This document shows positions 1-64,000 of a stretch of 64,000 bases of DNA, in pieces; within the stretch, counting starts at the first letter, position 1, and every line of letters starts with the position of its first letter. Origin of the DNA: Mobula hypostoma (taxonomy: Eukaryota). The DNA lies in assembly GCF_963921235.1 (NCBI RefSeq), contig NC_086108.1:5704001-5768000 (forward strand), in the 5' to 3' direction. The notes below the pieces were generated by a model, which searched no databases, was not told the DNA's origin, and saw nothing but the letters and a program-made list of their open reading frames with translations. Made by a program: the position numbers and the translations under genes.

Positions 1-2005
1 GCCCTTCGAGCCTGCACCGCCAGTTATTATGATCATGGCTGATCATCCAACTCAGAACCCCGCCCCAGCCTTCCCTCCATACCCCCTGACCCCCGTAGCC
101 ACAAGGGCCATATCTAACTCCCTCTTAAATATAGCCAATGAACTGGCCTCAACTGTTTCCTGTGGCAGAGAATTCCACAGATTCACCACTCTCTGCGTGA
201 AGAAGTTTTTCCTAATCTCGATCCTAAAAGGCTTCCCCTTTATCCTCAAACTGTGACCCCTCGTTCTGGACTTCTCCAACATTGGGAACAATCTTCCTGC
301 ATCTAGCCTGTCCAATCCCTTTAGGATTTTATACGTTTCAATCAGATCCCCCCTCAATCTTCTAAATTCCAACGAGTATAAGCCTAGTTCATCCAGTCTT
401 TCTTCATATGAAAGTCCTGCCATCCCAGGAATCAATCTGGTGAACCTTCTTTGTACTCCCTCTATGGCAAGAATGTCTTTCTTCAGATTAGGGGACCAAA
501 ACTGCACACAATACTCCAGGTGTGGTCTCACCAAGGCATTGTACAACTGCAGTAGTACCTCCCTGCTCCTGTACTCGAATCCTCTCGCTATAAATGCCAG
601 CATACCATTCACCTTTTTCACCGCCTGCTGTACCTGCATGCCCACTTTCAATGACTGGTGTATAATGACACCCAGGTCTCGTTGCACTTCCCCTTTTCCT
701 AATCGGCCACCATTCAGATAATAATCTGTTTTCCTATTTTTGCCACCAAAGTGGATAACTTCACATTTATCCACATTAAATTGCATCTGCCATGAATTTG
801 CCCACTCACCCAACCTATCCAAGTCACCCTGCATCCTCTTAGCATCCTCCTCACAGCTGACACTGCCACCCAGCTTCGTGTCATCCGCAAACTTGGAGAT
901 GCTGCATTTAATTCCCTCATCCAAGTCATTAATATATATTGTAAACAACTGGGGTCCCAGCACTGAGCCTTGCAGTACCCCACTAGTCACTGCCTGCCAT
1001 TCTGAAAAGGTCCCGTTTATTCTCACTCTTTGCTTCCTGTCTGCTAACCAATTCTCTATCCACATCAATACCTTACCCCCAATACCATGTGCTTTAAGTT
1101 TACACACTAATCTCTAATCTCCTGTGTGGAACCTTGTCAAAAGCCTTTTGAAAATCCAAATATACCACATCCACTGGTTCTCCCCTATCCACTCTACTAG
1201 TTACATCCCCATAAAATTCTATGAGATTCGTCAGACATGATTTTCCTTTCACAAATCCATGCTAACTTTGTCCGATGATTTCACTGCTTTCCAAATGTGC
1301 TGTTATCACATCTTTGATAACTGACTCCAGCAGTTTCCCCACCACCGACGTTAGGCTAACCGGTCTATAATTCCCCGGTTTCTCTCTCCCTCCTTTTTTA
1401 AAAAGTGGGGTTACATTAGCCACCCTCCAATCCTCAGGAACTAGTCCAGAATCTAACGAGTTTTGAAAAATTATCACTAATGCATCCACTATTTCTTGGG
1501 CTACTTCCTTAAGCACTCTGGGATGCAGACCATCTGGCCCTGGGGATTTATCTGCCTTTAATCCCTTCAATTTACCTAACACCACTTCCCTACTAACATG
1601 TATTTCGCTCAGTTCCTCCATCTCACTGGACCCTCTGTCCCCTACTATTTCGGGAAGATTATTTATGTCCTCCTTAGCGAAGACAGAACCAAAGTAATTA
1701 TTCAATTGGTCTGCCATGTCCTTGCTGCCCATAATCAATTCACCTGTTTCTGTCTGTAGGGGACCTACATTTGTCTTTACCAGTCTTTTCCTTTTTACAT
1801 ATCTATAAAAGCTTTTACAGTCAGTTTTTATGTTCCCTGCCAGTTTTCTCTCATAATCTTTTTTCCCCTTCCTAATTAAGCCCTTTGTCCTCCTCTGCTG
1901 AACTCTGAATTTCTCCCAGTCCTCAGGTGAGCCACTTTTTCTGGCTAATTTGTATGCTTCTTCTTTGGAATTGATACTATCCCTAATTTCTCTTGTCAGC
2001 CACGG
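1..2005 (-). mobile_element. CR1 LINE, 5'-truncated, RT ORF2 disrupted
   Basis: ORFs 52-1107 and 1262-2041 carry RT motifs (GNYRPVSLTS, QGSVLGP, KFADDTK, LVRPHLEYCVQFW). A 7-bp duplication (ctaatct) near 1107-1120, an indel near 1205 and a stop at 1262 break the frame. Near-identical to the 37.5-39.5 kb copy. Confidence 0.95.
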
Positions 2006-3564
2006 ACAATCATGCTCTTTCACTATGATAGTTTTCAGCAATTTTTTCTACAGAAGTGGTTTGCCATTGTCTTCTTCTGGACAGAGTCTTATTGACCCAG
2101 CCATTATCAATACTCTTCAGAGACTGTCTGCCTGCCTGATTTCTTGCTCAGTCAGTGCATGAAGGGATATGTGAAGAAGGCTGGAGCTTCTTCCCTCTGG
2201 CCATTAGGCTCCTGAACTCCACTTGAACTGTCACCGGTTAATCTGCTCTGTACCTGGCGATATTTAATTTATGCACTTTAGTTTGTGCATAATTCATTTG
2301 TAGATTTTATCCGTACTTTCCTAAGTTATTGTTTGTTATATGTGTTATGTGTACTACTGTGCTTTACACCCTGGTCTAGAGAAACGTCGTCTCATTTGAC
2401 GGTGTAATGTCTATAGTTAAATGACAGTAGAATTGACTTGACTCAAAAGCTGCAGACAGAATGGACAAACTCAACACAGAAAGCACCCAAGATTGAGACT
2501 GAACCTGGGTCACCACCTCTGTGAGGCATTGGCTCCACCAGCTGTGCCATCTTGATGCCCCTGGTGATCCTGTCGGAGAACCCGAGCAGTCAGATGTGGT
2601 GCCTCTCTGTACACTTCTATTCCCCGCTCTTACCTTTCGCTTCTTCTTACCTCCCCCGGTCCCCTCCTCCTTCTGTTTCTACTGCGGTCCATTTTCCGCT
2701 CCTATCACATTCTTTCTTCCTTGACCTTTCCCACCAGCCTGGCCTATCACCTTCCAACTCCACCACCCCACCTTTTTATTCTGGCATCTTCCCCCTTCCT
2801 TCTCAGTCCTGAAGAGCAGTGTTGGCCCAAAACGTCGACTGTTTTTTCATTTCCATGGATGCTGCCTGCCCCCATACCTGGAGCTCCCCCAGCACTCTGT
2901 GTGTGTGTGTGTGTTTACATGTACACCTGTTACTGGCCTCCATCTTTTTCCACCACATTTGTCATCAAGCTGAGGTCAGACCTCAAAGCCGGATGACGGT
3001 TGGAGCCTCCTTCCTCGTACTTGAGGGCCAGCCCTTAGCCATGAGCTTTAGTGGTGTCCGCCTGCCTTTGTGCTCCTCCAAACCTTTTTAAGACGGCTCC
3101 TCCACCGTACCCCTGGGGTGGTGGTCTTCTACTTGATGTCGTCTTTTTGAAAGTGGAACTCCAGGGCAGCATGGTAGCGGTTGGTGTAACACTTCACAGC
3201 GCCGACTGTAAGATCACCGCTGTACAGAGTTGATACGTTCTCACCATGACTGTGTGGGTTTACTCCACGTGCTCCAGTTTCCTCCTGCATACCACAGACC
3301 TACAGGTTAGGATTAATGAGTTGTGGGCATGCTGTGTTGGTGTCAAGGTGACACTTGCGGGCTGCCCCCGGCACATCCTTGGACTGTGGTTGCTGACGCG
3401 TTTCACCTTATGATTCAATGTACATGTGACAAATAAAATTTTATGAATGTATAAACACAAGAGATTCTGCAGATGCTGGAAACCCAGAGCAACACACGCA
3501 AAACGCTGGAGTTCAGGCAGCATCTGTGGAGAGGAATAAACAGTTGACTCTTTGGGCTAAGACC

Positions 3565-4360
3565 CTTCAAGTTCAAAGTAAGTTTATCAAAGTACATCTA
3601 TGTCACCATATACAACCCTAAGATTCATTTTCTTGTGGGTATGCTCAATAAATCCATAATAGAATAATAACCATAACAGAATGAAAGACTGGCCAGCTTG
3701 CAACAAACTGCAAATATAAAAAGAAAGAAATAATAATAAATAAAAAGCAATAAATATCAAGAACATGAGATCGAGACTTTGAAAGTGTGTCTGTAGGTTG
3801 TGGGAATACTTTAATGATGGGGCGAGTGAAGTTATCCCCTTTGGTTCAAGAGCCTGATAGTTGAAAAGTAGCAATTGTTCCTGAACCTGGTGGTGTGAGC
3901 CCTGAGGCTCCTGTATCTCCTTCCTGATGGCAGCAGCGAGAAGAAACATGACCTGGGTGGTGGGGGTCCCTGATGATGGATGCTACTTTCCTTTGACTTG
4001 TTTCGTGTAGATGTGCTCAATGGTGGGGAGACCTTTACCCATTTTGGACTGGGACATATACACTACATTTGTAGGCTTTCCTGTTCAAGGGCATTGGTGT
4101 TTACATACCAGGATGTGTTGCAGCCAGTCAATCTAAACTCCACCACACATCTGTAGAATTTTGTCAGAGTTTTAGATGTCATGCCGAATCTTCGCGAACT
4201 GCTAAAATTTTCGTAATTGCACTTGCAAGATGGGCCCAGGACAGGTCCTGTGAAATAATGACACCGAGGAATTTAGAGTTGCTGACCCTCTCCACCTCTG
4301 ACCCTCGATGAGGACTGGCTCATGGACCTCAAGTCATCTCCTCCTGAAGTCAATAACCAT
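3565..4360 (-). mobile_element. Old Rex/Babar-type LINE 3' fragment
   Basis: FSLLPSGRRYRSLRAHTTRFRNN motif; (ttcaaag) tail. Confidence 0.7.
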
Positions 4361-4717
4361 ATGCACAGTTGTGAAGGGATGTCTCTGAACAGGTTAAGGG
4401 GTGGATGTGTCGCTGTAAGGAGATTGGATAGACTAGGACAGATTTCTTTGGAACAGAAGGAAGTGAGGGTGGATCTGATTAAAAAAATTTACAAAATCCT
4501 AAGGGCATAGATAGTGTTCAGTACATGTCATCGTGGCTCCAAGTGCTGTTTTCACAAGGTTCTCCCGAGGACCACATGAGTGTCCCTAAGACCACATTGG
4601 TTAGTTCCCACTGTAATATCCCCCTGCTGTGTAAATGAGTGGCAGAATGTGGGGAAAACAATAAGATCGCTGTAGGGTTAGTAATTGGTTGCTGGAGACA
4701 ATGTTCATTTCTAATGA

Positions 4718-7658
4718 CACTGGACAACAATTTTTTCCTAAAGTGTTGCTTCCTCAATTTTTTTTGTTTATGATAGACCAGTTGAAGCTGAACTCAAATA
4801 TAATTTTGGACTACTTGTATCACGTTGGAATTTAGAGAAACAAGAAATTAATTTTATTGAATATAATGTGTTTAATTGCATAATGGTTTTAACACTTTGC
4901 AATAGTTCAACAAAGATAAAGATGATTTGTTGATGATTTTCATTTGTGCTCAGTGTCTGAGGCTTCTCGCTTAAGTGTCCAACAATAATCAGTCAACATT
5001 GATGGATTCCAGTTGCCTGATACACTTGCCCATTCACCTCCTCCATCACCTCCATCAAGGCCCCAAGTAGTCCTTCCAGGCAAGGCAATATTTCACCCAT
5101 GAATCTGTTGGGGTCATCTATTGTGTCTGGTGAGACCTGTTGTAAATTGGGGTGTCCAACAATAATCAGCCAGCATTGATGGATTCCAGTTGCCCTGATA
5201 CCGTTTCTCCATGACCACAATGTCCTGGTGAAACCTTTCACCATGCTCGTCACTGACAACGCCAAGATTTGCAGGGAAGGAGTCTAAATGGGAATGCAGA
5301 AAATGAATCTTTGGTGACATGTTGCACTTCATGGTTTTGTGTGCTTGAAACATGTCGTCAAACATGTAATTTGGTGCTCTGTAGTTGCCAAGAAAATTTT
5401 CAACAACATCCTTGAATGCCTTCCATGTGATTTTCTCCAGTCCCACTAGAAGTTCTTTGAATTAGCTGTTACCGATGACTACAGACTTTATTAAAACAGC
5501 TGTGGATGACTGTGTCCCCATGAAATCGACCAGGAGCCCATTCAGAAGCCCCGGATGAACAATGAAATCTGGAATCTGCTGAGAGCCATATCAGAGGCAT
5601 TCAAGTCTGGAGATCAAGAATGCTACAAGAGGTGCAGGTATGATCTCCAGAAAGCCATCTCTCGGGCAAGGTAAAGATTCTGGAAAAAAACTGGAATCGA
5701 CAAGGGATGTTCGACAGCTGTGGTATGGTTTGAATGCTGCAACCTCCTACAAAGTTAAATCTAGTGACATAGGGAGCTTCGCTTCCAGATGAACTCAATG
5801 CGTTCTATGCTCGCTTCAACCACGAGAACAGGGAGGAACCATCACGCACCCCTCTGTCTCCCTTTAGTCCTTTAGTCTCTGTATCTGAAGATGGCATGTG
5901 GGCTGTCTTCAAGGGAGTGAATCCAAGGAAGACATCTGATCCGGATGGAGTACCTGGCTGAGTTTTGAAGACTAGTGCTGACCAGCTGGCTGGTGTATCA
6001 AAGATACCTTCAACATCTCGCTCTGGCAGTGTGTGGTACCCACCTGCTTCAGGCAGGCTTCAATCATATTGGTGCCCAAGAAGAGCATGGTAACCTGTCT
6101 AAATGACTATTGCCCAGTGGCACTTACATCCACAGCGATAGAGTGTTTCGAAAGGCTGGTATTGATCAGTTCCTGTTGGACTGGTGACTTGTGTTCACTC
6201 CAATTCATCTAATGAAGCAACAGGTCTACAGCAGATGCTATCTTGTTGGCTCTCCCAAACCTGGAACATCTGCACAGCAAAGATGCATGCATCAGGATGC
6301 TCTCTATCAATTACAACTCAGTATTTAACATCATCCCCTCTAAAGTGATCAGTAAACTCCAAGACCTGGGCCTCAATACAAACACCCTCCCCCACCCCCT
6401 GCCTTCTGCAATTGGATCCTGGATTTCAGATTCGGTTTGGCAAAAACATCTCCACCACAATGTCCATCTGCACAGGAGCACCACAGGGATGTGTGCTTAG
6501 CCCCCTGCTGTACTCACTCTACCCCTATGACTGTGTGGTTAAGTACAGCTCCAACACCATATACTAGTTTGCTGATGACACCACTGCTATGGGCTGTATC
6601 AAAGGGGGTGATGAATCAGCCTACAGGAGGGAGATTGAAAAGTTGGCTAAGTGGTGGCAACCACAACAAGCTCTCACTCAATGTCAGTAAGAACGAGGAA
6701 CTGATTGTGGACTTCAGGAGAGGGAAACCCGGGGTCCATGAGCTAGCACTTACCAGAGGATCAGCGGTCGAGAGGGTCGGTAACTTTAAATTCCTGGGTG
6801 TCACTATCTCTGAGGACCTGCCTTGGACCCAACGTATAAATATAATTGCATAGAAAGCACGACAGCGCCTCTACTTCCTCAGGCGTCTGTGACGGTTTGT
6901 CACGTCGTCAAAAATATTGGTAGTCTTCTATAGATTTGTGGTGGAAAGAGTGCTGACTGGCTGTATTGCGGCCTGGTATGGAAACACCAAGGCTTTTGAG
7001 TGGAAAATCCTACAAAAGTTGGTGGATTCGACCCAATACGTCATAGGTAAAACCTCCCAACCATTGAGCACATCTACCTGAAACCTTGCTGCAGAAGAGC
7101 AGCATCCATCATCAAAGATCCTCACCAGACCATCAGGTAGAAGGTACAAGAGAATTAGGACTCACACCACTAGGTTCAAGAACAGTTACTACCCCTCAAC
7201 CATCATCGGCTTGAATAAAAGAGGATAACTACACTCCTTTAAGGACAGTTTTATCTTGTTATTTCATGCTCGTTATTTATTGCTATTTGTATATTATTTG
7301 CATTTGCGCAGTTTATTCAGTTTACAGTTCCTGATGATTACATACCCTGTTTAGTTACTGTTCTATAGATTTGCTAAGATTACCCGCAAAAAAAAAGACT
7401 CTTGGGGTTGTAAGTGGTGACATGTACTGAATGTACTCCAATAATAAATTTTACTTTGAACTTTGACCTGATTTGGGAGCCAATAAACATGCCTTCCTTA
7501 ATCTTGGCACCAGTTGAATTACGAATTGAAATAACAAAGGCAATTAAAAAAAAAGTAGTGTGTGATATGGAGAATTCACGGTGATTTTTCATGATCAGCT
7601 GCCCAAAATCCATAAGATTCATCCAAAAGTATTCAGGAAGCAAAGTTCTTCTGTCCAT
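4718..7658 (-). mobile_element. Chapaev-like (CMC) DNA transposon remnant, interrupted by a Rex1/Babar LINE and a Penelope fragment
   Basis: Starts CACTG. ORF 5114-5446 has the transposase C-terminal motif KIHFLHSHLDSFPANLGVVSDEHGERFHQDI...MLADYCW. Colinear with the uninterrupted copy at 33560-34303 and resumes at ~7466. Family assignment is from recalled motifs. Confidence 0.7.
5478..7465 (+). mobile_element. Rex1/Babar-type LINE, degenerate, 5'-truncated
   Basis: Broken RT (VPTCFRQASIILVPKK..CLNDYCPVALTS, FADDT, LNVSKNEELIVDFRR, NFKFLGVTISEDL). 3' tail aataaa..tttgaactttga. Confidence 0.85.
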
Positions 7659-8344
7659 TTTTTTTTAAAGGTTGTGCAGGCCAACCATTGCTCTGAGCAG
7701 GAAATTATAATGCTTTAAATGTTTCTTTTTCTTGTAATATGCATACTGTGAATATTTAGAATGAGAATTGAAACCACATACTTTATTAATTGAGGGGTGT
7801 AATTGAATAACATTACAAAAACAAATCCTTCACATTTCATAAATTTTTAAACTTAGACGGTGTTGGTGGGCCAATGGCTTATTAACAATGAGCTGCTGAC
7901 TTCTATTCTGTGTTTATTGTTAAAATTTGTAACGGTGTTGTAGCTTGAAACACTGACAATGCAAATTTCAAAGTAAAGCTTGTAGTACATTTATTATTTA
8001 GAAAATTTATGTATTTCACTATTGCATTAACATAGATTTCAAAATTATTTTAGTATAATTTCAAGCTTGTATTAACATTATTTAAAAGAAAATTCTAGAT
8101 GTGTGGCAACGAAGGCTATGTGCACAGGAGCATTTCAGTTATTGCGTGGCTGTGCAGCCATGCAGCTTAGGGGTAACGGTGCTTGTAGAGTCCATCTCAG
8201 AAGCAAGCCCTCTGGTCCATGTGGGTTTGATGCTCTGAACTTTATCTCCCTGCTTAATAATTACACTGGACAGTTTCTCAATTAGATTATAAAACCATTT
8301 TGTGGACAGAGTATCAAACCCACGTGGACCAGAGGGTCCATGTT

Positions 8345-9245
8345 CATGGTAAATTTTATTATCAGAGTTCATATATGTACCGCATACAGCCCTGTGATTC
8401 ATTTTTCTGTGGGCATACTCAGCAAATCTATAGAATTTTAACTATAACAGGATCAATAAAAGATCAGCCAGAGTGTAGAAGATGGCAAACTGCAAATGCA
8501 AATTTAAGTAGCATTAAATAACAAAAACATGAGATAATGAGATAGAGTCCTTAAAGGGAGATCATTGGTTGTGGGAACATCTCAATAGATGAGCAAGTGA
8601 GTGTAGTCATCCCCTTTTGTTCAAGAGCCTGATGGTTGAGGGGTCGGAACGGTTCTTGAATCTGGTGGTGTGAGTCCTGAGGCTCTCGTACCTTCTACCT
8701 GATGGCAGCTGCAAGAAGAGAGCATGACCTGGGTGGTGAGGATCTGTGATGGATGCTGCTTTTCTTCAATAGCGTTTCATGTGGATGTGCCCAGTGGTTG
8801 AGAGGGCTTTACCTGTGATGTACTGGGCCGAATCCACTACCTTTCATAGGCTTTTCTGTTCAAGGGCATTGGTGTTTCCATACCAGGCTGTGATGCAGCC
8901 AGTCAATATACCCTCCAACACACATCTATAGACATTTGTCAAAGTTGCTGATGTCATGTCAAATCTCCACAGACTCGTAAGGAAGTAGAGGCTTTCTTCG
9001 CAGTTGCACTTGCGTGCTGGGTCCGGGACAGATCCTCTGATATAATAACACCCGGGAATTTAAAGTTGCTGACCCTCCCCACCTCTGATCCTCCAGTGAA
9101 GACTGGCTCAGTGACCCCTGGTTTCCCTCTCCTCACGTCCATCATCAGTTCCTTGGTCATGCTGACATTGAGTGAGAGGTGGTTGTTATGACGCCATCAA
9201 CTAAATTTTCAGGCTCTCTCCTGTCTGCTGATTCATCACTGCCGT
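8345..9245 (-). mobile_element. Old Rex/Babar-type LINE 3' fragment
   Basis: TKELMMDVRRGKP...VSNFKFPGVIISEDL; homologous to 6600-7460. Confidence 0.7.
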
Positions 9246-12200
9246 TCATACGGCCCCCAGCGGGGTGGGGGTGTATTCAGCAAACTCCAGTATGATGTTG
9301 GAGCTGTGCTTGGGCACACAGAGAATGGAATCTTCCACTCCCTGTGAGATCTGCTTTTGGGAATTTTGGTTTTCTGTTTTCTTCTGACTGATGGTGTCTA
9401 ACAGTATTGCATGCCCTTCCTGTTGCTTAGTGACTGACGGTATTGATTTGGTGCAGTTTGCCCAGTCATCATTGAAGCCGGAACTTTGTTCAGAATCAGG
9501 ATTATTTTCACTGGCGTATTTGTTTTGTGGCAGCAGTACAATGCAATACTTCAAAAAAAAATTTTTTTTACTATGAATTAGATGTGCAAAACAATGAGGT
9601 AGTGTCCATGAAGCATTCAGAAATCTGATGGCAGAGGAGAAGAAGCTGTTCCTAGAACATTGAGTGTGTGTCTTCAGGCTCCTGTAGCTCCTCACTGGTG
9701 GTAGTAAAGAGATGAGGGCACGTCCTGGGTGATGCCAACTTCTTGTGGCATTTCCTTTTGAAGGTGACTTCAATGGTGAGGAGTTTAGTGCTCATGATTG
9801 AGTTAGCTGAGTCGACAGCCCTCTGCAGCATTCCTGATCCTGTCCATTAGCTCCTCCGTACCCGGCAGTGATGCTCCCACTCTGAATACTTTCCTCAGTA
9901 CCTCAGTCGAAGTGGAGTCTTTGACGTACTAGATCTCAAAACCCCCAAGGGGGCTGCTGGCGTGCCTCCTTCATAATTTCTCTCCCCATGAAAGGAGAGG
10001 CTGAGCAACCAAAAGACCCCATCAGTAACCACAGCCACCACCCACTCATGTCCATTTACAGCAGAACATGTGGGTCCTAGACTGACCCATACAGCCACTT
10101 TGGGGCCCAACGTTAAACATCCCTTTAGACACAGAGTTTCCCAACCTGGGGTCCACGCACCCCTCCATTCATGGTAGGAGTCCATGGCCTTAAAAATGTT
10201 GAGAATCCCTACTCTAGATGCTGAAAAATCCCAGGAGATCGGCAGTTTCTGAGATACTCAAACCACCCCATCTGGCACCAGCAACCCTTCCACAGTCAAA
10301 GTCCCTTAGATCACATGTCTACCCCATTCAGATGTTTGATCTGAACAACAACTGAACCTCTTGACCATGTCTGATAACTTTTCCGTACTGGGTTGCTGCC
10401 ACATGATTGGCTGATTAGACATTTGCATTAACAGGCAAGCGTACCTCATGAGGTGGCTATGGAGTGTAGCAAAGAGCAATAGCGCAGGTAAAAATGAGGC
10501 ACCAGGGATTAACTCTGAGGGGGAAAGAAAACCATTTAATAAAAGGTTAAGTCCTAAGCAAAGCACAAAAGCGAGCAGCAGGTTGTTGAGTGAAAGTCTC
10601 TTTAGCAGAAAGAGGTTGGGAGAAGGTCGTACTCGACGAGTGATCGCACAATCGGGCTTCTCAAGAGTACATCAAAAGCTAAATCTTTTATACACCAATA
10701 TTTACGGTAGAATCGGAGCGCGTTGCCTCCAATATTCCCCAGAAATTCAGGATTCCTTTGAAAAGACAGAACACGCCATCAATTAAGCTTGTCACCCCTA
10801 GCGAGAGAGCTCACATAGGCCTTGTACACAGCTACTGTAAGTACTTTATTTCTTTTTAGAAAGTATTTATTTATTTTTAATTACCTAAACACTTCTAACA
10901 TTGAGGCTCTGTCCTCGGCAGGAGGAGGGCTGTAATTTCTCATGTTTGACAGCCGGCTGAAGCCGTGAGTCACATCTTTGTGGACTCGAGCCCTGCTCTG
11001 TGATGGATTTGGCTGCAGCAGTACAAAAGCACCACTCATGTTATGTTTGAAGGGTGTGAATCCCATGTGGCCTGTTTCACCATTTATCTTGGGGTGGGGG
11101 GGAAAATGGTTTCATTTTTTTTTGTCGAATGCCACAGCCCCCTTTCCCAGCAGAGTAATCACAGATGTTGTTGAGTGACAGCCTGCTGGCATTTGGGTAG
11201 ACCCCAGGCTGTCCGTGACATAGCAGGTTATGTTTGCCTTGTCCCGAGGTAGCTGGTGTTTTGCCCTTGGCTTGTTCGAGGTGCTCTGAGGCATCAATCA
11301 GCTAATTTGTTAAACTCGCTTTCACGTTAGCAGACTTTTCTTTCGCTTTCTGAGCTGAATTCAGTATAGCCTGCTGCGGTGCCTTAAACATGACACTCAC
11401 CACGCATAAAGCCGCTATTGATACGTCAACGTGCGTGGCTCGCGGCCGGCGAGGTGTGAGGCTCTCGCAGCTCAGTCCGGCAGCCTCCAGTGCGCCGAGA
11501 GCTGGAATTTTGCAGTTAGGTCTGCGAGACTGACAGGTCTTCACTCTCTCCAAAGCTGCCCCTCCCCCACTGCCACAAACACTTGCTTCTCAACCTTCCA
11601 AAGGCATTCAGTCCATCAACGTCAAAAAATTCATGCCCATGTGTATTTCAATCTGGCTTGTCAAAGCTGAGGTGTTAATGGGTTCCCCTGCGGTGTCAAG
11701 TGCCACAGAAATTTGTCAGAGTGCGTATGTGCCAAGGTTCGATCTGTGTGCATTTGTTTCTGGGCAGAAGCAATAAATTGCATATTTGAATGCATGCAAG
11801 GACATCGGGCTCAGTCATTTCGTGTCACAGTGTTGCCCAAAAGAAATTAAGCTAAAACTTGAACAGCCTGGTCCCACGCATGCAGTTCCCAAGCTTTATC
11901 CCCCTGGGGTCGCCATGCACATGACCTGCTCATGCACGGGACTCGTCTAGCATCAGGTGCTCCACACACACTTTCACGTGGCACGCATTGATTTCACTTG
12001 CTGGTGCTGGAATACCAGTGTAGGGGGAAGCCACTCGTGCAGTCATGTGCCTTGTCTGCAGAGCGGAGGTGTTGTTTAATGGGGACTGTCATCCTGGAGT
12101 TGGGACTTTTAGCGACAGTGTGTACACTCAGTGGCCGGTGGGCATGTGATAAAGTTCAAGATCCGGTTTATTGTCAACTGACTGTACATGTATACAACCA

Positions 12201-12479
12201 AACGAAACAAGGTCCCTTTGGATTACAGTGCACCCACAAAACATGTATCACATTCTGCACATAAAACAGACTATTACCATAAATAACAAAATATAATTCC
12301 AAATCCATACGGTGCACAGTAGACAGCTGCAGCGACCAATTAACCTACCAACTGCTACGTCTTTCAACTGTGGGAGGAAACCGGAGAGGCCACGGGGAGG
12401 ACGTACAAACTGCTTACAGATGGCATTGGAATTGAACTCTGAACTCTGACACCCTGAATTGCAATTGCATCATGCTAAT

Positions 12480-12652
12480 TGCTACAATGACCAACTGGTA
12501 CGTCTTTGGACTGTGGGAGGAAACTGGAGCACCCGGAGGAAACCCACACAGTCACAGGGAGATCATACAAGCTCCTGATAGGAAGCGGTGGGAATTGAAC
12601 CTGGGTCGCCTGTACTGTAAAGCGTTGTGCTAACCACTATGCTACCGTGCCA
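12480..12652 (-). mobile_element. tRNA-derived V-SINE (HE1-like)
   Basis: A/B-box-like head (ggtagcatagtggttagc...ggttcaattccc) plus the V-domain gtgggtttcctccgggtgctccagtttcctcccacagtccaaagac. Other copies at ~3165-3440, 23770-24000, 24090-24270, 32930-33195, 41030-41410, 41965-42160 and 57045-57310. Confidence 0.75.
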
Positions 12653-15600
12653 CCTGTCTCAACTTATTCTGATTCAAAAGCAATGAACAGCCTGGTCCCA
12701 CCGCACTCCTGCCCGACACAGTAGATGAAAGTTATCCCAGCTTGTTGGGTAGATCATAAATACAAGAGAATCTGCAGATGCTGGAAAGCCAGAACTCCTT
12801 GTCCAACTGCCTCAGAGACTAGAGTTTCTCATTGGCAACTCTAATAAAATAAGGACCATGGAGGCACCACTAAACATTCTGTAGAATTTGTGCAGCAATA
12901 GGCTGTGCAACATTACTGATCCACAGTGTCTGTCTCTGTCTCCATCTCCTGGAGGAACTCAGCAAGCCAGGCAGTGTCAATGGAAAGAAACATAATCACA
13001 AGAGATAAATCTGGCCCGAAATGTTGACTGTTTATTCCTCTCCATAGATGCTGCCTGACCTGCTGAGTTCCACCAGCGTTTTGTGTGTGTTGCCCTGGAT
13101 TTCCAGCATCTGCAGAATCTCCTGTGTTTATGACATCCATTAACTCTATACTTTCCCCTTGTATTTGACCTCCCAAATGGCAGCACCAAACGCTCGACAG
13201 GATAAAACTCCACAGGTTTTTCTTTTGGAATCTGAATCACTGTAAGACAGAGGTCTGTTTGACCCACAAACCCCAAGGGATAAATACATAAACACAAGAG
13301 AATATCCTGGCTTCTTCCCCCTTTCTTTCCAGTCCTGATGAAAGGTCTCAGCCTGAAGCGCCGGCTAGTTGTGTAGGTGCCCAAGAGAGCCAGTGGATGC
13401 ACAGCAAGATCCAAGGGTTACTGATGTGAAAATTGACAATTGAGAGAGTTGCTTGTTTCCTCGTTCTTCAGTGCCTGAAAGTTGGACCCTGATTTTTACA
13501 TCTGATCTGAAGGCAAATTGATTCTTGGTGCTGCCAAGGTGCCACCTTGAAGTGCCTGACTGGATGAAAACTCACATGGGAGCCAAGGGACAGTAGAAAA
13601 CATCTCCCATTTTAAAGGCCTAAGATGTGCCTTGTTGAAAAAGGATGGACCTGTTGAAGGTTGAAAGATTAGAATCAGAATCGGGTTTAATATCACCTTC
13701 CTACGTTGTAAAGTTTGTTGTTATGTGGCAGCAGTACATCGCAATATGTCATAATTTAAAGAACAGTGAATTGTAGTGTTCATGGGTTCAATGTTCATTC
13801 AGAAATCTGATGGCAGAAACTGTTTCTAAATCATTGAGTGTGTGTCTTCAGGCTTCTGTCCCTCCTCCCTACTGGTAGCAATGGAAGGGGGCATGACTGG
13901 GTGATGGGGGTCCTTAATAACAGCTTCTTTCCAACTGTGATCAGACAGCCGAACGGATCCTGACCTGGATCTGGGCCGTACCCTCCAAATACCCGGACCT
14001 GCATCTCGGTTTTTTTTTACACTACCTTACTTTCCATTTTCTATTTTCTATTTATGATTTATAATTTAAATTTTTAATATTTACTATCGATTTGTACTCC
14101 AGGGAGTGGGAAGCGCAGAATCAAATATCGCTGTGATGATTGTACGTTCTAGTATCAATTGTTTGGCGACTATAAAGTATAAAGTATAATGCTCCTTGAA
14201 GATGTCCTGGCTACTACGGAGGCTAGTGCTTGTGATGGAGCTGCCTGAGTTTACAACTTTCTGCAGCTTATTTCAATCCTGTGCAGTAACCCCTGTCCCC
14301 GCCATACCAAATGGTGATGCAGCCAATTAGAGTGTTCTCCATGGTACATCTGTGGAAATTTGTGAGTGTTTTAGGTGACGTACCAAATCTCCTCAAACGC
14401 TTAATGAAATATAGCCGCTGTCTTGCCATCTTTGTATTAAAATGTTGGGCCCAGAGTTGATCCTCAGAGATGTTGACACCTAGGAGCTTGAAATCCAGTT
14501 TCCACTTCTGATCCCTCGATGAGGACTAGTCTGGTGAACATGAAGAGGATGTTTTCAAAAGCTCCCTTCTAGAAAATGCTATAGGGCTGTTAAACCTTAT
14601 GTCACAGGTTTTTCTCCCAGGCAATGAATCTGATCAACCGTTCTGGTTATCTCCCCACCCCCTTCTGACTATTATCCCCATCACTGCACTGTAAACAGCT
14701 TAAACCACTGTTTGTAATGCTGTTTACGTAGCAAATACTTGCTGGTATTTGTGTACTTACGCACATTTTATAACATATCCGTAATTTAACCTCTAACTTT
14801 ATTTTATATACTTTATTCTTTATAATTGTTGAACATTGTTTTTTGTTGGTTAAACACTGTGACCTGACCAAGAAACCGCACAAATTTCGAAGACGTGTAA
14901 GTGGATGTGGGGGATAAAGTTGACTTTTTATGAACTCCTTATCCCTCAGTCTGCCTCATCATGGCCCAGTGGTGCGGAAGTCTAGGACCAGAGGACACAG
15001 CCCCAGAATGCAAGGATGTCCCTTTCAAACAGAGATGAGGAGGAACTTCTTGAATTAGAGGGTGGTGAATCTGTGGAATTCACTGCCACAGACGGCTGTG
15101 GACGCCAAGTTGTTGGGTTAATTTAAAGCAGAGGTTCATGTATTCTTGATCAGTCAGGGTGTCAAAGGTTACAGGGTGAAGGCAGGAAAATGGAGTTGAG
15201 AGGGACAATAAATCAGCCATGACTGTTCTGCCGTTCAGGTTGAATGGGCTGAATGGATAATTCTGCTCCCGTCCTGTGTCTCATGGGACAACCTTTTTAA
15301 ACGTACTATTAAAAATATTCAGGGTTATGGGCAGAAAACGATAGTATGAACCGCTGATACAATAGGCCGAATGGCCTTCTGCCTTATCTTATCGTCCCGT
15401 CTGCTCCGCCTGGCAAATGCCCCCGGCCAGTTTGGCTGAACGGTAGCCTGGGGGAGGGGGTGGTGGGCAAGGAGAATAAGATTGCTGTCAGCTTGAACTT
15501 TAAGGGAATTTTCTGTAGCCAGTGGCCTTGTACGTTGGGGGCTCGGCATTTTATTAAGGCTATTAACATTGCACAGTGAACCCTGTCAGATGTGAAGAGC

Positions 15601-18600
15601 ATTTGTGTAAACACATGCTGAGTAAATCACTGCTGGCACATTAACAAAATAATATTTATATAGCAATAATGTTAAGAAAATAAAAAGGGCTTTTATTCCG
15701 TGATGTATTTATGTAATCTGTGGTCGCATTCCTTCATAATATATCAGCTTGGGGCTTGCTGCTCTGGGAGAGCGAGGGGTGCACACACTGGTGTGATTCT
15801 GTATTGGAGCATAGACCACCGCTTATTCAGGTGATGGACACGCATTGGCCAGTGTTCTGTGTTGGGCACTAATTCATTCCAGCATTCTGTGTTTAACTTT
15901 ATCCATTCCTTGTTTTTCCCGTCACCCTTGCATTTCCAAACAGCTGAAAGTCTATTAGCTTTTGACTTTTGGCTCCCCCTTTTCTTGGTCTATTTGTGTT
16001 TGAGAGAGCTCAGCAGGGGTGGAATCTCTCACCATTTGATGTTGCTGGTATAGCCTCTGACAATCAAGTCCAGCTCCTGCTCTTCTCGTGTGGCTTAGCT
16101 ACTAAGCCTGGCGGAGCCTGTTCTACTGACAGGAGAAGGGGCAAGGGCGGGTTGCTGGTGCCTTAAAAACGGTCACTTCGGGCAGATGGAGGATCACCAT
16201 CTCTTCTGGAAGAAGGAAACCTCTGATCTTAAACCTCCGTTGCCTTGTGGCTATATCCACTTATGGGGAAGGGTTTGGGAGTAAACCCAAGGAAATTTCT
16301 GGAGCTGGGGTCCCCAACCCAGTCCTATGTTGACTTCAACGCTGACAGGCAACTCCTAAGATGCTGCTGGTGCCAAACTGTATCCGTCTCTGCCTTTCCT
16401 TTGGGCTCAGCAGATGGGTGGAGAGGGGGAGCTTGCTGCATAGGCATCAGCTCGCTCTCCATACCGTACTGCCCTTGCTTGAGTATACAACGAAGACAGC
16501 TAGACGCTGTCTTTGACCACAACCAAAGGAGGGCAAATGGAGGATTGATTAGAAATGGAAGTTGTCCTTGGATGGGATCACTCTCCCAGGGCTCTATGCC
16601 ACTTGGAGAATGGGGCTATTTTTGGTGCCTCCCAGTCACTGCTGAGTGAAACTCTTTTTCAGGTCAATTTGCACCACGCATCCCACAATCTCTTTGACCC
16701 ACAACCATCAGGAAGGAGGCACAGGAGCATCAGGACTAGGACTACCAGGCTTTAGGTTTGTCACCAAAAACACTTACAGATGTACTGTGGAGAGCACTCT
16801 GACTGGCCACATCACTGTCAGGTATTGGGGGGTGGGGGCTACTGCACAGGATCGAAGTAAGCCGCAGGAAGTAGAAAAATTAGTCATCTCCATCACGGGT
16901 ACCAGCCTCCGTAGTATCCAAGAATTATTCAAAGAGCAGCGCTTCAGAAAGGCGGTGTTCATAACTAAGGATCCCCACCACCCAGGACGTGCCCTCTTCT
17001 TATCGATACCATCAGGGAGGAGGTACAGGAGCCTGAAGACACACACTCAATGATTCAGGAACAGCTTCTTCCCCTCTGCCATCTGATTTCTACTTCTTTA
17101 AAAAATTTCTGTTTTGCACAACTTATTTAATTTAACTATTTAATATACATATATACTTACTGTAATTCATTTTTTTCTATTATCATGTAATACATTGAAC
17201 TGCTGCTGCTAAGTTAACAAATTTCACGACACATGCTGGTGATAATAAAGCTGATTCTGATTCAATAACCATAGACTATGAGGTTAATGAATACCCTGCC
17301 ACCACTGAGGTCTCATCAGTAGGGCAATTATCTTTTTAACTTATTTGTGGTAATATTTTATGTGAGATGTGGGTGTACCATGGTCCGAGGGAACATTGTT
17401 TCATTTGGCTGCGTATATGTACAGTCAGATGACAATGAACTTGAATTGTGTGCATAATTTTATTTCTGTTCCTCTATTAGTTTATCTTCTTTTGGTGTTG
17501 ATGCAAGATTCCGGTGGGGATTTCTGGGACGTGGTCAATAAGCCCTGGAGTATGTCAGTATTTGTTGGTTTCTGGGAGTGTGTCAATATTTGCAGGGAGA
17601 ACTTGTGTGGAACAGGTTTGACTAGGTGGCTTGCTGGGCCACTTCAGCTAAACTTCAACCACATTAGTGATTATGTAAAATCGGTGTTTCCCTCCAGAAT
17701 TGCATTTATTATTACTGACTTGTACGATGTGAAATGTTTTCGCGGCAGCAGCACAGTGTGAAGTCAATTACTACGAACTTCAAACAAAAACATTAAAAAG
17801 TGGTGGTGTCCATAAATTTTAACATGTCTGTTAGGGTAGCAATGGAAGTTCTCCATCTCTGTCTGTCCTTGGCTATCAAAACCAATTTTGGTCCTGGTCT
17901 TGGTGATGTTCAGGGCTTCCTTCATCATGTCAGTAGCTTCCTCTCGGTTTTCACTACTGTCAGTCACACAAATCCCGGGTGGAGACTCAGGAATACCCTC
18001 ACACTCAGAAATACTGTCACACTCAGATGTAGAAGGATTCTTCATTGTTGTTTCTGTAATAACTTTGTTTGACCAGTCAGGGTTGTTAGCCCTGAGCTGA
18101 ACCCCTGAACCTGGAGGACCGGTGGACCACACTTGGTCTGGCCTCTACCCTTTGACCTGTTTGGCATGGGTGACCCTACCAAGAGTCAAAGCACAAGGCC
18201 CAGACTCCAGCCAACATAGTTCTCCGGACTATTGAGGCAAGCAAGCCTTCAAACCCTATAACGAGGTTGTGGTTCTCTTGGAGGGCTTATGAATAATAAG
18301 GTCATTTTCTTGGATTCATGGATCATAAAGAAATCTTGTGGAGGGGAAGCAGCCACTCCTGAATAATTGAGTGTGAGTCTTCAGGCTCCTGTGCCACCTC
18401 CCTGTTGATCAATGAGAAGAGGACATGACCTGGATGGTTAGATCCTTAATGATTGATGCTGCCTTCTTGAGCCACCACCCTTTGAAGATGTCCCCGATGG
18501 ATCACTGCCTGGTATAGAGGAATCGATGCACAGGATCAGAAAAAACTGCTGAGTGTTGTGAACTCAGGGCAGTTCCATTTTGGATGAACCCTCCCCCACC

Positions 18601-18694
18601 CCCCCCCATCAAGGACATCTTCAAAAGGCAATGCCTCAAGAAGGCAGGAGCCTTCATTAAGGACCCTCCCCATCTGGGACATGAGGTTCTCCAT

Positions 18695-19275
18695 TGGTCG
18701 GGGGTGATCATAGATATTGTGTCTTAGCTCTCTACCTGATATGCAAGCCAGGACAGTGCAATATGGAGAGGAAGCTATTGGCCACACAGAAGACATCCCT
18801 CTTCCATGAATCTGATGAACCCAAAGGAACAGCAGAGACCGATACAGTTTGGAACCAGCAGCGTTGCTGGAGCTGCCGGTCAGCATTGAACTCAATGTTG
18901 TTCTGTCTTAGGGGCTCACCGATGGATTTTTCCCTCAGGGTTTACTCCCGCAGCCTTCCCTGAGAGTGGGTGTAACTGCAAGTCAGTGGAGACTTGAAAT
19001 CAGAGTTTTCCTGCTCCTCAATGAGCTGCCAACCATGGCTAATGAGCCTCATCTGCCCAAAGCAACTGGTTTTAAGGCGCAGTAACCTGCCTTTCCCCCC
19101 TCTCCTGTCAGCAGAACGGTTCTGCTAGACTTAGTAGCTAAGCCACACGTGAAGGCCAGGAGCCGGACTTGGTTGTCAGAGGCTATTTGAGACGCACACC
19201 ATTGGGAGCATTTAATAAGTAGTGGGATCTTGTCCCCATTACCCCACCTCCCACCTCAGCTATGACAACCCTAAG
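18695..19275 (-). mobile_element. Short non-autonomous retroelement family (probably RTE-related)
   Basis: Homologous copies at ~16045-16525 (+), 28625-29175 (-) and 30693-31045 (+). Confidence 0.6.
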
Positions 19276-20357
19276 GAATCAGGACATGCCCCCTTCTCAT
19301 TATTACCATCAGGGAGGAGGTACACAATTCCCACACAACATTTTAGTAACAGCTTCTTCTCCTCCGTCATCAGATTTCTGAATGGCCCATGTAAACACCT
19401 CCTTATTTTGCAAATTATAAAGACAAGGGATTCTGCAGATGCTGGAAATCCAGAGTAACACACACAAAATGCTGGGGGAACTCAGCAGGTCAGGCAGCAT
19501 CTATGGAGAGGAATAAACTGTCAACATTTTGGGCCAAGACCCTATATCAGGACTGGAAAGGAAGGGGAAGAAGCCAAAATAAGGTGGTGGTGGTGGTGAT
19601 GGGGGAGGACTACAAGCTGGGAGGTTATAGGTGAAGCCAGGTGGATGGAAGAGAGATGATGAAGTAAGAAGCTGGGAGGTGGTAAAGGGCTGGAGAAGGA
19701 GGAATCTGATAGGAGAAGAGAGTAGACCATGGGAGAAAGGAAAGGAGGAGGGCAAAGAGAGATAATTTCCCCCTCCTCTTCTCTCTTCTTCAATTCCCCA
19801 CTCTAGCTGCCCCATTACCTCTTCTCTTCTCATCACCCTCCCATCTCCTCCCTCTTGTTTCACCTCCTCCTTCCCTTTTTCCCATGGTCCACTCTCCTCC
19901 TGCCAGTCCTCGAGTCGGGAACTCAAAATAAGCGACGCGGCAGACTGTAACATCGAAACAGCGAGCTGTTGGCCTCCTCCCTCACTGTGGCAGGAGTGAC
20001 ACCTCTCTCTCTCCCTCATCAGTGAGAAAGAGAGAGAGAAAGAGACCCTGTTGACATGTCGGTGTTGGGATGGACGGTAGTTTTTGGTGGACTCTAGACC
20101 TTGCTCTCTGGGGGCTTTGCTGTTGCAAAGTGGTGGTGGTGGGGGTCGATGCTTTTGTTGGAGCAAGTGGGGGAGCGGGGGTGTGGAAGGTTGATGCTTC
20201 TGCTTGTGTGTGGGAGGGGGAGGGGGGCTTTGGGCTTTTTCTGTCATTCATTCCTTGGGAGTGTTTTTCTCTCTCTCTTTCATGGGAAGATTAAGGACTT
20301 CAGGTTGGAACCCTATATATTCTCTGACATTAAATTGAACCATTGAGTTTACCACTG

Positions 20358-20790
20358 CATCGTCGTCGTCGTGGCTATCCCTCAAGGTTGAGGATGATGG
20401 TCTTCGTTCTGAAGAAGTGGCCCACAGAGCGAAGACGCCTGTGCGTGTATTTGTTTAACGTGTACTTGATGTTGCACTCCAAGAAGCACACGATACTTCA
20501 CAAATCAACCAACTGGTTCCAATGGCACGGAAACCACGAAGATTGGAGCTGATGGATTTGTTGCAGCCTTCATCCGCCTTCACAGCCGTTGAGTTCGAAG
20601 TAACTTCATCCGCCTGTTCCACCGTTGAGGTCTTGGTTGGATTGTTCTTTGTCAGGGACCTCACCCTCGACCTTACCGCCATGGGTGACCCTACCAGGAG
20701 CATAGCTCCAGACGGCATTGCTCTCGGGATCACAGGACCACACAAGCTTCTCCACCACGACAAGGTGACAATCCACAGAGAAGACCACTG
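20358..20790 (-). mobile_element. RTE (Rex3/Expander-like) derived short element
   Basis: 5' end gtcaccttgtcgtggtggagaagcttgtgtggtcc...tggtagggtcacccatggcgg resembles fish RTE 5' ends; (gac)n tail. Confidence 0.6.
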
Positions 20791-21910
20791 CATTACCCCC
20801 CCCCCCCCACCGCCAAAGGTTAAATAAAAGGGACTTGGCTGTGACTCTCCAGAGAGAGCACTAACACTGAAAAGTTCAGAGTTCAAAGTAAACTTATTAT
20901 CAAAGTACGTCTCTGTCACCATATGTAGTGGATTCTGTTTAATTGGTACATTTCGTCGTCATCGTTCTGCGCTGTGTCGTGTGATGTGGGCGATCATAGA
21001 CTCATGACCATGATTGTTCTTGGCAAGTTTTTCTACAGAAGTGGTTTGCCATTACCTTCTTCTGGGCAGTGTCTTCACAAGTCGGGTGACCCCAGCCATT
21101 ATCAAAACTCTTCAGAGATTGTCTGCCTGGTGTCAGTGGTCACATAACCAGGACTTGTGATCTGCAGCGGCTGCTCATACGACCGTCCACCACCTGATCC
21201 CGTGGCTTCATGTGACCCTGATCGGGGGTGGGGTGGGTGGAAACACTAAGCAGGTGCTACACCTTGCCCGAGGGTGACCTGCAGGCTGGCAGAGGGAAGG
21301 AGTGCCTTACACCTCCTTTGGTAGAGACGTATTGTGACATGTCAGCCAATTAAGTGGCTCCCTCAATTAGCCAAAGTAGTTAAAAGGCGTAAAAAAAAGA
21401 TAAATCACCATTCAACTGAGTAACAAATTATGTATTTAAATAAAATACAGAACAAATTAGAACACTGCCAACACTACTACAGTACAGTACAACTGTATAT
21501 TAGTTCCTGATAGTTATCAACAGAGGAATTCATTGTGTTATTTAGATTGACTGTAAATGAAAGCATTGTGTTAAGGCAGTCCATTATCTGCACTGGGTGT
21601 CTGCTCCGATTTTGTTCAACAATTGCAGTTCATCGTGGCTGACTTATTATCCCTCTCAACTCTATTCTCCTGCAACATGCACAGCACACAGGAAAAAATC
21701 AGGCAGCATCTATGGAAAAGAGTAACCAGATCTGAAGAGTAATCAGAACTGAAAAGAAAGGGGGAGAAGTCGGCGTAAGAAGATGGGAGGAGGGAGGGAG
21801 TACTACAAGGTGGTAGGAGATGGGTGAAACCGGGAGAGGTGGAGGGAGGAGCTGAAGTAAAGAGCTGGGAAGCACAAACACGAGCAAATCTACAGGTGCT
21901 GGAAGTAAGT

Positions 21911-21912
<2 letters not shown>

Positions 21913-21946
<34 letters not shown>
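21913..21946. repeat. (GT)n microsatellite
   Basis: About 17 GT units. Confidence 0.95.
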
Positions 21947-21948
<2 letters not shown>

Positions 21949-22619
21949 GAATAGCTGGGAATTTGGTGAATGAGATAAAGGGCTGGAAAAGGAATCCATC
22001 CCCATTTTCCTGCTTTCTGCTCATAACCCTTATAATGCTTTCCAGAAGGGAGCTTTTGGAAAAGGCAGGTTTTGTAGGGTGGCTGGTGCCCATGATGATA
22101 TTTCCTGCCCACTTCTTTGTCCAGAGGGCATTGCCTCAGGACAGAATGAAGTCCCTTTAGAAGAGAGATGAGGAGGAAATTCTTCAGCCCGAGGGTGGTG
22201 AATCTGTGGAATTTGTTGCTACAGACGGCTGTGGAGACCAAGTGATTGAGTATATTTAAAATGGAGGTTGATTAGTCAGGGTATCAAAGGTTACAGGGAG
22301 AAGACAGGTGAATGGGGCTGAGAAGGTCAATAAATCAGCCATGATAGCATGGCAGCGAAGATTCAATAGGCCAAATGGCCTAATTTTGCCCTTGTGTCTT
22401 ATGGCTCTGGGCACATACAAGTCCTGCAGTAATCCCAGGAAAAAGACAACCAGAGGGGTCTAGAATTCTAGCTGCCACATCGAGATAGCCGATTGCTGAG
22501 AGCTGTACCGCATCAGACGTGATCAATGTTGATGCTACCTTCCATGTCCCTGGTTAGATGGACAGACTTGAAAACCGGAGAAACAATATAAAGTCGGCAC
22601 TCCATTAGTTACCTCCTGT

Positions 22620-23182
22620 GCAACAATAAAGTGACACTGAGTGGCTGTACGTCCGTGGTCTTCTGTGTTGTGCATTCTGAGATGCTCTTCTGCACACCAC
22701 TGTTTAACGTGTGGTTATTTGAGTTGGTGTCACCTTCCTGTGAGTTTGAACCAGTCTGGCCATTCTTCTCCGACCTCTCTCATCAACAAGGTGTTTTTGC
22801 CCGCACATCTGCCGCTCACTGGATGTTTTTTAATTTTTCACACCATTCTCTGTAAACTCTAGAGCAGGGGTTTCCAACCTTTTTTTTATGCCATGGGCCA
22901 AACCCATTAAGCAAAGCTCCATGGACCCCAGGTTGGGAACCCCTGATCTGTGTGTGAAAATTCCAGGAGATCAGCAGTTCCGGAAGTGCTCAAACCACCC
23001 CATATGGCATCAGAAGTCACTTAGATCACACTCCTTTCACATTCTTCCATTTGGTCTGAACAACAACTGAACCTCTTGACCACATTTGCGTGCTCTTACG
23101 CGTCGAGTTGCTGTCATACGATTGGCTGATTATACATTTGCATTAACGAGCAGGTGTACCGAACAAAGTGGCCACGGAGTGT
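22620..23182. mobile_element. Tc1-derived MITE carrying a hAT/Charlie-like MITE (22865-22946)
   Basis: Termini cactgagtggc...gtggccacggagtg. Internal caggggtttccaacc...ggttgggaacccctg is inserted after ctctagag. Confidence 0.6.
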
Positions 23183-25477
23183 GGCAACGAGCAAGAGGGA
23201 GGCAGAACATGGATTTTAAAAAAAATGAGGCACCAGGGACCAACTCTGAGGGGGAAAGAAAAGCATTTAAATAAAAGTCTGCGTTCTAAGCGAAACGCAA
23301 AAGCAAGCAGCAGTTTGGAATTGAGTGAGAGTCTCTTTAGCAGAAAAAACACATCTAATTGCCATTTGTATATTTGTGGAATAGTTTGGCAGCTGGAGTC
23401 AGATAGTTTTGTGGTTTTGTGGCTTGTGGTGCTTTGGGAACCCAGTTGGCACGGAGAGATTCCCGAGCAGACGGCCGGCCCCGTCTCCCATGGGAAGCTC
23501 CGGAATGTGGCTGCCATCAAGATACACAAGAGGCAGTTTTCCCAATTTAACATTAAACAAAACAAATTAACCTCCCCATACCCAGAAAAATATATTTTCA
23601 GTTTTAAGTTTTCCTTGGGGTTTTTTTTGCCGATGTGTGAAATTTTCCAATTGAGTATTGAATTAACTCTTTGAGCGCCAGGGCTGAATGCAGGGAGTGG
23701 AATTTTTCGGGACTGGAGTTTCAGCTCTGGGCATGAATGACCTTGGCTAGTCACTCGCGGGAGTCAAGGGGTGGCAAGCAGTTAGCGCGACACTTTAGTG
23801 CTTGGAGACTGCAAGATCAGAGTTCAGTTCCCGCCGCCTCCTGTAAGGAGCTTTTGTACGTTCTCCCCGTGACCATGTGGGTTTCCTCCGGATGCTCCGG
23901 TTTCCTCCCACATTTCAAAGACGTATGACTAGGATGAGCTGTGGGCAGGCAGTGTTGGCGCCAGAAGTGTGGCAGCTCTTATAAACTGCCCCCAGCGCAA
24001 TTCTTGCCGAGTTTTATTTATTTATTGAGATGGGGCTGGAAGGGTCTATTCTGCACTTCGAGCTGTGCCACCAAGTAATCCCCCAATTTAATCCTACCCT
24101 AATCGCAGGACAATTTACAATAACAATTTACAATTTACACAGTCTTTGGACTGTGGGAGGAAACCGGAGCACCGGGAGGAAACCCACGCGGTCACGGGGA
24201 GAAGGTACAAACTCCTTACAGGCAGCGGCGGGAATTGAACCGTAAAGCATTGTGCTGACCACTACACCACCATGTTGCCCCTACGCTGCAATGTGCAGAT
24301 CTGCTGCAAAAGACACATTTTACTGTTTCAATGTGCCTGTGATAAATAAAGCCTATCTAATCTTTGTATGTCCATGCAAAGTCTGGGGAGACAGATGGGT
24401 TACAACGCACCTCCTAAAAGAGAGGAGGGCATGAGTATTAAGGAGGATTGGTGACTGATACCACAGTTGCCAATGTGGTGGTAACAACTTCTGGTTTAAG
24501 GTGGCACTACTGCACGTGTGCGGCACTCACTGGTAGTTTGAAAGGCAAGAAATACGACTAAAAACATTATTAATAACATCTTTTCTGAAGTAGATTGTGG
24601 TCAACTATCACTGCAAGCGATGAAGAAGCAAGCAGGAGGTGAAGCTGATTTGAAGGGTAGGCCGTGAGGGTGTATTGCAAAGCTGAGGCACAACGTGTTC
24701 TAGGCAGAGTTGGTATTGCTGTCACTGTTGGAGTTGGAGTGAGTGATTTGGAAAGGAGTCGATGCGGAAGAGCTTCGATGCCCATCTACCCAACCTGGGT
24801 GCGTGGTTGGATTGTTCCAAGTGCTGAGCTGTTTTGGCAAGATGGAGAATGGCTTCGGGCTGTGCGACTGGAGTGTGATGCTGCACTGGGATCCCGGTCC
24901 TAGAGCGAGGCATTACCCGGTGACTGGGCAAACTAAACGCTGGTCCAGCTAGACTGGAAAGCCGAGCGTGGGGACTGGAGGCGAGGGTCAGGCTGATTTT
25001 GCTGGTTCTCCTGTGATGTTCATTCCTGTCTGTGCAATGCCAAGACTGTGAACTGTCTGGCGGCTGTCGTCTCTGTGAGTTCTGTGCTGCTTTTGATGAA
25101 CTGAGATAGAGACTCCGGGAAGTGGACCTAAGGACTCAATTTGGTTCGGAATGCTGTCTGTTGTTTGATGATGTGTGTGTGTGTGTTATTTGTTCCTCTT
25201 TCTCTGCACAGTGGTTATAGTCTCTTTTTTAAAAGAAAACCAGGTTCATTGGCTTTCTTGCTCTGTGGCTGCCTGTAAGCAGACACACCTCAAGGTGAAT
25301 AATTTATACATTCTTTGATAATACCTGTACTTTCAATCTTTAAACTCACGTAGATGAGAAAAAAAATTAAATGGAACTGTAAACAACAGGAATTCTGCAG
25401 ATGCTGGAAATTCAAGCAACACACATCAAAGTTGCTGGTGAACGCAGCAGGCCAGGCAGCATCTCTAGGAAGAGGTG

Positions 25478-25515
25478 CAGTCGACGTTTCAGGCCGAGAC
25501 CCTTCGTCAGGACTA
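25478..25515 (-). ncRNA. Minimal hammerhead ribozyme motif in the inverted Penelope arm
   Basis: Exact reverse complement of 27331-27368 (cagtcgacgtttcaggccgagacccttcgtcaggacta). Confidence 0.72.
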
Positions 25516-27330
25516 ACTGAAGGAAGAGTGAGTAAGAGATTTGAAAGTGGGAGGAGCAGGGGGAGATCCAAAATGATAGGAGAAGACAGGAGGGGGAGGG
25601 ATAGAGCCGAGAGCTGGACAGGTGATTGGCAAAAGGGATACGAGAGGATCATGGGACAGGAGGACCGGGAAGAAAGACAAGGGGGGGGGGACCCAGGGGA
25701 TGGGCAAGGGGTATATTCAGAGGGACAGAGGGAGAAAAAGGAGAGTGAGAGAAAGAAAGTGTGTATAAAAATAAGTAACAGATGGGGTACAAGGGGGAGG
25801 TGGGGCAACCTCCTTACTCATTAGTCCTTACTCTTAATAATTTCTCCTTTGGCTCCTCACACTTCCTCCAAACTAAAGGTGTAGCTATGGGCACCCGTAT
25901 GGGTCCTAGCTATGCCTGCCTTTTTGTTGGGTTTGTGGAACAATGTATGTTCCGTGCCTATTCTGGTATCTGTCCCCCACTTTTCCTTCGCTACATCGAC
26001 GACTGCATTGGCGCTGCTTCCTGCACGCATGCAGAACTTGTTGACTTTATTAACTTTGCCTCCAACTTTCACCCTGCCCTCAAGTTTACCTGGTCCATTT
26101 CCGACACCTCCCTCCCCTTTCTAGATCTTTCTGTCTCTGTCTCTGGAGACAGCTTATCCACTGATGTCTACTATAAGCCTACTGACTCTCACAGCTATCT
26201 GGACTATTCCTCTTCTCACCCTGTCTCTTGCAAAAACGCCATCTCCTTCTCGCAATTCCTCCGTCTCCGCCGCATCTGCTCTCAGGATGAGGCTTTTCAT
26301 TCTAGGACGAGGGAGATGTCTTCGTTTTTTAAAGAAAGGGGCTTCCCTTCCTCCACTATCAACTCTGCTCTTAAACGCATCTCCCCCATTTCACGTACAT
26401 CTGCTCTCACTCCATCCTCCCGCCACCCCACTAGGAATAGGGTTCCCCTGGTCCTCACCTACCACCCCACCAGCCTCCGGGTCCAACATATTATTCTCCG
26501 TAACTTCCGCCACCTCCAACGGGATCCCACCACTAAGCACATCTTTCCCTCCCCCCCTCTCTGCTTTCCGCAGGGATTGCTCCCTACGTGACTCCCTTGT
26601 CCATTCGTCTCCCCCATCCCTCCCCACTGATCTCCCTCCTGGCACTTATCCTTGTAAGCGGAACAAGTGCTACACATGCCCTTACACTTCCTCCCTCACC
26701 ACCATTCAGGGCCCCAAACAGTCCTCCCAGGTGAGTCGGCTGGGGTGATATACTGCGTCCGGTGCTCCCGATGTGCCTTCTATATATTGGCGAGACCCAA
26801 CGCAGACTGGGAGACTGCTTTGCTGAACACCTACGCTCTGTCCGCCAGAGAAAGCAGGATCTCCCAGTGGCCACACATTTTAATTCCACACCCCATTCCC
26901 ATTCTGACATGTCTATCCATGGCCTCCTCTACTATAAAGATGAAGCCACACTCAGGTTGGAGGAACAACACCTTATATTCCGTCTGGGTAGCCTCCAACC
27001 TGATGGCATGAACATCGACTTCTCTAACTTCCGCTAATGCCCCACCTCCCCCTCGTACCCCATCTGTTACTTATTTTTATACACACTTTCTTTCTCTCAC
27101 TCTCCTTTTTCTCCCTCTGTCCCTCTGAATATACCCCTTGCCCATCCTCTGGGTTCCTCCCCCACCTTTCTTTCTCCCTGAGCCTCCTGTCCCATGATCC
27201 TCTCATATCCCTTTTGCCAATCACCTGTCCAGCTCTTGGCTCCATCCCTCCCCCTCCTGTCTTCTCCTATCATTTTGGATCTCCCCCTCCCACTCCAACT
27301 TTCAAATCCCTTACTTACTCTTCCTTCAGT

Positions 27331-27368
27331 TAGTCCTGACGAAGGGTCTCGGCCTGAAACGTCGACTG
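27331..27368 (+). ncRNA. Minimal type I hammerhead ribozyme motif in Penelope pLTR
   Basis: tagtc-CTGACGA-agg gtctcgg cct-GAAA-cg-TC^gactg. Conserved core CUGANGA/GAAA/UH, stem I agtc:gact, 3-bp stem II, palindromic ACGT stem III. Predicted cleavage after 27363. Confidence 0.75.
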
Positions 27369-29179
27369 CACCTCTTCCTAGAGATGCTGCCTGGCCTGCT
27401 GTGTTCACCAGCAACTTTGATGTGTGTTAAATGGAACTGTAACACTGGTTGTCTAACCTGGTTGGTAACACATTGGCCAATTTGTTACCAAAGCCAACCA
27501 CGCAAGTACTTCCCACATCTGTCCTCTATATTGGTCAGCCATGGCTCTCCTGCTAGTGCCCTGCCCAGCCCCACTGTCAATTCAACCTCTAATCCTACCA
27601 GCAACTCAAGCTCGGAAGTCCTGGTGAGTTTTAAGTGTCCTGTCATGCAAGATGTGGCCTTTAAGTTTACTCACACAATCCAAGTACGTATGGGTTATGG
27701 TTAGTAGGCTGAGGGCATGCTGCATTGGCACTGGAAGCGTGGTACCACTTGCAGATGTGCCTCCCCGCACTCCCCACCCCAGGACATCCTCTAACTGTTG
27801 ATCATTGACACAAATGATGCATTCAAAGACTCAAGGTCCATTTATTATCAAAGTATGTATGCAGTACCCAACAAGAGGACCACAGACTTGTCGTAGGGCT
27901 TGGAGGCTTGTGTGCCTCAGTGACCCGGAGGACCACGCTGGCTGGAGTCAAAGATTTATGATTTGACTCTTGGTAGGGTCACCCATGCCAAATAGGTCAA
28001 AGGGTAGAGGCCAGGCTCAGAGTGGTCCACAGGTGTTCCCGGTTTGGGGGTTCAGCTCAGGGCTCACAACCCTGTCTGGTCAAAAGCTAATTGTTATGGA
28101 AACAGCAATGAAGAATACTTCTATACAGACAGAGATGGAGGATCTTCATTGCTGCCCTAAATACCAGAGTTGTAACGGGCAGTTTTTAAAAAAAAACTAA
28201 AAAAAAAATGCCAGAGTTGTAACGGGCAGTAAGTACGTATTATGTACTATACAACTCTGAGATTAGACTTCCCACGAAACAAAGAAATACCATGGAACCC
28301 GTTCAAAGAAAAACATCAAACCCCCAACGTGTAGAGAACAAATCATGCAAATGGCACAAAAGTAGTGGGGGAGAAAACACAGAATATAAAACAAAGTCAT
28401 CAAAACAGACCAGTTCATTCTACTGTATGTGTCTCATCATCCAAGATGCTGCCTTCCAGTTTCCTCGGGGAGGGAAAGCAGGCCTAAGCCTTATGGGTTG
28501 CTAAGTTGTGGGCATGCTATCGTCGTCTCAGAAGTCAGGCGACACTTGCGGGCTGCCCATCTCCCATTCTTCAACTGTGGTGACCGTTGACATAAAAGAT
28601 GCATATCATTGTCTGTTTCAGTATCAAGGTCGACCATGGGCGTTGCATCCTAGTTGTCTAGATACGCAAGCCTGGGCAGTACGATATGGAGAGCAAGCTG
28701 TTGCCCACGTAGCATCTGATGATCCTCCATCTGATGAACCCAAAGGAACGGCAGAGACCGATACAGTTTGGCACCAGTTGTGTTGCAGAAGTTGCCAGTT
28801 AGCGTTGAATTCAATGTAGGGCTGCCTTACAGTTTCCAGCTCTGGATTTTTACCCTGGGTTTACTCCCATGAGTGGATGTAGCTGCAAGATGGTGGAGGA
28901 TTGGGATCAGAGTATTCCTTCTCTTAGATGAGCTGACAACCATGGTTGGTGAACCCCATCCGCCCCAAGCAACTGGCTTTAAGGCACCAGTAACCCAGCT
29001 TTGCGTCTTCTACAGTGAGTAGAAATGGTTCTGCCGGGCTTAGTAAGCCACAAGTGAAGACCAGAAGCTGGACTTGGTTGTCAGAGGCTATTTGAGGCAT
29101 ACATCACTGGGAGCATTTAATAGATAGTGGGAGTTTATCCCCATTACCACCCCTGGCAATAATGACCTTAATGAACCTC

Positions 29180-30640
29180 AGTACAAAGCAAAAACGAATT
29201 TCTACAAATTGGTCTAAATTTATTACAATTTTAAACACAAACTAATTGTATAATTACTCCTTCAAGTCAATATTTAGTAGATGTACCTTTGGCAGCAATT
29301 ACAGCCATGAGTCTGTGTGGATAGGTCTCTATCAGCTTTGCACATCTGACACTGCAATTTTCCCCTTCTTCTTTACAAAACTGCTCAAGCTCTGTCAGAT
29401 TGCATGGGGATCGTGAGTGAACAACCCTTTTCAAGTCCAGCACAAGTTCTCAATTGGATTGAGGTCTGGACTCTGACTTGGCCACTCCAGGATATTATCT
29501 TTGTTTTTAAGCCATTTCTGTGTAGCTTTGGCTTTTTGCTTGGGGTTATTGTCTTGCTGGGAGATAAATCTTCCCCCAAGTTGCAATTCTCTTGCAGACT
29601 GCATCAGGTTTTCCTCCAGGATTTCCCTGTATTTTGCTGCATTCATTTTACCCTCTACCTTCACAAGCCTTCCAGGGCCTGCTGCAGTGAAGCATCCCCA
29701 CAGTATGATGTAGCCACCACCATGCTTCACGGTGGGGACGGTGTGTGTTTGATGATGTGCGGTGTTTGGCTTACGCCAAACATGGTGTATAGTCTGATGG
29801 CCAAACAGCTCAATTTTTGTTTCATCAGACCATAGAACCTTCTTCCAGCTGTCTTCAGAATCTCTCACATGCCTTCTGGCAAACTCTAGCCGAGATTTCA
29901 TGGGAGTTTTTTTTCAACAGTGGCTTTCTCTTTGCCACTCTCCCATAAAGCTGTGAGTGGTGAAGCTCCCAGGCAACAGTTGTATGCACAGTCTCTCCCA
30001 TCTCAGCCACTGAAGCTTGTGACTCCTCCAGAGTTGTCATAGGTCTCTTGGTGGCCTCCATCACTAGTCCCCTTCTTGCACGGTCACTCAGTTTTTGAGG
30101 ACAGCCTGCTCTAGGCAGATTTACAGCTGTGCCATATTCTTTCCACTTCTTGATGATTGATTTAACTGTACTCCAAGGGAGATTCAGTGACTTGGAAATT
30201 TTCTTGTATCCATCTCCTGACTTGTGCTTTTCAATAACCTTTTCACACAGTTGCTTGGTATGTCCTATTGTCTTCATGGTGTAGTTTTTGCCAGGATACT
30301 GACCCACCAGCAGTTGGACCTTCCACATACAGGTGTATTTTTACTACAATCAATTGAAACACCTTGTCTGCAGATGGTGATCTCTATTTAACTAATTAAT
30401 GTGACTTCTGAAACCAATTGGCTGCACCAGTGATGACTTGGTGTGTCATATTAAAGGGGGGGGGGTGAATATTTGTGCAATGAATTATTTTGTTTTATAC
30501 TTGTAATTAATTTAGAACATTTTGCAGAGATCTGTTTTTTGCTTTGACGAGAAGGAGTTTTTCAGTTGATCAGTGTCAAAACAAAAGAATTAAATTAAAT
30601 CCACTGTGATTCAATGTTTTAAAGTGATAAAACAATAAAA
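29180..30640 (-). mobile_element. Tc1/mariner transposon with frameshifted transposase
   Basis: ORF 29855-30328 is the paired-like HTH (GDGYKKISKSLNLPWSTVKSIIKKWK). ORF 29431-29901 is the DDE domain ([35 protein letters not shown]). Inverted-repeat remnants at ~29186-29230 and ~30495-30547. Confidence 0.9.
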
Positions 30641-33559
30641 ATACGCGGGCAACATGGGATGCGGGCGACACGAGACATGCACAGACACACACACTTCGGG
30701 CAGATGGGGCTCGTCAGTCGTGGTTGGCAGCTCACCTAGGAAAAGGAAAACTCTGATCTCAAACCTCTGCTGCCTTGTGGCTGTACCCACTCATGGGGAA
30801 GGCTTCGGTAGTAAATCCCGAGGGGAAAACTCCAGAGCTGGGGTTCCTAAAGCAGTCTTATATTGAGTTCAACGTTGACTGGCAACTTCTGTGATGCTGC
30901 TAGTACCCAACTCTATCAGCCTCTGCCATTCCTTTGGGTTCATCAGCTTGCTACGAGGGCAACAGCTTGTCTCCATATTGTACTGCCCAGGCTTGCGTAT
31001 CTAGACGGTGAGGACACAACGTCCATGGTTGAGCCAGACCGGTGGAGGCCTCGAGTAGGTATATATGTATTTCATACTGTAATTCACAGTTTCTATTATT
31101 GTGTATTGCAATGTACTGCTGTTGCATAGACAACACATTTCACAACGTATGCTGGTGACATTTCACCTGATTGTGATTCGCCAAACAAGACTTAGATCAT
31201 ATCATCAGTGTCTCATTGTTTCTCTAAGAGCTTTCTGAATGTTAGGAAGCCACTGCATTTCTTGCCTTATATTTTTGGACCAATTAGAGGCAATGGAAAG
31301 TGCTATGCCCTACAAGCATCCCTCTCTGCGCTTCAGCTTTTAAAAAAAAACCTTGTCTGGTCATTTGTCGGTCTTGCCACTATCTTTGCTTTATGCAGTG
31401 GTAACATCCACTCTCCTTGCTGCTCGTACTGTACCTAATGGCATAATTGTGGCCAAGCTTGATAATGGGTCTAAAATCACAAGCATTCTTTGCTCACATC
31501 TGCCACAGATCTGATTGATTTGGAGGCCGCCAGGCATTGATTGGAAATCTGAGCTGAAAGCTGGGCGTAGAGGGCAGAAGACATTTATTAAATCCGAGTG
31601 ACCTGCCTAGCTCACTGATTGTGTGGTGTAGAAGCTGCAAGGCATTGGACCAGAAGACCCTACAGGGGACAGTAGAAACTGCCCAGAGGATCACTGGGGA
31701 CTTCCTCCCCCGTGCTTGTGACATCTACTGGGAGCGTATTACATGAAGGATTGGAAGCACTGTTCAGGATCTCTACCATTCATCGCACAATCACTTTGAC
31801 CCCCTACCATCAGGAAGGAGGTACAGGAGCATCAGGACTCGGACTGCCAGACTGGGCAACAGCTTCTTCCCTCAGGCTGTGAGAGTAATGAATACCCTGT
31901 CACTCCCGAGGTCTCGTCACTACCGCAGCGAGCTGTTTACTGCTTACCTTTGCTGTGCACTACATGCACCTTGAATTATATTTTATTAACTTACTTGTGG
32001 TAATATTTTGGTTTATGTGCTGTTTGTGATATACGTATTGTGGGTGCACCGTGATCTGGAGGAACGTTGTTTTGTATACAACAGAGTTATAAGAGAAGAT
32101 TGAATGGGTTAGAACTTCATTCCTTGGAACATAGAAAATTTAATAGAGGTAAATTTGAGATATAGACAGGGTAAATACGAGCAGGCTTTTCCCGCTGAGG
32201 TTGGGTGGGACTACAACCAGAGGTCATAGGTTAACGGTGAAAGTTGAAAAGTTTGTGGGGAACATCAGGGCAAACCTCTTCACTCAGAGGATCATGAGAG
32301 TGTGGAAAGAGCTGCCAGCATAAGTGGTGATTTCAACATTTAAGAGCAGTTTGGATAAGTACATGCATAGGAGAGCTATTGTCCCGGAACAGGTCGATGG
32401 AAGTAGGCAGTTTAAATGGTTCAGCATGGAATAGATGGGCTGAAAGGTCTGTTTCTGTACTGTATTTTTCCATGACTCTACGTGTACAGTCAGATAACAA
32501 AACACTTGAACTTGCCTAGATAAGTCGACTGCTACTTAAAACTTCTCGAACTCTGTCTCCCTCTTCCTCCCGCTCGAAAACCCTTGCAACTACTTGATGC
32601 CTTCTGAAATTACTGAGTGCATCGGATGACATGTGCGTGTGCAGCCTCATATTCCTGGCAAGGTCCCACATATCAAGTGCCAATCACTCCTAGATAGCCA
32701 TGGTGCAGCCAAGAGCAGGCGTCTCGTTTTCAGACCCACCATCATCACTTGGCAAAGGAAGAGAACTTTTGCAATAACAACTTTGGGGATCCACATATTC
32801 ATCCGTAGCTAATAAGAATTTTTTTTCTTTGAGCATATAATGGAAAAGTAACGCAAATTCATTCCTCTCTGTTTTCCCATGCTCAAGATTCCTAAGTAAC
32901 TTAAAACAGATGGGAGAGCGGGGAGATTGGGACGCCACGGTAGTGGAGTGGTTACTGTGACACTGTTATGGCTCGACATGTTGGAATTTGGAGTTCAGTT
33001 CAGGTGCTGTCTATATGTTCTGCCTGTGACTGCGTGGATTTCCTCCAGGTGCTCTGGTTTCCTCCCAGAGTCCGAAGACGTTCCAGTTAGAAGGTTAATT
33101 GGTCATTGTAAATTGTCCTGTGATAAGGCTGGGGTTAAATAGCTGGCTTGCTGGGTAAGGGCCGATTCTTCACCGTATCTCTAAATAAATAAAATTGCTG
33201 GCAATTTGAGGAGAAAAATATTTTAAAAAAATCTCAATTCCAGTTAAGATGAGGGAGTCCAGGATATCAGCTATCCCATTATGCTCCAAGATTGCTGTTT
33301 CTGCTTTTAAAATTTTCCCCATTCCAGAGAAGTGCAAATTCTGTCAGGTTGCTCCACACATTGATTCGAAAGGCAACTTGTCCTGATTTAGGGTCACTGC
33401 CCAAAATATTTTGACAATTTCTTTTCTCTCCTTCTGCTCCTCGATGCACTGAGTTTCTCCAACAGGCTGTTTTTCATTCTGCCCTCACATAACCTGTAAA
33501 GTGACCCCTAAGTGGTTTTCTGAGCTGCATCAATACTGTCTAATACAAGTACTTTAAAG

Positions 33560-34303
33560 CACTGGATAAGACATTTTTTTTCACAAGTCTTGCTTCCTCA
33601 GAATTTAGTTTTGTTTATGAAGCTGAACACATATATTTGCAGACTACTTTTATCACATAAGAATTTGAAGAAACAAGAAATCAACTTTTATTGAATATAA
33701 TGCATTTAATTGCATAATGGTGCTGACATTTTGCAATAGTTCAACTAAGCTAAAAATCTATTGTTGATGATTCTCATTTAGGGCTTCTCAGTTAAGTGTC
33801 CAACAATAATCAGCCAGCATTGATGGATTCCAGTTGCCCTGACACCGTTTCTCCATGACCGCAATGCTCATCACTGACAGCGCCAAGATTTGCAGGGAAG
33901 AAGTCTAAATGGGAATGCAGAAAATTAATTTTTAGTGACATGTTGCACGTCATGGTTTTGTATGCTTGAAGCATGTTGTCAACCAGCTGCACGTAGTTTG
34001 GTGCATTGTAGTTGCCAAGAGAATTTTCAGCAACATCCTTGAACGCCTTCCATGTGATTTTCTCCGGTCCCACTAGAAGTTCTTTGAATTGCCTGACAAT
34101 GATGGCCCGTTTAATTTGTGGACCAACAAAAATGCCTTCCTTAATCTTGGCATCAGTTATGAATTGAATTTAACAAATATAAGCTATTTCAAAGAAATGG
34201 TGTGTGACAGGGAAATTTCATGGCAATTTTCATGATCAGCAGTCCAAAATCCATAAGATATACCCAAAAGCATTCAGGAAGCAAAATCTTTGTTGAGCGG
34301 TGA
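33560..34303 (-). mobile_element. Chapaev-like DNA transposon, internally deleted non-autonomous copy
   Basis: cactgg... to ...agcggtg termini. ORF 33810-34073 KITWKAFKDVAENSLGNYNAPNYVQLVDNML...FLHSHLDFFPANLGAVSDEH. Confidence 0.7.
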
Positions 34304-34419
34304 ACCTCCTGGTTATTTGTGTAAGATGGAAATAGAATCCAGTGCCAAGTGCAAGATGTACAGATTGTGATATTTCCCTGTTCTTTGCATCTTACATCTT
34401 GTTTATTTCCCAATTAGAG

Positions 34420-35032
34420 TATGAGGACACTCAGTCCTCGTTTATTGTCATTTAGAAATGCATGCATTAAAAAATGATACAATGTTCCCCCGGTATGATA
34501 TCACAGAAACACAGGACAAACCAAGACTAAAACTGACAAAACCACATAATTATAACATATAGTTACAACGGTGCAAAGCAATACCGTAATTTGATAAAGA
34601 GCAGACCATGAGCACGGTAAAAAAAAGTCTCAAGTCCCGATAGCCCCATCATCTCACGCAGACGGAAGCGCCGCAAACTTGCCGAGGCATTGGAAGCACC
34701 TGACTGCAGCCGACTCTGAGTCCATCCGAAAACTTCGAGCCTCCGACACCGAGCACCGAGCACCATCTCTGCCCAGCGCTTCGACCCCGCCCCAGCCGCC
34801 GAGCAACAAGCAAAGCTGAGGACTCGGGGCCTTTCCTCCGGAGATTCTCGATCGCACGGTAGCAGCAGCAGCGGCGAAACAGGCATTTCAGAAGTTTCAC
34901 CAGATGTTCCTCCGTGCTCTTACGTCTGTCTCCATCAAATCGGGATTGTGCACGGCACCCTACTTGACAGATAACAGACATCACCACTGGAGTGGCCGCT
35001 GCGAGCTGCGTCACGCCGCCATCTTCTCCTCC
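34420..35032 (-). mobile_element. ~600-bp CpG-rich non-autonomous retroelement
   Basis: Homologous copy at ~53385-54025; minus-strand 3' end carries AATAAA. Confidence 0.6.
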
Positions 35033-35142
35033 CTCCCCAATTGTGAAGTGTTTTCCTATTTCCCCCACACAGATGTTACACCATAAGGCAGAGAGGCAGA
35101 CTTAGGCCATTTGGTACATCAAGTCTGTGACAAGATGCCTAG

Positions 35143-35822
35143 GTGAGGACTATAAGGACCAAGTGGTGGAGTATCTACCAAGTGCTACGAATTGACAATA
35201 AACTGGACTGGGCAAAGAACACTGAGGCTGTCTACAAGAAGGGTCAGAGCCGTCTCTATTTCCTGAGGAGACTGAGGTCCTTTAACATCCGCCGGACGAT
35301 GCTGAGGATGTTCTACGAGTCTGTGGTGGCCAGTGCAATCATGTTTGCTGTTGTGTGCTGGGGCAGCAGGCTGAGGGTAGCAGACACCAACAGAATCAAC
35401 AAACTCATTCATAAGGCCAGTGATGTTGTGGGGATGGAACTGGACTCTCTGACGATGGTGTCTGAAAAGAGGATGCTGTCCAAGTTGCATGCCATCTTGG
35501 TCAATGTCTCCCAACCACTACATAATGTACTGGGTGGGCACAGGAGTACATTCAGCCAGAGACTCATTCCACCGAGATGCAGCACTGAGCGTCATAGGAA
35601 GTCTTTCCTGCCTGTGGCCATCAAACTTTACAACTCCTCCCTTGGAGGGTCAGACACCCTGAGCCAATAGGCTGGTCCTGGACTTATTTCATAATTTACT
35701 GGCATAATTTACATATTACTATTTAACTATTTATGGTTCTATTACTATTTATTATTTATGGTGCAACTGTAACGAAAACCAATTTGCCCCGGGATCAATA
35801 AAGTATGACTATGACTATGACT
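35143..35822 (+). mobile_element. Young Rex1 LINE 3' end with (ATGACT)n tail
   Basis: IDNKLDW..NTEAVYKKGQSRLYFLRRLRSF...SFLPVAIKLYNSS, then aataaagt(atgact)n. Confidence 0.88.
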
Positions 35823-36621
35823 GTCTGAGTCTAGAATGGAAATGCAATGCCTTGAGACTGAGATGATAACAGGGTTCTTGACTAGGCACTAGGTGGGAAC
35901 CTTTAGAGGTTTGGAGACGAGAATCCAAACGAGACAGAAGTCCTAAATGCAGTCACAGGCTGAACTGAAGTTGGGGACTGAGCCCCAAATCGAGTTCAGG
36001 TGCTCTTCAAATATCCAAACCTTGGTGCCAAAACATGGCTGCCAATTAGTGGAGTGGGTCAGAACCTTTAAAGGAACAGTGCCAGCTATCCATACTCCTG
36101 GAGAACTTGGAGCATCTAAACCCCAGAGGGTGTGTACTGTAACGGAGTCTGCACCACCATTTCATCATAGCTGAATTATTATTCCTCTCAACCCCATACT
36201 CCTGCCTTCACCCCGTAACCTCTATTGCCCTGACCAATCACGAACCTATCAAACCACGCTTTAAATATACCCAATGACTTGGATTCCACAGCTGTCTGTG
36301 GCAATGAATTCCTCAGATTCACCAGTCTTTGGATAAAGGAATTCCTCCTCATCCCCGTTCTAAGGACATCCTCTTCCAGATTGTTTCCTGGTATACTTAG
36401 CCTCAATTGTCTTTTGTGTCTGATTCTCAGAGCTTTTTCATTTGAGTTATTGCTTGTGGAGGGGTGAAGGTGTCACCTCACTGACCCTAGAAGGTTACGC
36501 AGGGGACGGGGGTGCTAAATATATGAGAGGGGCTTAGATAAAAATGAAACTCTTTCCACTGCCAGAAGAAGTCGTAACCACAGGATCTGTTTTTGGTTGA
36601 AAAGAGGTTTTAACAGAACGA

Positions 36622-37480
36622 CAAACACGAGAGATTCTGCAGATTTTGGAAATCCAGAGTAACACACACACAAAATGCTGGAGGAACTCTGCAGGTCAGG
36701 CAGCATCTATGGAAATGAATAAACAGTCAATGTTTTGGACCGAGACCCTTCTTTAGGACTGAGAAGGAAGGGAGAAGACACCAGAATAAAAAAAAGTAGG
36801 GGGAGGGAAAGGAGGATAGTTAGAAGGTGATAGGTGAAGCCAGGTGGGTGGGAAGGGTAAACAAAGAAGGAATCTGTTAGGAGAGGAGAGTGGACCATGG
36901 GAGAAAGGCAAGGAGGAAGGGACCCAGGGGAAGATGATAGGCAGGTGAGAAGTGGTAAGAGGCCAGAGTAGGGAATAGAAGAGGGGAGGAGGAGGAGGGA
37001 GCATTTTTTTTAATCTGGAAGGAGAAATCAATATTCATGCCATCAGGTCAAAGGGTACCAAGATGGAATATAAAGTGTTGCTTCTCGACTCTAAGCACAG
37101 GAGGAGGCCATAGACCGACATGTCAGAACAGGAATGGGAATGAGAATTTCAATGTTTGGGCACCTGGAGGTTGTGCTTTTGGTAGATGGAGGTGGTTGAC
37201 AGAGCCTCATCCTGGGAACAGACGCTGGGCAGACAAAGGAACAGAGAAAAGGCAACAGCTTTTTTACAGGGGAAGAGGTATAGTCAAGATAACCGTGGGC
37301 GTCAGTAGGTTTATAAAAGATATCGGTTGACAGTTTGTCTTCAGAGAGGTCGAGAGAGAGATCGAGCAAGGGATGAGAGAGGTATCAGAGATGGACCAAG
37401 TGAATTTGAGGCCAGGGTGGAAGTTAAAGACAAAGTTGGTGAAACTGACGAGCTCAGTGTGGGTGAATGAAGGAGCTCCA
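36622..37480 (-). mobile_element. Degenerate Penelope-like fragment
   Basis: LDLSLDLSEDKLSTDIFYKPTDAHGYLDY and FHPGLKFTWSISDTSL; pLTR with a decayed hammerhead at ~36723-36761. Confidence 0.8.
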
Positions 37481-37489
37481 ATTAATGAG

Positions 37490-39922
37490 ATAGAAACATA
37501 GAAACATAGAAAATAGGTGCAGGAGTAGGCCATTCAGCCCTTCGAGCCTGCACCGCCATTTATTATGATCATGGCTGATCATCCAACTCAGAACCATGCC
37601 CCAGCCTTCCCTCCATACCCCCTGACCCCTGTAGCCACAAGGGCCATATCTAACTCCCTCTTAAACATAGCCAATGAACTGGCCTCAACAGTTTCCTGTG
37701 GCAGAGAATTCCACAGATTCACCACTCTCTGTGTGAAGAAGTTTTTCCTAATCTCGGTCCTAAAAGGCTTGCCCTCTATCCTCAAACTGTGACCCCTCGT
37801 TCTGGACTTCCCCAACATCGGGAACAATCTTCCTGCATCTAGCCTGTCCAATCCCTTTAGGATCTTATACGTTTCAATCAGATCCCCCCTCAATCTTCTA
37901 AATTCCAACGAGTACAAGCCCAGTTCATCCAGTCTTTCTTCATATGAAAGTCCTGCCATCCCAGGAATCAATCTGGTGAACCTTCTTTGTACTCCCTCTA
38001 TGGCAAAGATGTCTTTCCTCAGATTAGGGGACCAAAACTGCACACAATACTCCAGGTGTGGTCTCACCAAGGCCTTGTATAACTGCAGTAGTACCTCCCT
38101 GCTCCTGTACTCGAATCCTCTCGCTATAAATGCCAGCATACCATTCGCCTTTTTCACCGCCTGCTGTACCTGCATGCCCACTTTCAATGACTGGTGTATA
38201 ATGACACCCAGGTCTCGTTGCACCTCCCCTTCTCCTAATCGGCCACCATTCAGATAATAATCTGTTTTCCTATTTTTGCCACCAAAGTGGATAACTTCAC
38301 ATTTATCCACATTAAATTGCATCTGCCATGAGTTTGCCCACTCACCCAACCTATCCAAGTCACCCTGCATCCTCTTAGCATCCTCCTCACTGCTAACACT
38401 GCCACCCAGCTTCGTGTCATCCGCAAACTTGGAGATGCTGCATTTAATTCCCTCATCCAAGTCATTAATATATATTGTAAACAACTGGGGTCCCAGCACT
38501 GAGCCTTGCGGTACCCCACTAGTCACTGCCTGCCATTCTGAAAAGGTCCCGTTTATTCTCACTCTTTGCTTCCTGTCTGCTAACCAATTCTCCACCCACA
38601 CCAATACCTTACCCCCAATACCGTGTGCTTTAAGTTTGCACACTAATCTCCTGTGTGGGACCTTGTCAAAAGCCTTTTGAAAATCCAAATATACCACATC
38701 CACTGGTTCTCCCCTATCCACTCTACTAGTTACATCCTCAAAAAATTCTATGAGATTCGTCAGACATGATTTTCCTTTCACAAATCCATGCTGACTTTGT
38801 CCGATCATTTCACCGCTTTCCAAATGTGCTGTTATCACATCCTTGATAACTGACTCCAGCAGTTTCCCCACCACCGACGTTAGGCTAACCGGTCTATAAT
38901 TCCCCGGTTTCTCTCTCCCTCCTTTTTTAAAAAGTGGGGTTACATTAGCCACCCTCCAATCCTCAGGAACTAGTCCAGAATCTAACGAGTTTTGAAAAAT
39001 TATCACTAATGCATCCACTATTTCTTGGGCTACTTCCTTAAGCACTCTAGGATGCAGACCATCTGGCCCTGGGGATTTATCTGCCTTCAATCCCTTCAAT
39101 TTACCTAACACCACTTCCCTACTAACATGTATTTCACTCAGTTCCTCCATCTCACTGGACCCTCTGTCCCTTACTATTTCTGGAAGATTATTTATGTCCT
39201 CCTTAGTGAAGACAGAACCAAAGTAATTATTCAATTGGTCTGCCATGTCCTTGCTCCCCATAATCAATTCACCTGTTTCTGTCTGCAGGGGACCTACATT
39301 TGTCTTTACCAGTCTTTTCCTTTTTACATATCTATAAAAGCTTTTACAGTCCGTTTTTATGTTCCCCGCCAGTTTTCTTTCATAATCTTTTTTCCCCTTC
39401 CTAATTAAGCCCTTTGTCCTCCTCTGCTGGACTCTGAATTTCTCCCAGTCCTCAGGTGAGCCACTTTCTCTGGCTAATTTGTATGCTACTTCTTTGGAAT
39501 TGATACTATCCCTAATTTCTCTTGTCAGCCACGGGTGCACTACCTTCCTTGATTTATTCTTTTGCCAAACTGGGATGCCATTGCATATCCACCGTCAATC
39601 CTTTAAGTGTCATTTGCCAGTCTATCTTAGCTAATTCACGTCTCATACCTTCAAAGTTACCCCTCTTTAAGTTCAGAACCTTTGTTTCTGAATTAACTAT
39701 GTCACTCTCCATATTAATGAAGAATTCCACCATATTATGGTCACTCTTACCCAAGAGGCCTCTCACGACAAGATTGCTAATTAACCCTTCCTCATTGCTC
39801 AAAACCCAGTCCAGAATAGCCTGCTCTCTAGTTGGTTCCACTACATGTTGGTTCAAAAAACCATCCCGTATACATTCCAAGAAATCCTCTTCCTCAGCAC
39901 CTTTACCAATTTGGTTCACCCA
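37490..39922 (-). mobile_element. Young CR1 LINE with uninterrupted 650-aa RT region, 5'-truncated with an internal deletion
   Basis: ORF 37588-39540 has the full RT ([25 protein letters not shown]). ORF 39554-39919 is the endonuclease C-terminal part (ILDWVLSN, LGKSDHNMVEF). The (TTTCTATG)n CR1 3' tail reads atagaaac repeats at ~37490-37510. Confidence 0.95.
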
Positions 39923-40415
39923 GATGGAAGCAGAATGGAGCTCGTTTAAAAATCTCGTTAGACCACATTTGGACTATCGACTTCACTTCATGGTCGCCTC
40001 ATTATAGGGAGAATATGGAAGTGTAGAGAGGGTGCAGAGGAGATTTACCGGGATTTTACCTGGACTAGAGAGCGTGTCTTATGGGGAGAGGTTGATTCCG
40101 GGTTTAGGAGTTCAGCTCAGTGCTTTTCTCTTTGGGATGAAGGAGGATGAAAGGAAACGATAGAGGTGTACATGATGGTAAGAGGCGTCGATCGAGTGGA
40201 CAGCCTGAGTGAAAGTGGCTAATACCAGAGCACCTGAAGTTAAGGTGATTGGAAGGAGGAATGGGGGGGGGGGATGAAAAAGGTAGCTTTTTTAAAACAG
40301 TTTTAGGTTCATGGGCCATGCTGCCAAGTGTGGTGGTACAGACAGGTACTTTTGGGACATTTAAGGGACTTGTGCACATGAATGAAGAAAAAATGGAGGC
40401 CTACGTGGGAGGGAA

Positions 40416-40799
40416 CTCCATGAGGGCCACTACCTTGTCATAGGGTTTGGAGGCTTGCGTGCCTCAATGACCCAGAGAGTTATGTTGTCTGGAGTCGGGC
40501 TTTGTGTTTTGGCTCTTGTTAGGGTCAACCGTGCCCAACAGGTCAAAGGGTAGAGGCCAGATTCAGAGTGTTCCACCAGTCCTCCAGGTTTGGGGGTTCA
40601 GCTCAGGGCTAAAACTGTTACGGAAACAGCAATGAAGAATCCTTCTACATTTGAGTGTGACGGTATTCCTGAGTCTCCACCCGGGACTTGCATGGCTGAC
40701 AGTAGTGAAAACCGAGCTACAGACTGAAGCCCTGAACACTGTCAGGGATGGAGGACGTTCAGTGCCGCCCTGAACGCCAACAACGTTACGGGCAGCAGG
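40416..40799 (+). mobile_element. RTE-derived non-autonomous SINE-like element with 14-bp TSD
   Basis: TSD tacgtgggagggaa at 40402-40415 and 40800-40813. Homologous copies at ~17830-18285 (-), 27870-28235 (+), 47885-48283 (-) and 57430-57815 (-). Confidence 0.7.
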
Positions 40800-42554
40800 T
40801 ACGTGGGAGGGAAGGGTTAGATTTATCTTGGACTAGGTTAAAGTTCAGCACAACATGATGGGCCGAAGGTCCTGTGCTGCTGTCTGAGCTGAAACGTCCT
40901 GTGCTGCTGGTCTGAGTAGGAATGTCCTGCTTGAAATGGCACTGGGAGAAATTTTACTTGCAGCTTTCAACCTGGAATTAGATTAATTTTAAGGAAATTT
41001 CCCATGACCTTGAGAAAAGGATAACAGAAAGCACGGTAGCAGAGTGATTAGCACAACGCTTTACAATACGGCGACTCAGGTTCAATTCCCGTCACTGCTT
41101 GTACATTCTCCTGTGACTACATGGGTTCCTCTGGGTGCTCCAGTTCGATGTACTGGTCAGTAGGTTAACTGGTCTTTGTAAACTGTCCCTGGATTAGGCT
41201 CGGATTAAATTGGTGGATTGCTGAGTGGCATTTCTCAAAGGGCTGGGAGGGTGTATTCTGTGCTGTATCTCAATAAATAAACAAATGAGTAGCAATTAGC
41301 ACAACGCTTTACACTGGGGTTCAATTCCCGCTGCTGTCTGTAAGGAGTTTGTACGTTTTCCCGGTGACTACCTGCGTCTCTTCCAGGTGTCCTGGTTCCC
41401 TCCCACACTGGAAGCAGGGCAACACTTGATAGTTGAAGGGTAGTAACAGTTCTTGAACCTGGTGGTGCGAGTCCTGAGGCTCTTGTACCTTCTAGGTGAT
41501 GGCAGCAGCGAGAAGAGAGCACGGCCTGGGTAGTGGGGATCTCGGCTAATGGATGCTGCTTTCCTATGACAGCATTTTGTGCTAATTAGTTGGGAGGGTT
41601 TTACCTGTGATGTACTGTGCCAAATCCACTACCTTCTGTAGGATTTTCTGTTCAAAGTACTGAGCAGTGGTAAAAATACTATAAATTACAATAAAAAATA
41701 CACAGTAATGAAGAAAGTGAGTTAGTGTCCGTGGCTTGGCATGTTTGTTGGCTCTGGGACTTGCTGACAGTGAACAGTGAGATCGGGCTTTCTCTTTCGT
41801 CTCAGGGTGGTGCAGCTGTGTAGAAAGTGTGATGGCTGTTCCAGGCAATGGGCCCAATCCAGTCTGTTATAATGGGAAGGCTTCAGGGTGTGATTTGGTG
41901 TCCACGATGCCTAATGAACCTCTTCATTGCTGTAAACGGTGGCTTAATGCTATTATAGAGCCAGTGAACCCGGCTTCAATTTCCACCGCTGTCTATCAGG
42001 AGTTTGTACGTTCTCCCCGTGACCGTACAGGCTTCCTCCGCGAGCTCTGGTTTCCTCCCACAGTCCAAAGCTGCACTGGTTAGTAGGTTAAGTGGTCACT
42101 TGGGTGTAATTGGCTGTTGCAGCTTCCTGGGCTGGAAGAGTATCATTAAACAAATAAATGGTCTGGGATCTTCCTCCGTTACTTACATTCTCAAGAGAGC
42201 AAGTAAGACGCGAAGCTGAAGACCCCAGCCTGACCCAGAGCCCACTCTCGTTTTGAATCTTTAAAACGGGTTATTTATTTGCCTTTTCCTTGTTTTCAGA
42301 ACATTTAGGGTCCCTTGCTTGCATGCCTTCATCCCTTCCTGGTCAATTCTATTGTGAACTGTACAGCTTGCAATGACATATGCCGATAGGTCACCATGGC
42401 AACGTGTCTGAGTTGCTGCCATGGCCTATACAGTTCAGCCCATCAGCTGCTCTGCTAAAGTAAGAAAAAAGGGACTTTATATTTCTCTAACTTCCTCCCG
42501 TCCCCCTTCTCTCTTTTCCCCCATTCCCCATTCCGATGATTCTTCTCTAAATTG

Positions 42555-43500
42555 GTGAGACCCATTGTAAATTGAGGGGGGGGGGAGGGCTCTTCACTGA
42601 GCACCTCCACTCCGTCTGCCAAAAGCAGAACTTCCCAGTGGCCAAACACTTCAATCCCCATTCCCATTCAGATGTGTCGGGCCATGGTCTCCTCTTGAGC
42701 TACGATGAGGCCACCCTTGGGGGAAGGAGCAACACCTCATGTTCTGTCTGGGTAGCCTCCAACCTGAAGGCATGAATACTAAATTCTCCTTCCGGTTAAA
42801 ACAAATGTCCCCTCCTTCTCCCCTCTTCTTCTATTCCCCACTCTAGCCTCTTACCTCTTCTCACCTGCCTACCACGTCCTCCTGAGTCGCCTCCTTCTTC
42901 CCTTTCTCCCATGGTCCACTCTCCTCTCCATTCCTTGACCTTTCCCACTCACCTGGCTTCACTGATCACCTAGCTATCCTCCTTCCCCTCCCTCCACTTT
43001 TTTATTCTGGCATCTTCCCACTTTCTTTCCAGTTCTGAAGAAGGCTCTCGGCCTGAAATATCGATTGTTTATTCTCCTCCATAGATGCTGCTTGACCTGC
43101 TGAGTTCCTCCTGTATTTTGTGTGTGTTTCTCTTGTTTATGATTACTCTCTCACCACTTCTCATCTCCTCACCTGCCCATCACCACCCTCTGATTTCCCC
43201 TCCTCTTTCCCTTTCTCCCATGGTCCACTCCCCCTCTCCGATCAAATTATTTCTTTTTCTGACCTTTACCTCTTCCATCTATCACCTCCCAACTTCTCCC
43301 TTCATCCCTCCCACTCTCCTCCTAACCTGGCTTCACCTATCACCTGCCAGGTTATACTTCTCCCCCACCCTCCCACCTTCTAATTCTGACTTCTACCCCC
43401 TTCCTTTCCAATCCTGAAGAAGGGTCCTGGCCCAAAACGTTGACTGTTTGTTCCTCTCCGCAGACGCTGTCTGACCTGTTGAGTTCCTCCAGCATTCTGT
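42555..43500 (+). mobile_element. Degenerate Penelope 3' end with tandem pLTRs
   Basis: FTEHLHSVCQKQNFPVAKHFN..HSHSDVS; two successive pLTR copies ending ~43130 and ~43500. Confidence 0.75.
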
Positions 43501-44638
43501 CACGTTGTTCAACTTTCAATCATCCCCTGTTTAGGGAGAGGGTGGGGTTTCCAAATATTTCACTGACAGTTTTGGGAACTTGTCGTTCTAACGTCTGAAC
43601 AACAGTTCCAGATGCCCCTAGCAAGGGAACCTTAAAATATATTTTAAAAAAGGCCATGAAAATAAGGTCAAGTATGTCAATAAATATGGATAAAAATATG
43701 CAGCAGATTTTTCAAGATGCTGTGCCTGTGGTATTTAGAATGTCTTGCTCTGTGCAGACTCGAGTCTGGGTCTTTCTATGTAAAACCAGGAACGGCAGCA
43801 ACATGACACAGTTAGACAATGGTTCTCTGTTCCTCATTTTCACCCTTACTAAAAATAGTGTCTGTAATGTTATTTACTGCTTGCTTCCAAAGTGGTAAAC
43901 ATGATGGAGGATCTCTTCCACCCCTCCCTCCCCTCTTGCTCTCCAATACTTCGTCTCTCTAAAGCAAATTTTTTTTTTTTTGCCTTTCTCCTTCCCACAT
44001 AATTATTATTTATTTTTGCTTTGACCGCTTTCTCATAATCGGAATCACCGGCCCGCATCGTGAAATTTGCTAACTTTGCGGTAGCAGTACCATGCCGTAC
44101 ATGATAATAAGAGGGAAAAAACTGTGAATTACAGTAAATATACTATATATTAGTTAAACTAAATAAATAGTGCAAAAATAGAAATAAAATAGTAGTGAGG
44201 TAGTGTTCATGGGTTCATTGTCCATTCAGAAATGGGATGGCAGAGGGGAAGAAGATGTTCCTGAGTTGCTGAGTGTGTGTCTTCAGGCTCCTGAACCTCC
44301 TCCCTGATGGTAGCAATGAGAAGAGGGCATGTCCTGGGTGATGGGGTCCTTAATAATGGACACTGCCTTCCTGAGACACCGCTCCTTGAAGATGTTTTGG
44401 ATACTACGGAGGTTAGTGCCCATGATGGAGCGGACTAGTTTTATAACTCTCTGCAGCTTACTTCGATTCTGAGCAGTAGCCCCCACCCCACCCCGCCATG
44501 TCAGAAGTGATGCAGCCGGTTAGAATGTTCTCCATGGTACGTCTGTAGACATCTGTAAGTGTTTTTGGTGACAAACCAAATCTCCTCAAACTCCTCAGGA
44601 AATATAGCTGCTGTCACACTCCTGTGATTAACTGAGTA

Positions 44639-45360
44639 CTGTTATGTTTTATAACTTCAAGACATTAAACTAATTCAAAGGAAACGCAGGAGCCCGGGAA
44701 TATAGGTCTCACTTTCTGTTTACTTTAAGTGAGGGGTGCACGTATCATGTGGTAGCGTGGCTATGTATGAAATTAACTTATTTTTTCATATAATCTGTAA
44801 TGAATTATTAACAAACAAGATTGCTTAATAAACAGTATACATGATTACTCAAATATTATTGAAATATTAAACACACACTTTTTTAACACTATCTTGAAGT
44901 TTTGGAGTTGTTCCATGTCATCCTTACAGGTCACACTGATGTCATCCTGATAACACTGAGCGCCTAGGTAGCCTTGTGGCACCTGGCCCATAGCTTTCTG
45001 CCAAATTACAGATACAGATGCAACTCCAGAAATAAGCCTATTACTGTATATCAATAAATCCCTTTGAGTGTTTACAGTGAGAAACACTTTGGCATCTTCT
45101 TTTGTCTCCATCTGTAGGTAGGCCTCAGCTAAACCCACTTTGCTGCAGTGTTTCCCTCCAGAAAGGTTTGCAAAGATATCCTCTATCCTGGGCAGAGGGC
45201 ATTGATCTAGTTTCAGTGCTGGGTTGATGGTGACCTTAAAATCACCACTTATCCTGACAGACTCATTCTTGGCCTCTGAGACCACCGGCATTGCTTATGG
45301 GATCCACTTAACCTTGGAAAGAATTCATTTAGCCTCCACGCGATCTAGCTCATTGCTATT
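44639..45360 (-). mobile_element. Gypsy LTR retrotransposon remnant (RT fragment plus LTR-like segment)
   Basis: ORF 44845-45291 VRISGDFKVTINPALKLDQCPLPRIEDIFANLSGG...AYLQM...CYQDDISV. The segment 44639-44875 has a diverged inverted copy at ~47735-47880 plus 48285-48385. Confidence 0.8.
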
Positions 45361-45479
45361 TTACCACTGATAGTAGAAGCGGCCGAATGCACTTTACAGA
45401 ACTTGGGTGTGGCAATTTATTTAAAAACAAATCTTGCCCTTGCTAGGTTTGAGTTTTTCAATGCCATCCTTGAACACTG

Positions 45480-45935
45480 CTGTGACTTCGAGCACCTCTG
45501 CTCCATCTGCCGATTCCCAGATACCCATTCCTATTCCTGCGTGTTGGTCAATGGCCTCCTCTTGTGCCAAGATGAGGCCACTCTCAGGGTGGAGAAGCAA
45601 TCCTCATGTTCTGTCTGGGTAGCCTCCAACTTAAAGAAAATGTTCTCCCTCCCCCTCCCCTCTTCCCCACTCTTGCCTCTTCTCACTCGAGCCTCCTTCC
45701 CGTTCTCCTGCGGGCCCCTCCTCCTTTTTTCTCCAGCCCTCGACTTTCCCCACCCTCCTGACTCCACTTATCACCTTCTAGCTTTCCTCCTTCCCCAATC
45801 CCCCAACTTTTTATTCTAGCATCTTCCCCCTTCCTTTCCAGTCTTGATGAAGGGTCTCAGCGCAAATTGTCAACTGTTTATTCCCCTCCATAGATGCTGC
45901 CTGGCCTGCTGAGTTCCTCCAGCATTTTGTGTGTG
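45480..45935 (+). mobile_element. Degenerate Penelope 3' end / pLTR
   Basis: NGLLLCQDEATLRVEKQ motif followed by a pLTR. Confidence 0.7.
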
Positions 45936-46090
45936 ATTCTTTGTCTTAGATTGTTCATCACACGCATGAACTTAACAGTAAAGATGATTACATAACGTTA
46001 GTATAATGAAAGTATAAAGTACGCAGGGTGTCAAAAGCAACAGACGCATGGGAGAATACCTGAATCAACTGTTGAATAACGGAAGGCTTT

Positions 46091-46487
46091 AGTCATAGTC
46101 ATAGTCATACTTTATTGATCCCGGGGGAAATTGGTTTTCGTTACAATTGCACCATAAATAATTAAATAGTAATAAAAGCATAAATAGTTAAATAGTAATA
46201 TGTAAATTATGCCAGGAAATAAGTCCAGGACCAGCCTATTGGCTCAGGGTGTCTGACCCTCCAAGGGAGGAGTTGTAAAGTTTGATGGCCACAGGCAGGA
46301 ATGACTTCCTATGACGCTCTGTGTTGCATCTCGGTGGAATGAGTCTCTGGCTGAATGTACTCCTGTGCCCACCCAGTACATTATGTAGTGGATGGGAGAC
46401 ATTGTCCAAGATGGCATGCAACTTGGACAGCATCCTCTTTTCAGACACCACCGTCAGAGAGTCCAGTTCCATCCCCACAACATCACC
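46091..46487 (-). mobile_element. Young Rex1 LINE 3' end (same family as 35143)
   Basis: ORF 46236-46478; (agtcat)n tail. Confidence 0.88.
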
Positions 46488-48620
46488 TACGATGTTTCCA
46501 CCTACGATGCTGTGTTGTGATGAAAAGTTTACAGTACACTGTATTTTTTTAAAACTTTTACCAGGTTTTTATATAAGGTTTAGAAACAATAAGCATTGTA
46601 GACTCATTCTGGTGTTTTCATCAGCAATGCTTTAAAAATTTAATTTAAATAAATGTAGTTTTAAACAAAATGTAATTCCATTATGTAAGATATAAAAACG
46701 ATCAGCACCGTAACACACACAAAATGCAGCAGGAAATCAACAGGTCAGGCAGCGTCTATGGAGAGGAATAAACAGTTGACATTTCAGGCTGAGACCCTTC
46801 TCCAGGGCCGGAAATGAAGGGGGAAGAGGCCAGAATAAAAAGTTTGGGTGGGGGGGGGGGTGAAGGAGGATAGCTAGCTAGAAGGTGATGGGTGAAGCCA
46901 GGTGGGTGGGAAGGTAAAGGACCGGAGAGGAAGGAATCTGGTAGGAGAGGGGAGTGGACCATGGGAGAACGGGAAGGAGGAGGGGCACCAGGAATAGGTG
47001 ATAGGCAGGTGAGCGAGGTAAGAGGCAAGAAGAGAGGAAGAGGAGGGAAAAAATTACTGGAAGGAGATCAGTATTATAAATGTGCTCTGGTGCCGGATTT
47101 CCATAACCAACAGACGCTTTTAAAAATTCAATGTTGTGTTTCTTCTATTTCTGGAACCAGCCTGCTGAATATTCACAATTGCGTCCAATGTTCAGTTTGT
47201 CGTGATAGATCTTTGCGTGTTTTACAACCAGCATACCATTAAAGAGCATACGTTCACTCTGATGCCAATGTTACACGATTGGCACCTTCATTTTACAGCA
47301 TGTTTTTCTGTTTTTCATTAAATGATGTTCGTTACATATTTGGGGTCACTTCTCAGAGCTGTCTGTGCACAGAGACCTGCGTATCACCCGGGAACCTTCC
47401 CAGTGCCTTGTGGAATTTGTGACGGCATGCCAGCGCCCAACAAAAAAAAAATTGGGTTTTGGGGGTTTATGGATTTTGGATTTTCAGATAAGGGGTACCA
47501 GACCTGTAATAACTGTTCCTGAATCTGGTGATGTAGGGCCCAAGGCTTTTGTACCTCCTTCCTAATGACAGCAGTGGGAAGAGAGCATAGACTAGATAGA
47601 ACATAGAACATGGAATAGTACAGCATAGTACAGGCCCTTCAGCCCACATTATTGTGCTGACCCTCAAACTCTGCCTCCCATATAATCCCCCACCTTAAAT
47701 TCCTCCATATACCTGTTGGGGAGGCTAGTGTGCATTGTTGTGTATTTAATATTTCAGTAGTATTTGAGTAGTACTGTATATATTGTTTAATTAAGAATTA
47801 CTTGGTGTTTATGGGTTATATGTAAAAGTACGTGAATGGCGTACGTTATTATGCCACCACGTCATAAATGTGCATCTTATTTACTTATTTCCCGTTACAC
47901 CACTGGTGTTCAGGGCAGCAATGAATGTCCTCCATCTCTGGTGGTGTTCAGGGCTTCATTCGTTGTGTCAGTAGCTTCCTCTCGGTTTTCACTACTGTCA
48001 GTCACACAAGTCCCGGGTGGAGACTCAGGAATACTGTCACACTCAGATGTAGAAGGATTCTTCATTGCTGTTTCTGTAACAGTTTTGTTTAACCAGTCAG
48101 GGTTGTTAGCCCTGACAGGACATGTGGACCACTCTTAATCTGGCCTCTACCCTTTAACCTGTTTGGCATGGTTGACCCTACCAAGAGCCAAAGCACAAAG
48201 CCCTGACTCCAGCTAGCGTCGCTCACCGGGTCAATGAGGCATGCAGGCCTCCAAACCGTGACAAGGTTGTGGTCCTCTTGGAGAAAGTGCGCTCCTTGCT
48301 AAAGTAAAAACGAAACTAACTGGTGTTATTCCTGGCTGCATGTTTATTTTTCAATTAGTTTTATGTTTTGGAGTTATGAAACCGCGCACACATGAGGGAG
48401 CTGGCTGGGTTTACAACCTTCTGCAGCTTGTTCTGATCCTGTGCCTTGGCCCCTTCATACCAGCTGGCGAGGCAACCAGTGAGAATGCTCTTCATAGTTG
48501 TACAGGAAACAATGGGGTTGTTCTGTGTATTAAGGACAGATGTTAACAACTGTGAAGGGAAATGATAAGGTTGTTACTCTCATTGAGGACAGATGCTAAC
48601 TGGAACTGTTGTTGCTTTAG

Positions 48621-48792
48621 TTTCTGATAGCTGAGAGTGACCGAGGGGGCCTCTGCAACATCAATTGCTCCAAGGGCCAGCAGAAGCCAGTGTGTGGCAG
48701 CGACAGGAAACTCTACAAGTCCCATTGTGCCTTCCAGAGGGCAAAGTGCAGGGACCCAACCCTCGAAACCGTGTCTCGGAGCCGATGTAGCG
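48621..48792 (+). CDS. SMOC1: SMOC1-type gene, internal coding exon (Kazal/follistatin-like domain; equivalent to exon 2)
   Basis: Acceptor gttgctttag| and donor |gtaagt; 172 nt, phase 0 to 1. Translates FLIAESDRGGLCNINCSKGQQKPVCGSDRKLYKSHCAFQRAKCRDPTLETVSRSRCS(E). This has Kazal cysteine spacing and resembles SMOC1 as I recall it (FLISDRDPQC...KPICASD...QRAKCRDPTL). SMOC1 versus a SMOC1-like paralogue needs a tree. Confidence 0.92.
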
Positions 48793-49229
48793 GTAAGTGT
48801 GACGACTCAAGGCTACACAATGACTCTTCCAATCATCAATTGCATGCTTCCAATGTAACATCTGTCAATAACACACGCAAAATGCTGGAGGAACTCAGCA
48901 GGTCTGGCAGCATCTGTGGAGAGGAATACATGTTCAACGTGTTGGGCCAAGACCCTTGACTTGTTAATTTTTGTGAACATTGTGTATCTTGGAAAACCTC
49001 TCAGGAAAACCCAGCCTACTCTGCGTGGATTCTGTCAATGCCCTTTGTCTTGCCAGCATAATCAACAATCCCATCCATCCCAGACATTCTCTCATCTCAA
49101 AGTTCAAAGTAAACTTTATTATCAAAGTACATACACATCACCATATCCAACTCTGAGGTTCACTTTCCCGCAGGCATGCCCTGCAAATCTATAAAATAGT
49201 AACTCTAGTTACATTTTATAGTAACTGTC

Positions 49230-52002
49230 GAGTCTGCCTCATGATCAACTCCTCTTGGTGCACAAATGTATCAGAGTTGCTCACCAGACCTGGAATCTCT
49301 CGTAATTAAGTGCCGTCCATTTTACCTGCCGTGGGAGATTTCAGCGATCATTCTGGTAGTGGTGCACATTCCACCTCAGGCCAATATCAGACAGGCTCTA
49401 GATGATCTGAGCAATGGGGTCAACATGCAGGAAATTGCACACCCTGACACCTTCACCATCATTCTGGGGGATTTTAACTAGGCCAGCTTGAAAAAGTCAC
49501 TAACTAATTACCATCAACAAATCACCAGAGGGAACAACACACTAGACCATTGTTACACCACCATCAAGAATGCCTACTGTGTTATTCCACGCCCTCACTT
49601 CGGGAAGTCTGATCGCCTGGGTGTATTTCTACTCCCTGAGGGAGAGACTGCAGCACCAGTAGTGAGGACCAAGAAGGTTTGGACAAGGGAAGCACAGGAG
49701 CGCCTACAGCACTGCTTTGAATTGGTGGACTGGACCTTATTCAGGGATTTGTCTTTGAGTCTGGATGAGAATGCTGCAGTTGTTACCGACTTCATTAAGA
49801 CCTGCATGGATGCGTGTGTGTCTACGAAAATTTGCTGTACATTCCTAAATCAAAAGCCATTGATGAACCAGGAGGTTTATCATTTGCTGAGGGCCAGATC
49901 TGTGGCATTCAAGTCTGACGACCTGGGTCTGTACAAGAAGACCAGATAGGACTTGCAGAGGGCTATTTCAAGAGCAAAGTGACTATTCTGAGTGAGGTTG
50001 GAGGCAACACTGGATGCATTGAAGCACCTTCAATTACTCCAAAAGACTGAGGTTTGGTAAAAATACTGAAAGGCTTTTATTCGCTGTACAATACGACTTC
50101 CACGGTGAGTGTCTGCCCCCGGACTGAGGGGGAGGGGCAAGGCGAACACCTTTATACAGGACTCTGTGGGACGAGCCACAGGGACAGTCAGCAGAGGGGT
50201 GTGTCCAGACAGGTAACCCAGTTACAACATATATACATGGTTTACCACAGCATGTCAACCCTGCAGGGTTTGCAGGACATTACTTCCAACAAAGTGAAAC
50301 CCAATAGCATGAATGGCAGCGATGCTTCACTACCAGATGAGCTCATGAGCCTTCTATGCCCGCTTTGAAAGGGAGATCTATGAAGATCCCTGCTGCACCT
50401 GGTGACCCTGTGATCTCTGTCTCAGAGGCTGACGTCAGGCTGTCTTTAAAGAGAGTGAACCTTCGCAAGGCAGCAGGCCTCAATGGAGTACTTGATATGA
50501 CCGAAAACTTGTGCCAACCATCTGGCAGGAGTATTTAAGGCCACTTTCAACCTGCCACTGCTCCGGTCGTATGTTCCCACCTGCTTCATAAAGGCAACAA
50601 TTATGCCAGTGCCTAGGAAGAGTAGTGTGAGCTGCCTTAATGGCTATCGCCCAGTAGCACTCACATCGACAGTGATGAAATGCTTTGAGAGGTTGGTTAT
50701 GACTAGACTGACCTCCTGCCTCAGCAAGGACCTGGACCCATTGCAATTTGCCTATCGCCACAATAGGTCAATGGCAGATGCAATCTCAATGGCTCTTCAC
50801 ACAGCCTTAGATCACCCGGACAATATATACACCTATGTCAGGATGCTGTTTGTTGACTATAACTCGGCGTTTAACATCATCATTCCCACAGTCTTGATCG
50901 ATAAGCTACAGAAACTGGGCCTCTGTACCTCCATCTGCAACTGGATCCTTGACTACCTAACCAGGAGACCACAATCTGTGCGGATTGCTGATAACATCTC
51001 CTCCTCATTGACAATCAACACTGGTGCACCTCAGGGGTGTGTGCTTAACCCACTGTTCTACTTTCTTTATATCCATGACTGTTTGGCTAGGCACAGCTCA
51101 AACAGCATCTATAAATTTGCTGATGATACAGCCATTGTTGGTAGAATCTCAGGTGGTGACGAGAGGGCGTACAGGAGTGAGATATGCCAACTAGTGAAGT
51201 GGTATCGCAGCAACAACCTGGCACACAACGTCAGTAAGACAAAAGAGCTGATTGTGGATTTCAGGAAAGGCAAGACAAAGGAACACATACCAATCCTCAT
51301 AGAGGGATAGAAGTGGAAAGAGTGTGAAGTTTTAAGTTCCCGAGTGTCAAGATCTCTGAGGATCTAACCTGGTCCCGACATATTGATGCAGCTACAAAGA
51401 AGGCAAGATGGTGGCTATATTTCATTAGGAGTTTGAAGAGATTTGGTTTGTCACTTAAAGCACTTGAAAGCTTCTATAGGTGTGCCATGGAGAGCATTCT
51501 GACTGGCTGCATCACTGTCTGGTATAGGGTGGGGCGGGGGGGTGGTGGTGCCACTGCGACTACAGAAAGTTGTAAAATTAGTCAGCTCCATTTTGGGTGC
51601 TCTGTAGTATCCAATACCTCTTCAAGGAGTGGTGCTGCAGAAAGGGAGTGTCCATCATTAAGGACCCCCACCACCCAGGACATGCCCTCTTCTCATTGTT
51701 ACCATTAGGAAGGAGGTACAGGAGCCTGAAGGCACTCACTCAATGATTTAGGAACAGCTTCTTCCCCTCTGCCATCCGATTCCTAAATGGACATTGAACC
51801 CATGAACTATCTCATTTTTCCTTTAATATAAATTATTTCTTGTTTTGCACTATTATTTGTTTATTTAATATAAACATATGTACTTACTGTAATTGACTTA
51901 ATTTTTTTATTTCTATACTATCATGTATTGCATTGAACTGCTGCTGCTAAGCTAACAAATTTCACGACACATGCCGGTGATAATAAACCTGATTCTGATT
52001 CC
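49230..52002 (+). mobile_element. Rex1/Babar-type LINE (APE endonuclease + RT), degenerate
   Basis: ORFs 49266-49481 (KCRPFYLP, ILGDFN), 49488-49949 (TLDHCY, GKSD) and 50603-51310 ([22 protein letters not shown]). Tail (ctgatt)n at ~51990. Confidence 0.9.
50020..50249 (-). mobile_element. Solo LTR (230 bp) inserted in the Rex1/Babar LINE
   Basis: TG...CA termini. 4-bp TSD gcat at 50016-50019 and 50250-50253. On the minus strand TATAAA precedes AATAAA. Confidence 0.8.
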
Positions 52003-52004
52003 AA

Positions 52005-53050
52005 CGGGATCAGTGAAAGATCAACCAGAGTGCAGAAGATATCACACTGTGCAAATGCAAATATAAATAAATAGCAATAAATAATGAGAGTAGGAGATAA
52101 AGTGAGATCATTGATTGTGGAAACATTTCAATGATGGGGCAAGTGAGTGTAGTTATCCCCTTTTGTTCAAGAGCCTGATGGTTGTGGGGTAATAACTGTT
52201 CTTGAACCTGGTGGTGTGGGACCTGAGGCTCATTGTGGTGAATGAAGTTATCCACACCGGTTCAGGAGCCTGATGGCTGTGAGGTAATAACTGTTCCTGA
52301 ACCTGGTGGTGTGGGACCTGAGGCTCATTGTGGTGAGTGAAGTTATCCACACTGGTTCAGGAGCCTGATGGTTGTGGGGTGATAACTGTTCTTGAACCTG
52401 GTGGTGTGGGACCTGAGGCTCATTGTGGTGAGTGAAGTTATCCACACTGGTTCAGGAGCCTGATGGTTGTGGGGTAATAACTGTTCCTGAACCTGGTGGC
52501 GTGGGACCTGAGGCTCATTGTGGTGAGTGAAGTTATCCACACTGGTTCAGGAGCCTGATGGTTGTGGGGTAATAACTGTTCCTGAACCTGGTGGTGGGAG
52601 TCCTGAAGCTCCTGTACTTCCTACCTGATGGCAGCAGTGAGAAGAGATCATGGCCTGGGTGGTGAGGATCTCTGACGGTTGCTGCTTTCCTGCGACAGCC
52701 TTTCATGTGGATGTGCTCAGTGGTTGGGAGGGCTTTACCCATGATGTACTGGGCTGAATCCACCACCTTTTGTAGGATTTTCCATTCAGAAACATTGATA
52801 TTTCCATACTAGGCCATGATGCAGCCAGTCCATATACTCTCCACTACACATCTGTAGAAGTTTGCCAAAGTTTTAGATATCGTGTCGAATGTCTGCAGAC
52901 TCCTAGAGGTGCTGCCGTGCTTTCTTCACAATTGCACTTGTGTGCTGGGCCCAGGACTCATCCTCTGAAATAATACCCAGGAATTTAAAGTTGCTGACCC
53001 TCTCCGTCTCTGGTCCTCCGATGAGGACTGGCTCATGGACCTCTGCTTTC
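52005..53050 (-). mobile_element. Rex/Babar-type LINE 3' fragment with an internal 95-bp tandem expansion
   Basis: ORFs 52533-52766 and 52903-53130 carry the family motifs; tail-to-tail with the 49230-52002 element. Confidence 0.75.
52152..52610. repeat. 95-bp minisatellite, ~4.8 copies
   Basis: Units start at 52152, 52247, 52342, 52437 and 52532 (gttatccacactggttcaggagcctgatggttgtggggtaataactgttcctgaacctggtggtgtgggacctgaggctcattgtggtgagtgaa). Confidence 0.95.
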
Positions 53051-54207
53051 CTCCTCCTGGGTTTCTCACTCCTTCTCCGCCACCTGTCCCGCATTCCTCC
53101 CTCACTATTCCCAACATCCATTGCTCCCACAAGGGGTACAAGCTCACTCTCTGCTCCATGTTGACGAATACAGTGCTAGATATATGTGCCCATGGCTTTT
53201 GCACATTACTGTACAAGAGAAAGAAAGAGTAAACACAAAGGTCAAAGTTCAAAGTAAATTTGTTGTCAAAGTATCTATATGTCACAATATACAACCCAAG
53301 ATTCTTTTTTTTGAAGGCTTTCAAAGTAGAGCTCTTATTCTGGCCTGAAGAAGGGTCTCAGTCTGAAATATTGGCACTTAGATTTGATTTTTTAGATTAT
53401 GGGGACACGCAGTCCTCTTTTATTGTCATTTAGTAATGCATGCATTAAGAAATGATATAATATTTCCTCCGGTGTCATATCACAAAACACAGGACAGACC
53501 AAGACTGAAAAAACTAACAAAACCACATAATTATAACATATAGTTACAACAGTGCAACAATACCATAACTTGATGAAGAACAGGCCATAATCACAGTAAA
53601 AAAAAGTTCAAAGTCTTTCGAAAGTCCCACATCTCACGCAGATGGGAGAAGGAAGAAAACTCTCCCTGCCATGCCCGACCACAGTCCAACTCTGAGTCGT
53701 CCGAAAACTTTGAGCCTCCGATCAGCCCTCTGACACCGAGTACCGAACACCATCTCTATCCAAACGATTCGACCTCAGTCTCGGTCGCCAACAGCAGGCA
53801 AAGCCGGGGATTTTGAGGCCTTCCCTCCGGAAGATTCTCGATGGCCCAGTAGCAGCGGCAGCGAACCGGGCATTTCAAAGATTTCTCCAGATGTTCCTCT
53901 GTGCTTTCACGTCTGCCTCCATCAAATCAGAATTGTCCACGGCCCCTATTTAACAAATACGATATAATTTTCACTGGAGATCTGCGCGTGCGCGCATGGC
54001 GCGCTGCTACCCTCTCCTCCCGCCACTTTATTCCTTTCCATAGATGCAGCCTGACCTGCTGAGTTCCTCCAGCATTTTGTGTGTGTTGCTCTGGATTTCC
54101 TGCATGTCTTGTGTATGTGGTGACATGTCCGCACCTTGGTAATAAAGTTATTTCGACTTTTGATGAAGGAGCAGGGAGACAGAACTGGACAGATTGCTTT
54201 TTACAGC

Positions 54208-54287
54208 AGGGGTTCCCAGTCTGTGGTCCATGGACCCCCTGCTTAATGGTTTTGGTCCAACGCACATAGAGGTTTGGGAACCTCTGC
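54208..54287. mobile_element. hAT/Charlie-like MITE
   Basis: caggggttcccag...tttgggaacctctg with an imperfect 8-bp TSD (ttttacag/ctttacag). Confidence 0.6.
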
Positions 54288-55483
54288 TTTACAGAGACCT
54301 GACACAGGGTTGATGCGTTAAATGGATTTATGTTCTACAGTAATTCAGATTCTGTGTGTGTGTGTGTTATTGTGGATCAGTAATGTTGCCTGGCCTATTT
54401 CTGCACGAATTCTATAGAATGTTTCATGGTGCCTCTGGGATCGACAAAGACGCTCTTCATTTTATCAGAGTTGCCGATGGAAAAACTCGAGCCTCCGAAT
54501 CTTGAGGCAGTCGAACAGAAAGCTCTCACAGATAGGTGCCTGTAGCATGCCTACGTACTCTCCAATTATGATTAATTCATCTGCTTATTGGGTGACAGGA
54601 TAGGATGCTGAATTATTGAAGCAATTAGTTGGGCGTTCCTTGCATAACTCCTAGAGGGATTTCCCTGACCTGCTTTGCCCTTCCCCTGCATTGTTTGCCG
54701 TAAATCTCTCCAGGGAGTTGTGAGGGGCAAGTTTTTTTTTTACAAATTGGTGCGTGCCTGGAGTGCGCTGCCTGGGGGGGGGTGGCAGTGGTAGAGGCAG
54801 AGACATTAAAGACGTTATGATAGGCATATGAATTTGAGGAAAATAGAAGGATATGAACATTGTGTCAGTGAGACCAAAGAGCTAATTGCGGACTTCAGAA
54901 AGGGTAAGACGAGGGAACACACACCAGTCATCATAGAGGGAGAGAGTGAGCAATTTCAGGTCACCGGGTGTCAGTATCTGAGGATCTAACCTGGACCCAA
55001 CATATCGGTGCAGCTATAAAGAAGGCACGACAGTGGCTATATTTCATCAAGAGTTTGAAGAGGTTGTTTTGTCACCAAAGACACTCACAAATTTCTACAG
55101 ATGTACAAAGGAAAGCATTTTAACTGACTGCATCACCATTTGGTATTGGGTGGGGGAGGCTACTGCACAGGATCAAAATAAGCTGCAGAAAGTTGTGAAC
55201 TCAGTCAGCTCCATGGTGTGCACTAGCCTCCCCAGTATAAAGGACATCTTCAAGGAGCGATGCCTCAAAAAGGCAGCATCCATCATTAGGGACCCCCATC
55301 ACCCAGGACACGCCCTCTTCTCACTGTTACCATCGAGGAGGAGGTACAGGAGCCTGAAGGCACACACTCAATGATTCAGGAACGGCTCCTTCCCCTCTGC
55401 CATCTGATTTCTGAATGGACATTGAACCCATGAGCTCACTACTTTTTATTTCTATTTTTGCTCTACTTATTTAATATAACTTT

Positions 55484-56745
55484 TACCTGGGGATGCAGCA
55501 GGTGCATGGAAGCCACGATGAGGACTCAAGGAAGACTGCAGCATCCAAGTACCTGCAAAGGGTGAGACTGGCCCTAAAAAGCCAGTTGAATGGGAAGAAC
55601 AAGATCAGAGCCATCAATACATTCGCCCTACCAGTCATCAGATACCCAGCCGCAAGAGTGTGCTGGCCAAGGAATGAACAGGAAGCCACTGACATCAGGC
55701 CCAGAAACTACTAACGTGCATTGAGGATTCCATCCAAAGTCCATTGTTGAACCACTGTACACCTGCCAGAATAAAGGAGGACGGGGACTTGGAAGTGTCA
55801 AGGTCACAGTCCAGGAAACATGCATGAGTATGTCAGGAAGATGGCCCTCACGGACAACCTGCAAGGCGATATACCTCAGACAGCAGGCAGGGGACATGGA
55901 AATGGAAGTGGGTGAAGCAGAGCCAGAGGCCCAGAGGCCCAGAGGCCATGGCAGGACAAGCCACTGTATGGGATGTCCCATCTCCAGGTATCAGAGGCGG
56001 CTGACATAAGAAAGCCCTACTAGTGGCTGGAAATGGCAGGGCTCAGGAACAGCAGAGGTGCTGCTCGTGGCTGCACCAGAACAGGTGCTGAGCAGTAAAA
56101 GCAGGGGTCTATCACACCAGACAAGACCCAAGATGCAGACTGTGCAAGGAGTGCTCTGAAACCATCCAGCACATAGTAGCAGGATGCAAGATGCAGGCAG
56201 GGACAGCAGACACTGAACAGCACAACCAAACTGTAGGAATCGTGTACAGGAACATCTGCACTGACTATGGATAGGACACTCCCAAATCCAAATGGGAAAC
56301 ACCCGAGAAGGTCATGGAGAATGACAGAGCCATGATCCTGTGGGACTTCCAAATACAGACTGACAAGCAGTTACTGGCCAACCAACCAGACATAGTAATA
56401 CTGGACAAGTATCAGAAGAAAGCAATCGTAATATAGATGTGGCAATCCTGAATGACAGTAGCATCAGGAAGAAAGAACGAGAAGCTGGAGAAATTCCAGG
56501 CTTGAAAGAGCAGATAGAAAGGGTGTGAAAGGTTAAAGCCTGAGTAATCTCACTCGGAGCTGTGACACCTGGACTGGGAGAGTGACTCCAACAAATCCCG
56601 GGAACAACATCTCAGGCCTCAGTCCAGAAGAGCACACCACTAGGAACAGCAAGGATACTCAGGCTCCCGGGTCTCTGGTAGAGGACCCGAGATCAAGGGA
56701 AAATACACAATCACACCACCCATAAGTGGTGAGAAAAAGAAAAAT
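55484..56745 (+). mobile_element. R4/Dong-like non-LTR retrotransposon 3' fragment (CCHC + restriction-like endonuclease), nested in a Rex1 3' end
   Basis: KYLQRVRLALKSQLNGKNKIRAINTFALPVIRY, then CRLCKECSETIQHIVAGC, HNQ, ILWDFQIQTDKQLLANQPDIV and EKLEK. Many stops and frameshifts. Confidence 0.82.
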
Positions 56746-58315
56746 GTATTTTTTTTAACTGAAATTCAGTTTTTTGGTATTTGTCATGTATTGCATTGTA
56801 CCCCTGCCGCAAGGTTAACAAGTTTCACGATGTATGCTGGTGATATTAAACCTGATTCTGAGTGTGCAGGTGGAAGAGGTTAGTTTAGTTGGCCATTTGA
56901 TTAGTAATTTAATTGTTTCAGCACAACGCTGTAGGTTAAGGGCTGTTCCTGTGCTGTACTGCTCTATGTTCTGTGTAAGAGAGAAGAGGACAGTGGATCA
57001 TGGCAGAAAGGGAAGGTGGAAGGGGGAAGAGACCATTTTATAGCTGCGGGAGCAGTGGTTAACGTGACGCTATTACAGCTTGGGGCGGTGGAGTGTGGAG
57101 TTACTTACGGCAATCGCGTTTGGGGTTCAATTCCCAACCGTGCTCTGTAAGGAGTTTGTACGTTCTCCTTGTGAACTGCTTGGATTTCCCCGGAATGCTT
57201 CGGTCTCTTCACACGGGGCAAAAGGCATACCGGTTGGTAGGTCAGTAGACCATTGTAAGCTGCCGTGGTCAGGCGAGGGTTAAATCGGTGATGCTGGGTG
57301 GCACAGGTCATTGGGTCTGTCTGGAAACCTCCGCCCTGTTGTCTTGTGGAGGTTGGACTACTGGGGCTATTTCAAGAGGACGCAGATAAACTGATAGATC
57401 TGGAAATTGAGGGTAGTAGGAAACTAGTGTTTAGGGCAGCAATGAAGGTCCTCCATCTCTGGTGGTGTTCAGGGCTTCCTTCATCATGTCAGTAGCTTCC
57501 TCTCGGTTTTCACTACTGTCAGTTATGCAAGTCCCGGGTGGAGACTCAGGAATACCGTCACACTCAGATGCAGAAGGATTCTTGATTGCTGTTCCCATAA
57601 CGATTTTGTTTGACCAGTTGGGGTAGTTAGCCCTGAGCTGAACCCCTGAATCTGGAGGACCAGTAGAGCACTCTTAGTCTGTCCTCTGCCCTGTGACACT
57701 ATTGAAAGCCAAAGCCTAAAGCCCCGACTCCCTGACTCCAGCCAGCATATCTCCCCGGGTCACTGAGGCACACAAGCTTCCAAGCCCCACGGTAAGGTTG
57801 CGGTTGTCTTGGAGGTTAATCCTCATTACTGAAGCATTAAAGAAAAAAAACACATGGCGCATAGGATCTTGCAAGGATCTAAATGTTTTTGATGTGATCT
57901 GTTCAGAATCAATATCTTGCAAGTGGACAGAATTGAGTGCTGTTACTGATTCAGCACAAAACCACATATGTCAGCAATCATTATAATTTTTAATGCTCCA
58001 TTGGAATTCTTTATTACAATTGTATTGATTACTGCTGCAGATTTTCCTGTCTTGCACTAATCTCCAGGAATCTGCCTGGAATTGGTTCGTGTAGTGTTTT
58101 GTGCGGTACTTGAATCAATTTCGGTGTGATGAAAAGCCATGGGAAATCATGGCCTTTAGAAGGAGTTTGGAGTTTTCCCCCACCTTCCTCTTGGTGTCAG
58201 ACACAAGATATAATACCATAAGACAGAGGAGCAGAATTAGGCCATTCAGCCCATTGAATCTGCTCCATGATTCCATCATGGCTGATTTATTATCCCTTTC
58301 AACTCCATTCTCCAT

Positions 58316-58757
58316 AATAGTCATAGTCATACTTTATTGATCCCAGGGGAAATTGGTTTTCGTTACAGTTGCACCATAAATAATTAAATAGTAATAAAAG
58401 CATAAATAGCTAAATAGTAATATGTAAATTATGCCAGGAAATAAGTCCAGGACCAGCCTATTGGTTCAGGGTGTCTGACCCTCCAAGGGAGGAGTTGTAA
58501 AGTTTGATGGCCACAGGCAGGAATGACTTTCTATGACGCTCTGTGTTGCATCTCGGTGGAATGAGTCTCTGGCTGAATGTACTCCTGTGCCCACCCAGTA
58601 CATTATGTAGTGGATGGGAGACATTGTCCAAGATGGCATGCAACTTGGACAGCATCCTCTTTTCAGACACCACCGTCAGAGAGTCCAGTTCCATCCCCAC
58701 AACATCACTGGCCTTACGAATGAGTTTGTTGTTTCTGTTGGTGTCTGCTACCCTCAA
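58316..58757 (-). mobile_element. Young Rex1 LINE 3' end nested in a CR1 3' UTR fragment
   Basis: ORF 58458-58757; (agtcat)n tail. Confidence 0.88.
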
Positions 58758-59034
58758 TCTTTCACACCCTAATCAAGAACATATCATCAAATGTTTTAAA
58801 TATACCCAATGATTTGGCCTCCACAGGCATCCAATTCAGCATCCTCGAGCTAAAGAAATTCCTCCTCATCTTTACTAAAAGAAGTAATCAGACACAGCAT
58901 CATGTGATCTATTGAATCGAATCCCAGTCTGATGAAGGGTCTTGACCTGAAATGACATCTGTCTATCTCCTTCCACGGATGCCTTCTGATCCGCTGATGT
59001 CCTCCAGTGTCACTTCTGCCATCCCATGATTACG

Positions 59035-59340
59035 TTGGATGACAAATTGTTTTGAAACTGTTGCCTCCTCAGATTTTTTTTGGTTTATGATAGACCGCTT
59101 GAAGCCGAACACAAACATAATTTCAGGCTACTTGTATATGGAGAAATTTGGAGAGACAATAAATTACCTTTTATTGAATATAATGTGTTTCGTGGCATAA
59201 TGGTGCTGATGCTTTGCAATAGTTCAACTAAGCTAAAAATGTTCTGTTGATGATTTTCATTTGTATGCAGTGTCAGAAGCTTCTCATTTAAGTGTCCAAC
59301 AATAATCAGCCAGTATTGATGGATTCCAGTTGCCCTGATG
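59035..59340 (-). mobile_element. Chapaev-like transposon terminal fragment joined to a Penelope fragment
   Basis: Homologous to 4720-5020 and 33560-33845. Confidence 0.65.
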
Positions 59341-60012
59341 CCCCTGCCCATTCACCTCCTCCGTTACCTCCATCAGGGCCCCAAACAGTCCCACCAGGTG
59401 AGGCAACACTTCACCTGCGAATCTGCTCAGGTCATCCATTGCGTCTGGTGAGGCCTGTTGTAAATTGGGGGACCACCTCGTCAAGCACCTCCAGCACATC
59501 CACTGCAAGCGGGACTTCCTGTGGCCAAAGATTTTAATTCCCATTTCCAGTCTCACATGTTGGTCTATGGCTTCCTCTTGTGCCAAGATGAGGCCAACCT
59601 CAAGGCAGAGGAACAACACCTAGTATTCTATCTGGGTGGTCTCCAACCTGATGGTATCAATATTGATTTCTCCTGGTAAACAGATTCTCCCCAACCCCTT
59701 CCTGTATTCCCCACTCTGACCTTGCCTACCTATTACTTCCACTGGGTCCCCTCCTCCTTCTCTTTCCCCTTGGTCCACTCTCCTCTCTTATCAGATACCT
59801 TCTTCTCCAGCCCTTGACCTTTCCCACCCATCTGGCTTCACCCATCACCTTGGTGCAATCCTCCTTCCCCTCCCCCCACCTTTTTATTCTGACATCTTCC
59901 CCCTTCCTTCTCAGTCTTGAAAAAGGATCTTGGCCCGAAACATTGTCTAACTATTCATTTCCATAGATGTGCCTGACCTGCCGAATTCCTCCAGAATTTT
60001 ATGTGTGTGTTG
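59341..60012 (+). mobile_element. Degenerate Penelope 3' end / pLTR
   Basis: Homologous to 26675-27428. Confidence 0.72.
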
Positions 60013-61004
60013 CTATATATAGCTAGGGTGCCTAAGACTTTTGCACAATACTGTAGTAATTTTATGTATTGAAGTGCACTGCTGCTGCAAAAACGAAAAA
60101 CAAATTTCATGACAACCCACACAAAATGCTGGAGGAACTCGGAAGGCCAGGCAGTATCTATGGAAAAGAGGACAGTCGACATTTCAGGCTGAGACCCTTC
60201 AGCAGGACACAAATTTCTCTTGTTTCAAATTTCATGACATATGTGAGTGATGATAAACCTGATTCTGATCTGGGTCTCTATTGTGGACTGAGAGTGGGAA
60301 GCGGGCAGGGAGAAGGGAATCATAGTTGAGAAAATGGGAAGGGAGAGGGAGGGAGTGGGGGGCACCAGAGAGACATTCAGTCAGTTCAGATTGGCAGCAA
60401 TATCTCCTCCACAATCTCCATCAGCACAGGTGCACCACTGGACTATGTGCTTAGCCCCCTGCTCTACTCACTTTACACCCATGAATGTGTTGCTGAGTAC
60501 AGTTCCAATGCCAAATTCAAGATTGCTGATGACACCACTGTTGTGGTTTGAATCAAAGTTGGTGATGAATCAGTATACAGGAGGGAGATTGAAAATCTGG
60601 CTGAGTGGTGCCATAACAACAACAGAGCAAGACCGAGGAGCTGATTATTGACTTCAGGAGGAAAACAAAGCTTTATGAACTAGTCCTCATTGGAGGGTCA
60701 GAGGTAGAGAGGTCAGAGGCAACTTTAAATTCCTGGGTGTTACTATTTCAGACGACCTGTCCTGGGCCCAGCACGAGAGTGCAATTGCGAACAAAACATG
60801 GCAGCGCCTCTACTTCCTTAGGAATCTGCGGAGATTCAGCATGATATCTAAAACTTTGACAAACTTCTATAGATGTGTATTGGAGAGTATATTGCATCAC
60901 GACCTGGTATGGAAATACCAAGGCCTTAAAATGGAGGATTTGACCAAGTACATCACAGGTGAAGCCCTCCCAACCTTTGAGCACATCTACATGAATCCCT
61001 GTAT

Positions 61005-61714
61005 CCATCCAGGGGGTCAGTGTGGACATGGTGGAGGATTACAAAATACCTAGGGATACGAATCGACAATAAACTGGACTGGTCAAAGAACACTGAGGCT
61101 GTCTACAAGAAGGGTCAGAGCCATCTCTATTTCCTGAGGAGACTGAGGTCCTTTAGCATCTGCCGGACGATGCTGAGGATGTTCTACGAGTCTGTGGTGG
61201 CCAGTGCAATCATGTTTGCTGTTGTGTGCTGGGGCAGCAGGCTGAGGGTAGCAGACACCAACAGAATCAACAAACTCATTCGTAAGGCCAGTGATGTTGT
61301 GGGGATGGAACTGGACTCTCTGACGGTGGTGTCTGAAAAGAGGATGCTGTCCAAGTTGCATGCCATCTTGGACAATGTCTCCCATCCACTACATAATGTA
61401 CTGGTTGGACGCAGGAGTACATTCAGCCAGAGACTCATTCCACTGAGATGCAACACAGAGTGTCATAGGAAGTCATTCCTGTCTGTGACCATCAAACTTT
61501 ACAACTCCTCCCTTGGAGGGTCAGACATCCTGAGCCAATAGGCTGGTCCTGGACTTATTTCATAATTTACTGGCATAATTTACATATTACTATTTAACTA
61601 TTTATGGTTTTAATAAATATTTATTTAATAAATAATAAATAGTAATATTATTTATGGTGCAACTGTAACGAAAACCAATTTCCCCCAGGATCAATAAAGT
61701 ATGACTATGACTAT
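61005..61714 (+). mobile_element. Young Rex1 LINE 3' end nested in an older Rex/Babar fragment (~60375-62000)
   Basis: ORF 61020-61541; (atgact)n tail; the host element resumes at 61715. Confidence 0.88.
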
Positions 61715-62723
61715 GTTGTAGGAAAGCAGCATCCATCATCAAAGATCCTCACCACCAAGGTCATGGTCACTTCCCCATCCATTGAGATGTTCACTTCCCC
61801 ATCCATTGAGATGTTCCCACAACCAATGATCTCACTTTAAGGACTCTTTATCTCATTATCTCATTATTTATTGCTATTTATTTATATTTGCATTTGCACA
61901 GTTTGTTGTCTTCTGCACTCTGGTTGATCTTTCATTGATCCTGTTTTAGTTTCTACTCTATAGATTTGCTGAGTATGTCCACAAGGAAATGAATTCTCTG
62001 GTCAATGAAGCAGTGGAGGCTTCCTCAGTAAATATATTTAAGACAAGGTTGGATAGATTTCTGCATAGTAGGGGAATTAAGGGTTATGGGGAAAAGGCAG
62101 GTAGGTGGAGATGAGTCCATGGTCAGATCAGCCATGATTTTATTGAATGGTGGAGCAGGATCGACGGCCAGATGGCTGACTCCTGCTCCTATTTCTTATG
62201 TTCTTATATATTCTTAATCTCTGAATCATATATGGTGACATGTATGTACTTTGACAATAAATTTACTTTGAACTTTGTACTGATCAATAAACCGATTGTT
62301 TGGAATCAAATGACCTTGTCTCAGGGCTGGGTGTGTCTGTACCCGTGCCACACCCTCCTTGCCCTGGCACTCCTCCTCTGCCACCTGTCCTACATGCCTT
62401 CCACTGCACTCCACCCTGGCTATGCCCAACATCCTTTGCTTCTGCCAGGTTTACAAACACGCTGTCCACTCCACGTTGACGAATACAGTACCCTGCAAGT
62501 CATAGCTGCCCTAGTAATGTACATGTACCTAAGACTTTTTGTACTGTACTTTGATAATAAATTCACCTTGCTTTGAACTTTGAATGCTCGCGAGAGAACG
62601 AATCTCAGGGTGGTATATGGTAACAGGTAGGCACTTTGATAGTAAATTCACTTTGCTGTTGAGTCAGATTACTGGGTAAATGTTTTCTCCATTTACTCTG
62701 AAACGGGCTGATCTATTTTCCAG

Positions 62724-62836
62724 AGAGGTCTAAAGTGAGATGCCAGGAAGACAGAGCCCAAGCGTTGGCACAAACCAGGAAGACAACGGACTCCATCATT
62801 GTCCCTGAATGTAATGAGGATGGCACCTTTGCACAG
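62724..62836 (+). CDS. SMOC1: SMOC1-type gene, internal coding exon (start of thyroglobulin type-1 domain; equivalent to exon 3)
   Basis: Acceptor tctattttccag| and donor |gtaatg; 113 nt, phase 1 to 0, compatible with the previous exon. Translates (E)RSKVRCQEDRAQALAQTRKTTDSIIVPECNEDGTFAQ, resembling SMOC1 CRLERAQALEQAKKPQEAVFVPECGEDGSFTQ. Not in the ORF track. Confidence 0.92.
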
Positions 62837-63362
62837 GTAATGTGGACAATCACTGCACTGAAGTGACGTAGAGGAAACACAGGATTACAGAAATACTTTT
62901 AGCAGGGTTATTTTTGTTATTGATATTTTGTGTATCGATGAATGTTAAACTATGAAATGCGGTTACTGGAACATCATCGGAACCAGAATCAGCGGTGTAC
63001 GTCATGAAATTTGTTGTTGTACATTGCGGTACATAATACAAACTGTCAATTACAATTAATATACATACATGAAATAAGTAGTGCAAAAGTAGTGAGGTAG
63101 TGTTCATGGGTTCAACGTCCGTTCAGAAATCTGATGGCAGAGGGGAAGAAGCTGTTCCTGAATCACTGAGTGTGTGCCTTCAGGCTCCTGTACCTCCTCC
63201 CTGATGGTAGCAATGAGAAGAGGGCATGTCCTGGGTGATGGAGGTCCTTAATGATGGATGCTGCCTTTTTGAGGCACCGCTCCTTGAAGATGTGTTGGCT
63301 ATTTCGAAGGCTAGTGCCCATGATGAAGCTGACTAAGTTTACATCTCTCTGCAGCTTGCTTC

Positions 63363-64000
63363 GAACCAGTGTGGATAACTTCATTCACCACAATGAGCCT
63401 CAGGTCCCACACCACCAGGTTCAGGAACAGTTATTACCCCACAACCATCAGGCTCCTGAACCAGTGTGGATAACTTCATTCACCACAATGAGCCTCAGGT
63501 CCCACACCACCAGGTTCAGGAACAGTTATTACCCCACAACCATCAGGCTCCTGAACCAGTGTGGATAACTTCACTCACCACAATGAGCCTCAGGTCCCAC
63601 ACCACCAGGTTCAAGAACAGTTATTAACCCTCAACCATCAGGCTCTTGAACAAAAGGGGATAACTACACTCACTTGCCCCATCATTGAAATGTTTCCACA
63701 ATCAATGATCTCACTTTATCTCCTACTCTCATTATTTATTGCTATTTATTTATATTTGCATTTGCACAGTGTGATATCTTCTGCACTCTGGTTGATCTTT
63801 CACTGGTCCCGTTGGAATCAGAATCAGGTTTATTATCACCGACATGTGTCGTGAAATTTGTTAGCTTAGCAGCAGCAGTTCAATGCAATACATGATAGTA
63901 TAGAAATAAAAAAAATTAAGTCAATTACAGTAAGTACATATGTTTATATTAAATAAACAAATAATAGTGCAAAACAAGAAATAATTTATATTAAAGGAAA
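63363..64000. repeat. Inverted near-identical copy of 51817-52453, including 3 units of the 95-bp repeat; runs off the window end
   Basis: The reverse complement aligns throughout, with only a few substitutions and a 1-nt homopolymer difference. Confidence 0.93.

What the first reader, a model, noticed from the sequence alone, without database searches (positions are those of the whole stretch)
27331..27368. Intact minimal hammerhead ribozyme in the sense strand of the SMOC1 intron
Seen: a complete hammerhead core (CUGACGA, GAAA, GUC^) with stem I agtc:gact, a 3-bp stem II and a loop-less palindromic stem III (ACGU), inside a Penelope pseudo-LTR. Established: Penelope-like elements carry minimal type I hammerheads, and the palindromic stem III favours dimeric cleavage. 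Inference: this copy lies on the + strand of what is probably SMOC1 intron 1, so it could cut the host pre-mRNA co-transcriptionally if it folds.
Basis: partly seen in the sequence, partly recalled or inferred. Interest (0 to 1): 0.7.

Follow-up and report, generated by a model that had tools for sequence, protein, structure and literature searches.

The report
Penelope hammerhead masked by inverted copy
This is an intact copy of the small hammerhead RNA motif already known from Penelope-type jumping genes, left by a broken element upstream of the second coding exon of a SMOC1-like gene in a cartilaginous fish; the same insertion put a mirror-image copy just before it, which is predicted to pair with the motif in the host transcript, so it likely does not cut the host RNA.

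Summary
The motif is real: complete core, 5-bp stem I, palindromic ACGU, site 27363/27364; 4 descriptor matches in the window against 0.02 expected. It lies in the 3' pseudo-LTR of a dead, 5'-truncated Neptune-type Penelope element (25383-27426, 16-bp target-site duplication). On a + strand transcript this antisense arm is made first; folding puts all 38 motif bases in the long duplex, 76 kcal/mol below the hammerhead shape. Published metazoan Penelope hammerheads did not cleave as monomers or needed the element's protein (PMC4209133, PMC11167929), and no matching intact + strand partner lies in the window. Corrections: the family stem II is 4 bp after a bulged A, with G10.1-U11.1 here; the gene is 'SMOC1-like', and its first coding exon is not in the window, so 'intron 1' is inferred. 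The scan has reported this motif family many times before. Cleavage was not tested. Ordinary.

The parts
27331..27368 (+). Minimal type I hammerhead motif; core complete; predicted cut 27363/27364; stem II 27344-27347 with 27352-27355 after bulged A27343
27038..27426 (+). 3' pseudo-LTR of the element; begins at the base after the ORF stop codon and ends 63 nt past the cut site (plus or minus 2)
25818..27037 (+). 5'-truncated, frameshifted ORF remnant: RT C-terminal part (YIDD at 25992), CX4CxxC linker (26653), GIY-YIG-type endonuclease region; matches residues 396-800 of an 806-aa relative in three frames, with about 20 residues missing near 26735
25383..25807 (-). Inverted pseudo-LTR copy plus a 35-37-nt tail; 94.6% identical to the 3' pseudo-LTR over 391 columns; antisense on a + strand transcript
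25478..25515 (-). Second hammerhead motif, identical (0 of 38 mismatches), on the minus strand
25367..25382 (+). Left copy of a perfect 16-bp AT-rich target-site duplication
27427..27442 (+). Right copy of the 16-bp target-site duplication
27317..27347 (+). Local alternative hairpin (27317-27329 with 27336-27347) predicted to take up CUGA and the 5' side of stem II before GAAA is made; not stronger than shuffled upstream sequence at a significant level (32 of 300)
48621..48792 (+). SMOC1-like exon (Kazal domain), AG/GT borders, second coding exon by comparison with relatives
62724..62836 (+). Next SMOC1-like exon (start of thyroglobulin type-1 domain)

Best explanation
The motif is the standard minimal hammerhead of a Penelope-like retroelement's pseudo-LTR, carried by one dead, truncated insertion, and in a host transcript it is predicted to be locked in a 390-bp duplex with the inverted copy upstream, so it likely does not cut the host RNA. 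Shown in the sequence: one insertion with a 16-bp target-site duplication, built as inverted pseudo-LTR with tail, then truncated RT-endonuclease ORF, then pseudo-LTR; both arms run 63 and 100 nt past the cut site. Inferred: the element was copied from RNA not cut at this hammerhead (or rejoined), from two reverse-transcription start points about 37 nt apart. Predicted: RNA polymerase II reading the + strand makes the antisense arm first, the sense arm zips onto it for about 280 nt, and the hammerhead bases pair to their exact complement as they emerge. From the literature: the motif's activity belongs to the element's own RNA-protein particle, where it needs a dimer or the element's protein.
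For: Insertion anatomy; it matches the inverted 5'-truncated copy and 30-40-bp tail described for PLEs (PMC8557442 passages) and the two-start-site origin of the tail (PMC11167929). Contiguous + strand fold of 25380-27450: 38 of 38 motif bases and 376 of 389 sense-arm bases pair with the antisense arm; 280 of 293 are paired in a transcript that stops just before the motif. Forcing the hammerhead shape costs 76 kcal/mol with the arm and 5-10 kcal/mol without it (4-6 in the preferred register). The double-hammerhead geometry scores -11.1 against -22.0 for two monomers and -30.3 for the best cofold. Of 8 other + strand copies, 6 have core changes and 2 have ATAT instead of ACGU. 16 of 18 pseudo-LTR fragments run at least 47 nt past the cut site and 15 of 18 span it. 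Single minimal motif: no cleavage; dimers low (PMC4209133). Anolis element: no cleavage without protein, cleavage not needed for insertion, no RNA-seq ends at the site (PMC11167929). The family is very abundant: 315,565 and 306,092 contigs laid on the element in two DNA runs.
Against: No cleavage assay exists for this sequence or family. Nearest-neighbour folding does not model the catalytic core, proteins, or nuclear helicases and ADAR, which could open the duplex. The core is complete and the hammerhead region differs between the arms at only 1 of 110 positions against 19 of 280 elsewhere (p about 0.02, region chosen after looking). The title of Lunse et al. 2016 says small Penelope hammerheads cleave as dimers (seen only in a reference list; paper not held). 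A transcript starting between the arms would escape the mask. Two weak fragments end 2-4 nt past the cut site and one starts 7 nt past it.
Confidence: 0.85

Rival explanations
1. One reading: the + strand copy folds in the nascent SMOC1-like pre-mRNA and cuts it in cis, as a monomer or with another intronic copy, fast enough to lower splicing. About 21 kb separate it from the next exon, which would leave minutes for a cut.
For: Complete core, GUC site, same strand as the exons. An intronic ribozyme with a 2-3 min half-life, 9.9 kb before the next exon, lowers CPEB3 mRNA (PMC10274809 passages).
Against: Predicted full masking by the antisense arm; no stem III as a monomer; no matching intact partner among 8 other + strand copies; G-U at 10.1-11.1; relatives inactive alone. 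Orientation of 18 fragments shows no deficit on the + strand (11 plus, 7 minus, p=0.48), a small sample of mostly decayed copies.
Confidence: 0.03
2. The site is cut in trans: RNA of active family members, helped by the element's protein, supplies the enzyme strand and pairs through stem I and the ACGU palindrome with intronic copies in host pre-mRNAs.
For: The double-hammerhead geometry with both stem I and stem III intermolecular is nested and possible. Protein-assisted cleavage is shown for the Anolis element. The family is very abundant.
Against: Only 4-5-bp helices hold the partners; the geometry is 11 kcal/mol worse than two free monomers; this copy is masked; no evidence here of an active source element.
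Confidence: 0.03
3. The hammerhead is silent, but the long hairpin itself acts on the host RNA, as an A-to-I editing substrate or a modifier of splicing, like inverted repeat pairs in other vertebrates (recalled, no call).
For: 390-nt arms, 94.6% identical, 1230 nt apart; predicted to form.
Against: It lies 21 kb from the nearest known exon; such pairs are common in this window; no RNA evidence was obtained.
Confidence: 0.07
4. A transcript that starts inside the element (pseudo-LTR promoter) lacks the antisense arm, leaves the motif free and is processed like normal element RNA.
For: PLEs typically have promoters in their pseudo-LTRs (PMC6765202 passages).
Against: The copy is truncated and frameshifted; still a monomer with a competing local hairpin; no locus-specific transcript shown.
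Confidence: 0.04

Closest known systems
Minimal hammerheads (min-HHR) in pseudo-LTRs of metazoan Penelope-like elements (Cervera and De la Pena 2014, PMC4209133; parts 1-2 of 4 of the main text read)
   Same: Type I, 4-5-bp stem I, no real stem III, palindromic 15.2-16.2 positions, extra base between 9 and 10.1, place in the pseudo-LTR; pairs on opposite strands close together are described there too.
   Different: Stem II is 4 bp (7-8 bp in the Schistosoma family described in the text); G10.1-U11.1 instead of G-C; the parts read name bony fishes, coelacanth, frog and reptiles but no shark or ray, and the one searchable supplement has no shark or skate row (the figure supplement could not be searched).
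Poseidon element of Anolis carolinensis and its protein-assisted hammerhead (Frangieh et al. 2024, PMC11167929; parts 1-2 of 4 read)
   Same: Hammerhead near the pseudo-LTR end, copies running past the cut site, optional 30-40-nt tail at one end, AT-rich target.
   Different: This element has the CX4CxxC linker of Neptune/Nematis-type elements and is a dead truncated copy; nothing was assayed here.
Neptune-clade EN+ Penelope-like elements with inverted 5'-truncated copies (Craig et al. 2021, PMC8557442; 12 passages read)
   Same: RT then zinc-finger-like linker then C-terminal GIY-YIG; inverted-repeat structure; tail at one end.
   Different: Clade placement rests on the linker motif only; no tree with named reference elements was built.
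Host-acting intronic ribozymes: CPEB3 HDV-like ribozyme (PMC10274809, 7 passages) and the amniote intronic hammerheads (PMC6765202, PMC6155905 passages)
   Same: Lies on the sense strand upstream of an exon.
   Different: Those are conserved motifs outside abundant repeats (single-copy status recalled), and CPEB3 has a measured half-life of minutes; this is one of very many repeat copies, lacks stem III, and is masked by its own inverted copy.

Membership tests
Minimal type I hammerhead of metazoan PLEs | Conserved core CUGANGA, GAAA, NUH | tested here: met
Minimal type I hammerhead of metazoan PLEs | Stem I of 4-5 bp open at the ends (type I) | tested here: met
Minimal type I hammerhead of metazoan PLEs | No stem III, palindromic 15.1-16.1 stretch | tested here: met
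   ACGU at 27359-27362
Minimal type I hammerhead of metazoan PLEs | Extra nucleotide between 9 and 10.1 | tested here: met
   bulged-A register pairs in 12 of 13 distinct copies at its first pair
Minimal type I hammerhead of metazoan PLEs | G10.1-C11.1 pair (highly conserved, not invariant) | tested here: inconclusive
   this copy has a G-U wobble; G-C in 5, G-U in 6, A-U in 1, unpaired in 1 of 13 distinct copies; the family-wide allele was not among the rows shown
Minimal type I hammerhead of metazoan PLEs | Located in the pseudo-LTR of a PLE | tested here: met
Minimal type I hammerhead of metazoan PLEs | Self-cleavage as dimer or with protein | not testable with these tools
   needs a bench assay
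EN+ Penelope-like element | RT followed by C-terminal GIY-YIG endonuclease in one ORF | tested here: met
   remnant aligns with residues 396-800 of P0026, annotated PF00078 and PF01541; the window pieces alone gave no Pfam hit for these domains
EN+ Penelope-like element | Pseudo-LTR repeats, inverted truncated copy, 30-40-nt tail | tested here: met
Neptune clade | CX2-5CxxC linker between RT and EN | tested here: met
   CX4CxxC at 26653; Nematis shares this motif
Neptune clade | Groups with named Neptune elements in an RT tree | not tested
   no named reference elements among the 120 hits listed
Canonical hammerhead families in Rfam | Match to a curated covariance model | tested here: not met
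   no hammerhead model at E<=5 in 24000-31000
Non-LTR retrozyme | Short tandem units without an ORF | tested here: not met
   motif follows an RT-EN remnant; the second copy is inverted, not tandem
Host-acting intronic ribozyme (CPEB3-like role) | Free to fold on the pre-mRNA | tested here: not met
   prediction only: 38 of 38 bases paired to the antisense arm
Host-acting intronic ribozyme (CPEB3-like role) | Inside a transcribed intron | tested here: inconclusive
   first coding exon not in the window; no transcript shown

The most novel reading that the evidence does not exclude
Inverted Penelope insertions neutralise their own ribozyme. Because the inverted pseudo-LTR puts an antisense copy ahead of the sense hammerhead whichever strand is transcribed, such insertions would be safe inside genes, while lone sense-strand copies with intact cores would be cut (in cis or in trans with element protein) and purged. 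Intact intronic hammerheads in sharks and rays should then be enriched in inverted pairs beyond what copy age explains. In this window the only 2 of 14 copies with core, both stems and palindrome all intact are this inverted pair, but they also look the youngest.
Probability: 0.05. Interest if true: 0.55.

Novelty: new member of a known kind. Interest (0 to 1): 0.12.

Why it matters
As it stands it matters little: it is one of very many copies of a motif described in 2014, and Penelope-like elements are known to be common in shark introns (30% of whale shark copies are intronic; 10.1101/443036 passages). The useful point is a caution: a sense-strand hammerhead in an intron says nothing about host RNA cleavage until the inverted arm typical of these insertions is considered. 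If lone intact copies did cut pre-mRNAs and inverted pairs were spared, a repeat family this large would be a real load on long shark and ray genes and would give an in vivo test of whether Penelope hammerheads are active, which PMC8557442 calls unclear.

Tried and rejected
No whole genome is held, so no genome-wide copy count, strand bias or search for exon 1 outside the window was possible. Rfam: no hammerhead hit. Pfam on the ORF pieces: no RT or GIY-YIG hit; identity came from relatives. ESM Atlas on the Kazal exon: generic Kazal clusters at 0.81-0.85, no gene name. Sequencing runs: no RNA holder listed on record. Four runs guessed to be RNA gave no contig over the Kazal exon, so exon 1 and expression could not be read from them (no finding either way). 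Two raw-read DNA runs laid 0 reads on the element (no test), so no read-level allele counts at the core. Summed contig depth over the motif is about 4e5 times that of the unique flank in both DNA runs, but the tool states this is no copy number; I use it only as 'very abundant'. Covariation over 13 distinct window copies: not above shuffles. Upstream hairpin as a conserved off-switch: 32 of 300 shuffles do as well, rejected for now. Retrozyme reading rejected (ORF remnant, no tandem units). The alignment step printed nothing and was not used. Searches timed out and were rerun smaller. Lunse et al. 2016 is not held. Paper searches: 'Penelope + hammerhead + shark' gave 4 papers, of which I opened one (its 'shark' is the shape simile) and judged three irrelevant from the listing; 'SMOC1 + SMOC2 + paralog + cartilaginous' gave 0; two papers on G10.1-C11.1 gave no rate for a G-U pair in the passages shown. 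Whether the gene is the SMOC1 ortholog or a paralog was not tested.

Full report
Observation. The 38 bases at 27331-27368 are as described: (U)AGUC, CUGACGA, a short stem II, GAAA, the palindrome ACGU, C17 at 27363 and GACU(G). A core descriptor written after seeing the motif gives 4 matches in the window against 0.02 expected, with 0 of 100 shuffles reaching 4. A scan for stretches within 12 mismatches finds 14 copies, 9 on the + strand and 5 on the minus strand. Four of 14 keep all core bases; only 2 of 14 also keep both stems and the palindrome, namely this copy and an identical one at 25515-25478 on the minus strand. Rfam does not see the motif at E<=5, and its fold is not more stable than shuffles, as expected for a motif without stem III.

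Stem II correction. The register with a bulged A and G27344 opposite U27355 fails in 1 of 13 and extends to 4 bp. It agrees with the extra base between positions 9 and 10.1 that Cervera and De la Pena describe (PMC4209133). This copy thus has G-U where that paper reports a highly conserved G-C. Both arms of the insertion share it, so it probably came from the donor. Its effect on rate is unknown to me (searches gave no number).

What it sits in. The motif is part of one insertion, 25383-27426, between two perfect copies of a 16-bp AT-rich target site at 25367 and 27427. From left to right: an inverted pseudo-LTR with a 35-37-nt tail (25383-25807, minus strand), a short filler, an ORF remnant (25818-27037) and the 3' pseudo-LTR (27038-27426), which starts right after the stop codon. 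The arms are 94.6% identical over 391 columns and 1230 nt apart. The ORF piece finds 297 relatives at E<=0.001 among 1363 candidates; named ones with highest identity are from sharks and rays (67-76%). It aligns to residues 396-800 of an 806-aa relative annotated with RT and GIY-YIG domains, in three frames, so this copy is truncated and dead; it has the YIDD motif and a CX4CxxC linker, the mark of Neptune and Nematis elements (PMC8557442 passages). The same paper describes the inverted 5'-truncated copy and the 30-40-bp tail as usual for these elements. Both arms carry T at 27087 where 98% and 91% of summed family depth in two runs has A, which fits one donor. In two DNA runs with different organism labels, over 300,000 contigs each lie on the element. 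In both, a contig joins the last 21 bases of the element to the unique flank (0 differences in 457 nt; 8 in 349 nt), which suggests the insertion is shared by the two organisms; 21 bases is below the tool's 31-base rule for bridging. In one run 511 contigs stop matching exactly at 27332 on the upstream side, so likeness among subfamilies begins at stem I: the motif is kept by the element family.

Host gene. Two exons with AG/GT borders lie on the + strand at 48621-48792 and 62724-62836, with Kazal and thyroglobulin type-1 matches. The first is 84-91% identical to 6 shark and ray proteins and 49% to one bony-fish protein, all 7 hits named 'SMOC1-like'; the second is 97% identical to a stingray protein. 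Residues 1-29 of these proteins have no match in the window. The first coding exon is therefore probably upstream of base 1, which would put the motif in an intron of over 48 kb, 21 kb before the next exon. That is an inference. Transcription over the site was not shown, and orthology to SMOC1 was not tested.

How it most likely works. (1) Shown: both arms run past the cut site, by 63 and 100 nt. Of 18 pseudo-LTR fragments found at E<=1, 15 span the site, 16 run at least 47 nt past it, 7 end at +63 to +67 (this copy placed by its target-site duplication) and 5 at +94 to +99, a cluster bounded by the query's end at +100; 2 weak ones end at +2 and +4 and 1 starts at +7. Inferred: copies were made mostly from RNA not cut here, with two start points. 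This is what Frangieh et al. found for the Anolis element, where the hammerhead cut only with protein, was not needed for insertion, and left no RNA-seq ends (PMC11167929). (2) Predicted: on a + strand transcript the antisense arm comes first. In the minimum-energy fold of 25380-27450, all 38 motif bases and 376 of 389 arm bases pair with it, and 280 of 293 are already paired in a transcript ending just before the motif. Forcing the hammerhead shape costs 76 kcal/mol. Without the arm it still costs 4-10 kcal/mol depending on register and context. By symmetry the same holds for a minus-strand transcript. (3) From the literature: a single minimal motif did not cleave and dimers cleaved poorly (PMC4209133). 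The double-hammerhead geometry is possible on paper but 11 kcal/mol worse than two monomers, and none of the 8 other + strand copies has both an intact core and a matching palindrome. I put 0.85 on an inert, masked relic.

Against this reading. Nothing was assayed. Folding models omit proteins and tertiary contacts. The motif region is better kept between the arms than the rest (1 of 110 against 19 of 280 differences, p about 0.02, region chosen after looking); the first 110 bases of the arm are nearly as well kept, and at two differing sites (27297, 27309) both alleles are common in the family, so template differences explain it as well as selection. Orientation shows no deficit of + strand copies (11 of 18, p=0.48), but the sample is small and mostly decayed.

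Known or new. It works like, and by every feature I could test belongs to, the minimal hammerheads of metazoan Penelope-like elements, apart from the G-U pair. I saw no shark or ray example in the parts of PMC4209133 I read or in its searchable supplement (the figure file could not be searched), and a 2026 preprint reports hammerhead-bearing retrozymes in one chondrichthyan genome (10.64898/2026.07.22.740005, 12 passages). Lunse et al. 2016 could not be read. Searches are listed under Tried and rejected. This scan holds 12 earlier findings with the same key words in at least 7 genomes, 8 shown, including two from this genome; these are unchecked notes and not support.

Verdict. Observation confirmed; interpretation partly supported; new member of a known kind; interest 0.12. 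The boldest reading left open is that inverted insertions shield host genes from their own ribozyme (probability 0.05), testable genome-wide.

Noticed in passing
window 28630-31032 (-): Tc1/mariner-type DNA transposon remnant with long inverted ends (repeat pairs I3, I4, I7); frames match Sleeping Beauty HTH and DDE_3; broken into at least two frames.
   Followed up: partly
window 37588-39594 (-) and 52-2047 (-): Two near-identical LINE-type RT copies; the first has a 668-aa open frame with RVT_1. CR1/L2-like by recalled resemblance.
   Followed up: partly
window 23822-24240: Short inverted pair of a small repeat (70 nt at 90%, 219 nt apart, plus 32 nt at 88%); another copy near 33009-33156. 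Would also form a hairpin in a transcript.
   Followed up: no
window 36630-37638 (-), 42533-43126 (+), 59345-60018 (+): Older Penelope-like copies of related subfamilies with ORF remnants at about 70-75% DNA identity and decayed hammerheads.
   Followed up: partly
window 59714-60018 (+) and 60113-60208 (-): Two older pseudo-LTR ends face each other about 95 nt apart, a second possible inverted pair, inside the intron between the two located exons.
   Followed up: no
window 48870-48957 (-): A decayed pseudo-LTR end lies 78 nt downstream of the Kazal exon's splice donor.
   Followed up: no
window 27297 and 27309 against the inverted arm: The two arms differ at sites where both alleles are common in the family, yet share a rare allele at 27087; the arms may come from two slightly different pseudo-LTR templates of one donor.
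   Followed up: partly
window 25808-25830: The junction between inverted arm and ORF has a short fold-back and a 9-base duplication of the ORF start, suggestive of microhomology priming.
   Followed up: no
window 13330-13367 (+): A decayed copy has GCGC in place of ACGU, still palindromic, and homology stops 4 nt past the cut site.
   Followed up: no
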